Positions 1 to 64,000 of a stretch of 64,000 bases of DNA are shown here, piece after piece. This stretch comes from Yuukianura sp. NJ FZ-2021 (taxonomy: Eukaryota). The notes under the pieces were generated by a model, which saw only the letters and a list, made by a program, of their open reading frames with translations, did no database searches and was not told the DNA's origin. The DNA is taken from positions 744,001 through 808,000 of the forward strand of contig CM102289.1 in the NCBI GenBank assembly GCA_046563655.1, in the 5' to 3' direction. The position numbers and the translations under genes were made by a program. Numbering within the stretch: position 1 is the first letter of the stretch; each line of letters begins with the position of its first letter.

Positions 1-3000
1 GTGTCTACGGTGGTTCTTCTGAGGGATCCTCTTCTGTCAATCCCTATGAGAGCATCGATGAAGAACGAGACAGACGCTCCAGACATGGTAAGCACAAGGA
101 TTTTGAGTTACGCACTTTTAGCGCGTATTTTTTTTTTTGAATTGTCCCCCTCTTTTGATAAGAACCGACCCTGACAGGATTTTGTGAATGAATCCACCCG
201 AAAAGTTCAATTAATTGAAAACGGAGGGTCATGGCCCTGGGAAAGAAGCTTTTTTAGACTCAAGTGTGCCCGGGAGTATTTGAATTCAAACGAAGCTGTG
301 AGAAGTCTTGTGTTTTACAACACAAAAAGGCTCCCTGCACAAGTACAAAAAGGCTCCCTGCCCGTTTTTGTTTATTTATATTCATTGAATAGGAAAAAAC
401 AAACTGGGATCAGATAAGTTGTCACATTGGAGAAGAGGAAATCCTGGTCTTCCGTAAACGACATTGACATTGAGTACATGATGGGTTAGGGACACGAGGG
501 CTCCCTGGGCCCTTAAGCCTCTGTCCCATAGGGATTACCCATGTCACGAACTTCTGTATCGATATTATTACAAGAAACTTTTACTTTTAGTCTCTTTCTC
601 TATCCGAGTTTTGTGTATTGAAGGGATTTTCAGGTCAGTTTGAAGAGAAATCTATCCAGTTCCAATCCAAAACCTAGAGTACCGTAAATCTCCAAATATT
701 GCCCTCGTTTTATGCTAGTCTTTAGTCGGAGGCTTTGAATTTCACTCGGCACTGGTTGGATTCCAAGAACATCTTGAGAATTAGCAATTTATTGGCGTTT
801 TTTTTGTAGTTTATATAGATTAATGATTAATAGAGAGGTGATTAATAGAGCCGGATAGCCTAATTGGTAGAGAGCTTATTCCTGGAATACAGAGATGTGG
901 GTTCGAGTCCCACACGTTCTCTATTTTTTTCTGCACTGTCCAACCAGAAATAACCTGTTTCCAAGAAATGTGCCAAAACTTCGGAGTTTCTATACGTGGT
1001 AGGGCCATTATTAAGAAATTTTACGGTATCGGAATCCCGTTTCTGGAGGGACCCTGTGTCCCTTTGGTAAACACTTCATGTTATTCATGAGTCTTGTGTT
1101 ATTCATCTTGGAGACAAAATGATTTGAATGAATGATGATAGAAGGGTGGATGGTCTGTTGCATCCAATGTACACTGCATCTGCTCAGGAGCTTACCGCCT
1201 TCGAACTTTTCTTCTCTCAACAAAAGACTCTGTTCTCAAGGGATTAGGATTCCAGTTCAGAGCTACTTTTCCTCTCTAAACTTCATTTGAACTTTTCATA
1301 ACTGGAGGAACAAGGAGGATGGAGGAGGTGGAGGAAGGTGGAGGCAGGTGTGGAGCGTCAGAATTAAATCCAGGCTCTCCTCATCGAATTCGGCCCCAAA
1401 CTTCCGTCTCGGGTCTTAAATTCGTTACTTAATTAAATCTCGAAGACCAAGTTATTTTAGGTAAGCGGATTACTAGTTACTCTATGCTGCGACTATATTA
1501 GCATTACCGTATTTCGTCGGTATTACCTCAGTCATTACCTCAGTGTAGGTACAGAAGCCTTACCTATTTACCATTGTGAAGAAGGAGATGAGATGATAGG
1601 GACACGTCCCTTGACATGGAGCTTAAGGGCACAGGGCCCTTCACCTTCCATTTGGAATTATTCAGACTGTAATCGATCCGCTAAGCTCCTCTGGATTCAC
1701 TGGACCAAAAATTTCCATTTCTCAAAAAATTTGAGAGCCAAAATCCAAATTCCTTGAAAAATTTGAATTCTTTGCAAAAAAAAAAAATTCATTTCCTCCT
1801 AACCAAATTTCTTTTTGTATTACAACCTCAGCAGTTTCGTAAGATGCAACTATATATGCAGATATGCCGTTAGTACATTAGTTTACGTATGGTATTACTA
1901 ACATATAGAGAAGTAAAGTAAATTTCAAAATTGAAAATTTTCAAATTTTGGGGAAAATTAAGTTTTTGTGAAATTTTGTACGTGGGTCGCGATAAAATGT
2001 TAACAGATGTGGAGTACTTAAGTGTTTTGGGATGAGGCCCTTGACTAAACAGTTTTAAAATAGTGCGGCAAAGCATCTGTTAAGCGGTTCACTTTTTTTT
2101 TTAAATTGTTTTTATAAAAAATTTTCTTTTTTGTTTTTATACCTTATTTGTAACAATGTGATGCATAGTGTGTAATCCTCTCAAAATCACTTTAACTGAT
2201 TTATATCATGAAAGTGGACCCATGAACACAAAAAAGTGTAAATTTCTGTTGAGTTTTGGAGTTAATTGGACTCGTTACGCTAAGGATTTATACTTGGCGC
2301 CTTTTTTCACACCTTATACAGCAAGTACTTTTGAATTTAACACCATTTACTAAAGTACACAATGCAACAACTTCACTGCATAAACATTTTCAAAAGCATT
2401 TTGTAAAAGGAATGAAAAGTGAAAAAAAAACGTGTGGACCCCTGACGACCGTCTTTTTCAAAATTTCATCTCAGCCTTCCCCAAAGTGAATTTTTAATGA
2501 AAGTGCTAAAAATTTGTTTAAAATGTTCTACTTTCACACCTTTTCGCTTCGAGCGTCGTTTTCTCCACTTCCGTCCATAATCATATCATTAGGTTCTAAT
2601 TGCCGTATCTCCAGAGAGAAAGTGAGAAAGCGCTGGCTTTGTTCAAATATGTTTTCCCGCGCTCTCAAAAGTCATAAACGCGCCTTAGGAAGGAGGAATG
2701 TGTAGCACCACTTTTAAAATTCGGCGCGTAATTAACTCCCGCCATCCGTTTACATACAAATGAGTTCATTTTGTGCCAGAAACCCTCCAGGACCACTCCA
2801 GAAACTGAAAGTAAAAGCATGTACTTTCCCTTCCAGCGCTTCCGTCAGGTGCTTTGTGCTTCTGCAAAAGCTCACTCAACCAAAAAGTGAAAGTTTCGAC
2901 TTTCACCGCGACTCAAATATTGATGAAACACAGTTCTGCACATGCGTAGATAAAAAGAAATACTATAATACGCGCCTTAATTGCAATACGCGCTTTTAGC

Positions 3001-6000
3001 GCGTACTGCTGGGATCCTAATGATCTGCAGGGCATTGTGTAACAAAAGATTCTGAGATGATGAATGGAGGTTTTGGAGAAAAGTCAACTACGCCCTGACA
3101 GGGTGGACACAGTGACATGGTGACATGTCAAGGTCATCAAGTGTCATGCTCATCCGTTGTTTCTGACTTTTAGACAACCCCAGGAGGGCACACTAAAGAT
3201 GAGAATCGCAGATTGTGCTGCCTGGAACAATGGAGGAAGATCATTAGGTTTCCTTTTAGTTACAAATTATGGGTTAGGTTAGGAGTGGCAGTCCCTTTGA
3301 CATGGCTTTCCTTTCATTTCCTAAAGCTAACCAACATAGCATTTCCTCCTGCCATGTCTCTGTTTTTGAAAAGTTGGAACTTTTTTGAAAAAGAACTTTT
3401 TTTTTGAAAAGAGTTAATTGGTGGACTGACCGCGGGAGAAACTTTCGTGGTGGAGCGTAGCTCGTGCTTGCTTTGAGTCCAACTGAGGCGTGCAAAAGTG
3501 AAAGTCCGGTTGAAGTCATTCTCAAAAACTTTTCCCGCCAAAACTGTCTAGTCTGTCCAATGCTCTCCTAATTAGGAAGCTCTTTCAGAGCTATTTTGAA
3601 AAAAAGAGACAGCAGAGGCCTAATAACAGAGTTGGGCACATCCCAAAGTCTGTTGTCGAATGCCCAACTCTGTTTTTGGTTTGAACTTTTGTGGAATTGA
3701 CATGGGAAATGGTGATGACACAAAGAGAAATGAGAGAGAGGAAAACCTTTTTTAAAAAAAGAAGCTTTTTTGAAAAAAAAAATCAGTCAATTAAGAATTC
3801 AGTTCACACAATTCAACGGTTGGGCGGATTTTGGCCCAACTCTGCTTCGTCAACAAAAATAACTTTTTGCAGAGAAAGCAAAAACCATGATGTTTCGTTT
3901 TTCAAAAAAAAATCTACAAAACACATTTTCAACTTTCATTTTTCTGCTAAAAGTAAGAGTGATTCAAAAAATTTTACACACAGCTTTCGTTTTTTCCTCA
4001 GTTTGAGCATTTTTCAACCGGTGCAAAAATTTTACCGCATTGAGATAAAAAAAAAACATTTTTTTTTTGTAGATTTTTGAATTTTTGCGCACTTTTATAG
4101 TTTGTGCTTCCCTTTGGTACTCGTCATAAAAGTTCTAGAAAAGTTGAAACTCAAAGAAATATAAAAAGTTGCGTCTGCGTAGTAGAAGTTTCTGAGCATC
4201 GCAAATTCATTTCCTGTTTTGTGAGTTTAGTTTTAGTATAACAGGAAAGAGTTTCAAAGAAAGAGAGAAGAAGAGGATTGAATTTAAGTTTGAATTTCTT
4301 CCGGTAGGGTTTTTGTCTGTTTCATTGCAATTTTATGGACTTTGTGCTGGACTTGTAAAAAGTCCATTCAAAATGCCCACAGGAAGAAGATGACAACGTT
4401 ATCGTAGTCAACTTAGCAGCAGTCCACAATTTCCGCTTTCTTCAATTCAGTCAGATTCGTCTTAAGACTTTTCATATCCTTAAAAGCTTTCATCTCTCAA
4501 CTTTTCCAAGAATTTTTGTCCTTCCTACTTTGTGCACAAAAAACTCGTACTCGGCAACCACCATGTAGGCACATGACTTTTGGTGAAATCACAGAGAGCC
4601 AAATTTTGTTAAAAACCAACAGAAACTTGCACAACTAACAGAAATTCCTGATGCTAACTACTCAAGTACACAGAAACTCTCCATACAACCAACAGGAAAT
4701 CCAAATGCATCCAACAGAAACAGTGTATGCGACCAACAGGAATCACTTCTGTAGCCAACAGAAACTCTTCTAGTAAACCTTCAAAGTTCTTTGTGCAACC
4801 GACAGAAACTCTTGTTGAAAATAATAGAAAGTAGCTATCGAAACAGAAAATCATGGGAAACCAACAAAAATTCTTGATACAACCAACAGAAACTCGGGTG
4901 AAAATCATAGAAACTCTTCATGCCACCAGAAAATCTCAGTGTAACCATTGTTAGCAGAATTTCTAAAAATCGACAGAAACTCGCCTTAAAACAACAGAAA
5001 TTCTCTGCTTAACCCACAGAGAATTTTCGTACCACTTTACACGCCCGTGTCGCCCGTAAACCTTTTCCGGTTTGTCAATTTGAGCCGATTTAAGAGAGAA
5101 ATGGGGAGCTTGTAGGTTGCGGAGAAGCGCGAAATCCGCGGGTTTCTGGATTTCAAATTCTGTGGCTGGAAAGAAAGTTTGAATTTGAACTGGCGCGGTT
5201 TTGAATCCTCGCCAGCAGAAACTCTTGAAGCTGGTTTTAAATCCCTATCAACCTACTCATGCAGCACTAAATCCACTTTGAATGTCTCCTCTAACCTGAT
5301 TATGAGAACCACGTCATGTGGAACAACCTCTTCACTACCAAAAAAAAGAATGATGGAGGGACTTTTCAAAAAAATGTAACAATAACACTGCTTTTCAAAT
5401 TCAAAAAAACTTTCCCGCTATTTTTTCCAGTGTCAATGGATTTTCAAGTGACAAAATGAGTCTAATCAGGGGGACCACGAGCCCCTCCCTATTCAACATT
5501 AAAAGTGCGGGAAACGATTTTCTAAAAAAAAGATTTTCAAAAATTTCAATTTGAAAATGAATTGCATTCTACATGTCATTCTCTGGAAGGGGGAAATTCA
5601 AAAATACAAAGGACATGAAGATGCATCTGTACAAGCATGGTCTGTCCACATATTACGTAATCACCAAATTTCATCGTTGGATTGGATGGGGGCCTAAAAA
5701 AGCTTGAGGGGGGGGGTATTTCTGATGACGTAATATATGAAAGAACCACCCCCCCCCCCCTTTCAGGGATTTTCATCGCCCTTGTTCCCTTCTTTTCCTC
5801 TTTTGAAAAAAGTTGGCGGATTTTTCAATTTGGAGTTTCCCGCTCAACGGCCGTAATCCAATGTCTTTTAATTGATTTTTTCTCTTATCTTTTCAACCAC
5901 TTATTACTTTCTCTATTGTATTTTTCACAAAGACGCCCAGCTGTGAAGTGTCGACTGTTTCAGCTGATGCCCAACTCTGTCATCAAAGAGGGAAAAAGAT

Positions 6001-9000
6001 GATGCATTTGAGCAGGAAATTTGAAATGATCAATTCAACGAAAAAGCATAATCAGCAGGGATGTCAAGCATATGTGTTTAAAAACCCCAAAAATATTAAA
6101 CAAACCATATTTTTTCAAAAACTCGCCCAAATATTTTCTTATTTAACGTTAGCGGCATGGGCAAATAAATCAAAATTTAGTAACATAGAAACTCGCGAAT
6201 ATTTTTCTAACGTTACGACCATTGAGACTAAATATTTATTTTTTTATTATTTCATTCAATTATTATTTTATTTATTTAAATATGTTTGACACCTCTGATA
6301 ATCAGTTGTGGAGAGCCACAAATATTTCTTACTAACGTCACGGACATAGACACGATATTTTTTATTATTTAATTTAATTATTTAAATATTTATGACATCG
6401 CTGATAATCAGGTGTAACTCCCCATTTCCCATTCCCCGCATGGTGAAGGGGGAATAGAGTCTGTGTTTGAGGAAATTAGGAAAATGTACTACAATGGCGC
6501 TCAAATCAAATCAATCATCCTCCGACCGCACACACTTTTAACGCTTCTCCAGTCCACTGTTAGAATAATTTCATTACTGCGTGAGAATGACGTGTTTGAA
6601 TTCAATTCAACTCAGGGAGCGCCAGTTTTCAAACAATTCAAAAAAACAGAATGGATTAGGGCGAAGAGTGTTCGAAAAGTGTAGCTCATCATTCATCATT
6701 TTTCTGAGACTGGGCTCCAGATTATGTCATGGCTTCCGGATTCAAAATGCGTCTTTTTTAAAAAAAGTTTGCATCGTTCCCCCTTAGTGTGCTCATCTTG
6801 TAACGGTGGAAATTTTGAAAAGTTTTTGTGAAACTCAGAGTCATCACTCCACTTAGTCAAAATATTCGAGAGCTCGAGATTTCACCGGGAAAAGCAAATA
6901 TTGGAGTCCTAATGACGTGATTTATGATTCTCATATGCAGACATGCCAAAAACAACAGCCAAAAAAAGATGCAATTTTCATAAGAGAATTTTTCAAAAAC
7001 GTGCTCAAGCAAGGCTGAAAGCATTTTTGAGTAGTTTTGAAACACGACAAAAAATTCACAGTACGCATGCCTCTCATATTTCCAAAATTCTTGCGAAAAC
7101 ATCAAAAAAGTTTGAGCAGTTTCAGATCAACGCCACTCGAAATAATCTCGCACTTAAACAAATTCTAGTCATAATTTTTTCTAACTAATCAAAAAAATCT
7201 TAGAACAGTAGCATCAAAAATCTAAGAACAGTAGCACACACAATAGTAGAACGGTAGCATAAACAATCTTTTAGCAGTAGTATAAGAATCTCAGAACAGT
7301 AGCAAAGACAATCTTGGAACAGTAGCGTCAAGTTCTTAGAACAGTAGAATAAAAAATCTTAGAACAGTAGCAATTGGTGAAAATAGTTAGTGGCAGAAAC
7401 ACCTTTAGAACAGTAATTCACTTGTATGCTAGAACAGTAGCATAATTTTTTTTTGGACAATAGGGATCTTTGTAACAATAAGGTTTGTAAGTATAGGCGT
7501 GTCTTTTGGATTACGAAATTAATGTTAGTAACCTTTGCGTGTGTCATGTGACTCGAGACAGTTTGTGGGAAAAAGGAAATAATGTGTTCCTAATTTGACG
7601 TTTTATTTATTCCCGAAAAGTCAGTTCAAATCGAAATTTCCCTCCCACTTTTTTTTATCCAGCCAAAAATAATTCTGTCCAAAATTTCCAAAAAAATTGG
7701 ACGTGGTGACAGGCCATATCCAGTTCACTCCACACACACCTTTCCGGTATTTTTATTTTTATAGCACACACTTTTCCAAAAAATGTTTGAAAAACCTTAA
7801 TATGCTTTCACTTCCAAAACTTCTCTTTTTTTTTACTTGAGCTCCGCTCGTGAAAGTTTTGAAGCTTTTGGAATGCTTTTTCCAAAACTTTCTCTTTTCT
7901 TGGATGCGGGTAGTGCGGTTTAGTTTCATTTTGAATTTGGGCGCTTTCTGTGCTAGTATAAGCCGAAGGTTTCAAAAGAGAAGCATTTCCTCTTCCGCTT
8001 ATGTTCTCTTTTCAACGAAACGAAGGAAAAAGCTTTAGAAGTTCGGAGAGGAGGTGGGTGGGTCCGTGGGTTCGAATCTCGCGTGCCCCTCTCTTTTTTC
8101 TTTCACTTATCAACACTACCAGTTCACTCGCAGACTTCAGTCAGAGCAGACGTAACGCTTTCAACGGCTCCACAGATTCCATTTTGTGCTTCAGAAGGAG
8201 AGCGAAATTTCAAATTTTTTGAGTTTTTCTAAAATTTATGTGCAGAATTCGAAATAGGCTCTCTACAACTTCAAGAGTTTGAATTTTACATTTAAATTTG
8301 TTTCTTTCATAGCCACTTTCGGAGACTGACAAGATTTTGAAGTTTTCAAGTGCGGTTTTTTGAAAAAGTGAAAGTTTTTTGAAAAAAAAGTTTGACCTCA
8401 CGCAGGTCCTTGAAAAAGTGACTCTCAGACATTTCCAATTCGGTTTTCACAAAAGGAGTGAAAAGTTTTCTTCAGATACGATTTTGGTATGGGAGTTTTT
8501 TAAGAGATTTTTTGAAAAACGTTTTTGTTGGGTCAAAAAGTTAAGAGTTTTGCAAGTGACAGAACCGTTAGACACGCTGCTAAAAGTTTACCTTTGTGCA
8601 CTGTAGTTTCTACTTTGAGTTCAAATGTAACATTGAAAAAAATAACGCGGGAGAAAAGTTTTCGCAACTTTTTTGAAATTGACGGTAGTGCAATTGACGT
8701 TAATGGCAAGTAGCACCTAAAACTTTTAGTCACAAGAAACCCCGTTGCGACAGTGACGTTTACGTTTCCGTTTGCGTACTTTCAGGTTTACGTTTTTATG
8801 TGCGTGATACACACGCTTACGTGTTGATAAACCACAAATTTAAACAAGTTAGGAACCAAATTGTTCCTTATTTTTAAAAAATTCAAACCAAAATATAAAC
8901 AGATTCAATCAATTTCTCAATTTCTTCAACTCAAATGACACAATTACAAAACTCACAAAATCAGGAATGTAAAAAATATTTAAACCTAATTTCTTCTCTC

Positions 9001-12000
9001 TCCTCTCGATACCTGCTTCAGTGATTCTTCAGGAGGTACATTTTGTACCATGTTGTGCAAAGAATTTCAAAATTGAAATTTCTCCAAAATTTCACTTTTG
9101 AAAAAATTTGATGCAAACTTTGCACAAAGTGCCTGTCGACCAGGTACCTCTTTTAGCAGAGATCTCTGTCTGCAGCATCCTCTTTTAAGTCTGATCTCTT
9201 TATGTAAAACAGTTGGAGGCATCTGCCAGCTCCTCTTTCCTTTTAAATGCACTCACAACGCTAACAGAAACAGTCTCCACTGACATGTGTCACCTCTGGA
9301 CAGTGTCACTGTACCCCCACTACACTTTTACATCAAGACGACATTCAATCCTTCTTTGCCCAACTATGAAACAATAAGAACAGGCTGTACACAATGTACA
9401 GGATGGTCCAAATGTCAACAAAAAATCAGGACACGCGCAGTAAAGACATTTGAACTCAAAGCAAAGCTCAAATATATCAGAATTTAAATCACGGTCACAA
9501 TTTTTACAAAAAAAAAAGTAAAACAAAGTTTTCCCAAAAAAAATATTTCTACCATTTGTGTTTTGCAGACTCTCGTCACTGGCAAATGTTCATTTTTCTT
9601 CAAATTTCAAAAATTCGAAAACAAGTTTTCCTTCAGAAAAACTGTTTTTACTATTTGTGTTTTCTGCTCTTTAACTGGTAAAAAATTGTTTTCAATTGCA
9701 GAACTTTTTAAACCAATTTTGTTCAAAACGTAAAGTATTCGTAGATTTAAGTAGAAAATCGCAAATTTTATGACACAGAATGAAAAAATTTAAGTCGTTT
9801 TTTTTTCTTTTCCTTGCAAGAAAAGTCATAAATTGCGGAGTGAATAATCTTGGAGAGACAAGGAAGGCAGAGGATGTGCTCATGAAATTGAACTTTTCCA
9901 TGTCCATGCTTAAATGTGAATGAAGTGACTCAAACTGTACTTCATTTCATCTCAAACTCTACTTTTCAATTTTGAATGTATTTTGAAGTGTAGTTTTCCT
10001 TGTTCCAAGTGAGTTTTGGGTGAAGATAGGGAGACTTTAACAAGGTCTGTTGTTCCTCTTTGGAATTAATCAAAGATTGAGAGTTGAAACCACAAGAGGA
10101 AGGAAGAGATGATGTAGTTGGTGGAAACATTTATCAAATGGACAACTGCCATTTGTGACATTTGAACAACGAGGTTCATCCTCAGTACATGTCCATGACT
10201 TAATTTGGCACTGTCCACAACTTAACTTGAGCACAAACAACCTCACTCTGCTATTGGATTGTGCGCAGAAGTGATGTGAGTTGCGTGCGCATGAGAGGAA
10301 ATTCTGTTCCTGTAATTATTTCTTGAAAATTAAAAACTGTGAAAACCCCCTTCGGAACTCTGGATATCATCAGAGGTAAGAACAGCAATTAAACGCCATT
10401 TTTCTTAAAAACGTATGAAAAGTACCTAAAGCGTACCAAATTTACTAAAAAAGGTACCAAATATAAATGTACTAAAAATATAATAGGTACTTACACTGCA
10501 AAAACTGTAGAAAATGTAGCAAAACTGCACTTTGTACTCAAGATTTTGTTTTTACTAACATCGTATCAATACAACTTTGACAACGTTTACCAACTGTGCT
10601 AAAGTGGTCGTAGGAGAGTGGTCGGTGGCAGGAAAGTGGTAGGTGGTAGGAAAGTGGTAGGTGGTAGGAAAGTGGTATGTGTTAGGAAAGTGGTCGGTAG
10701 TCGTGAAGTGTATCAAGTGTACAAAGTGTACCAAAACTGTACTAAATATAACGAAAAATACTACGTATTTGGTTTAGTCCAAAAAATTTTCTTTTCTTAT
10801 ATAATCAAAAATGCTAAAAGTTGTAATAGCGTGCAAGTAGTTGTTGATTGAGGGATTTTGGATAATGATAAGTTTGGAACAAATGCAAATGATTTTCTGG
10901 GAACAGTTTGTACTTTTTTTGAAGAACGCCCAACTTTTCAAAAAAACTGATCACTTTTGATTTTTTGTGTAGTGAAGTTGATTGTAATCGAAATGGAAAG
11001 GAATGAAGTAGAAGAAGGGAGTAACAGCTTGTGATGTTCTGAAACCTCCTTGGGGGAATATTATTCATATCATTTCACATCTAATCATCCTCTTTCCATT
11101 TCAGTAGGCAGGCCAAAACTACTTTTTACTTTTCCATTATAACCAGATCGACTTTGGATTGTTTCAATTTTGCCATTTGGAAAAAAAAGTTTGGAAAACG
11201 GAGTCAAACATAAGTTGGGAGTTGAATTTGAAATTATTACAAACTCACTGTTCAAATTTTCATGACAGTTTATCTCTACCGAAAATCTTTAACTTCTCAA
11301 CCTCACTTTTTTCGCGCTCTCGGCCAAGACTGTCTTCCGGACTCTTCTTGACGGATATTAATGCACCGGTGTGGACTTAAAACCCGTAAAAATCTAACTC
11401 GTAATGACAAAATCCAATTTTTCGTCCATTTCCGTCCATTTTCATCCGTCCATAAATTTACCGGACGCCACCTTTCCGTCCTGGAGCTTCCAGAACTAAA
11501 CAACAAAAATAAAAACACGTTTAAAGTTAAGTTTTGCATTAACTGTCATCCGTCCATTAGTCTCCGTCCATGACTGTACCTGTCCATCACCTTCCGTCCG
11601 TGACTTATCTGTCCATTACTTTCCGTCCAGAAGCTTCCCCGGATCAATGGACAGAAAAAATATTGAAGATGTTTTTCTACTTGGTTTCCGCTGATACACA
11701 TCTGTCGATTAAATTCCGTCCACAATTTCAGCCGTCCATTATTATCCGTCCAGAGTCGTCCGAGAAAGTCCAAGGCAGGGCAACCACTGCATCTTTCCAT
11801 CTTTAAAAAGAGATGAGAAGCTCATCATTTTCTTTTCTACCTTCCTGCCTACGTTTTTCTTGTTTTCGTGCTACCCGCCTCTCTGTGAGATTCGATCTTC
11901 AACTTTTGGCCACGTCTGTATTGTGCCAGGAGGCGTGAGAGAACAAATTGGAGTCTAATTTTAGCTAACATCACAACTATTACTAAAAGTTAGGCTAACC

Positions 12001-15000
12001 TAACACTCGGTTAGGTTAGGTGATCAAGAGATGGAAGTGCTACACTTTTACTTCGTTATGTTTCATATCTTCCGCCTCCAGTCATTTCCTCATCTTCTGA
12101 AGATCTTCAGATGCCGAATGACATGTGTTCTGGACTTGTAGCGCTGAATTTCAAGTAGATCCAACACAACCACTCTACTTCTCAAAAACCATAACGAACA
12201 CAGAGAGTACACTGGCAAATGGGATTTCAGCTCTACCGAAAATGAAAAAGTCGCGAGTTCGAATCCCGCCGCCCCCTCTTTTTTCTCTTTTTCTCCAGCT
12301 TCCAAATCCCACTGGATCTCATTCAACAAAATCAAATCTGCTTTCTTCCTTCCTGGTTTTTTCCCCTTGATTAATATTAAAGTCCAGTGGAACTTGCGTT
12401 TTGCCCGCTCCTCCTGCATTCCTTGAGCGAAAGTGAGCGGAGGGTTGTGATCAGATGAGCGGAGGGTTCTGATCACGGTGCCTTAGGTGAGCGGAAGGGA
12501 GCGTTGGAGAATAATTGTGTAATTTCCTCTCCTTTGTTTCGTGACAGAGCTGGCGGAGTGTAGTGGGCCCTTGGGACCCTTGGCCGTACCCTCCAGGCAG
12601 AAGGCTGCCTAATCTGAATCAAAACGAGCCACTTTCCCGCTCTTTTTTTGTTTTTGAAAACTACCGCTCACGTTTTTGGTAACTGACGAATGCCTATGTC
12701 CACTAAATAAGACTCACAATATAAAAAAACTCAATTTGGAGAAAGTGAAAGTCGAGGGAGCTCAATTATTCATACTTTCTTCCTCTCTTTTTTGAATTAG
12801 GCGGGAAAAAGAGGGAGGTGAGAACAAATGGGAAATTGCATACAATCGCACAAACCAAAAACCTTATTCTATTATTTACATCAAACTACAAAAAAAAGTG
12901 CGTGAAAGTGGTGGGGAGGGAATTGGGAGCGGGAGGGATGGAGGGGGTGCGGCACAGTGATTTTTTATATAAAAATTTAATGGTTTTTCTTATAGTAGAT
13001 CGTTTTTTACATAAAGTTTTAGCGTTTCTTATATAAAATTCGAATACGCGCTTTTGGCGCGGGAGGGAGGAAGGGGTGGAGCTAAAGTGGGTGGGAGGGG
13101 GTGCGGAACAGTGATTTTGATATAAAAATTAAATATTTTTACATAAAGTTTTAGCATTCTTTAAATGAAACTCTAATACGCGCTTTCGGAGCGGGAGGTA
13201 GGAGGTGAGGAACACTGATTTTTTCTATAAAATTTTAGTGTTTTTTTTTCTTTTAGATCGTTTTTTACATAAAGTTTTAGCGTTTTTTGATATAAAATTG
13301 TAATGCGCACTTATAGTACATCTCTGGTTCCAATTTTGTTATGGTCCATGGACACGAGAGGAACGGGAGAGATGAAGATGCTGCGGGTTGAGATCCCAAC
13401 CAAAAGGCAATTACACGGTTCGATGGTGGCGGCAGTGGTAACTTCCAAATCAATATGAGCTTCCCGCTTCTTCGCGCTATAAGAGCGCATAGAGCGGGAT
13501 TCGAACCCAGAACTGCGTGGTTGCAATTAGACTACACCTAACCCATCTCCAAACTTTATTTAAATTGAGGAAATGATACAAATGACGAGGGTTTTTCAGT
13601 AGCAAGAGAAAGTTGCATGTGGAATGATCATAAATGGATCCGGTTTGGCACAGCGGGTGGGATTCGAACCCGTGGCCCTGGTGAAAGTCTCCGTTACTAG
13701 TACCACCAAACTACCCACACACTGTTAGTAATTTCCCATAAAAGGGAAGGTGAGTGGCCATTGTGGAGGGACTTAAACCTTGAGTCCCGGGTTCGCCTCA
13801 ACCCTGGCTCATTTCCACTCCAATTTTTTTAATGGAACGACCTCTTAAGGGCTCCCCAAAAAATCGTTCCGGGTCATCAACATTTTGAAACCAATAATTA
13901 CAAAGGTAAAATTTCTTTTTCTGTAAGGTTTTTTTGAAAAACGAAGAAAAAAGTGAAAGTGGGCCACGAACTTACGTAGAATGCCCAATGAATCCTTAGT
14001 TTTTGGAATCAAGAGCAAGTGAAAGGAACGAGAGAGGGCCAAGTTTGAACCAAGTTTGAGGAGAAAGGCTATGCTTTTGGTGTGTTGTGCTCCAAAAGTA
14101 TTGAAAAATCGATAGAAGCCTTCCACCAACTTTCTCTTTTGCTAGAAAACCCAGTTTCTAGTCGACTCCCATGTTCTCTAGACTTCCAAAATTTTTGGGA
14201 GAGAAAGGCTCAGGAGAGAAAGTAAAAAAAAATTCGGTCTTGACTGAGCTGAAAGAGGAAAAAGCGCGGGAGTTCCAGAAGTGAAAGTTCGGACGGAACC
14301 CAGGCCAGCCGAAAGCCGGATTTTGACTTTCATTCCCCTCACGTCCAATCTAAACTCGTTGATAGTTTCCCTCCTTTCTTTCACTTTCACTTTCTTCCTG
14401 CTCTTAAAAGAATTTCAAAAAAATTTAGAAAAAAAACTCCCACGGACATTTTAGCACCAGAGGGAAAGACGAATTCACGTCTGGTTCAACGTTCAACTTT
14501 TTTCTCTTTTCATTTGTGAAGAGATTTTTTTCGTTTCTTTTTGTCCAAAAAAGATTATTCCCACAACAACTTCCAATTTTTTCGTGTGGTTTTTACAACA
14601 AAGAAAAGTCGAAAGTGAAAGCAACGTCCGAAATTCTTAAAAAAAAACCTAACTACGAAATTTCGAAACTGAGTGGAACTTCACCAAAAATTTCGGTCGA
14701 CACGGAACTTTCTCCCAAGAATGTCGAATTGTACTTCTCCAAGACATAAAATCTTAATTAAAAATTGTTTTAGAGACAAGGTGAAGTGTTTGGTTTTCGC
14801 GGAAAAAGTTTATAGTCCATTCCGTTGAAGTGTGGGATTAGAGTTGTGCACAGTAAAAGATCTACGTAGAGTTGTGCACCGCCCAGAAGTCCACTTTGAG
14901 AGTACCACAATGCTTAAGTCTATCAGTACTTATAGACTTGTACACAGTTCATACGTCTACTTTTAGAGTTATGCACCGTTTGTACTTCCTCTTAGAGTTG

Positions 15001-18000
15001 TACAGTTCTTAAATCTACCTCCAGTTGTGCATAAATCCACTTTTTCTTTTTATTCACCAAGGATTTTCCACTTTCACGTTTCACAGCTCGCAGTTTTGAG
15101 TCAACGACTATAAGTTCATGATAATTGTCACATTCCACCAAGGAATAAATGGTTCGAGGTTTAAACATTAATTCCTGCTACAACTAGTGCAGTACCTTAT
15201 TCTGGTACACCATTCTGGTTTTCTGGTACAGTATTCTGGTAATGTTAGGAATGTATACAATGTTGAGTGTAGTTTTGGAGAGTAATTATCATTTATTTAT
15301 GGCCCACCAGCAAATGAACTGGTCTCAATTGAGGCAACACTCCAAACACTGTCACCATTAATCTCCTTCCCGCTCTTTTCCAGCGTCTCCCCAAATGTCA
15401 CTGGAGTCGCCTTCTCATTTGTCTTTTTCCGCTCTTGCTCTGTGTCCAGCCAAAGCTTAGAAGCTCCAGATTTATTTTCACGACTTCAACTGTACCCAGC
15501 ACTCCATCTAAGTCCAAAGTAAACACAAAGTACTTTTAGTTTAAACTGCGCCTGCGCCTCAGGGCACAGAAATCCGATCCTTAAACTCACCTGGAAGCTG
15601 TGGAACTTCAACCTAAAGCAAAACAGGAAACAGATACTTGAGAAAAGAAACAATCTTGGCAAAAACGCGTTAGAGATAGAAAAAAATGGAATTTTTTGGA
15701 ATTCGATACTTTTGTGCAAAAACGAAAATTTTTGGAGCCAAACGCAATTTGAGGGAGATCCGGTGTCAATCCCATCAGCTTCGGCTGAACGCCTTCTCAA
15801 ATTTCTCACTTTGCCCCCAACACGCCGCAGGAAGCGTAACACAACTTTCTTCCCATTCCAATTACATTTGCACCGCTTGAGCTTCCTCTTTCCAATGTGC
15901 GCAGATGCATTTCACAATACATTCTGAAATATACCGTAAAACTTCCATTATGCACCCGGTGCTGCAAAATTTCCAACCTGTGTATTTAATACCGTAATAT
16001 TTCCAATATGTGTCCGTTAAAGCAAAATTTGATCAACTATACTTACAGGAGTACAAAAAAATTTTGAACATGTTCACGGTACCTCAAAACTTTTAACACA
16101 TGCTTACAGTAGTACCAACAATTTGTAGTGCGCTTTCGGTACCGCAAAGGTTCTAATAGGTACCAGACCCTCATTTCCTCTCACTAAAAAATTCAGAAAA
16201 AATAGAGTAAAGCGGTTTCAGAAAGTGGAAATTGATACCATGAGTAAATTTGAAACAGTCCTGGTTCTTATTGGAGCTTTACGGTATTTCATCTCGTGTG
16301 TTGCAATATGTCATTGACTTTTTTGAAAAAAAAAGTTTCCCGGTGATTTCTTCCGCTTTTTTCCAACAAAAGTTGAGGTGTGGAAACCTTGGGAGTGGAT
16401 TAACAAAAGACGATGTTGGGAATTAGTGCTATAATTCATTTAGAATTATCTCAGTGAGAGATGCGTTTTGTGCTCAAAGATGAATTTCCCTTTTCCACAC
16501 ATGGGAGAGAGTGTTCAACTGCATTCGAGCGTTCCTCAGTTCGAATCCCAGAGTGAGGAAAATGGAAGTGCGGAAAAAGTAAGGGGGGTCTACATTCCCT
16601 TCCTGCGTTTCATGAAAAAGTACAAAGAAGTGAAGATGGCACAGGGAAATCATTAAAAAGTGTACTCAGGCCCCCTGCAGGGCCCCTTTTCTACCTGATG
16701 CTCCAAGGGGTCTCCTCTCTTCCGTGTCCAAAAACTGAAGATGACAAAAAAGTAATCTGCACCCTTGCGGTTCGCCTCCAATTTGAAAAAAAAAATGAAA
16801 GAAAAATTATTAACACTCCAACATTCGCTTTTTAAAGACACATTTTAATGCGGTTTTCGTTTAAAAAAAGACACTTGAAGCAGAAACTGATTTTCTCACA
16901 AAGCTATAATTGTCAATATGTCTCATTCGACATTTCTTATTGTACGCGGTAAATGAAAAACACAATATTATATTATATATTGCTACATATATAATATATA
17001 ATACAATATATGTAATATTATATTCGTTGTGCACAGTACGGTTAGTTATACTTTGTATTCGTATTTCGATGCTTCAATAAGGCTTGAACCAATCAGCGTA
17101 ACCGTAGAATTGGTTGACGTTGAGCTTGATCTGTTCAGCCCTCTTGCAAACTTAAATTCTGACACGTTTGGCTTTTTTGGTGCGTTGATATAAATTTCGG
17201 GTATGCAGCTCAAGTCGTTAAGGCCTTTGACAACCGCAGGAACAAATATTTTTCTCCCGTATTGAAGAAAACGCAGCGTCTCTTCATCCCAAGGCGGAGG
17301 AATTTGTCTTTTATAAAATGGTCCTAAAGTGATCAAAATATCATAAAATACAATTGGTAGGTATCCGTACTGACTGATCCGAAAATTTAAAAATATATGT
17401 ACTTACTGTAATCTGCGAGCCAAAGCGGGTAATTGTTAAAGTTGTACTTGGTTGCATTGATGTAGTAACGGAAAGATTCATTATTGGTGTAAACCATAGG
17501 GAAAATGTTTAGTTTTGTGACCAGTAACTCCAGTAGAGTTATGAGTCGATCAGCCATTTCATTCGGAAGAACTCTGCCAGGACCGGGAAAAAACCCGGGA
17601 TCATGGAATTTCTCATTCTTCTCAAAATCCACTGCAAATAGATCTCTAGTCGGTGAAAAGTCTACTTTCCGAAGATTCCTTGCAATGTTGTCAATTTGTT
17701 CCTGGGGCGTGGCTGTCGTTGTAAAGTAATGATAAGCCCCTAGAACACAATCCAACTCAAATCATTTAAAATGTAAGCAATGAACAATGTGAGGTTCAGA
17801 GGTCACATTGGCTTGATGGCGAAGTGAAAGATAGTGATAAAAAATATTGGAACCGAATGGGATTCGAACCCACGTCTCTTCTATCTCGGAAGTGCTCTGA
17901 CCCTTGAGCTATCCTCAACTTTGGTGATTGGCATGGGGTCATGGGGACTATTGCCAAACGCTTCAAAACTGTGTTTATAGAAATTCCCTATTTTTCGAAG

Positions 18001-21000
18001 TTTTAAACAAAAAACATTAGTTTGTACATGGTTAAACGTACCATATCCTATTGATGTATTGACAGATCGCATTCCATTCCAGTTGTACACAAATGATTCA
18101 TCGTGTCCAGTTCCACCAGTGGTTGCCTTCAGAATTATCCATAAGAACCTCCAAGATTTCCCAACTTTGGGCCAATCAATTGGGGTTCCGTTGTTGTTCC
18201 AATGTGACAAGTCCCAGCCTTTGTCTGCAAACACAGGACATCGCAGAGCAGCTAGTGCATGCGAAATGAACAAGGCCAAAACCACAATGTACATGAATTT
18301 CATTGTCAATCCTGAAAACACAAACACTTATTTAAATTGATTTTTCATTCAACATTTATATCAATTTTCAATTTGGGACTCTTGAAATCTATTCATTTAA
18401 ATGTTGAAATAATTTCAAATATTTATTTAAACATGAATAAGTTTCAAGAAAGACAGACAAACAGGGAGGCAGACAGACAACGTCAATGCATAAAGCAGCT
18501 TTCGCTACTTAATAAGGGAGACTTACCAGTTCTTCTTGCAAAGAAAGCTCTGTAGATACTGATAGAAGTTGTTGCTACACAACTGTCTTTATAAATCAAA
18601 CCACAATTTGTTTTAGGTACTTTGGATATTGCGCTGGGACTCATTTAACATTGCTTTAATTTTTGATATTTTTTAGAAACGATAGTCTTGAGTACATTCT
18701 CTAAATGTGGAAATACGATAATATTTTTTGGTAGTTCCAAGAAGTTAAATTCGTCAACATCTATGTTTCTAAGAAACGCTAATCGGCTACTCTTATCACT
18801 TGTTTTGACTGCTAGATTCTGCAGGTCACTTGACATTGTAAAAATGACTTTTTCATGAATTTATAACACTTTAAATACTTTTTTAAAGTTATTTCCAAAC
18901 TAAAAAGTACAAAGAAGTGAAGATGGCACAGTGAAATCATTAAAAAGTGTACGCAGGCCCCCTGCAGGGCCCCTTTTCTACCTTCAAGGGCCCCCCTCCT
19001 CCCTTCCGTGTTCAAAAACTGAAGATGACAAAAAAGTAATCTGCACCCTTGCGGTTCGACTCCAATTTCAAAAAAATGACATGAAAGAAAGAATTTTTAC
19101 ACTCCAGCATTCACTTTTTAAAGACGCATTTTTATGTGGTTTTGGTTTGAAAAGAGACACTTGAAGCAGAAACTGGTTTTTAATGAATCACACAACACTT
19201 GTCTTAGAAATCCATTGTTCTCTGGGATAACAAAAAAAAACGAAGTCAATTGTTTTCAAAAGATTTCAAAATTTTTTTGAACTCCAAAAACACATCTCAA
19301 GCGGATGTCATTTCACTTCCTTTCAATTCACTTTAGAAATCATTCACTTGGAAATTTTTTTTTTCAAAGGAACTAGTATTTTTATGCAAATAAATCCCCC
19401 AAGGCCAAAATTTATCAAAAGTGCAGTGCATTTTTTAACATCTTTGGAACGGAAACTGAAACTGCATAATTCAAAATTTAAAACTTGAAAAAAGTTAAAT
19501 TTTTGATAACAAAGGAAAGACTTTTGCGTGTTTTGAATTATAGCGGGACCAGTAAATTTGAAAAACACATTCAGAGTTGTGCACCGGACAAAAGCGCGCC
19601 AAAATTTCAATGTTTAAATTGACTTTTAGTTTTTGAATGTTTAAATTCCCTTTCGTTTTGAGATATTTTCCATTTGACTTTCACCCCTCAGCATACTAAT
19701 CAGGAGTTATTATTTTATTAGCATTGGGATTTCGGATTTCCATTTCCCCTCTTGCACTATTTGCTCTTCGTTTTCATTAGTTAGAGAGTTGGATTCTCCA
19801 TTGAACAGTTTCTGTGCCATGTCCTTTGGTTTTCAAAATTAAGTGAAAGTGCGGGAGATTTAAATGTGGTTTACTTTCACTGTTTCTCTCCACTCCAATA
19901 GTTACTCCCGCCGTCTCTCAAAACAAACCAATAGTTACTCCCACCATCTCCTTTTATTGTGTCTCTCATGTGGGTTTCATGTCTACTCTCCATGGAAATG
20001 GATAATTAGATGGAATCGGGCTCTATATTGACTCTCTCCGCGTGCCCACTTCCACTAAAACGCTAAAACCATAAGGTAAAAACCTACTTTTGGTTAGGCT
20101 AACATTAACCTAACGTTCGCTTAGCCTAATCTTAGCCTAACGCTCAGTTTAGGCTTAGATGGAGGGTTAGTGTCTCGTTAGAAGGTGAATTCCCTCAAGC
20201 CCAAATCCAAGAGCGGGTGATTTGAACCCAACTGGATTGGTTGAAGTACGGCTGAATTGGTTGACGTAAGGCCGGCTCGGTTGAAGTAAGGAGGGAGTGG
20301 TGAATGGTTTAAAGTCGGACTGTGCTATTTACTGATCGTTCTCTCAGATTGGACTTTATGTCCATCATCTATCAAAAACAAACGAACGAGGAGGGAACAC
20401 TTGACAGCACTCCCCCAAAGCACACAACACACACGCTCCCCTCAATAAATTCCAACTTACAACGTACACATTCCTCAAAAGCTGCTTTTTTCTTGTACTT
20501 TTTGTGGACAGCACTGTACAAATGGTCACCAGAAATTAAGTAGTTGAGTACACTTAAATTTAAAAGTTCAGACTTCCCGCTGTTCAGTGGTGCACAGAAA
20601 CCAAGAAACGGTGGAGATAACACGTTGTTTCAAAGTTGAAATTCAAAAAAAAACAAAGTTTATCAAGCAAAAAAAATTCCAAGAAAAAATTCTTCAAGAA
20701 TTTAAAAAAGATTTGGAACTTTGCAAATTCTGTTAGCAGAACTTGAAATTTTTTGCTTCTTTTCTCACAACATTTTTCCTTATTATAATGAAATCTGTGT
20801 GTGTCTGTTCCGATTCTGTCAGTTTAGTTATGATGGCATGAATGGAGCAAAAACCTTTTAGTAAAAATTGTTTAGTAGAAATTTTTTTCGAAAAAAAAAA
20901 TCATGAAAAATTTATAGTTTAACTCAACCTGTCACTTTGTTGTGTAAGTGTCACTGTACATTTTATAGCTCTGTCTTTTAATTTTTTCCTTTGACTTTTT

Positions 21001-24000
21001 TGTGTTGAAGGGTTTTCAAAAAATCCTTGAAAGAACAGGCCCTTAAGGGCTCCATTATAAATCAACTTTTTTTTATTTCTAATTACACCCTAGTTTAAAA
21101 GCAGATTTGGAAAAAGTTTAAGGCTAAAGCAGGGTGCTCACAAAAAAGTTAAGGTAATAAGGCGGGGTAAAAAAAAAAGTTTAGTGGGGCCAAATTCAAA
21201 AGAAAAAAAAGTTTAAAAAAGTTAAGGTGCAGAGTGCAGCGTGCGTGGGGCGAAGGGTTTAAGTCGTCGTTGGGAATGGGATGATGAAGAATCGATATTT
21301 TATTAGCCTGTGTCTCATCCTATTGAATTTTGAAAAGGTGTTTTCCCACTCTTTCTCTCTCCGAATAAGTAAAAGTGATCTCCGTATGTTCATGCAACAC
21401 AACCACCACTACGATTCAATATAAAACTGCCACTACAGAAAGTGGCGGTGGATTTTTGAAATGAAAAAAGAGTGGAGGATTATTAGAATTACTTATGAAT
21501 AAAACATGATCTCTCCTCCAGCCTCTCTTTGCTAAAAGTTCTTGTTCAAACAAAGAGAGGAGGATCAACTCCTACAACTACTCTTCAATTCACTAACCCA
21601 AATAAATGTTACGTTTACAAAGAAACACACACAACTTTTCTACTTCAAAAAGAAAAAAGAGCACGACTTCACTTTTACAAATTGCTACTTATACATAATT
21701 GCTCAAAAGAAAAAAAAAGTAATGGCAGTGAAGCTCAATTCGAAACAATTTGAAATTCAATCACTGATTTTCACTTTTTCTTACAAAACATTTCGTTTTT
21801 TTTAACGCAGTTTTAATTTTTGGAACGCACTTTCACTTTTTCCAATCTTCTACTTTTGTAACGTACTTACAATTCTAGCGTACTCTTCATTAGTATCTGA
21901 CAAAGTTACACTTCTGGCGTAGTTTTTAGTTTCTATGCAACAGACTTACAGTTCTGGCATACTTTTCGTTAGTATGTAACGGACTTACAGTTCCGGCGTA
22001 CTTTTCGTTAGTATATAACTCACAGCATCGTCTTTTAAGTGGTACTGGGAACTAAAAAATTTTCTAAATGGTAGGCTGTTTTTTCTTTTTTGTTGTTGAA
22101 AATCAGCGATTCCGTCACGTCGCTGAATGTCAAGGGCGCATGGGCTAAGCGTGTACTTGAATTTTGAAACTCCCGCTTACTTTTCAACATTTTCAACTGT
22201 AAATTGTTTTGAGACGAGGTTCTAAACAATCCATCTTCTCTGCTTTAGCTCCTTTTCAAGATGCATTTTGGCGCTTGAAATGCTGTTTTAATTTCAAAAT
22301 GTCAGTCACAGGATTCCGGAAGGGTTGCAACTAATTTCCTACCAGAAATGCATATGAGACACTCTGCTCAGCATTAATATGCGTCACAAGTACTTAGAAC
22401 TTGGACTTCTAGAAGCTCTGAGTTCTACGCAGCAGCATTTTAAACTTTCTTTTTAGTTTTCGAAATTGCAAAAAAGCTAAAAATTCCACTTTCAATTTGA
22501 AGTCTCCCCCTTTTCTTTCCTCTTTCTCAGAAAAAGTTTCGAGAAACGGAGGAAATGAGTTTCAAAATGCAGTTTCTATGCCAAGTTGAACTGCATTTCA
22601 GCTGCAAGTCTTTTTTTCGAAAAAGGAATTTCAAAAAACCCGCCCCTTTTGAAAAAAAATGTAAATTTTATTGTCTTGCTTTCCACTCTTTCAAAATGGA
22701 TTGACAAGACACAAGTAATTTCAACTTGACTTCATCCTCTCCCTTTTTAACGGCTTTTTCTATTCACATTTCACGTTTTTTGCAAACATCAACTTTTCTT
22801 TTGCACAAAACTTTTTTTTTACATTCACTTTCTGCCAACTTGCACACATGTTAAAACTTGTGTGATTTTTACGACTTTTTGCAAATTTCAACTTTACGAA
22901 TCTCAAAAGCAGTAAAAGTCTAACATGAAAATGGGGGAGATTCGGGATGAAAAGCAGCTCTCCCCTCCTCTGATGATCGATCTGCTCTCTTCCTCCTTCG
23001 CATAACCTAATGCTAGCCTAACGTTAGCCTAACTGTAGCCTAGCCTAAGTTTAGCCTAACCAAAAACCTAAGTATTTCCGTGAATCTCATCATGGAGGGA
23101 GATACCGTAGAAAGTGCTGTGCCTTTCAGCCTAATTACACTCTGTGAAATGAGGGCCATCATGTCTTCCGATTCTGCTCTTCTGCTTTATTGGTAACATT
23201 CACAGTATAATAAAATAATTTAGAAGTTGGTCGTGGCGGGAACAATGATCAACTTTTGAAAAGCGCGGGAATAACGGCACGAGTGACGAAATACGCGCCA
23301 AAGGCGCGAGTGATGAGATCCCGACCAATAAACCCTTCATTTCCAATTCCAATTTGCCCGCTTAAAAGTTTTATACAAAAAGATTGGAAAATATTACGTT
23401 CTGCGCATTATACGCCTTTTACAGATAAGACGCAGCTGATTTTTTTTAAAAGCACACATTTTTGTACCACCAAATCCAGAAACATAAAGTTTGAAACAAA
23501 AATATTTTAGACAGTCGAAAGTTCAATTTTTTTGTTGAAATGGATCTAAAAGCTTTTCAAAAAAACTATCTCTGTGCGTCGTATGCCCAATGTCATTTTT
23601 TTTTCAAAATGGAAAGAGACACATCGATGTGAGTACTCCCCTGCAGACACTTTGTACAATTTTGAAGAGTGAGTGGTCAATAGGACGTGAATAAGAGGAT
23701 TTGGACAGGTCAACTTGTGTTATCAAAGGTCAAGTGATGATGACAGTTCACATCACGACTATTTTCATCTTTCTAACTAAAAAGTTGGGATGTCCTTGCT
23801 TTTTTATCACTTGAGGTCAATCCAGGTCAAAACTTTCGTGTTTGGCCAACCAAATGCTCAAAATATTGGATTCTTTAACCAACATTTTCAAATTTTGAAC
23901 TTCCTGCTTCTTTTTTTTTCTGTGTTTTATTGATTTTCTGAATTGTGAAAATTGAGTTGATTTGGAGCCATTAATTTATTGCGTGTGACCCTTATAAGGA

Positions 24001-27000
24001 AAATAAGCACAAGCAATAGGCAATGGTCACTCAATTATTTAACGGCGGGAGAAGGCATAAACTCTTTTCAAATTCAAATCAATTGGCGGGGAGTGTAAAT
24101 TGGGCATAGTCAAATATATCTTAAGTGTTTTGTTTACTATTTTAACAGGTAATTGAAAATTTCCGAACCGCGAAATTTACTTTTCGAATTTTCAAATTTT
24201 TCCGGTCTCAAATAACCCACATTTTCTTTCAGTTGCAAATTTACATTTTACAAATTTACAATTTTAGTTTTTACGATTTTACGGTTTTACAGTTTTACGA
24301 TTTTACAATTTTAGAATTTAGAAGTCAAATTTGAAAACACGGTGAATGTTACCGTCAAATATAAAAGTTGAACAAACTAATTTTGTTGCCAGCCGTTGTA
24401 AAATTCAAATTCAAATTTTGAAGTTTTGGCGCCAAAACTTTTCAGTTTATTTTTAAAGTTCAATAAGTTTAGGACTGTCTGAAAAGTGGGTTAGTTGAGT
24501 TTAGTTTTAAGTAGGATAACAACTGCTGCTTGTAATTTGAGCTTCGTGGCGTCCTGGTTTTTGAAAATTACTTTTTGAAAACGACTCTGTGGGAAATTTT
24601 GAAAAAGACAAAATTTCTCGTGCTCAGTCAGAGAAAAAGAGAGTCAGTGACTGTGTGAGTGGAGGAAGAAGGTTGTCTGGTGATATATGAAGATTACTTT
24701 TTCCTTGAGAAGAGTCTACGTTGAGAATAATTTATAAAAGCTTGATTACACTTTCACTGGTGTGTAAGCAGAGGAGGGAAATTTCAAACTTTGGAGCCCA
24801 ACTTTCAAATCTGCTCTGCCGCTCTTTTCCTTTCTGACCTACTAACACTAACTCCAGCCTTGTTCCTTCCATAGGTTCAATATTACAAGAGAGGGAGAGA
24901 GGGAAAGTTTAATTAAGAATAATTAGAGTGACACATGTTGTACTACTACATTAGATTAGTAGTTACTCCCTCCGCCTTCGTAGTTACTCCCTCCGTAGTT
25001 ACTCCCGCTCTTTTCTTAGCTGCCTCTTCAGCCTTTGTAGCTAAACTCTCACTACGTTTAATAGTTACTCCCTCTGCCTTTGTAACTTTTCAGAGTTTAG
25101 TTACTCTCCCTGTTTTTGTACTAAATATACTGCGTTTAGTAGTTACTCCCTTCGGTTTTTGTTTTAAAGTTTCCGTTTTCAGTAGTTACTCCGTCCGTTT
25201 TTGTACAATATGCACTGCGGATAGTAGTTACTCCCTCCGTTTTTGTACGAAATACTTTGCTTCTAGCTACTCCTTCCATTTTTATAGCAAATATTCCGTT
25301 TTTAGTAGTTACTCCCTCCATTTTTTTTTGTTCAAAATTTTTCGTTTTGAGTAGTTACTCCCATTGTTTGTGTAACGATTCTACGATCAGTAGTTACTCC
25401 CTCTGCCTCTGTTAGGTGTTTTGCCTGTAGTAGTTACTCCCTCCGTTTTTGTTTAGAATTTATCGTATATCTGTAGTTACTCCTTCTGCCTGAAATTAAA
25501 GAAGCGGGGAAGTGACAACGCCAAAGTCTGTTTTCTGTCGTTTCTGGTTAGAATTTTGTGGATGGAGAAAGTGGATGTGGTGTACAACTCTAGTTTTCTC
25601 TCAAATTCTCTCAAATTGTGAAATGCACGAGGGAAAGTTAGGTTCGTTTTCCCCTCCACTTCATTAATCTGGTTCAAATAAAATCCATGGATTTTCTACA
25701 TCGGACCCACTGAAATAGTTAACGTGAAAAATCGGCCGAAATCCCACGTTTCACTTATTGTGTCCCTCATTTCATTGGATTTGATTGCCCCCTCATAAGA
25801 GTCCAATCAACCTAAAATCCTCTCTTCTTTTCAATTCGTCATCCACTTTTTTTAGATGAAATGTTAGGCTTTTAGTCTAACGGTTAGGCTAAAAACCTAA
25901 CGAAGAGAGCAAAAGTTAGGTTTTGGGGAAACTTTCTGCTCCTAATGATCACTTCCATATCGATTTTTGGATCTATTCAAACTCTGCCGCACTTTCTCCT
26001 TGGTCAGCATCTTAACTCATCTTTTTCATCGGTTTGACATTTGGAGAGAAAAGGGCAGTAAAAGGAAGCTTTCGTTTCTTGGCTTTCTATCGTCAGCAAT
26101 CCAACGGTTGCGGATTTGTGACTATTCAGACGATTAGAGGGGGAACCAATTACCCGTGATTTCCGATTTCTCAAAAAATATCATCAAAAAAACGGGAGAA
26201 AAGAGAAAATTGGTTTCTTATGGACAGCCCATTTCGATAAAACTTTTTGAAATCTTGTCATTACTCCCCCTCCAAAAAGTGTCAACGACCTTTGAATAGT
26301 CTAAGAACCTATCATTACTAAAGAGCCCATTAGAAAGCATTTTCTACAACATTTCAAGTTTTGAAAACTTCCTGCCAAGCAATTTCCAACTTAAATTTCA
26401 TCAAAAATATCAAAATTTCGAAAATTTACTGCTAAAAAGAGAAAGTTTTCGGGAGTAAAAGTTCACCCAAAACAAATTTCGGGTGTTTTTGATGACAAAT
26501 CGAAAAAAGTCGAGATAATTTTAGACTTAAAAATTTTAAATAAAAATAAATTTACATGACAATTGGAAATTTTCCTTTCGTGTACCGAGCGCGGTACGCG
26601 TCCGCTGTACACGAAAGCACACGAATATTTGACGAAAAATACAAAATTTTAAGAAGGAAAAGTTTGACTTCGCGAAGAATTTTTGAGTTTTTGCTTTTCT
26701 GAGCGAAATCTGTGTATTGGATGAGAAAACTCAAAATTTTTGTTACTTTCCAAATTAAATTCTGCTGCTTCAGCATTTGGATTTTTTTTTAGAAGTGAAA
26801 CTTTTTTTTTGGAGCCAAAATTTAAACTGGCTCTGGGATTCGAACAGACGGCCGCGATGAGTCAGAGTGATCCTAATATTTCATGATCAGCGCAACTGAC
26901 ACGCTGGAGTTATGACAGAATTTGTTGGTCATTGGAGGCGTCTGGATTAAGTACCCCCCCCCCCTTATTTTTCCATTCAAAAGCTTAATTACAGTCGACA

Positions 27001-30000
27001 GTACAAGGGCCCATCGTTTAATGGAGCGAGGGGGACTTGGTGAGTGTCGGATTCTGGAGCCGTGTGATCGAATCCCCCCGTCTCCATTTTTTGTAAGGTT
27101 CGTTCCAGTCTGTGTCACCTCATTACAGTGCATATTGTGTTACATCATTAAGGGCCGCCTGGTCACGTGACCCCCAGTTCCGCCAAGAACAAATTCAGCA
27201 CTAATTCCTATGACATTTGACTCATCAAGGGACGAGGGAACGGGAGCATAAGGGTCCCCGGGGATTAAGGCTCCACCAAAAGTCCCCATGGGGTGCAGGG
27301 GTCGCCTTTTCCTTTGACAATTCACGACAATCCAAATCAGCCACACTCAAATTTGTCAACACCATTTTTGACATTTCCATGGCTGTTGTTACACTTCGAG
27401 GAGCTCAAATGCCGTAGTTGTCTGGATTATGGCCTGATTTGTGTTGTCAGAATTTTGTTGACAAAGTTGTAAATAAAACCTATCTCTGGATTCAATTTTT
27501 TTTTCGTTTTTTTCGGGTCAGAAAAAAACTTACAAGGGAACTGACACGCAAGTGGAAGTTTTTATTAGCTTCTGATTCGGCCACCAAAGTCACATTAATT
27601 CTCAATCGAAGGCACGAACACGCAGCACGGATTTGAGTTGTACGAGCAAAAAAGGTTCAGCAAAAAAGTGAAAGCAACTAAATTAACACACAGAAAAAAT
27701 CACGTGTGGTGTGGAACCTTTTCATTTCGTATAACTTTCGCAGGAAAAACTTTTTGCAGGAAATTTGAAAAAATGGAGGAAGCTTCTCTCATAAATTGTG
27801 AAATTAGATGAGAATGATATTGCAGATGAAGGTTTTGTGCCTTCGATTTCGTGTCATCCCCTCCTCCCCCTCCCCCTGCCCCCACTGCATATATCCCTAT
27901 ATATCACATCTATATATATCTCTATATAGCAACTAAGTTTAGTCTATACCAAAAGAAAATGATTTATGTCCTCCTTTCGCTTGGCGATGTGTTTTGTGCA
28001 TGGAGGGGGCTTTAGTAGCACAATATTAATGTCATTTCATTCACTTTCTCCTCTCCACCGTTTTCTCCTTGAAAATGAAACGAAAAGATGAAATTCTGCG
28101 TCTTTCTCCTTCACGGTGGTTCACAACTTCACAACTTCACAATAGAAGGATATTAAAGGAAGGATTCATGTACAAACCCATGTATCTTGTTCTGTCGTCG
28201 ACTTTCAAAATTTGAAAATAGGAAATAGGCTTTTTGAAATTGGCGCTCCTGAAAGCTACCCGCCTTTTCCGTCAAAATCAAGATCCCCCTGGGGAATTCA
28301 CCTGGAGAAAGAAGCACAAAGTCAATAGGAATTGAAAGGCGGGCTCAATCTCCCGCCTTTTCCAAGAAAGTCAAAAGATGAAATGACAATTGGGTTTGTT
28401 CAGTGGAAAAGCTACAAAGGAGGCAATGATGCTTGAGCGGTCAAAGGTTATTGGAAAAGAGGAGGTCAATGACCTCTTGAACAGACTAAAACGACAACTC
28501 GGAGGGAATAATTTAAGGTTTTGAGGAGAAAACGGGTTTTTTATTGTGTAGAGTAAGGTGTTGACTTGCGTGCTGAATTGGAGTAAAACAGTTTATAAGA
28601 TTGTATCTACGGTTGATATTCAAATTCAAATGGGTTTCTTCATCTTATAAATCTTTTCTTCATCTCTATTTTATGCATTTTCAAATTAAATTTCCCGCAA
28701 AAAATTGACTGGAAGCGGCCAAGGAACGAGTTTTTGCCATTTACAAAATCTGGAGACATTTCCAGTTAATGTTATTGATGCAGAGTCGTTTTTCAAAACC
28801 GTTGTGTTTAGTCAGCATGGAGGAAAAAACTAGCAAAGCGCGGAAACTAAATAAAACAAAACTGATCCATGTCGGATTCGAACCAACGGACCCCTTCAGC
28901 CTACCAGTGCCTTATACCACTTTGTCAGTTTCCATTTCTTTTTTTTTTAACTGTTAGTGAGCAAAGGGGAAGGTCAGTAGAGTGAAAAAAACCAAATAAA
29001 AAAATTGAACCATTTGGGATTCGAACCCGCAGACCCCTCTAGCTTACCAACGCCTTATACCACTCTGCCAGTTTCCACATTTAATTTTTTTTCGTTTTTT
29101 CGTGTTGCAGGGTCAGGTGTAGGGTACAGTGGGCCCAATTACCACTCCCGCGAAGGGCTGGACATCCTAGGACCCAATTCCGGCTACGGACTGGACCGAT
29201 CCGGATCTGACGGAGACGGAGAAGAGGATTCGCCGATTCCCCACCACCGCCCGATCCCCCTCCACCCGCACTTGGCTGCCCAAGCGGCTGCTGCTCAACA
29301 GAGTCTGCGCAGATCCCACCACACGCGCCCCCCTCCCCACTACCAACTCCCCCTCACGGAAAACCCCTACCAACAACCATACCTGAGTCGAAGCGGGAGT
29401 CGGGATCGCCATGACAGTCTTCCGTCGGAAAACGGCTCGGAAGGAACCTTAACCGACTCGGATCTTCCTTTTGCTAATCACCAACAGTCATCTGCTGCCT
29501 TACAAAACGGTGAGATAAGAAATGCTTTCAAATTGCTTTCACCATAACCTAAAACCTTCGTCTCCTGCTGCTCAGGAAGGAGGGAAAGTTTGAAGTTGAA
29601 GAAAAGGCGCGCTTTCTCCCAAATTCAAAAACTTCTCCCCTCTCCCTCTTTACACAAACTGGAAATGCAAGTATTGATCCAGTGAAAACCTTTCCTTTGG
29701 AGCTCAGCTCCTTTCTCCTGCTCATTCTGATAAAAAGAAGAAGAATCCTATTCCCCCTGCCACTTTTTCAACAAAAAAACTTTCCTTTCTAAAAAAACTG
29801 GAGGGAGAAAGTCCTGACCACAAAAAAACGAGGGAAAGTTACTTTTCTTATTCCATGTAAATTTAGTCTAAATTTGGAAAGCTCGTCTTCACTAAAGGAA
29901 AAAAGTGAAAGTCCGAGGGGACAAAATTTGAAAAAAAAGAAGAAAAAAGTGTGAAGAACTGAAAAAAAAACTAGAAAACCCAAAAAAAAAGTACTTGGTT

Positions 30001-33000
30001 AGACGCTTACACAAAACCTGCACCGCACTTGCTTCAATTTCGATAGAAATTTCAAATTTTTTGAATTTTGAGTCGGAACATTCTCAAAAAGTGGGAAAGT
30101 TACATTTGCGAAAATGGTCAGAAAAAGACACGATTGAGTCAATTTTGGGGCTTTTCTTCTTTTTTTGAAAAAAAATGGAAAGGAAAAGTTTCTTGCTAGA
30201 CAATTGCTTTCACTTGAACAAAAAGTGAAAAAAATTTGAAGTTCCAAATTTTGAAAAAAGAAAAGAGGAAAAAATGAAAATCCAATAACAGGGAAGAAGA
30301 CCGACCTTTGCAGGAAGAGCACAAAGGATAGAATATTTTGTCTTTTTCATTTTTTTTTCTTCAACTTTTTCATTTTGAAAAAAAAAAGACTTTCTGCCGC
30401 CCCTTTTATTGTCTCCAATTTTCCCTTTTCTCTCGTTTTCTCTTTTCTTTCTCTCTCTTATTTGCATTTACTTTTTCTCACTTCAAAACTATGGTTCCAA
30501 AAGCCTCAAGACTCAAATTTTCCACTTGAAAGCTTTCTCTCACACTTCCAAAATTCCCGCGCCCAGGAGACAAGCACAGCACAGTAGTGTTGAGGCTGAT
30601 TAAAAATTCAAGTTTCCAAATAAGTTGGCACTTTGATCATTCGCTGGAGAAGAGACGAGGCTGCAGGTCGTATAATTTTCATATTTCCCGCTCAAATTTT
30701 CAAAATTTCCCGCTAGAAATAATGTTCAAAAAGCAGCCTCTCCCTGTCCTCAGCCTCTTGATTCCATTAATTCATTATCACGAACTGAAGTGAAAGTAAA
30801 TCCTAATTTCATATTCCGTTGGTTCTAATCTTCCCGGACTTTCTCCTCCTCCCTCCCCTCCTCCTCCTCCCTCCTCCTCCTCCTCCTTGGCTGTTTACTG
30901 AGCCATGTGACACTGGGAAAGGACTAGAATAAGAAAGAACCTCTCTACTTTTACGGAGAAACAGAGCGGGAAAGTTAAAGCGGCACAAAGAGCACTTTCT
31001 TGTTCAAACAATATTTTCTACTTCCGCTAACAAGGAAAGGAGAAGGACAATGGAAGTTGAAGGACAGGGGCGTGGTCAAAGAAATTTCCCGCCATTTTCA
31101 AAAATTTTCCGCTTTTTCAAAAATTTTGAAAGCCCTTGTCAAAAATTTAACCACTTTCTGCAAAAAAAAAAGTCTCATTTCAACTCTTCCCACTTTTTCT
31201 TTGAACCGAAGAATTTTTGCTTCCAACTTTCTCTATTTTCACGAAAATGTGAAATCACCAAAAATTACCAATTTCAACTCAAATTGTTTCTAATTTCCAC
31301 CAAACTTTGAACTTTCATCTCCAAAATGACTTGTTTTTTGAAAGCTTTTTTCATCTTGTTTTAGAATCAAGTGAATTGAAGTGACTCAGTCGAAGATTGT
31401 GTCGCCTGATTTAAAGTTTCAATCAAGGACACAACAGGGTTTGAAATTAATTTCCAATTAACAAACTTCTGTTCTAAACCCATTTCATTTTGAAACTTTT
31501 CGAAAATTGAAGTTTGGCGGGAGTCTGTTTCTGGTTCTGTGGAGGAGCAAGGATAATTAATACAAATTAATCAAGTGTAGATTCGGTAGAGAGGGGGAGC
31601 GGAGAACGCGCTTTTAGCGCGAGTGGAGCGCTCCTTGTTTGTTCTGCAGGAGCGGGAGAAAGTGGCTTGTCGATTCAAGTGAGATAAAACAGTTTCAGCG
31701 TTTCAGCGATTTTCAGCGATTCCCCCCAAAAACGCCAAAGTCTCAAGTTGACCAAACCACTCAAACGAAATCCAACTTTTCTCTTAATTCTCACTCTGGC
31801 AGCTAATGAAGAGGGGAAACTTGAGGTTCAACGTTAGGTTAGCAGCATAACCTAATGTAAACCTAGCGAAAACCTAACGTAAACCTAGCCTAACTAACAA
31901 GGAGAATACTAAGCATTTTGGTTTTTGGTGGGAAGAAATCGAAGTTGCAGATTTGGGTTTCTTTCCGTTCTTAAAATATTGACAGTTCGACTCAATTTCT
32001 GCCAGAGTGAGTTTTTAGGGCTGCGGGTTCGAATCCTACTCAAGGAGGGAGCACTCAAAACTTTTTTTTTTAACGAAAACGTTACTAAAGTGGATGTATT
32101 AGAGTGGGAGAAAGAATAATTGAAAAGTAAAGTGAATTGAAGTGTAGAGTGATGGGTCAGTAGACATGAAGAGTAGAGTGTACGGTAGGTGGCGTGATAT
32201 TGGCAGAGCTTTTACCCCGGAAAATTTGAAGTCTCAAAAAGTCGTTTTGTTTTCGAAATTTCCGATTTAGTTGCTCCAAAGCAAACTCGAACTAAAGTTT
32301 TACGTTTGTTGCAGTACTAAAAGAAAGCTTCTGTATTGCCTCAATGTACAAAATTTCTGCCAAAAAAGTTGGAACCGGATACTGCATTAGGGATGAAGAT
32401 ACTGTGTGTATTGATTTATTCCTGAACTTTTGGTGGGAAACTTTTTTTTTTCAAAAATTTCTGTCGAAAAAACGAGAAATGAGGGAAAGTCGTAAAACTA
32501 AAGGGCGAGCTTGAGTAGTATAAAACCGGTGGTTACAATTCTCTGCACGTAACATCATAGTTGTTGCAAGACTTTTTTTTTTCAAAAACTCGCGCCCAAA
32601 AAACCACTACTTTTTTTTCGTAAAAAGTAAGGATTGGATGTGTGCCATCATCATGATGCCCCAATCCCATCCTCCACTCTACTTGTCATTAAAATCCGAT
32701 TCAAAGGGAATAAATCTCCTTAAGGACTTGGAGACTTACTCCCTCCTAAGGCCCGGGAGCTACCCCCCCCCCATCTACTAACCCCCCCCCCCCTACGAAT
32801 ACAAAAGTCTCATACCCCCTCCCCCTCTTAAACGAGTCTTGTTTGCCAGTCGGAAGAACGTAAACACCAAAACCCTCTTCAAAATTTTGAAATTACTAAT
32901 TTAGAATTAAGTGCTCATAATCGTCGGAGCACGAAATTCAAATTTCCCTCAAGCCTTTTCTTCCAAATTCAAATTCTCAATTCAATTTACTTTTTCCCGC

Positions 33001-36000
33001 CACTTACTCAAAAACCATGTTTTTCTCCTCGCGTTCAAAATTTCCCACCATTCTAACATTTTTCTAATCTCTGATTGGCTTTACTCTTAAAAAAGTCGTT
33101 TGAGAGGGAATTTCAAAAATTCAAAATTTGGCAAACTTAAATAGAATCACAAATGCATTTCAATATCTGCATACAAAGTATTTCTCAAGTGGTTTCTAAG
33201 ATTTTGGTGGAATATATCGATTTTGAAATTTTGATTTTTTTTTTAATTTCGCGGGTTTTTTTGTGACCAGCCAATTGCCGAGCGTAAATTTGAGATAATA
33301 GGGTTGGTTATGAGACGATGTGAGATGGATAGTGACTGGAGACATATTTGGAGAACGTTTTAATCGGAGGTCCCAATCTCCCAAAGTGCAGTTTGGGAAA
33401 GCGGGAAAGGGCGCGGAATTCAAAAGTTTGAAATGTCTCGAGCAGCTTGGCGGGAAATAAGGAAGCTTTTGGCTCAACACAATCAACGTCTTATCTCATC
33501 CAATTCCAAGCTCCTTCCAAAAGGTTAGGGTTTAGCATAGGGTGTACGTACCGTAAAACTTCTAATAAACAACAGTTCCTACCAATTTTTGGTAGCTTTT
33601 GGTACCACTCCCATTGCTAAATCGCCAAGGATGATGATAGCCCAACGGTTAGAGCACTTCCCAGAAATTGAAAAGTTGTGGGTTCGAAACACACTAGGTT
33701 CAAAATACTTTTTCACTCCGTCCTCAAGCCAATGTTAGGACTGCATCTCACACAAGCGCCTAAAATGCCCTCGGTCGTCGAGTCTTATTGACTTGAGATT
33801 TGTTGAGAAATACAAGCCTGCGGCGTCTATTAGAAGTTTTACGGTAACAAACTTTCTCTCCAATGCTTTCTTAACGACTCTCCCCAACTTTTGGTTCTGT
33901 TTCGTCTGATTCATGAGGTCGATTAGACTTCTTCAAGGAAATTCATTCCTTCTCCCCCTCTCCCGATGCTTGATAAGGATTTTCAGTTTTCCCGCTGCGC
34001 TGACCTTGGACTGGGGCAAAGTGAGACTCTACTACCCAAAACTCGGATCTTCACAAAAACATACCAAAAAAAAAGTTTAGCCTCCTGGCCAAAACTTTTT
34101 TTCATACGCTGAGTGTATTGATCTCAATAAACTTCAAGAAATTTACTGCAAAGTAGAAGAAATTTTGGGAGGGAAGGGGTATAAATTTGAAAAAAAATAA
34201 TAGTTTGGACAACAAAAAAAAAAGTTGGGCTTTGTCATCAAAAGATGAAAGAAATTTGCTAAATGAAGAGCCAACAAATTTATATAAAAACAAAGAACTT
34301 AATGAAGAACAAAAGAAAAGGGAGAGGAAAAATTTCATTTTAGATAAGGCGGGAAATTATATTTTTTCAAAGTACAAATATTGGCAGACTTTCAACGACG
34401 TGGTTTGCCCACTGAGGCAATAGTGAAAGTTATAATAAAGAAATTTCCCAAAATTATTTTGGAAGAGAAACTAAAGACATTTTCTATTTCCTTATTACGC
34501 TCAAAATTTCCCCAGTTTTTGAAAAAGAGCGGGAAAATTCAAAAAAGAGAGGAAAAAGTGGAGAAAGTGAGGAAATGGTTTAAAGGTTTTATGGTACGAG
34601 GAGAAATGGGAAATCAAGAATTCACTTTTGGCGCCATTAAAACTTTTGAATCATAAAATCTTGGAATGATGGCGGAAATTTCGGAATTGAACTCTACATT
34701 TTCAAAATTTGTTCTTATAACTTGTTCCAAAGTTGTTAACTTTCAAATTTCAATTTTTTTTTTGCCATGCTAGGCGGTCTTCCTATGAATGCCAATCTGG
34801 AGTATCTTCAGCAGCAGCAAGCAGGCAGAGGTAACAGTCTGAAGAGGTCGTTGAACTCCAATGGAAAGCCGGTCCACGGTGGAGGAGGTCATGGTTCGAC
34901 TCATGACAGTCTCATGGACCAATTTGTGATGACGACCCCTGGTGGCAAAATTTATATTCCGGCGGGTGACACACCCAAAAACTCAAGTTCAGACTACAAA
35001 ACGAGTCCCGGCAGCAGCCCCTCAAAGAAAACGTCTGGAAGGCAAGCACCAGTCAAAAATTTGCCTAGTAGTCAAAAAAAATTGCTTTGGTCAAAAAATT
35101 TTGCCTTGAGGAAAATTTGCCAAAACCTGAATTTTGACTCCGACTTGATCAAATTTTTTGAATTTTTCAGTAGTCTTCTGTACAGAGAAACCATACCTAT
35201 GGGAGGAACTTTGCGCTCTGGGCGCGTAAATACGAAAGGAGACGACGACGACTTTCTGTATAAGTTTAGAAGCTACTGCCCAACGTGGTTCAAACTCATC
35301 TTCCTATTGGCTGCCATTCTCTTCCTAATCTCACTCATCCTCAACATTCTTTTCAGTAAGTTCAACATTTTTTCGAAAAGTTGTTTTTTAAAAGAAAAAG
35401 TTAAAAAAAGTTAGTGAAACGCACACAAATTTTTTTTGAGGTTTCGTTGTGGGAGAAATTTTTAGTTTTGGACAAAATACTGCTGCGTATTAGCGCTGGG
35501 GCTTCTCCCAAAACCACTTTAATTTTGCCTACATAAAAATTTTACATTACGATTACTTACACATTACATTACGTTTACATAAATTTTATCAATTAAACTT
35601 TACCTTGTCGTTCTGCACAGAAGTAGTTCCCGTTTTTTGAAAATACCGCCAAGGAAATTTTCTCTCACAAAAGGAATTTCCTTGGCGGTCTTTTCAAAAC
35701 TCGGAAACTAAATTCTGCACAGAACGATAGATTTACGTAAACTATACCTTACGTTTCAGAAAACGTTTGCTTAAACACAGACAAATCCCAGATTTCGTTA
35801 GTATTACATCAGATATTTTGTAAAACTAAAGAAAAGAAGTTTTTTTTCTCCGATTTTTTTTTGTTTTGTGACAAAGACGGAGAGTTGTGCGCCGTCGTGG
35901 TCGTGACCGCGTGTCGTAACAGTAATAATAGTTTGTTTTGGTACAGTAATCGGTGCCCTGCCTGGTCTGGGGAGTTCAGTTCGTCCAGTTTCGAGCGGAG

Positions 36001-39000
36001 AGAGTCAACTGCCCGGAACGGAAGTCATTGACTCCTCAGGAGACGAGAGAGGACAATCAATCTCTGCACAACGTGGAGGTTCCATGCCCACTGGGACATT
36101 GCCCATTAGTCAAACAGGATCCAAATCTCAACCAATTGGAACCGGTAAGTGCTCCAGTACTACTCACGTGATCACAATCTTTGATTTTTGGCAAATTTTA
36201 TATTCCTTTCTCTGCTTCCATTTTTTTGGTGATGGTAACTTATTTTTTGGGCACTTTTTTTGAATTTTCCGAAAAATGGACTTTTTAGTAGAGCTTTCTC
36301 ATCGCATGACAAAACGTGCACTGTCCTCATCAACTTCTGTTGAAATTGACCCTGAGCAACCATCACCCGAGGAAGAGCCAGATTTTGAAGGCGGCAAGCC
36401 AGGAATTTTGAATTTCGTGCCAGTTGATGGACAGCACCCGACGGTAATTGACGAGGGAGGAGGCGGAATGTACTTTGTAGTGGATCCAAAAGTCAGTAAT
36501 GGCCGGAAAGCTTTGAGTCACGATGGCAACGGGGTCACGGATGTTGCCATGTCACCATCGCAGGAGTCACCACATGGAGCCATTTGTGAATGCTACTGCC
36601 CATGTTTAGATGATATTGACAGCGGAGAAGATGATGTGATTGGTGGATCCGGAAGTGGCAGCGGATATCGTCTCCTTCCGTCAGAATCAACCTTATTGGT
36701 TAGAGATGAAGCTGGTTCAGGCTCTGATTGGTTGGTCGATACCGCTCAAGTTTCCGATCCGATACAACCAGTTTTTGACCCACAAAAAACAACAGAAACC
36801 GAACTTGGCATTAAACCAACCCAACCAACTATAAAACAGGTTTCGGTACCGGACGATTCCGGTCCGATATCGGATCTTTCTCCAGAAAATCGGATTACTC
36901 AAAGCACTTACTTCAATGAAACCGATTCTTTTGATTCCGATTTCGAAACGATAGAAGAACCAATCAGAACTCTAGAAGTAAATTCCAGCGATTTGCATGC
37001 TGAGCAAGTTGCTATGGTTCAGCTCGTGGTTCGTCCAAAAAACGATTCCCACCTGCCATCAGAAAATCAAAGTTTACCAATTACAAATTTGCCACAAAAT
37101 ACTTCGGAGTACCTTACCATTGATTTGCTTGACCACCCTGCTCAAAACGTTTCGGATGTTCCAAATTTAGAATTTCCCGCTACCCAGGAATTGCCCAAAA
37201 CGAATCTGACTATTGTTCGTCCCCGAAATTCAAATGTAGAAAGTGATCACGGAACTGTAATTGTTGAACATCAGAAAAATCCGCAGAATCAGCCGATTGT
37301 TGAACATTCGAACAATCCCCAGAATCAGCCGATTGTTGAGCATCAGAACAATCCGCAAAATCAGCCGATTGTTGAACTTCCAAACAATCCCCAGAATCAG
37401 CCGATTGTTGAAAGTCAGAATAATACTCAGCGTCAGCCGATTGGTCAACCCCAAAACAAAACAGAACAGCTGATTCTGGATCCTCCGGCACAAGACCTGC
37501 CTAACCTGCCAGAGTCAAAACATTTCTCTCCTCCTTTTATCAACTTGACATTTTCACCTCCAGTCGCAGTGACCTCTGACCTCTGTGAGTTCAAATCCTG
37601 CTGCCAACTTGCTGCAATTGATCCATGTTGGCCTCTACATCTTCGTCAGTCTCACCGTCTTTACGTTCATTTCTGCTTCTGCATGTTGCATGCTATTTTG
37701 TCTAAAGTTGAAATCGTTTGTGTGTCGTTTTTGTAAAACGCTTGTTTTGAAGTCATACATTTTGATTCCTAATTGTGTTTTTTTAATTTTTAGGTGGTAG
37801 GTCATTCCCACCGGACACAAGTTCCTTTGCTCAGATAGTAATAGGAACGACTCAGAAAGTGACGATTCCAGCCTACAGCTACTGGAACCTCCAGTTCTAC
37901 CAACCTCAAAATCAGTACGTTCTTTGGGAAGTGACTGTTCCGCGCGGTGCTAGCATTGCACTTTATGCTCGCAGAAATGCACTTCCTACACATACGCAGT
38001 ACGACATTGTCCAGATTCTACGTGGATTCAAAACTAGCAAACCCTCAAGGACATCACCCACGGTGAGAGAGTTTCAAAATTCTTAAAATTTAATCATGGT
38101 TTATCCTTCCGTTTCATAAGTTTGACAAATATTGTGTGAATTCAAGCCAAAAGTAGTAATATACTTCTTTTTTTTTGTTTGTTTCTAGTCATCGATTGTC
38201 GTGGAGCGTGTTGTGGGGGACAAGTAAGTTGAGAGTAAAATTGAATTCAGAACGTAGTGTAGTTGGTGGGAGTGACTAGTCCTCAGATTCCACGATTATG
38301 TTTTGTAACGGTCACAATTCTGAGGATTAGACACTACTTTGCATAACAGCGATTATATGTACCGCTATAGGTCAGAACTCTACTCCAGAACTTTCGCGCC
38401 TTTCTTTCAAAAAATTTTTCTGCGCCAAGAAAATCAAAAAGTAAACAACGGTTGAATTGAAGAAAAAAGTTGTCGCGTGCCCGTCACTTCTTTTTCCCAC
38501 CACTCTACAATTTAACAAATCAGATGGTTTAGATTAAGTAAATTCTACCATCACTAAACATTGACAATGGTCATTGATGATTATTCAGTGACCGAAATGC
38601 TTTCAGTGTTCATTGACTATTTCTAAGTGACGGAAGAAACTTTTCAGCGTTCACTGCTGATTTTTCAGTGACCATCAAAATTTCTCAGTGATCACTGCTG
38701 ATTTTTCAGTGACCATCAAAATTTCTCAGTGATCACTGCTGATTTTTCAGTGACCATCAAAATTTCTCAGTGATCACTGCTGATTTTTCAGCATTCAGCG
38801 AGAAATTTTAATTAATCACCCATGATCCTTCAGTGACCACCAGTGTTGCTGGATGCTTAAACGTCCAGTGGCTTAATTGCCACTTCCACTGGATATCCAG
38901 TGGAAGAAATGGGGTCCTACTGGACGGTGGATGGATGAAATCAGCTGAGCTTAAAAACTCAGCGCGGATTTCAAATAAATTTAAATTAAATATTATGAAA

Positions 39001-42000
39001 TAGTTTGATTAAGTATATAAACCACTTTTGTTTGATTGGTTTCGTTATTTAGAACTTAATTTAGCGTTATTTGCGGTTGTTTTGGTAGTGTTTTTAATTT
39101 GTTTCCACCCTTTCTTATCAAAATGTTCATACCCCGCGGGCAAAGCTCCGCCCCTTTGGATTCTTCCATTTCGTCCATTTCTTCCACTGGATATCCAGCC
39201 GTGGATGAAATGTCGAAAAAGTGGATATCCAGCAACACTGGTGACCACTAAAAACTTTTCAGTGATCAGCGACGATTTTCAGTGACCATCAAAAGTGTTT
39301 AGTGGTCACAAATGATTCTTCAGTAATCACTGGAAGATCACCCCTGTGTAACAAAGCAGAGCTGTGAACGGGAACATTTTGGAAACTTTGCCTTACTTCA
39401 ACTTTTTCTCACGTGACACTTTTTTTCTTTCTCTAAAAACAAATTCAAAAGTTTTGGAGTAGAGTTCTGACCTATAGCGGTACTACTACTAGGCTCTTAA
39501 AAGTGACAACATTGGTTGAAGTAAGGCGACATCCCATATGTGTATACAAAACCTTCTTTGTATGTTGGAGTGACTATTCCTCAGAATCCTTGGTTATGCT
39601 TTTTAACCATCACAGTTTTGAGGATTTTAGACACTTACTTTTGCATACGGTAGTTGTATCACATTAGTTGAAGTAAGGCAGTCCCGCATGTATTCAAACA
39701 AAACTTTTTCTTTTGTGTTTTTTTCAGTCAAGGTTCAAAAGAGTCGAGTCAGTTTCTGGAGCAGGGTCACTGGTTCGTGTCTCTGTACAACGATGACAGT
39801 GACGGGCAGGAGGTTGTGTTTGGCCTCAGTTTGTCCGAGGACATGACTGAAGGTTGTCCCAACGGCTGCACAGGAAATGGTCAATGTTCCAATGGACGAT
39901 GTCAATGTAATCCTGGATTTGGATCCGAAGATTGCTCTTCTAGTAAGACAAAAAGCCACTCATAATTCCTATTTCCTCTAGAAAAAAGAGAAAAAACCCG
40001 CTCTTTTTTTCGGATTTACTTCCACAACTGAACATCTCCTCCATCCGGTTCACCCACAAGGAGTTCCTTCTCAGAAAAAGACATTCCAGCCACTTGCGTT
40101 GTCAAAATTTATAGACCTATTTCTTTTCTTCTCAAAAACGAATGGCGTGGCGACCGAGAAGGCAGACTACTTCATTCCATTATTTCGATTTTCAGAAAGT
40201 CAATTTTGAAAAGAAAGAAAAAAAAGAGGCTGACTATTCCTCGGATAGAGCGGAATGCAATTTCAACCACATTTTTATCCTGCCGAAAAGACTTTTAACC
40301 CGGCTCTAAAAAAGCAAGTTTTTGTAAACTTTTTCTAGTTTTTATGTTTGTTTTTTTTGTGTTTTCCCTCCAGGCGTTTGTCCAGTTCTGTGTTCTGGAC
40401 GCGGAGAGTACATCAACGGAGAGTGTTCCTGTAATCCTGGATGGAAGGGAAAAGAATGCGAATTGCGACATGAGGAGTGCGCAGTGGCAGATTGCAGTGG
40501 ACATGGCAAATGCGTCAACGGAAAATGTTCGTGTGGCAGAGGATACAAGGGAGATTCATGTGCAGAAGGTAAATTCCTGACTTGTGATTCGTTGACACTT
40601 AATTTAGACATCTTAGTTACGTTTTTACCTAAGATTAGTTTTATAAAAACGTTTTGTTTTCGTTTTTCTTTATAGTTGACTGTCCTCATCCTACTTGTAC
40701 TGGACATGGATTCTGTTTGGCGGGAACTTGCATGTGTAAAAAGGGCTGGAGAGGAGGCGACTGCTCTGAGCCGGACAATGAGGCCCTGCAATGTCTTCCA
40801 GACTGTTCAGGTCGTGGGACATTCAACTTGGACAGTCAAGCATGTGTTTGTGAACTGAAGTGGACTGGAGAAGATTGTTCCAAAGGTAAATCATTAAATT
40901 ATTTCGAAATTTCAGAATTTCGCTTTCAAAATTTCGAAATTTTGATGATGAAAAGTTCTAAATGCCTCTAATTCAATTATTTTCAGAACTTTGTGACACT
41001 GACTGCGGTCCAAATGGAGTTTGCATCGGACGGAGCTGTCAGTGTTCCGAGGAATGGTCAGGCCCCCTCTGCAACCAACGTGTTTGTGACAAGCGGTAAG
41101 TTCAAAATGTGTTAAAAATTCAAAAGTAAAATAAAATTTTAATTTTACTAAAATAGAACAAAATTTTGATCTTCCCGCCTGTTTATAGATGTAGTGACCA
41201 TGGTCAGTGCAAAAACGGAACCTGCCTGTGTGTCACCGGTTGGAACGGGAGACATTGTACCCTTGAAGGGTGCCCCAACAGTTGCAGTGGCCATGGCAGT
41301 TGCAAGGCCAACATGGAAGGACTTTGGGAATGTCGATGTCACAATGGATGGACCGGACCCGAATGTTCCATCAGCATGGAACAAAACTGCAACGACGGAC
41401 AAGACAACGACAAAGGTTCGAAATTTCACTTCTCAACTTTCTCTTTTTCAAATTGAAAACGTTTTTGAAAATGAACTTGTCGTTTCAGACGGACTGACAG
41501 ACTGTGAGGATCCGGAATGTTGTTCTCAACCGTCATGTGAAAAGAGCCAACTTTGCGTTTCTGCCAAGAAACCGCGTGACATCCTCCTTCGAAAACAACC
41601 GCCGGCCCTCACGGCCTCGTTTTTTGAAAAAATGAAATTCCTCATTGAAGTAGACAGTTTGCAGAGTTATGCAAAGCCGGAGGCGTTCAATGGCAGGTCA
41701 GTCTTTTTAAAAACGCTTTTCAAAAAAGTTGTCCTAATCCTCACTCCTGCGTTTTTGCTGACTTTGTGCCCCTGTCTAAACACTCACCCCAAGTGGCTCC
41801 CTGCGCGTCGCCAACTCATTCTTGAGCTAACTGTCCTTTCTCTTGTTTGTATTTTACTGTGCTGCTTTTTAATGACTGTCTAACAAATTAGTGTCATGTG
41901 GACTCACTTCATCCAAAGGTAAGTCAAACCCTGCTATTTGATGTTCCAAAAATCCATCTTCCTTTTCAAAATTTCGAAAACAATAACAAAAAAAGTTTGA

Positions 42001-45000
42001 GAAACGTCAATCTAACCTAAAAAAGTTCAAAAAAAGATATCACTTGTACCGAGACTATTTCCACCGAATTTCTAGCAACATTTTTTAATAACTTTCTATT
42101 TTTGTGTTGCAGTCGCAGTGGAGTTGTGCGTGGCCGAGTTGTGACACCAAACGGAAGTGGCCTTATGGGCGTTCGGGTTTCTTCTACATCACCGTCGGAA
42201 CCACTCGGCGGTTTTACTTTGACTCAAGACGATGGTTGGTTCGATTTGATGGTCAACGGTGGCGGTGCAGTCGTGCTCCAATTTGGTCGGAATCCATTCA
42301 ACCCCAAAACTCGCACCATTTTCGTACCGTGGAACGAAGTTGTCGTGATTGACCGTGTCGTCATGGGAACCAACGACGACAGAACTTTCCGAACCCAGTC
42401 TTGTGACGCCCATGACTACGAAACCATGAAACCTGTTGTCTTGGCAACCTGGAAACACGGTTTCCAAGGAAACTGTCAAGGACCGACATCGAGCCTGATC
42501 TTACCCGAATCTCAAGTTGTTCAAGAAAGAATCCGAATTCCTGGCACAAATGTGCATTTGATGTACCATTCTTCACGGGCAGAAGGCTACAAAGCTACGA
42601 TCAAACTTCAACTGACTCCGGAATCCATTCCTAGCAGTTTGCGCCGCGTAACTTTGAAAATTACGATCGAGGGCGTTTTGTTTGAAAAAGTTTTTGAAGC
42701 GGATCCGAACATTCAGTACACTTTTGCCTGGAATCGACTCAATGTGTATCGTCAACGTGTCCATGGCATTGCCACGGCAATTGTCCATGTTGGATATACT
42801 TATGAAAATTGTGTCGACACAATCTGGACTGTGGAAAGCACGACATTGTCTGGACATGACATGACAATTTCTGAAATTGGTGGCTGGAATCTAGATATTC
42901 ATCATCGTTACAACTTTCATGAAGGAATTATCCAAAAAGGCGATGGATCAAACATTTATCTCAAACATAGACCGCCCGTGATACTCACAACGGTGGGTAC
43001 TGGCTATCAGAGACCTCTACATTGTGGCGAAGATTGTAACGGAATCGGAGCGAAGCAGAAACTACTGGCAGCAGTTGCTCTTGCTCCAGCATCGGATGGA
43101 ACACTTTTTATCGGAGATTTTAACTTGATCCGAAAACTGAATTTGGACGGAACCATTCAAACTCTTGTCCATCTGAAGTGAGTCAGCTGTTTTTCGAAAA
43201 CTTGAAAAAATTTGATTTTTTTTGGCGGGGTTTTTAAAAGTGTGTTTTTTTTGCAGTACAACTCGAGTGTCCTACCGATATCACATGGCTCTGAGTCCAG
43301 TGGACAACATTCTTTACATTTCTGATCCTGAGAGCCACCAGATCATCCGTGTCCGTTCGTTAGCCAATGACAGCCCTCCGATCGAACCGGAACAGAATTG
43401 GGAAGCTGTGGTGGGTTCCGGTGAAAGATGTTTGCCCGGAGATGAAGCTCATTGTGGCGACGACGGTTTAGCAAGAGATGCGAAATTGGCTTATCCAAAG
43501 GGCGTGGCGATCTCCGTCGACAACATTCTCTACTTTGTTGATGGAACAAACATTCGGAAAGTGGATCGGGATGGAATAATTTCCACTTTGATTGGAAACC
43601 ATCAACACAAATCTCATTTTACACCAATTCCATGCGAAGGAAGTCTCAAAGCAGAGGAGGTATTTTCAAAAACTTAAAAACTCAAAACTTTGTTTAAAAA
43701 GTATTCACACCTAGTAAGCCTCTAAATAAGAAACTAGATTACGACGCCCCTTTGAGTGGAAGTTTGTAGTTTTTTTAAAATGGGAGTGGAAGTTTGTCGT
43801 TTTTTTTTAAACGGGAGTGGAAGTTTGTCCTTTTTTAAAACGGGAGTGGAAGTTTGTCGTTTTTTAAAACGGGAGGTTCAGCCAGAATTAAAGAGGGTTT
43901 TTAATATTATTTTTAAAAAACGACAAACTTCCACTCAAAGGGGCGCAGTAATCTTGTTTCTTATTTAGAGGTTTAAGTGTACTTCGCCCCTTTGAGTGGA
44001 AGTTTGTCGTTTTTAAAGAGAGTTAAAGTGGGTTTTTAATATTATTTTTAAAAAACAACAAACTTCCACTCAAGGGGGCGCAGTAATCCTGTTTCTTTTT
44101 CTTATGTAAAGGTTTAGATGTAATTTTTTTTTGTTTTTGATTGTAGGTGCACTTGCGATGGCCAACTGAAGTTGCAATAAATCCACTCGACAACTCTCTC
44201 TACATCATAGACGATCATATGATCCTGAAATTGACCGATGACAACCGGATTCGTGTCGTTGGTGGGAGATCGATCCACTGTCCGGCCCCACCCGGTGGGT
44301 ACGATTCCGATTTAGCCACTCACGCAAGTCTCATTTCACCCCAGAGCATGGCTTTTGCACCGAACGGAAACCTGTACATTGCCGAATCAGATGGACAGCG
44401 TACCAGTCGTGTCCGGCTTATCACCACCAACGGAAGAATTTCACATTTTGCTGGAGCCGAATCCAAGTGCAACTGTCTAGATCCCGGTTGCTCCTGTTTC
44501 GATGACGACCACTACCTAGCTGCAACTGCCAAATTCAACACCATTTCTGCCGTTGCCATGACACCCGACGGAAATTTGCACATCAGTGACCAAGGCAACT
44601 ATCGACTCAGGACTGTCCAGGCACTCATACCGTCGTCAACTGCTCCAACGGACTCCAAAGTCTATGAAGTTTACTCTCCAGAGACTCAAGAAATTTACGT
44701 TTTCAATCGTTTCGGTCAACATGTTGCTACGAAGAACATTGTGACGGGAGAACGTGTTTACACGTTTCTCTATAACGTGAATATGTCCAACGGGAAGTTG
44801 AGTAGTGTAACGGATTCTGCCGAAAACAAACTGCATATACTCAGAGACTATTCACTTATAGTCAAGTCCATTGAAAACTCGCATGCCCAGAAGTTCAACT
44901 TGCGAATGTCACGGAAAAACATGCTGCATGAGTTCTCTACTCCAGAAGGACATAACATTACATTCAACTACCACACAGAGTCTAATGCCAACGGACTGCT

Positions 45001-48000
45001 CAAAAGCCGGCAGGAATCGACCGGTAAAAGTTCGGTTTACACTTACGACGAATACGGCCGTTTAGTTCAAGCCGTTTCACCGACTGGTCAGCTGTTACGA
45101 CTCGAATTTGAATTAAGCAAACGTGGCGCCAGAGTGCTCGTGACAAGAGATGAAGCTCTTCCAACTTCGCTGCTTATCAAAGGTTCGTCGGTATTTGAAC
45201 GACGCGGGAAATCAGAGCAAGTCGTATCGGTCGAACCGGACGGTAGCGTGAGAATAGCGTTTCCATGGGGACAAGCTCTGACGACTGAAACGATACCGTA
45301 TAATGTTTTGGGCGAAATCAGTCCGGTACTGAGCGACAGTTTTCCGGTACCGGGAAAGCAGAAGACCGAAGTTGGAGCCGAATTGGTGAATCGAGTTGAA
45401 TGGCGGTACATTACGAGAAAGGAGGGTCGTGGCAGGAATAAGCAAGTGATTCAAGTCGACAAAAAGCTGAGGGTCAATGGAGAAAATATGGTAACCCTGG
45501 AATACGACCGCGAAACGAAATCCGAACTCGTTTTTATCGGAGACCGTGTGGAAATTCTGAACGTGACCTTTGACCCTCTGGGGAGACCTTTGCGGTGGGC
45601 ACCAAGGTACGTACAAAACAAAACTCCATTAATTGAACTACGCCTCAACCTCTAAATAAGAAACAAGATTACTGCGCCCCTTTGAGTGGAAGTTTGTCGT
45701 TTTTAAAGACCCTCTTCAACTCTGGCTGAATCTCCCGCTTTAAAAAACGACAAACTTCCACTCAAGAGGGTGAAGTAATCCTGTTTCTTATTTAGAGGTT
45801 GAGTTGTGCCTAAAAATACCTAAAATTTGAGCTCTATTGTAGAATTTACGGTATTTTGAATTTTTCAGTTTCAATTTTGCCGCCGTGGACATGGAGTACG
45901 ACCGATTTGGCAGACTTGTCGGATGGAAGTGGGGCAGATTAAGTGAAACTTTTGAGTACGATCGTTCTGGAAGGTTATCTCATCGCCAGCATGCGGATGG
46001 CACTGCGTCGACTTACGTTTTTGTGGACTCCTTCACTACCCTGGTGAGAAAACGTTTTTAAAACGTTCAAAATTTCGATTTTCCATGCTAGAAAGTGGGC
46101 AAAATACCTAACAATTTCTGACAGTCATTGTTAGCCACATAGTGAATTCAGACCGTAGTATAAGGTAGAATGACGATTCCTCAGAATCGTCGGTTACGTT
46201 TTGTAAGCACAATTCTGAGGATTAGTTGATCTCCATATCGCGTTTGAATCCACGAGTGTCGCTGAACCTTACTTCAACCTAAAAACTTTATTCTGATTTT
46301 CCAATTTCTGATTTCTCTGACTTTTTGTCTGACCTAGCCTCAGAAAATGAAAACAGCTGGGGGGAGTGACTATTTGTTGGAATATGACGGATCCGGCGCC
46401 TTCGCTTCTTTGACAACTCCAAGAGGCCATATTCATACGTTTGGTGTTTCTACTTCAGTTGGTCACTACGAATTCAACTACAAATCTCCGAGTAGCCGTG
46501 ATGCATTTCGAGTTCAGTTCAACGACTATGGTCACGTTACGTCCGTTCTGTATCCATCCAGCGGTGGTCGCATCACGTACGTCTACACTGCTGGTGACAA
46601 AGTTGAAGCAATTGTGGCTGGACTAAGGACGATTCAGTTTACTTATCACGAAGGACTCGGATTAGTGAAAGTGGCAGAAATTGAACAATCTTCATTCGAG
46701 TGTAAAATTGAATACAAGTATCACGGTGGAATGATGAAAGAAGAAAAGGCCAAGTTCGGTCCGAAGTCTGGTCTGGCCAATACGCAAGTCAAATTTCAGT
46801 ATGATGGGAACGCGAGACTTACAAACGTGGAAACTGAAATTGGCGGCAAATCTGTTCAGAGCTTATCAATCAAGAAGACAGGAAATTCTGGACTGCTAGA
46901 AAGTGTCAACGATTTGAGATTTATTGAACCTGGAGTGGAAAATCCATTCAATCGCTCAATTGCTTCCGACGTCGCCAAAACGTTTTCGCGAGTTTTGGAA
47001 CGTGATGAAGTAGGAAGATTTTTACGTCAAATGATCGTCATCCGCGGAAATACTGTGTTTCGACTGGAATTGACGTACAATGACCGTGGAAGAATTCAAG
47101 AACGGAAGATGACTATTGTAAATTCACCTTATGTTGACGAAGTCCAGTACACTGCTGATGGTCAAGTGTCGGAGGTCACGGGCTCAGGTCACTGGAAGTA
47201 CGTTTATGACGAAAATGGAAACGGAATTCAAATGATGGAACAGCGCGAAAAAAGTTCTTTGATTTATGACTCTGGTGATCGTGTGATCCAAGTTGGCGAA
47301 TTACTTCGCTACACATACGACGCACGCGGATTCTTGGTTCAACGCGGAAATGAAAAGTTTCAGTACGACGATAAAGGCTTTCTGTTACACGTCGTCAAAA
47401 ATCAAGCTTACCGGATTTGGTACGCCTACGATCACCAGGATCGACTCGTGTCTTGGAAAGACGATCAAGGAAACGTAACGCAGTTTATTTACGCGAATCC
47501 CGAAAATTCACGTCTTATTACCCACGTCCATTTTCCCGCCACTTCAAAAACTATGTTGTTCATCTACGACGAATTTTCGACGTTGATTAGCCTCGTTCTG
47601 ATTGGTTCAGAAGGTGAAAGTGCCCGGTACTACGTCGCAGCTGATCAAAACAAATCTCCCCTTGCGTTATTCACTGTGCACGGAACTTTAGTCAAAGAAA
47701 TACACAGAACTCCGTTTGGAAAAGTAGTTCGATCGAGTGCTCCCGAAATCTATCTTCCTATTGGCTACTACGGTGGAATCGTCGATGGACATACCGGACT
47801 TGTTTTTCTTAACGGAAGGCCGTATGATCCCACAATTGGGCAGTGGATGACCCCCGACTGGGTTAACTTACCCGCCACCCTCCGAACTCCCACAGACGTG
47901 TTTACGTATAGATTTAGACGTAATGACCCCATCACCCCACCCCATCCCCCAATGACGTCACGCATGAACTCACTCAGTGATTGGTTGAATCTGTATGGAT

Positions 48001-48937
48001 TTCGACCAGAGGCCATTTTTGGCCAGAAGTACACTCGACCGACTTTCTTCGAGCCAAAAGTGGACAGTTCCTTGGGGCCAGAGTTTGGCACTGCCAGTGC
48101 ATTGGCATGTACAGCAGAAACGACCAGTTCTGGCTACCTCACGATGGGCTTCCAGCAGCAGTCGAGACTCAACCCAGAGAGGATTCTAACTAAAGTGCCA
48201 GAAACTGAGTTTTTGAGCAAATTGGCCAATAAGCGATCTCCATTCGGTACCGGTTTGTTGCTATCCAGACTCAAAGGGGGCAAAACTCTTGTGAGTACGG
48301 TAGAAAACAGTGTTGTGCAGGGCGTCCTCACTTCAGTTCTCAACGGTTCGTTGTTTGTGGACTTCCGATCGAGCCATGCCAGTGCCTATCACTTTGTCAA
48401 AGACAATCCGCTCAAACTCCGAGACGATCTTGAAGATCTGAAACGACTCGGCGGATACAACGTTTCGCTTCATGAAGCCGAAAACGGCATCAAGGTAACC
48501 GTCAAATTTTCCGGAAAACTTACAATTTTGAGCGAATCCCGCCGAAATTTAGAAATTTTGAAGATTACTGATTCTGAATTTTTGTATTCCAGGAGCTGAA
48601 ACTGTCCAGTGGTGACACGAGCATAACCGTTCGGTATGGTGCGGATGTTGACGAAGAACTGTCACGACTGATCAAGCATGCTCACCGGAGAGCCATTGAA
48701 CGTGCGTGGGAGGAGGAACGGAAGTACATATCGATGGGACTGGATGGGAGACGACCGTGGACAGAAGAAGAGAAGGAACAGCTTCTGCTCAAAGGCGTCG
48801 TCCATGGTTACCGGGCAACCGAATTTTTGAGTGTCCATGCTTTCCCGCAACTCGCAGAAGATCCCAACAACATCCTGTTTCTGAGAGATTCCCGGCGGAA
48901 ACGCAGAAACAAATCAAACAGTCGTCGAAGACACTGA
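1..48937 (+). CDS. Ten-m: Teneurin-m (Ten-m/Odz), multi-exon, 5' end outside window
   Basis: Phase-consistent exons: <1-87, 29111-29509, 34774-35041, 35171-35355 (TM helix [23 protein letters not shown]), 35947-36144, [36289-37584 cassette], 37794-38062 ([27 protein letters not shown]), 38189-38223, 39728-39942, 40374-40568, 40676-40885, 40987-41095, 41189-41415 (EGF repeats), 41489-41696 ([12 protein letters not shown]), [41892-41918], 42113-43177, 43257-43659, 44147-45606 (NHL propeller), 45869-46043, 46338-48494 (YD/RHS shell), 48593-48937 (Tox-GHH-like, TGA). Motifs match recalled Drosophila Ten-m. Confidence 0.95.
853..945 (+). mobile_element. tRNA-derived SINE-like element
   Basis: GGATAGCCTAATTGGTAGAG (A box), GGTTCGAGTCCC (B box), then a T-run; no intact cloverleaf. 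Confidence 0.55.
4615..5030 (+). repeat. Degenerate minisatellite, core CAACAGAAAC
   Basis: The core recurs at roughly 20-nt spacing. Confidence 0.8.
6056..6297. mobile_element. hAT-type MITE
   Basis: TIRs CAGGGATGTCAAGCATAT / ATATGTTTGACACCTCTG with a perfect 8-bp TSD ATAATCAG (6048-6055, 6298-6305). A degenerate duplicate of the right end follows at ~6320-6411. Confidence 0.85.
7200..7442 (+). repeat. Degenerate minisatellite, core AGAACAGTAGCA (~22 bp)
   Basis: About 10 visible units. Confidence 0.85.
10601..10710 (+). repeat. 18-bp tandem repeat AAAGTGGTAGGTGGTAGG
   Basis: About 6 units; explains the spurious VVGGRK ORF. Confidence 0.85.
11339..11771. mobile_element. Degenerate TIR element rich in TCCGTCC motifs
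   Basis: Imperfect terminal inverted repeats (GGACT..GACGGATA.TAAT / ATTATTATCCGTCC..AAAGTCC) and many internal TCCGTCC motifs. Confidence 0.5.
12925..13310 (+). repeat. ~120-130-bp tandem repeat x3
   Basis: GCGGGAGG..CAGTGATTTT..TTTTTACATAAAGTTTTAGC..AATACGCGC repeated three times. Confidence 0.8.
16615..16894 (+). repeat. Direct repeat copy 1 (~280 bp) flanking the GH25 gene
   Basis: aaaaagtacaaagaagtgaagatggcacag...gacacttgaagcagaaactg aligns end to end with 18902-19180. Confidence 0.93.
17046..18303 (-). CDS. Secreted GH25 muramidase (Ch-type lysozyme), 3 coding exons, ~290 aa, nested antisense in the Ten-m intron
   Basis: Exons 18303-18042, 17739-17407 and 17323-17046 join with phase-1 GT-AG introns. 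Signal peptide [20 protein letters not shown]25 motifs [29 protein letters not shown] (catalytic DxE), [17 protein letters not shown]. Confidence 0.88.
17790..17945 (-). mobile_element. tRNA-derived SINE-like element in GH25 intron
   Basis: A-box-like GATAGCTCAAGGGTCAGAGC and B-box GGTTCGAATCCC, plus a tail TTCAC..TCAAGCCAATGT shared with the copy at 33612-33752. Confidence 0.65.
18527..18593 (-). promoter_or_regulatory. TATA box + arthropod initiator and short 5'UTR exon of the GH25 gene
   Basis: Minus-strand TATAAA at 18593-18588 and TCAGT Inr at 18562-18558, about 30 nt downstream. Donor GTAAGT at 18526; acceptor TTTTCAG ending 18312, 8 nt before the ATG. Confidence 0.6.
18902..19180 (+). 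repeat. Direct repeat copy 2 (~280 bp) flanking the GH25 gene
   Basis: Same-orientation diverged copy of 16615-16894, with scattered substitutions and small indels. Confidence 0.93.
21858..22022 (+). repeat. ~39-bp tandem repeat
   Basis: ACTTACAGTTCTGGCGTACTTTTCGTTAGTATGTAAC, about 4 units. Confidence 0.75.
24957..25490 (+). repeat. ~41-bp periodic array with conserved core TAGTTACTCCCTCCGTTTTTGT and variable spacers
   Basis: About 14 copies of the core. Confidence 0.85.
28810..29085 (-). repeat. Tandem pair (~145 bp) of B-box-containing SINE-like units just upstream of a Ten-m exon
   Basis: GGATTCGAACC..ACCCC..AGC.TACCA..GCCTTATACCACT.TG.CAGTTTCC occurs at ~28874 and ~29017. Confidence 0.7.
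33612..33752 (+). mobile_element. tRNA-derived SINE-like element, same family as 17790-17945
   Basis: GATAGCCCAACGGTTAGAGCACTTCC..GGGTTCGAAAC..TTCACTCCGTCCTCAAGCCAATGT. Confidence 0.65.
35608..35726. mobile_element. Short palindromic MITE-like hairpin
   Basis: TCGTTCTG..ACCGCCAAGGAAATT / AATTTCCTTGGCGGT..CAGAACGA. Confidence 0.65.
38362..39480. mobile_element. TA-flanked TIR element (Tc1/mariner-type MITE) with internal 41-bp tandem repeats
   Basis: 32-bp TIR CCGCTATAGGTCAGAACTCTACTCCARAACTT (1 mismatch), with TA on both sides. Confidence 0.85.
38841..39240. mobile_element. hAT-type MITE nested in the TA element
   Basis: TIRs CAGTGTTGCTGGAT / ATCCAGCAACACTG with a perfect 8-bp TSD GTGACCAC (38833-38840, 39241-39248). 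Confidence 0.9.
43715..44100. mobile_element. Palindromic MITE plus adjacent partial copy
   Basis: TIR CCTCTAAATAAGAAAC..CGCCCCTTTGAGTGGAAGTTTGT / reverse complement, spanning 43715-43975, with internal GAGTGGAAGTTTGTCG repeats. A second partial copy lies at 43985-44100. Confidence 0.8.
45644..45803. mobile_element. Palindromic MITE, same family as 43715-43975, opposite orientation
   Basis: CTCAACCTCTAAATAAGAAAC...GTTTCTTATTTAGAGGTTGAG, with ~60-bp arms. Confidence 0.85.
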
Positions 48938-49580
48938 AAGGGCCCTTAAGGGTCCTTTCAACTTTTGGCGCCAAGGGTACTTCGAGACATCTAGTCAACA
49001 GCTTCACCGTAGGCACTCATTGACATCTTCCGAATATAAGAATTCTCAAAATCAAGAAAATCAACTTTTGCGCGCCATTTTTTACATGCTAAAACTAACT
49101 TGGGGTTTAATCATAACGTTATAAAATAGTAAAAGTAATTTATACTCCTGCTGTGATGTTAGTCTATAAGAAACTTTATTTAAAAATTGAGTTATTTTTA
49201 TTGTTAAGGTTAGATTAAAACTAACTTTTAATTAGGTTATGCAGATATAGTAACCTAATCTCCAAACCAGCAATAATCATCTTACCCTATGGACATTAAG
49301 GCTAAACTTAACGTTAGTTTTTAACTAAAACAGTCAAGAATTTTAACTGCCATTTGCCATGCTGAGATGGTTTCTAGCGTTTTTTTTTTCAAATTACTAA
49401 AAGTGTTTAGAATTTAGGACGAAAAGTTTTTGAAAGCTAACTGTTGTAAATTCCATAAGGCTTATTTTAGTTACAATGTAATCAAAACAGCAGAGATTGT
49501 ACAGAACATTTAAGTCTTAAATTTCTCCATGTTAAAGATTATGCTCATGTGCATAAATTTCATCGCGATGAAAAGCATTT

Positions 49581-49586
49581 AATAAA
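49581..49586 (+). promoter_or_regulatory. Candidate polyadenylation signal of Ten-m
   Basis: AATAAA about 640 nt after the Ten-m stop, ahead of the convergent F-box gene end. Confidence 0.4.
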
Positions 49587-50032
49587 ATCTTCGTCAAATT
49601 TCATCAAATTTTCTCTGTAGAGTCAAAATTTTGGACTGGGAAAACTGAATTCTCAAACTTTTAAAAAAATTCTGAGTTGTACTTTGCTCTACTTGGAACG
49701 AATTGAATGCTTGACTTATAAAAAAAGTCGTACTAAAAATGTCTAAATCCAAAAACCTGTTAATTATTTTCTCAAATGCTGTTTTTATTTTGTGTACGAA
49801 TGTGTATTACGTTTAAACTTATGTTTTAATGACTATACGTTACGAGAGGAAGCTTGCGTTCATTTAGCATTAAGTGCTTTTACTGTATTTTGACACCTGA
49901 GACGACTAATCTTAAACTAAAGCTTAAATCTAAAGAAATAGTGGAAATTGCACTTAAGGGGCGAACTGCTGCATTTCTGTTAAACGAGCTTTTTTGGTAT
50001 TAGAATTAGTATTTACTTGTAGAATATTTTAC

Positions 50033-52283
50033 TTAGGAAGATTGTATCGACGGAATATACTTCGAAAGAGGCGATTGTTTAATCCAGCAATAAGTCCTTC
50101 CAGAGGAACGGTGGTATGAATGTTCTGCCGTAGTAATGGCTGAATCGTGGTACTTCATCAATACTTCCAGATAGTCGTCCTTCTGAAACTACAAATTATA
50201 TTTTTATTTACATATGTTCTTCTTTTTCTGAAATGTTAGGACTAAGTTTTGAAAGGGAGTCAAACTCACGTCATCAGAATCCTCCTGATCGAAAACGAGT
50301 TTTTGAAGGCGTCGGAGTTGCCCAGTTTGGCTGGCGTAAATAACGCCCTTCCAGCACTCAATGCTGCCGTTGAAGAACTTCAAATGTGTCAGCACTAGTT
50401 AAAAAAAAAACAACATTTGTTAATACACGCACTTTAAAATGATTCATTCATCCATAAAAAATTAACATTGTGTTTTAAAATTTTATGCATACCCGGAAAA
50501 TTGCAAAAGGAGTCAATTGAATCCGAAGTTTTCCCAGGTTCTAGGAGAGACTTGGTAATCATGCTGTGTGAGATGTATTGAGCTCCATTAGTTAGGTGGT
50601 TCCAGTGTTTAAGTTGAAGGTCACGGTCCCCATCAGGTCCACTAGCATCGGAGTCGACATAAATGTGCAGTTTCTGGACTTTTGGAAACCGGAAAATCCC
50701 TTCTAATGTTGTAGAAGCCACGTACAATTGAGTAACGTTGGGGAGTATTAATGGCCAATGCTGACGTTCCTGCTCCGTTTTCAAATAGATTTTTGCGAAT
50801 TTTACATTTGGAAAAATGCATCCAGCGAAGATGAATTGATCGGTTGTTCCACCATAAATGCAGTCGAGCGTTGTGAGGGCTGGAAATTCCATCGGTTGGC
50901 GCAAGGCGACAGAATGGAATGGGAAATAGAACGCCAAACATGTAATGTTTGCGAGGGAAGGGAGAGGAAGTGTAATTGGACCAAAACGGTGCCTAGGGCC
51001 ATTGCCGTCCATTGGGAAGTCCACACACTCCGCACATTCCACAACAAGTCTGCGCAACGATGTCAGTTTTTGAATCCAATTTGAAATAATTTCCCCTGTT
51101 TGTGGTACGCTTCCAAAACTGGGATCGCAGGGCCTCAAGAATAATTCCAAATCCAGGATTTTGCAATTTGTTGAAATTGCAACCAAGTTTTCAAGTTCAT
51201 ACATATTCAAAGCCGGAAAATGAAGAAGCACGGTCAACTTTTGGATGAGGAGGGGTCCTTTGATTCTGTAGATCTTGTCTATGATGTTTGGAACAAAAGC
51301 TGGGTATGATGTGTCATGATCGTGTATATCTCCACAATTTTGGATTGAAAAGTTCTTAAGATTTGGAGCTTTTTCCAAAAGATCCAAGAGACGGGAATCG
51401 TATTGGTCTTCAGAATCGTAGCACCCGATGTTGAAGTTGATTGTTTTTAAACTTTTTAGTACAGGGATTTCCACATCCACAGCTTTGGACATTTCCTCTT
51501 CCTCTTCCTCAAATAGCACTGTCACAACTGGGTACACGATTTCTTCTACATTTTCGAATTTGTCAAATAGGATTTGGATGTTGTTTAAAAGTAAATTCTC
51601 GTGTGGCGGTTGAGGAGTGACGCCGATCCAACACCAAATTCGCCAGGATTTCACAATGCTTCCAAATTTGACACAAAACTCCTCCAACGGCTGCCCGTAC
51701 GTCAAGAGATTTTTGTTAAATCCAAACTCTTGGAACGGAACGACTGTTTTGTTTCGTTCAAACACAGAAATAAATTTCACAATGTCCGAGTCTTCCAGAA
51801 AGTTCACCCGAAACAACTTTGGGAAGCATGTCGTTGAAAGTTGATTGAATCGGTGGTTCACCAGGCGTAACTCTGGTATTTCTTGTTTTCTCAAACAGCC
51901 GATTATTTGAAGCAGAATCTGAAAGACAAGATTGTTGTTAGTAATCACATAGATTATTTATGTCAAATCGGAGTTCAAGATTCAATTTTACGCTGAGAAG
52001 TCAACAAGAACGTTTCTAATTTTAACTTTTTTTAACTCCAAATCTTGTTCAGGATTTATTTGGAAACTCATTTTGACATGCTGAGGCTTGTCGGAAATTC
52101 TTGTTTCGTTATGAATACGTTATGATGATGAACATTAAAATAACGTTATTCAACGGAATGCAGATTTAAAAAACAGTGGCTTCAAACAAACGTTTAATTA
52201 TTGGCTTCCAGCTCGAAGGTTTAGTTTTGAATTTAATAAATTAGGAATCAAGTTGACCTTACTTCATTTGGAATGGAATCCAT
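50033..52283 (-). CDS. F-box / LRR-like protein (may be the 3' part of an EF-1beta fusion)
   Basis: Exons 52283-52263 (MDSIPNE), 51918-50493, 50394-50270 and 50182-50033 (TAA). The spliced N-terminus MDSIPNEILLQIIGCLRKQEIPELRLVNHRFNQL fits the F-box consensus; it is followed by LxxL-type repeats (LKSLKTINF, APNLKNFSI, FPALTTLD, LPNVTQLYV). Confidence 0.75.
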
Positions 52284-52430
52284 CGTGGCAGTGCAAGACA
52301 AACGACCGGCATCACGAAGTAGTTCAACGAATGAACTCGATGTAGCAGACTGATTCTGTACTTCATTGTGATTACTTAACATTCCTGGAGTAGATGGAAA
52401 ACGAACCCCACTTCTTAAAGCAGAAAAACT

Positions 52431-53565
52431 GATCTCCACAGAACGCACAGCTTCTTCCAGGTCTAATAAACAAAAAATCAATTCAGCCCGCAAAAAAAAT
52501 CATACGGAAAATCTGGTTTTGTTGCTCACTCTTCATATCTGTCTCGTCATTCCACGGTTTGACGACATCTAGGATGACGTTTGACTTGGCAATGGACTCA
52601 GGCTCTTTGCTCTTATTCTCTGCACAGGCTTTGAGACGATCTTCTCGAATCTTGGCCGCCTCGGCATCCTGCGAACCATAAATTACAGTCTCAATTCTCC
52701 AGGCAATCCTTTTATAAAAAATATTACCTCTTCTTTATCCGATGCAAACAAATCAACATCTTCATCCTCATCAGCAGCACCGTTATTGACAACGACAAGA
52801 GCAGCTGAAAAAGTAGCAGCACATGCTCCTGATGCCCCGAAGCTGGCTTTCAATGCTCCGAAGCTCTTGATGTGATTGTACCATCGGAGGACATGAGGAT
52901 GTGAAGAATGCGGAGTGGATTTGATGGCATCAAACGTTTTGGTATCAGCACTGCTCGGAGAATACCTGTTCAGAATCAGCCAGTTGTTAATCTGTTGGAA
53001 ATTCCAACTTGGGGAAAAATTTTACTATCGTGGACCATTTTTGAAAATTCTGAAAATTTTTCTCTGAAGTCCCTATGGACCCCTGATAGTAAAAAGCAAA
53101 AAAAAAATTTCCGGAAATCAAAAAAAAACTAACCTAACCTAACCTAACATCGCGCCTTCGGCGCGGGTAATTGACCAGTGACTCTTTTGTTTTTGACTTT
53201 TTTTGAAAAATTCGTTCAGAATCGTGTTCAGCATCTTCAAATTAGTCTAAAAACCGATTTTCATCGATATCGGGGAAAAAAATATTTTTTGAAATTTTGA
53301 AAAAATAATTTTTTTCGTAAAATTTTTTTGATTTCCGGAAAATTTTTTTTTGTTTTTTACTATCAGGGGTCCATAGGGACTTCAGAGAAAAATTTTCAGA
53401 ATTTTCAAAAATGGTCCACGATAGTAAAATTTTACCCAACTTGGAATTCATGTGCGAAAATTAGCAAATTCTTAATCTAAATTACCCTTCGACGTAGGAG
53501 TGGGACTTGAGATGTTCATTGAGTTTAGCCAATCCAGCAGCTGTTGAGACGTCACCGAACGACAT
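52431..53565 (-). CDS. eEF1B: Elongation factor 1-beta copy, truncated in the GEF domain and open in frame into the F-box gene
   Basis: Exons 53565-53486 ([27 protein letters not shown]), 52965-52728 ([23 protein letters not shown]), 52668-52530 ([20 protein letters not shown]) and 52462 onward ([10 protein letters not shown]). Homology stops before the usual DGLxWG motif. Confidence 0.85.
53000..53448. mobile_element. Foldback/MITE with ~130-bp TIRs in EF-1beta intron 1
   Basis: 53000-53129 and 53321-53448 are near-perfect inverted repeats. The centre carries (CTAAC)4 and a CGCGCC-TTC-GGCGCG hairpin. Confidence 0.85.
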
Positions 53566-53769
53566 GTTGCAGAGGAAAGGAAATTAAATGAGAATAAAAT
53601 TTTCTCTGCAGGCTCAAAATTTTAAAACAATTTCTCAAACTTTGGGACGGATTGGATACGATGGCCGGCTGTTTTAGAATTCCGGCTTGGAATCAGAGAA
53701 TTCCGTGAATTAGACACAGCCGTACAGAAATATACACGGGATACACGGGTGGCGTCAGGCAAAAGGAAA

Positions 53770-54420
53770 ATCTTTGTATCCGCACAGTGTAACCACACTC
53801 GCGGCTAAATTTTGTGGCTACACTTAATACTTTATGTTGGATTAATTAGCTCAAGGTGGCTACAGAAGTTGCCACTTAGGTGTAACTACCTCTTATTTCC
53901 AGCGGAGATAGCAGGGGGTGGCTACACTGTGTGGATACAACTACGTTCATTAATGCTTAGCTTCCCTTCAGAAATATGTCGGTTGATATAAGGAATACCC
54001 ACCGATGTTGCAACCGCAACATGTACCCACCCTGACTATGCTTGTGGCTACAAGGTAAGGCTACCACTTGTGTCGCAACTCATGGGCATGATAGCCCAAA
54101 CTATGCTGAATTAAAATGGCAACATTAGGTTGTCACAATGCGCAGCCAACAGCAGTACACAGAAGTAGCTACGCCAAGTGAGTACAGACATGGTTGTATA
54201 CCTCACTCCAATCTTGCATTCCTGTTTGTTTAAAAATTCTGGGTGAAGTAAGATTTAACCAGCGCTTATCACAAACTGTAGCCAATTCTACATTTTGTGT
54301 GGTTTCAATCGGTGGCTACACCTTGGTGACAACATTTTAGCCAGCCTCGCCTTACAAAGCCAAATCTGAAGTGGCAACATAGTAGGAAAGCCATGTATTC
54401 TGGCTGCGAAGTGACTACAG
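53770..54420. repeat. GTGGCTACA-motif-rich repeat with an internal inverted repeat
   Basis: TTGTATCCGCACAGTGTAACCAC (~53774) pairs with GTGGCTACACTGTGTGGATACAA (~53918). The motif recurs to ~54420. Confidence 0.55.
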
Positions 54421-54523
54421 AGCAACGGACGATGGTCGGTAAACCTTCTACCAACCCAAATTCCGGTAAGAGAGAGCGTGCTCTTCCTCATTGCTGAGTT
54501 GGCGTTCACTTGTTTTCCGTTAG

Positions 54524-55740
54524 CTTGTGAGCTCCGATTTTTCGGAACTTTCCGCAAACTGTCCAAGAAGAGGAGTTTCTGGACTCCTGGACACATACAA
54601 GAACATCCTCCTCCACTTTCTGGAAAGTGAAAAGCTCAAGGACGATTCCGAGTAGCAAGTAAGTATCAACATTTCATTTGAAAGCTTTTCAATATATTTG
54701 AAGTTAAAAATAAAATCGTATCTGGTTGGATTGGAATGTAGGTTTTGCAGGCAGCTTTAGCATGGCTTATCACTCAATTGCTCATCGTCGCATCGTCGTC
54801 ACGTATTCCAAGTGCTGAAGACTATTCGACTCGCTTTAATTCCTTCGAGACTCCTAGAACACTGTGTGCAACAAATCCAAGATAAATCAATCCAAATTGC
54901 TCTAAAAGAGGCTTACAGAAGGACTTTACTTTTACGCAGATGAGGTTCCCTAGTTTGTCTCATTACGCAAACACGCAAAAGGTACGCAACTTTAGATTAA
55001 GTTGCGCAATTTTCAAAATTTCAAGACGTTTTTTGTTTTTCCAGCGCGAATAAGTACATCTACCTAATTGGAGGATCACGCAAGCAGTTGGGACATGGGT
55101 GGAAGCAACTGTCCGAAAGCACACTTTCAGCGTGTGACTGATTTGATACATTTCAGTAAGCATTTTCACCTTGTTACATTCATCTTCAAGCAATTTTTGA
55201 CGAAAAGTAAAAATTTCGTTTTTTTTTAAGAAAAACGTGGACGAGCATTGCACCTATGAACATTGGACGAATTACACCTGGTGTAGCAGTTCTCGGTAAA
55301 TAAGGCTACTTTACGACCAACGATTTAGTGTCAATTAAATCGTTAAAGTGTTGGTTAATTTCTTTGTTTGTGCCAATTTTTCAGAAGGACTAATTTATGT
55401 CGTCGGCGGAGAGCGAGAGTCAAAGATCTTAGCAAATAGAGAAGTAAGGATTCAAATTCAGAAGATTTTAGGTTGAGCGATTAAGTTGTACAATTTTTGT
55501 CACTTTGTTGCAGGTTTACAGTCCGCAAGAGAATACTTGGACACGAATAGAACCGATGATCATTCCCCGGTGTGCTTTTGGCCTCACGACGCGGGAAAAC
55601 GAACTGACGAATGGATCTTTTATCTTTGTTTTTGGCGGTTGGGTGGGAGAAAGAATTGGCGTGTCAATTGAAAAGTACGTTTGGTATAGAAACGAGTGGA
55701 TCATGATTGGAGAAATGGAAGAACCACGGTGCGGAATGGG
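54524..55740 (+). pseudogene. IPP: Fragment of BTB-BACK-kelch gene (IPP/KLHL27-like), disrupted
   Basis: BACK-like ILLHFLESEKLKDDSE*Q (TAG 54653-54655) and VLQAALAW. Kelch repeats APMNIGRITPGVAVL, GLIYVVGGERESKILAN, PMIIPRCAFGL, FGGWVGERIGVSIEKY, EPRCGMG. Has stops and frameshifts, no BTB start visible, and ends mid-exon. Confidence 0.75.
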
Positions 55741-58700
55741 CTGGTGGCTGGTTTACTTACTACGGACTTCTTGGACATCGTCTGGAAGGCCAAAGTGTCT
55801 GCTCGATATGCCCAACTTCAAGTGACCTAGAATGAGGTCGAAGCAGTTCAAGTTTTTAGAGAAATCATGCCGATCCTGGAGGGCATCAAAGATCCAGTTT
55901 GTTTTTACTTTTATTGCCAATGCATCGGCGTATCTCCCGAAATTGGAATGGGTAGAGGAATTGCTACAATTTGGGCTCAAAAGAGTCGAAGACTGCAGTG
56001 GAACGCTTTTTGGAAAAAGGCTTCTGAATACAGTGAAGAAGTTGTACACTTTTCAACAAGCTGTGCCTGGAGGAGGGATTGAGCGCTGGAAAGAATTCAG
56101 CTTGCCAAACACTTCAATGTTTCTCCAGTGCTGCCAATTTCTGCAAAAGGTAAGCAGTTTTCAGATTTCACACTTCAGTTTTTCTGTCTTAGTTTTCAGA
56201 TTTAAGTTTTCAGAATTTGATTTTCTTTCATACATTTTTTTGATGTTTTTGTTTATGTTTTTTAGCTTCTGTTCAATGAGTGTGAAATCATCTGGTTGCG
56301 ACACTGTGACGAATTCCTTCCTGAAATTCAACTGTCTCAATGCGCCCCATTTTATCGAACTCTCTTTTAGCATCGACTGTACTCCAACTCGGCAGTATCT
56401 CTCTTCAATACTATTTTCCCTCATGCATTAGACAAATGTGAGCATAATGCTGCTGGAGATGGTGACGGGGGATCCAAGAACCCTGCTTTGGTTTACCTTT
56501 TGACCAGTCAAATCAGGTATCTGGAGGGGGAGATAGCTTGTCCAAAGGAGGGGATTGACTTTGTGGAAGTTCTGGTCAAGGCAGTGGAAGAAGAGGAGGC
56601 CAAGTTACAGGAGGCAAGTGATTTGAATGAATCAAGACATTTGGAACGTGCTGCCATTTGCACAGAGATACTGGACAAACTAAGAACAATTCTCCAAGCA
56701 TTCAACGAACTTTCGCAACTTTACTCCAACCACAAGATTCGGATTCTCTTTGACAAGTACTTGGACGTAAGTAATCGATTTCTAAACGTTGTTACTATTT
56801 GATTCCCTTGTGACGAATTACTTGTGTAATTACTTGATTACTGATGTAATTACATAAATACTAATGATGAATTAATTTTAGGAACCGAAGTTAGATGTGA
56901 TCAACTTGATGGTTGGTGTGATTTGGGGAAAAGAAGAAGTCGAGTACTTCCTGAAGGATTTTTTGTTTCCGTTTGCGAAGCGCCATGACCTCAACGTCGA
57001 TGAAATCATTGAGCAGCACATTGGAGTAAGTTCAGAACATATTTTATTTATAGTATTTATTTATATATGTTGTATTTACATAATTTATTTATATATGTTG
57101 TATTTATATAATTTATTTATATATTTTCAGTTCCTTGCCAATGAAGTGACTTACTACATGCGAGCAGAGTCAATTCCATTTGAAAATCGTGTTGTCACGC
57201 TAACAGACAACATCGAGTCGACCATCGTGCGCCTGCGCTGTGTGCACGCCTTGTCCCAAGCATGGCCAGTCCCTTGGCGTCCTCCGATGGAAGGAATTGT
57301 GGCCAGAGCTTTGCAGTTGAGCGTGGAAGGGTATCCAGAAGCAGCTATTTTGCAAAAGACGATTCAAATTATCAAAGTTCAAGTGCCTTACAGATGCCTT
57401 CGCTACAAGTACAGCCTCTCTGCCTCAAAATGTGTCCATGGATACCATGTAGTTGTAAGTTTTCAATTATTTTTTATCTTTATCCTGCGAGAGAAGTTTT
57501 TTATGGTCGATGCAAGTTTAGATTTGTGTTGGACTTGGACTCCAACGCTGCTGTAGGAATTGAAACTAAAGCTGGCCTAAGACAGTTCGTCCTTGATTCA
57601 CCCCTCCAATTAGATTAACATTCTTTTTCTTTTCTTGAGTCTGTAAATACTCTGTAAAAACTCATTCTGAGTTTTGTGGCATTATGCTTGTCCATAATCC
57701 ATTTCCAATGTCCTTGATAGATACATTTTGTGGACATTGACTGTGGAGAGAGATGCCAACGTTGCAAAGTCAATGACTCTGCTTGTCTATTCAGTCGGTT
57801 TCTTGCTCTTTCCCAGTCAACTTCCAAGGAATTCTAGAAAGTTGTAAATAGTTTTTCCAAGATTTTTCCAACTTCATCACGAGAATAGAAAAGTGAACAG
57901 GTTAGGTTTTAAGTTAGGCTAATCTAAGTGTTAGGCTAAGGTTTAAGGTTAAATCTAATTGGTTTCTGTTTCTGTGTTTCAGCACACGATCAAACGGATT
58001 TTGAAAGCTGACAAACCGGAAGCCTATAAAGATTGTTTGGAACTTATCAAGCATACTGGAAAATGCGATGCAGAGGGAGTCCGGAAGTTGAAATTGTGGT
58101 ACGAACTTTCTGAAACTGCAAAACCGTTGGACAAAATTGTGGAAACCGATTTTTCAGAAGAGTTGGTTCAACGATTGCTCAACCGAATTTTGGAACAGTT
58201 TCGACAGGTTAGCCAAAATTTTTGGGTTTCTTTATCTTTTCATGTGAATTTATGAAAACTGAGCAAATTCTTGAAACTTTTTGAAATTTTTAGGCTCCAG
58301 ATCTGCTCAACAAAGAAAATGAACCGTGGGAGAGATACACCGAATGTGGAAAACTGCTTGCCAATCGAATACAGGATCACAAGGCGCTTCAGTTTTTCCA
58401 ACTACGCAAGATTCTCAAAAATTTTTGGTCCACTGACATGCTCTACTCCAAGGAATATCCGTTCAGCGTCCTTCGCATTTTGTTGCAAGGTATGACAAGG
58501 TCAAAGGTCAAGTTGATCTTGACACATAACAAAGATTCAAAAAATTAAAAAAAAAAGTTTTGAGATTTTGCCTTTTCAAAAAAGTTTTATGAATGATTTC
58601 ATTTTTTCAGAAAATCGGGATGCGTCTGGACCAGAAATGATCCGCCTGTGTCATCGATTGGCTCAGATCAGCTTTTCTCATGTCAAGGACATTCTACTCA

Positions 58701-59055
58701 CAGCAGCAAGTTTCTTCTGTAACGATGGTCTCCGTGGCTCTGAAATGACCAAGATCTGGGAAATTGTGACCGAAATTGTGCGACTTCCGGGAAATTTTCA
58801 TGCTGAAGGAGACATTGTTCCTGGCGAAGGAGTTGCTCTGGCTAGACACTTGGCCAATTTCATATTCCATTCCAACTTCGTCTGATGCTGAACTGGATAC
58901 ACTGGAAGCATTTTACAACTTAATCTTCTCATCGTTCGAGACTGAAACGGCAATAATCGAGCCAATACTAAACGTCATGTCTATACTTTCAATGTTCAGA
59001 GAACTGCGAGACAGAGAGATTCCACTGGAGACTGCATTTCTCAACTTCTACTTGG
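55741..59055 (+). pseudogene. rod: Rough deal / kinetochore-associated protein 1 (KNTC1) internal fragment, disrupted
   Basis: Spliced peptides IVWKAKV, KKLYTFQ, IIWLRH, FAKRHDLNVDEII, AWPVPWRPPME and IKRILKADKPEAYKDCL follow the order of the recalled KNTC1 mid region. In-frame TAG at 55828-55830, frameshift near 55896, and further lesions. Confidence 0.75.
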
Positions 59056-59128
59056 GTGAGTACTCACTCTTTTTTGTTACTTCTATCATACAAGTTCTAG
59101 TGATTTTTGAGTTCAATTTCTTTTCCAG

Positions 59129-61470
<2,342 letters not shown>

Positions 61471-61551
61471 GTAATCAAAACTTCATTTTCAAAATTTTGA
61501 TTTAAAAAAAAACAAAACAATGTTTTTCAAAAATTTTTTTCAACTTTGTAG

Positions 61552-62265
61552 AAGTTTGGATCCAAGGAAGGAAGGGAGCTACTGGACTACTGCCGGAATT
61601 GACAGCTTTTGGAGAATCGCTGCTCCGATTCGGAGACACTGAATTGTTCGCTCGAATATTTTCAGCGATTCACGTGGAGTATTTGAATCAAGCATCTTAC
61701 GCTCCTCTGAAGATGATGGCTGAGAGGATTCAAGGCGCCGCGGCGGTGAACCAGCTCAAGAACACTTTGCTTGCAAATATCGACCAGTATCAAGTGGAAG
61801 AGACCAATTCGTAAGGAGGAATTCTACGCCGATGCATCGGCTGTTGATTTGAAATTCCAAAATTTGAATTTTTGCTAAACTTGTGATTTTTGTTTGGTTT
61901 GGCATAGACGTGTTGTGAATCTGGTCAAAGCCTTACAAGCTGCTGGACTGCAGTTGAACGCTTACGCTCTGCGACAAAGGAGCAAATTGAGGCTAATTGC
62001 TAAACTAATTGAAATGAACAAGTATCCTCTAGCGTCTCAAACACAAACTGCTCTGGTCTTCAGCTTCCGTGATGGACCGTCATGGTCACTCATCCTCAGA
62101 GAGTATATTGCTCAAGCATCAACTGCCGAACTCAAGACGCTGCTAGAATCGCTGAAGAAAATCAATGAGCTTTGGGTTGTTCCGGAATTCAAAGAGGCTT
62201 GGCTCAAAGTTTCCGAAAAATTTCCAAACTTCAGGCACATTTGTCCCATTCCGCTCGGGAACTGA
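61552..62265 (+). pseudogene. rod: Rod/KNTC1 C-terminal fragment (Rod_C region) ending in TGA
   Basis: Two exons (61552-61810, ~61908-62265). LKTLLESLKKINELWVVPEFKEAWLKV...ICPIP resembles the recalled KNTC1 LWQVPYFSKAWQRV...CP motif. Confidence 0.65.
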
Positions 62266-64000
62266 ACAAAACCGAACATTCTCAGCAAAGCTAAGTTGTA
62301 TCAGCGCAAGATTGATGAAATCAGGTTCAGCAACTTGTCTAAAACAAGACTATTAGCTTCACATAAGCTACTTTAAGATAAGTATAGATTAGGATTAAGA
62401 TTCAAAGGGTTATGCTAGGTTACAACAGCAAAGATTTCTTTTGCTAACCTAACAAAAGGCGTTGAAATTGGAGTTGCAATTTGCAACACGATACATAACA
62501 TAGTTTTACCCAAGGTTACTATAGCAACATCTTCTTTAAAGACCAACCTTGGTTTTACCCGAGAAAGTTGCAGCAAAAGAGATGGCATCGCGGCAAAAAC
62601 TTGAATCGAATGCAAGTCTATCTCCGGGTTTCGTAAAACTATTTTTCCGTTCCTCATTCATAAATAAGCAAGGAAATACGCTAAAGAGTCACCTGGTTAA
62701 TGATTCGTCCGCGATGCCACTCAATTTTAATTATGTCCACGCTACTAGATCAATTTTAGTTATCTTTCTGGTGGTTTTTAGTCACACTCGAGTCTAAAAT
62801 TTTAGTATGTCCCTTGTTAGTCTTCTGGAGACGAATGTTTTCGACATGCTGAAGAAGACTATTAATACGGCTTTGTCTGTCTGTCACATTTTAGGATTGG
62901 TTATTGGTTGCACTTAAACATCCCCGAATTTTTTAAAGTCCAACCCCGCTTTGAAACATGGTTTTGAACTGCTTGAAAAACGCAAACGTTCGAAAATTCT
63001 AAATGGCGCATCATACTGACCCTGGGAGGTGTGGCAGGAACTTATTTCCGCTCTCTTTTCTCGCCGTTTCCTTTTTTTGTATTTAGTCGACATTGGAGGA
63101 TCCGAAAGTAAAAGTTCACAAAGTTGTATTATGTACACCAAATATAAATATTAGCAGTGGAGCCCAAGAGATCCGCTCTCAAGTAGCGAATGCGGCAGTC
63201 AAATTGGGTGAATGTCACTCCTTGGTCACCAGTCATCAACTAAAGCGAAGTCCCATAATTGATCAACCGTGATCGGCTTTTCGTGCTGGTGAAAGCAAAG
63301 ATTAGAAACAATATGGCTACATACAATTCATGCACACAAAATGCGAGGCATGCCGGCACTCAAATTTATGAACAAAGCTGTAGCGCGTGAGCTACATTGA
63401 GAATGAAAAACACAAGTTCTCGTCCACTCTTTTGAAGCTTTTGACGTTGTCATCCCCTTCTGATTTTAAACTAATTCTGAACAAAAACTAAAAAAAGTAG
63501 AATGGCATTACTCATTGTCATTGGCATCTTATTTTCTTAGTAGGTGTAGGAAATACAATTTGTATTTCCGACTGTCAAGGCACCTTGACTTTTCTCGAAG
63601 TGATTTAGGCTCAAGATTACCTTCGAAGATGTCATGGATTCTTTGATTGAATCCGAGTAATTGTTTAATGAGTTTTCTGGTCTTGTTTTAATGGTCTTCT
63701 GTTTTGTTTCTAAGTGCGTATTTATCAATTATGGGGAAAATTAGAGAAGTGTGGAGTAAGTACTTTTGTCGAAAAGAACTACCTGACTCGTATGCGCTTA
63801 TTAGCAATTATGTATTAGTACTTAACTTGGTATATGTCTTTGTTTCTTACAAAATCGTTTGCTTTTGTGCTTGATTCTGGGCTTCTAAGTCGATGACTTA
63901 TTGAATTGTGTTCCTATTCTCATTTTTCATGGTACGTTCTCATTTGTTCATGTGATTGTTTTTTGGTTTTTCCTCTGGAATCCGCAAATTCCGCTTTTTG

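Follow-up and report, generated by a model that had tools for sequence, protein, structure and literature searches.

The minus strand of the window (the whole 64-kb stretch of DNA that was analysed) carries a gene of seven exons (80, 238, 139, 200, 1426, 125, and 150 nt) in which an EF-1beta-like 5′ part runs into an F-box-like body. Spliced together, these exons give 2358 nt, i.e., 785 codons followed by TAA. This bears out the seven-exon, in-frame 785-aa ORF proposed in an earlier note on this DNA: exon phases match throughout, each of the six introns starts with GT and ends with AG, and the frame contains no internal stop. Exon 1 (53486..53565; all exon coordinates refer to the minus strand) opens with the EF-1beta-like start codon and spans 26.7 codons. 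A pyrimidine-rich stretch lies immediately 5′ of its ATG, and scans for bacterial-type promoters and tandem repeats upstream of the gene returned nothing informative. The EF-1beta N-terminal domain is completed in exon 2 (52728..52965), which continues through an Ala-rich spacer into the beginning of the acidic region; exon 3 (52530..52668) then encodes the central acidic region and the first strand of the GNE domain. Exon 4 (52263..52462) is a hybrid: its first 32 nt (52431..52462, ending in ...RSVEI) are EF-1beta-derived, the next 147 nt (52284..52430) form a linker of 49 codons open in the fusion frame, and the last piece (52263..52283) is the start of the F-box-like gene, an ATG and six codons (MDSIPNE) ahead of a phase-0 intron. 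Exon 5 (50493..51918) encodes the rest of the F-box-like motif together with a body that is leucine-rich and repeat-like, followed by exon 6 (50270..50394) and exon 7 (50033..50182), with the TAA stop codon at 50035-50033.

The EF-1beta-derived part was delineated by comparing five full-length EF-1beta proteins with the window by tblastn; it comprises exons 1–3 and extends 32 nt into exon 4. Its end at 52431 agrees with the mid-exon end of homology suggested earlier. Compared to the full-length EF-1beta protein P0001, 25 of the 27 residues in exon 1 (tblastn) and 8 of the 11 in the exon 4 piece are identical. Residues 1–43 of exon 2 align to residues 30–72 of an elongation factor 1-beta structure (5dqs_D, E = 1.4e-8), and exon 3 matches an eEF1Bdelta fragment (2n51_A, E = 9.7e-12, phmmer). 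The EF-1_beta_acid profile (PF10587) scored below its cut-off of 25.7 bits on exon 3 alone (E = 0.0032, 18.2 bits), with intron 2 splitting the motif. The remaining ~58 GNE residues (P0001 residues 159–216) have no counterpart in any frame of the window, the best match being at chance level (E = 0.73), and EF1_GNE (PF00736) gave no Pfam match in any exon. Neither a second copy nor the missing GNE exons were found inside the 64-kb window. We also considered the linker as a frame-shifted GNE remnant, and rejected this as all-frame tblastn shows nothing there. Since most of the GNE domain is missing, exchange activity must be lost, while the predicted eEF1Bgamma-docking N-terminal domain of EF-1beta is retained along with the acidic region; the prior claim of a kept docking region and a lost GEF function is thus upheld, the N-terminal and acidic parts matching EF-1beta and most of GNE being absent.

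Across its 163 codons, the EF-1beta-like part contains neither a stop nor a frameshift. Its identity to the three nearest full-length EF-1beta proteins is 63–64%, compared to 66–80% among these three, and it conserves 42 of the 49 columns that are invariant in 13 real EF-1beta proteins. Five of the seven changed columns fall in residues 121–163, adjoining the truncated exchange domain, as does a one-codon insertion in exon 3 (an extra V) present in none of these 13 proteins.

For the downstream part, the F-box/LRR label given earlier is supported at sub-threshold level only. Pfam searches with the seven exon translations yielded no F-box or LRR match at E ≤ 1, and no Pfam LRR family was matched in exon 5 at that threshold. 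A search with residues 1–100 of exon 5 recovered F-box-like PF12937 with E = 0.046 (13.9 bits, cut-off 24.3) and PF00646 with E = 0.22, both matches being confined to profile positions 8–35 or 8–38 because the first seven residues are encoded in the preceding exon. Neighbors in the ESM Atlas were mostly F-box clusters (scores 0.94–0.95), with 17 matches sharing the PF00646/PF12937 set, and the relative P0058 displayed weak matches to LRR_14, LRR_4, and LRR_At5g56370 (E = 0.006–0.04). A crude ad hoc LRR motif occurred seven times, versus 1.28 ± 1.12 (maximum 6) in 1000 shuffles. Otherwise, this part is a near-orphan, with only one relative among 1.84 billion representative proteins. A word-indexed protein search with exon 5 retained none of 4895 candidates at E ≤ 0.001 (261–832 residue range), and a PDB search with the same exon found no relative, the best match being an unrelated DNA-repair protein (E = 0.24). 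An AlphaFold model of exon 5, built from a two-sequence alignment, was unusable (mean pLDDT 44.2).

The locus of the single relative (L001) is informative about the original start of this gene. It begins with an ATG and six codons (MEHIPNE) followed by an intron at the same position as that of the MDSIPNE mini-exon, and the spliced protein aligns to L001 by tblastn as far as residue 730, within exon 6. The evidence for exon 7 consists of its splice sites and open frame, because BLASTP gave no alignment to the L001 ORF; a similarity seen by eye was dropped for the same reason. L001 carries an in-frame stop 17 codons 5′ of its ATG, and EF-1beta-like sequence was found neither in the 763 nt of contig upstream of that ATG nor, at better than E = 0.066, anywhere in the 3991 nt of the locus. 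As L001 shares the ATG mini-exon and intron position with no EF-1beta-like piece in these 763 nt, the MDSIPNE Met is, judging by sequence, where the gene originally began, and the EF-1beta piece is a later, lineage-specific addition. Within the sequencing data, 7–12 contigs in each of runs X1–X3 match 52250-52283 and then diverge on both sides, including immediately upstream of the ATG. An island of conservation starts exactly at the MDSIPNE ATG, which lies in a good start context. A 2-nt length difference just 5′ of this ATG was examined as a frame break in paralogues and set aside, the contigs concerned diverging from the window there and being uninformative on EF-carrying copies. The description of the fusion as a young chimera is supported insofar as it is derived and relatively young, given a distant relative without the EF-1beta piece within 763 nt upstream; it represents a multi-copy family rather than one young gene on its own.

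The unit is multi-copy over its full length, including the introns, and organism B has it as well. We estimate 6–14 further copy-equivalents in organism A at 85–99% identity. Over 3.2 kb and all identity bands, 451, 284, 231, and 95 contigs were counted for X1, X2, X3, and X4, respectively; the contigs in these counts cover introns and represent genomic DNA. At position 51166 in exon 5, summed contig depths for the other letter reached 1923, 848, and 232, versus 134, 96, and 20 for the window letter, and at position 52624 in EF-like exon 3 the other letter totalled 1067, 558, and 227. The 3′ flank (49962) was covered by only 1–2 contigs. In organisms A and B, the two halves are each multi-copy and similar in depth, counted separately and not as linked pairs. 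In X1, summed depth was about twice as high in the ATG mini-exon bin (2644) as in the linker bin (1390), so that the 5′ region differs in many family members.

Of the six exonic length differences listed among copies, five keep the frame, at 3 and 6 nt for those in the EF-like exons and at 33, 33, and 36 nt for those in exon 5; in non-coding sequence, 3 of the 13 listed are multiples of three (Fisher p = 0.04). Some of the copies have a +1 insertion in exon 7. Among 27 listed coding differences between the window and other copies, 23 are nonsynonymous when sites are taken singly, a share not different from an assumed neutral 0.75 (p = 0.27), which suggests that the window copy may be drifting.

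The earlier expectation of a ~49-codon linker in frame with MDSIPNE was confirmed, 52430-52284 being stop-free. This linker probably once served as the 5′ leader of the F-box-like gene, and a PDB search with hybrid exon 4 gave no match at E ≤ 10. The chimeric gene structure is real and was most likely made by partial duplication. The organism is most likely a springtail. In the origin that we propose, a fast-evolving, multi-copy family of F-box-like/leucine-rich genes in this springtail would originally have begun at the MDSIPNE Met, and a partial copy of EF-1beta (eEF1Balpha) would have joined it at the DNA level 147 nt 5′ of that Met. This copy would have brought along the 5′ leader, exons 1–3 and the introns belonging to them, and 32 nt from the beginning of exon 4. 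A single hybrid exon of 200 nt would then have lain between the EF-1beta acceptor (52462) and the first donor of the F-box gene (52263). The predicted 785-residue product would consist of the domain that docks on eEF1Bgamma, the acidic region, a truncated and inactive exchange domain of ~30 residues, the 49-residue linker, the F-box-like motif, and the repeat body. Amplification of the unit, or of only those family members with the EF-1beta 5′ part, would have followed. Because the junction is in frame and stop-free, a transcript from the EF-1beta-derived 5′ end would yield the 785-residue protein from the EF-1beta AUG. For the same reason, a captured housekeeping 5′ end would not be an outcome apart from fusion: if transcription starts there, the first AUG is that of EF-1beta, and the open frame yields the fusion by default. 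We infer that the EF-1beta-derived 5′ end may still drive transcription, and that a fusion protein would be made and may act as an SCF substrate adaptor near eEF1B. On its own, the structural origin by partial duplication appears probable. The whole statement, which adds expression as a fusion protein to a case built on genomic sequence, stands somewhat short of an even chance. A more far-reaching version is rather doubtful, namely that a springtail lineage made a new family of ~10 copies in which the EF-1beta docking domain and acidic region are fused to an F-box/leucine-rich SCF adaptor, placing a ubiquitin ligase on the elongation complex or using the docking domain as bait, with the former leader as coding linker.

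Several other readings of the same structure have to be weighed. The F-box-like gene may be independent of an EF-1beta relic lying upstream, being transcribed from a start within the hybrid exon or downstream of it and translated from MDSIPNE (573 residues), a scenario that we consider possible while giving it clearly less than even weight. The EF-1beta-like exons would then be a silent truncated duplicate or the source of a short product, and the open linker partly luck. Such an independent gene would fit the start Met, mini-exon, and intron position kept in L001 together with an upstream in-frame stop and no EF-like sequence, as well as the 7–12 contigs per run that share 52250-52283 and part from the window immediately 5′ of the ATG. 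It would also fit the doubled depth of the ATG mini-exon bin over the linker bin in X1, and linker codon usage that is no better than chance (31% of 381 chance ORFs score equal or higher). A protein started at MDSIPNE would likewise suit the conserved Met, its good start context, and the island of conservation from the ATG onward. The linker is less easily accommodated: only 12% of all 49-codon stretches of the window are stop-free, so that, with one frame in three matching, an in-frame and open linker would arise by chance in only ~2–4% of cases. Moreover, by eye it contains one in-frame and two out-of-frame ATGs, which would burden a leader beginning far upstream. The EF-like part, for its part, has kept an intact frame and most invariant residues, and both indels listed in its exons are multiples of three, which speaks against this reading.

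The 785 stop-free codons, the six intact intron borders, and the indels that respect the frame in exons and not in non-coding sequence also weigh against a dead duplicate, i.e., one of many recent segmental copies, untranscribed and unselected, whose open frame merely reflects its youth. We regard this as unlikely, even though it would account for the mostly nonsynonymous window-specific differences, as frequent as the assumed neutral share, for the transposable-element insert in intron 1, for the exon 7 frameshift in part of the copies, and for the 50–59 nt direct repeat bracketing the unit, as for an inserted segment. Finally, an EF-1beta-like copy could have been misjoined to an F-box-like copy near 52431 during assembly, which we deem very improbable. 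The region is repetitive, 4 of the 32 contig pieces listed among 1117 begin within 25 nt of the junction (52422-52447), and none of these 32 bridges 52431 with at least 31 letters on each side. However, contig ends are expected in short-read graphs where a parental gene and its copies diverge, depth in the bin 52392-52499 is present in all four runs (X1–X4), and no joint or loose end falls at 52431 among the 15 of 28 joints and 24 of 184 loose ends listed. In addition, an accidental join that both keeps the frame and makes use of a clean acceptor and donor would be a rare event.

A chimera made by partial duplication, our preferred reading, has parallels among known systems. The Drosophila genes Sdic and jingwei are chimeric genes that arose via partial duplication followed by amplification, and both are transcribed. 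The gene described here resembles them in placing the 5′ part of one gene on the body of another, in its formerly non-coding linker, and in its multiplied copies, and differs in that the donor is a translation factor, the acceptor is F-box-like, and the gene is known from genomic DNA only. With EF-1beta/eEF1Balpha and 1-delta the chimera shares the N-terminal domain and, by its match to 2n51_A, the acidic region and the first GNE strand; unlike EF-1beta, it is devoid of the last ~58 GNE residues, is changed in 7 of 49 invariant columns, has a unique extra residue, and runs into an unrelated gene. Similar to F-box/LRR adaptors of SCF, it displays an F-box-like motif at the N-terminus, after which come leucine-rich units resembling repeats (both sub-threshold), and like F-box families it is multi-copy and fast-evolving, but all curated tests remain below threshold, with no PDB relative and a single relative in 1.84 billion proteins. 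Previous studies place F-box among the expanded families in Collembola (PMC10087712) and describe multicopy F-box genes in Caenorhabditis that captured foreign domains (PMC12062965). An F-box family with an EF-1beta-derived N-terminus was not found in the portions of the literature searched. If the fusion is expressed, it would provide a clear animal case of gene birth by partial duplication followed by amplification, in which formerly non-coding sequence turned into a protein linker and a housekeeping translation-factor module was combined with a rapidly diversifying ubiquitin-ligase adaptor, suggesting a testable link between SCF and eEF1B. If silent, it would be an ordinary partial-duplicate relic beside a member of an expanded F-box-like family.

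The direct repeat that brackets the whole unit has its upstream copy at 53594..53643 (families D2 and D3; local alignment) and its downstream copy at 49603..49661, ~370–430 nt past the stop codon, both on the minus strand. The two copies align with a score of 47, versus 23.4 ± 2.8 (maximum 31) in 100 shuffles. Neither Helitron-like nor other transposon ends were seen by eye at the unit borders, and no transposon ORF was found. The insert in intron 1 is a MITE-like inverted-repeat element (53001..53446) located outside the coding structure, whose 115-nt arms (53012-53126 and 53323-53437) are 97% complementary, or 96% over 127 nt in another comparison. Contigs without this insert were detected in X1 (one) and X4 (three), and pass from 53000 directly to 53447 onward (29 of 30 letters, by eye).

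Read on the minus strand and then checked by script, the seven exons of the chimeric gene (53565–53486, 52965–52728, 52668–52530, the hybrid exon 52462–52263, 51918–50493, 50394–50270 and 50182–50033; 80, 238, 139, 200, 1426, 125 and 150 nt) join with matching phases, and every intron starts with GT and ends with AG. Joined, they amount to 2358 nt, i.e., 785 codons plus TAA. The border check confirmed the coordinates of the open reading frame proposed in an earlier note, and the gene structure is real.

For the EF-1beta part, exon 2 resembles human elongation factor 1-beta over the latter's N-terminal domain (5dqs_D, E = 1.4e-8), exon 3 resembles eEF1Bdelta over the acidic region and the first strand of the exchange domain (2n51_A, E = 9.7e-12), and 25 of 27 exon 1 residues are identical to the closest database protein (P0001). 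Among longer proteins, 57 of 147 candidates matched this part at E ≤ 0.001, and 56 of these carry a precomputed guanine-nucleotide exchange domain (EF1_GNE), the exception (P0005) being without any Pfam domain. When five full-length EF-1beta proteins were compared with the window by tblastn, the alignments stopped at 52431 (...RSVEI vs ...RSIEM), in agreement with the suggestion that homology ends mid-exon near this position. The exchange-domain core (residues 159–216) was absent from every frame of the 64 kb, the best match being at chance level (E = 0.73). This argues for the proposed loss of exchange (GEF) activity: the EF-1beta copy is truncated and is unable to act as an exchange factor.

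Over 163 residues, the EF-like part is 63–64% identical to P0001 and two further EF-1beta-matching proteins (P0002 and P0003), which are 66–80% identical among themselves. Thirteen real EF-1beta proteins share 49 invariant columns, of which the EF-like part retains 42; in leave-one-out counts, each real protein misses 0–5. Of the seven changes that the EF-like part shows in these columns, five, along with a unique extra valine, fall within residues 121–163, adjoining the truncation, a pattern consistent with relaxed constraint on a dead exchange-domain stub and a largely intact docking domain. Some contigs lack the extra codon at 52561 (exon 3), and some show a 6-nt difference at 52788 (exon 2); the parental EF-1beta gene could be among the copies that lack the valine.

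For the F-box-like part, exon 5 had no Pfam match at E ≤ 1, nothing meaningful among PDB sequences (best E = 0.24), and no match among 4895 candidates from a word-indexed protein search. The sole protein match among 1.84 billion representatives (HMMER) was P0058 (E = 1.2e-6, 30% identity), which itself has weak LRR matches. The first 100 residues of exon 5 aligned to the F-box-like (PF12937, E = 0.046) and F-box (PF00646, E = 0.22) profiles; both alignments begin at profile position 8, and therefore the first seven positions would lie in the MDSIPNE mini-exon. ESM Atlas feature neighbours were mostly F-box clusters (scores 0.94–0.95), and a crude leucine-rich motif of our own making occurred 7 times vs 1.28 ± 1.12 in shuffles; AlphaFold gave a poor model (pLDDT 44.2). 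The "F-box/LRR" name used earlier is a reasonable label, although the F-box and LRR matches all stay below the curated thresholds.

P0058 derives from L001, a 3991-nt metagenome contig to which residues 218–730 of the spliced window protein align at 879–2585 (tblastn, E = 2e-22, 23% identity). L001 carries an ATG plus six codons (MEHIPNE), followed by a 100-nt intron with GT and AG borders, and this intron has exactly the same position and phase as that at the window's MDSIPNE mini-exon, around which 22 of 27 nucleotides are identical by eye. Moving upstream from the MEHIPNE ATG, its frame meets a stop after 17 codons. EF-1beta-like sequence gave no match better than E = 0.066 on L001, including the 763 nt upstream of the ATG, an interval that in the window takes in EF-like exon 4, exon 3 and a portion of exon 2. 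Because L001 shares the mini-exon and has the upstream stop without an EF-like match, the Met of MDSIPNE is the ancestral start of the F-box-like family, and the EF-1beta piece a later, lineage-specific addition. P0058 itself (L001 1230–2651) was called as an ORF in bacterial style although the DNA is eukaryotic, and its first residues and a stretch near its end resemble translated introns; L001 also apparently has one additional intron relative to exon 5 of the window.

The 49-codon linker between ...RSVEI and MDSIPNE (52430–52284) had no PDB match, and its derivation from the exchange domain in another frame was rejected, as tblastn found no trace in any frame. Its codon-usage score (0.082) is equaled or exceeded by 31% of 381 chance ORFs of 49–75 codons. 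Stop-free stretches make up 12% of all those of 49 codons across the window; with a frame match of 1/3, an open in-frame linker has a chance probability of ~2–4%, which is suggestive, not decisive.

The five runs listed as containing the stretch are all DNA; four come from a single sample of organism A and one from organism B. Contigs of four runs (X1–X4) were aligned to 49800–53010 at ≥85% identity, placing 451, 284, 231 and 95 contigs, respectively, which cover all identity bands and fill 29–30 of 30 bins per run. At 51166 (exon 5), summed depths for the letter other than the window's were 1923, 848 and 232 (13, 6 and 4 contigs), vs 134, 96 and 20 for the window's own; at 52624 (EF-like exon 3), contigs with the other letter summed to 1067, 558 and 227. 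Introns are also covered, and the 3′ flank at 49962 is reached by 1–2 contigs only. We read this as roughly 6–14 further copy-equivalents of a gene-bounded unit with both halves, contig depth being a rough measure and EF-like and F-box coverage possibly coming from different copies. None of the 32 pieces listed, of 1117, spanned the 52431 junction by 31 letters per side. In X1, depth was about twofold higher in the ATG mini-exon bin than in the linker bin (2644 vs 1390), and in X1–X3, 7–12 contigs per run match 52250–52283 and then diverge on both sides; therefore, the wider F-box-like family outnumbers the subset with the window's 5′ region.

Length differences were available from 12 of 119 indels and from joints whose inserted letters are known. 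Among those listed, 5 of 6 exonic differences (3 and 6 nt in EF-like exons; 33, 33 and 36 nt in exon 5; +1 nt in exon 7) are multiples of three, vs 3 of 13 in introns and the flank (1, 1, 1, 3, 4, 2, 1, 6, 6, 67, 37, 41 and 43 nt; Fisher p = 0.04): the family keeps its frame. The 40 best-supported substitutions listed comprise 13 non-coding and 27 coding changes, 23 of the latter nonsynonymous when taken singly; three pairs share a codon, and one exon 2 pair is synonymous if both changes co-occur. This share does not differ from an assumed neutral 0.75 (p = 0.27), and purifying selection on residues is not apparent in the window copy.

The chimeric unit sits between a large plus-strand teneurin gene (about 42000–48940; TTR, FN-plug, NHL, YD-shell and Tox-GHH domains), whose 3′ end at about 48.9 kb converges on that of the chimeric gene, and upstream plus-strand ORFs starting at 55.4 kb, one with a Kelch motif (55472–55822, E = 3.9e-7) and one with a weak Rod_C match (61879–62262, E = 5.6e-4). 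The best named teneurin matches were Orchesella cincta (57%) and Folsomia candida (56%), with insects at ≤49%; the source is therefore most likely a springtail, distant from both. A direct repeat of 50–59 nt (53643–53594 and 49661–49603; alignment score 47 vs 23.4 ± 2.8 in shuffles) brackets the whole unit. This would fit insertion of a ~3.9-kb segment, and the repeats may mark the borders of a duplicated segment that was inserted; the window holds no second copy of the unit.

There is good support for the gene having arisen when a partial EF-1beta duplicate was joined to the leader of an F-box-like gene. Capture of other domains by multicopy F-box genes is the subject of one paper (PMC12062965), and another names F-box among the expanded gene families of Collembola (PMC10087712); none of the papers listed by full-text literature searches dealt with a fusion of EF-1beta and F-box. 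Transcription from the EF-derived 5′ end would by default yield a fusion protein, and therefore promoter capture, put forward in the earlier note as an alternative, would not be separate from protein fusion. We tentatively favor expression as a fusion, at somewhat short of an even chance. An independent F-box-like gene with an EF-1beta relic upstream, to be weighed between the shared start mini-exon and the open linker, is rather unlikely. A dead duplicate, for which the substitutions and the preserved frame point in opposite directions, is improbable, and an assembly artefact at the join is very improbable.

Intron 1 contains a MITE-like element (53001–53446) with 115-nt arms (53012–53126 and 53323–53437) that are 97% complementary; it is absent from some contigs in X1 and X4. 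By eye, its center holds a short TTAGG-type repeat run and its flanks an apparent 9-nt duplication. Upstream of the EF-like ATG by 250–755 nt, the 9-mer TGTAGCCAC occurs five times at 53814–54320, on the minus strand in a single orientation, and is absent from the rest of the window (0.21 occurrences expected; five reached in 0 of 100 shuffles). TRF called no tandem array there, and the cluster may be regulatory or a decayed repeat. Elsewhere on the minus strand, an Rfam tRNA match (17855–17913, 35.4 bits), uncalled by ARAGORN, overlaps an ORF (17884–18327) with a weak, below-cut-off Glyco_hydro_25 match (E = 0.0026).

Follow-up and report, generated by a model that had tools for sequence, protein, structure and literature searches.

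How did pieces of several genes, introns included, come to lie one behind the other on one strand in the non-coding DNA 3' of a springtail teneurin gene? The window analysed here, a stretch of 64,000 nt, had been described in an initial annotation as carrying four co-oriented gene fragments in the order IPP, Rod, Cul1 and Rod. The plus strand and the three identities stood, but the count did not: the two Rod pieces form one copy, which leaves three gene donors, with an IPP piece joined to one continuous 3' Rod copy and a Cul1 piece within Rod. The mosaic is real but non-working, a patchwork most likely left by faulty DNA break repair and neither a new gene nor a gene-carrying transposon. Its parts are the following.

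54531..55768, plus strand: fragment of IPP (BTB-BACK-kelch) with five introns, spanning codons 154-431 of the parent from within exon 3 to within exon 8
55744..55771, plus strand: IPP/Rod junction zone with a 7-nt local insertion, the final IPP bases up to 55768 and 3 nt of filler; out of frame
55772..59062, plus strand: 5' part of the Rod/KNTC1 copy, with codons 434-1187 in exons 5-11, followed by the first 7 nt of intron 11
59059..61472, plus strand: Cul1 fragment within intron 11 of Rod, from intron 4 to the middle of exon 12, carrying codons 195-711 in the eight exons 5-12
59646..59961, plus strand: 316-bp piece inserted into exon 7 of Cul1; 4 nt of the target are duplicated
61471..62525, plus strand: Rod copy, 3' part, with the remaining intron 11, exons 12-13, the stop at 62263-62265 and about 260 nt of 3' flank

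The eight Cul1 exons and the Rod C-terminus with its stop were mapped as first described; the 316-bp insert is an additional piece that had been missed. As had also been proposed, these are DNA-level copies: all spanned introns are retained and start codons are absent. Gene models were made on sequence, without RNA, by our own heuristic. Pfam searches revealed Kelch for IPP, Rod_C on the Rod copy, ARM_KNTC1_1st on the Rod parent (E 4e-16) and Cullin for Cul1 (E 8e-25), and a 67%-identical match of the kelch parent carries the name actin-binding protein IPP. An HMMER search gave 13 matches; a Rod_C profile search of the genome gave none anywhere and is uninformative, its controls being likewise silent, and a word search with Rod exon 5 and a PDB search gave no matches.

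Open parent models were left in place for IPP (579 aa, C1), Rod (1390 aa, C2) and Cul1 (800 aa, C5), so the copies in the window are not the only ones; had they been, the first interpretation would have failed. The donors are spread over four different contigs: IPP maps to G000:C1:3696522-3697737 (87% identical), the 5' part of Rod to G000:C2:598077-594689 (90-91%) and Cul1, a 2.1-kb piece, to G000:C5, where two versions exist (91-96%). The 316-bp insert derives from G000:C10:757852-758033 plus 764674-764795, today split by an LTR element; a first impression of a SINE was rejected because the insert corresponds to a single stretch of C10, although its right half is repetitive. Lesions were found in all three gene pieces, as reported before: 2 stops and 6 frameshifting indels in IPP, 2 stops (55828, 56368) and 2 frameshifts in Rod, and in Cul1, besides the 316-bp insert, a deletion of 28 nt and an insertion of 6 nt. 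Close to the right edge of Rod, 11 nt were inserted that include a second copy of a 9-mer from the flank.

The joins show how the pieces are arranged. Both Rod parts together cover parent codons 434-1390 and share C2:594689-594691; they are contiguous in the parent, and therefore Rod is one copy into which Cul1 was inserted. Cul1 in turn is contiguous in its parent across the 316-bp piece, giving an observed nesting of Rod, Cul1 and 316-bp piece. The IPP/Rod fusion, initially placed mid-exon at about 55740, lies at 55768/55772, and the residues LVAGLL read there as Rod are the 7-nt insertion plus IPP in another frame. The 3 nt at this join are either filler or a 4-nt microhomology mutated later. 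The IPP reading frame across the join ends at a stop (55823-55825), a splice from Rod to Cul1 runs into a stop within 10 codons, and no functional chimeric gene was detected: no open frame spans the junctions, no start codon is present, and the frame is kept neither from IPP to Rod nor from Rod to Cul1. Of the suggestion of a gene-capture or exon-shuffling hotspot, the local cluster of captured pieces remains, but with these joins productive exon shuffling does not.

We consider it likely that several separate templated insertions, made at a permissive site when breaks were repaired through microhomology, gave this non-functional mosaic. Repair of a double-strand break or fork would have copied distant donor segments in, by microhomology-mediated end joining, SDSA or template switching, presumably in the order IPP, Rod, Cul1 and 316-bp piece. 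The junctions carry microhomology or short filler and lack long homology (raw lengths: 4 nt left and 2 nt right for Cul1, 3 nt of filler at IPP/Rod, about 10 imperfect nt at the left end of the adjacent module described below). The acceptor is continuous on either side of Cul1 in Rod, of the 316-bp piece in Cul1 and of that module, with small target duplications of about 3 nt of Rod, 4 nt and 30 nt, respectively. Against break repair it counts that such duplications are atypical of class 2 patch insertions (PMC5110952) and that microhomologies of 2-4 nt are short. Neither an empty site nor a target duplication was found for the whole IPP::Rod block. Searches for other copies, as had been recommended, revealed the whole unit once in the genome (19/19 candidates scored); a background control on window positions 24001-43900 yielded no insertion rate, with 39/449 candidates scored. 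Read as break-repair copying, the locus is a fully mapped record with four nested levels and all donors located, from which no protein is made.

Comparable processes are known. For grasses, Wicker et al. reportedly described in 2010 how genes move as SDSA filler DNA. The springtail mosaic resembles distant templated insertions in its copy-paste mode with the donor retained, its microhomology or filler and its multiple fragments per site, but differs by intron-containing gene segments of 0.3-4.4 kb, serial nesting and small target duplications. For such insertions, the sources (PMC11724301; class 2 TSIPs in PMC5110952) describe a donor that stays, 0-20 nt of microhomology or filler, more than one fragment per site and inheritance; class 2 TSIPs are there described without TSDs and as largely RNA-derived (PMC5110952). 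Complex interchromosomal insertions by replicative template switching likewise bring segments of other chromosomes, whose junctions carry microhomology and templated bits, but they are large, single-event and human disease-associated (PMC5120786), whereas the mosaic pieces are small and of unequal apparent age. Grass SDSA filler places gene-bearing patches at breaks near a transposon or between direct repeats and leaves non-collinear fragments and pseudogenes (PMC3445842); that concerns TE-rich plant genomes, this a 99-Mb arthropod genome with four nesting levels. In C. elegans and Drosophila, DNA-level partial duplicates are common and chimeras were proposed to arise by secondary fusion of them (PMC3449122); the mosaic differs in having no open fused frame. 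In the literature searched (partial coverage) no reports of such mosaics in springtails were found.

To the left of the mosaic lie a second imported unit and a MITE-like element.

49603..49632, plus strand: left one of two 30-nt direct repeats that flank the module as a target duplication
49626..53592, minus strand: EF-1beta::F-box-like module, a sub-piece from a family that has four or more further long copies (84-86% identical)
53594..53623, plus strand: right copy of the 30-nt direct repeat
53755..54450 (ends approximate), no strand assigned: degenerate MITE-like element, some 80 nt short of the IPP piece

The module begins 27 nt ahead of an ATG and holds a MITE at about 53001-53448. Its direct repeats match at 26/30 positions, whereas none of 2876 random non-coding pairs reached more than 22. 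The four other long copies carry the EF-1beta::F-box fusion and continue past the right end of the window copy; among the copies listed, two also continue past its left end. The fusion is thus older than its presence here, where a multi-copy module was pasted between 30-nt direct repeats. The idea that one process made both this chimera and the mosaic does not hold; only the delivery of the module to the site may share the mechanism of the mosaic.

A broader version of the capture scheme is that kilobase gene segments are pasted unusually often and serially into earlier ones at donor-and-acceptor hub sites, mostly in one orientation, and that the dead copies archive alleles gone from the parent locus and hence seem to be under purifying selection. 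We put this forward as a tentative and rather unlikely proposal. A strand bias could arise if splice-donor motifs supply the microhomology, which is the case at the Rod/Cul1 join, or if antisense copies of essential genes are selected against. At the mosaic itself, co-orientation is no more than chance, because three pieces share a strand with a probability of 1/4 and the adjacent module lies on the opposite strand. Elsewhere, C4:2365888-2367204 holds three pieces of the window's own teneurin, shuffled and joined, one join with a 3-nt microhomology; this is the template-switch pattern and supports break-repair copying as the origin of the window mosaic. Its use as an empty site, as an old paralogous region, was rejected since the block is another mosaic. 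If mosaics are as frequent genome-wide as at this locus, as this C4 scrap and a C7 end suggest, the species would offer a natural system for rates and strand bias of germline templated insertion.

That one catastrophic multi-switch event (FoSTeS/MMBIR, or extrachromosomal joining of fragments) made IPP-Rod-Cul1-Rod at once is unlikely, though the same strand, the adjacency and the short microhomologies would suit it, the C4 copy demonstrates that multi-switch events do occur in this genome, and complex insertions with iterative switches are described in PMC5120786 and PMC11724301. Rod, however, resumes within 3 nt of its exit point, a better fit to a later insertion, and the non-synonymous load is unequal among the pieces (IPP vs Cul1, p 4e-7). 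Non-synonymous differences drop with nesting depth, from 30/631 in IPP, a count that includes parent-side changes, to 42/2080 on the Rod window branch and 11/1191 in Cul1 (Fisher p 5e-4 for IPP vs Rod, 0.02 for Rod vs Cul1); the case for an age gap between Rod and Cul1 becomes weaker when allelic changes are taken into account. At full depth, public contigs lack three of the six frameshifts of IPP, and therefore the IPP piece may seem older than it is.

Capture by a Helitron or Pack-MULE/CACTA element, as first proposed, is largely refuted, and cargo of a Helitron or Pack-TIR with decayed ends is very unlikely: termini, flanking TIRs and a direct repeat (TSD) between the outer flanks of the whole mosaic were not found, and the unit is single-copy. 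Co-oriented intron-containing fragments and a MITE-like element 80 nt leftward would fit such cargo. Pack-MULEs and animal Pack-TIRs (PMC8277862) and Helitrons HLE1/HLE2 (PMC11417382) likewise carry intron-containing host fragments from other chromosomes with breakpoint microhomology, and gap-filling inside TIR elements also leaves microhomology (PMC8277862). The mosaic differs in that TE ends do not flank it, the unit lacks a TSD and it was not amplified; Pack-TIR cargo, with a median of 224 bp, mostly stems from neighbouring sequence (PMC8277862). None of 13 CTRR sites at 62260-62930 (plus strand) has a hairpin, and at 54130-54540 on the minus strand a hairpin stands at 2 of 4 sites, neither ending in CTAG/T and one within the MITE. 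The earliest candidate of a strict scan lies at 72287 (all these scans without positive control). The left junction is not A|TC, but an element end might sit further outward. For HLE2-type terminal inverted repeats, no repeat shared by the left flanks and 62495-66000 exceeded 11-12 nt (E 0.12-0.63). Both MITE arms lie left of 54450, so the mosaic is not enclosed, and nothing related was found further right as far as extended position 81999. What looked like a 10-kb TIR pair downstream proved to be an inverted gene fragment. We take this to be NDUFV1-like from its translation (Pfam: no match).

A retrocopy or class 1 TSIP was rejected, as the spanned introns of IPP, Rod and Cul1 are all kept and no A-tail follows at 62525. 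The idea of an RNA template had come from the ends of the three pieces, none of which lies far beyond its gene and each of which is either within it or directly after it (joint chance roughly 0.41 x 0.30 x 0.18); it was rejected on the kept introns, on a C1 Rod copy that extends far past the gene and on one stretch at the C7 end that holds two genes on opposite strands.

That the copies were once functional paralogs or a working chimera, which would explain their dN/dS of 0.07-0.36 against the parents, is scarcely probable. Neutrality is rejected in every piece (p 5e-4 to 2e-17) and splice dinucleotides are preserved at all but 1/42 sites checked, but start and promoter are absent, the joins are out of frame and the pieces differ at synonymous sites as much as alleles do (about 0.08-0.15) or slightly more, with the same excess in the one C4 teneurin piece measured (14/116 vs 9/373). 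As allelic yardsticks, Cul1 versions A and B showed dS 0.079 and dN 0, and a single-copy teneurin exon differed from public contigs at 20/810, 31/909 and 19/793 nt (upper pS 0.10-0.15), 15 of 20 listed sites checked being third positions. In this very polymorphic species, other alleles probably served as donors, and a low dN/dS would then arise without selection on the copies. Young pseudogenes in so polymorphic a species can show such ratios merely through allele copying, a trap for calling functional duplicates. Rod copies of C1 and the window were rejected as sisters; they share no lesion and differ from each other as much as either does from C2.

An assembly or library chimera of alternative haplotypes is very unlikely. 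In its favour, the pieces diverge from their parents as alleles do, the assembly seems to carry two haplotypes of one contig end, and no contig among those listed bridges the inner junctions (55770, 59062, 61472), but the left outer junction is bridged by a public contig of a different haplotype (by 53 nt) and the module's left junction by two contigs (>100 nt), Rod and Cul1 occur in three distinct versions each, and the pieces carry stops and nested target duplications. The test for a chimeric assembly, also proposed at the outset, is thus answered for the left outer junction only. Bridging was scored from 31 nt, and a contig starting at 62513 with 13 nt of Rod flank was not counted for the right junction. 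A joint 59062-61505 in two runs was dropped as evidence, because the Rod parent would explain it no less well than a Cul1-free mosaic. In support of the break-repair reading, a contig at depth 384 over 56487-56798 showed 3 mismatches to the window, compared with 14 to the assembled C2 copy and 13 to the assembled C1 copy.

The assembly (G000) comprises 98.7 Mb in 22 contigs, and the window corresponds to G000:C7:744001-808000. A genome search with positions 54400-62400 as query, in which 19/19 candidates were scored, gave 26 matches. The features of the mosaic and its left neighbours are:

54531-55768, plus strand, IPP piece; matches C1:3696522-3697737, 87%
55772-59062 and 61471-62499, plus strand, Rod (KNTC1) copy; matches C2:598077-593649, 89-91%
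59059-61472, plus strand, Cul1 piece; matches two versions on C5, 91-96%
49626-53592, minus strand, EF-1beta::F-box-like module; four other long copies, 84-86%
~53755-54450, degenerate MITE-like element; both arms left of the IPP piece

The initial annotation had suggested looking for intact parents elsewhere in the genome, and open models were indeed found for IPP on C1 (579 aa, 10 exons), Rod on C2 (1390 aa, 13 exons) and Cul1 on C5 (800 aa, 13 exons), using an automatic, heuristic splice search built without RNA support. Of these parents, the window retains codons 154-431 of IPP, 434-1390 of Rod and 195-711 of Cul1. IPP carries 2 stops and 6 frameshifting indels, Rod 2 stops (55828 and 56368) and 2 frameshifts, and Cul1 a deletion of 28 nt and an insertion of 6 nt besides a longer insert described below. 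Springtail proteins head the named homologues of the Cul1 exon examined (Allacma 74%, Orchesella 72%, Folsomia 69%), and Orchesella KNTC1 aligns end to end with the Rod parent (30.6% over residues 2-1390), which identifies the host as a springtail. Springtail Rod is short (1390 aa here, G000:C2:593890-599803; 1417 aa in Orchesella), whereas the Bemisia matches have 2034-2059 aa; a large share of its C-terminal half appears to be missing.

Both window Rod stretches also match a second, frameshifted 3' Rod copy on C1 (87-88%). This C1 copy, a 5'-truncated pseudogene (G000:C1:3853662-3857871), carries 8 frameshifts, is independent of the window copy and has its left break in exon 5, ~160 nt from that of the window copy. 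A tRNA-like insertion in intron 6 of the C2 gene (locus L021, 7920-8040) is found in neither Rod copy. In the window copy (57560-57900), 94% of Rod intron 8 is conserved (parental length 467 nt), and the opposite strand of this intron resembles a decayed coding stretch present only in the three Rod copies.

The mosaic is a real, dead, nested pseudogene mosaic that behaves like break-repair patching. The internal and C-terminal Rod pieces, initially annotated as separate, are both present, but they form one copy, contiguous in the Rod parent, with the Cul1 piece inserted 7 nt into Rod intron 11. The left Cul1/Rod join shares 4 nt at the splice donors of both genes, the right join shares 2 nt, and ~3 nt of Rod are duplicated around the insertion. 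Cul1 exon 7 in turn contains a 316-bp insert flanked by a 4-nt target duplication, whose donor is a single C10 stretch later divided by an LTR element. IPP and Rod are joined mid-exon via a 3-nt filler. Judged from the reading frames, a fused protein is impossible, because the IPP frame ends at a stop (55823-55825), splicing from Rod into Cul1 shifts the frame, and the Cul1-to-Rod join sets a phase-0 donor against a phase-1 intron.

At this site, sequences from distant loci were copied and pasted in, with short microhomology or filler at the joins, small target duplications and nesting. Such joins probably arose by repair via microhomology-mediated end joining, SDSA or template switching, and palindromic MITEs nearby may have served as fragile sites at which events clustered. 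In repair pathway we liken the mosaic to distant templated insertions (PMC11724301 and PMC5110952), complex insertions (PMC5120786) and filler-DNA gene movement in grasses (PMC3445842).

Relative to the parents, dS/dN is 0.182/0.030 for Rod, 0.138/0.049 for IPP and 0.126/0.009 for Cul1; neutrality is rejected for each piece, and the pattern is unlike that of old pseudogenes. We infer young pieces copied from other alleles, because dS is 0.079 and dN 0 between the two Cul1 versions on C5, public contigs reach an upper pS of 0.10-0.15 against a single-copy teneurin exon, and one public contig (depth 384) shows 3 mismatches in 312 nt to the window Rod, to which the two assembled copies show 14 and 13. 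Neutral decay would then amount to at most ~5% for IPP, ~2% for Rod and ~1% for Cul1. This ranking agrees with the nesting (p 5e-4 and 0.02), although public contigs lack three of the IPP frameshifts at full depth and the IPP count contains parent-side changes. The Cul1 versions belong to an inverted duplication (G000:C5:10.42-10.74 Mb) that spans 55 kb or more at 96% identity, centred on the site of a subtelomere-type mosaic copy; it probably represents two haplotypes of one contig end joined in the assembly.

A chimeric assembly, raised initially as a reason to doubt the junctions, was examined in public data. Five runs from two studies contain part of the stretch, all as DNA contigs, and four were compared. 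Three of these come from one sample, which at several teneurin sites disagrees with the assembly at full depth and so is probably not the assembled individual. The left mosaic junction is bridged by 53 nt in one contig (54178-54584; 23 differences, 16 gaps), and the left junction of the module by 123 and 101 nt in two contigs; the three inner mosaic junctions, however, are unbridged among the matches listed, whose contigs are short.

Similar mosaics occur elsewhere in the genome. At C4:2365888-2367204 lie three pieces of the window's teneurin in shuffled order, one join with 3-nt microhomology, and the one piece measured has a synonymous excess as in the mosaic (14/116 vs 9/373). Nearby, C4:2377331-2381002 holds decayed pieces of an NDUFV1-like gene whose C7 locus is 30 kb further on. 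Since C4 carries pieces from this C7 neighbourhood, the latter is a donor as well as an acceptor. The amplified subtelomeric mosaic at the far end of C7 (G000:C7:10173300-10183299), present near many contig ends, contains NIF-phosphatase, Hsp70-family and RRM pieces on one strand, a V-SNARE piece on the opposite strand, and an L7Ae/L30e piece. The chance of co-orientation at the mosaic locus alone is 1 in 4. We consider it improbable that this springtail runs a frequent, strand-biased capture process with archiving of alleles. The literature searched (partial coverage) held no springtail report of such mosaics.

Helitron or Pack-type capture, proposed initially, is not supported when judged by the features that PMC11417382 and PMC8277862 give as defining. 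Neither a hairpin-CTRR end around the mosaic nor an inverted repeat >12 nt connecting its flanks was found, in scans run without a positive control that decayed ends could escape; no TSD surrounds the whole mosaic, and the genome search gave no second copy. The mosaic is unlikely to be a Helitron or Pack-TIR element, and it does not qualify as a retrocopy or a functional chimera either.

The adjacent EF-1beta::F-box chimera had been put down, as probable, to the same process; the fusion, however, is older than its window copy, because all four other long copies share sequence past the right end of that copy, and the two reaching its left end share sequence past that end too. The window copy of the module lies between 30-nt direct repeats matching at 26/30 positions (best of 2876 random non-coding pairs: 22). 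A locus at G000:C6:4174100-4174667 matches the EF-1beta part only and is a candidate EF-1beta parent gene.

The mosaic is sited 5.6 kb 3' of a gene that we take, from its translation, to be a teneurin. Allelic divergence in its coding sequence (47000-48474) is very high, affecting 2.4-3.4% of sites, some of which fall together within one block of 75 nt. Minus-strand ORFs at 17046-18327 resemble a GH25 lysozyme-type gene. Beyond the window, G000:C7:815128-815580 (L028:9129-9581) is an inverted fragment (90%) of the NDUFV1-like gene located 10 kb downstream.
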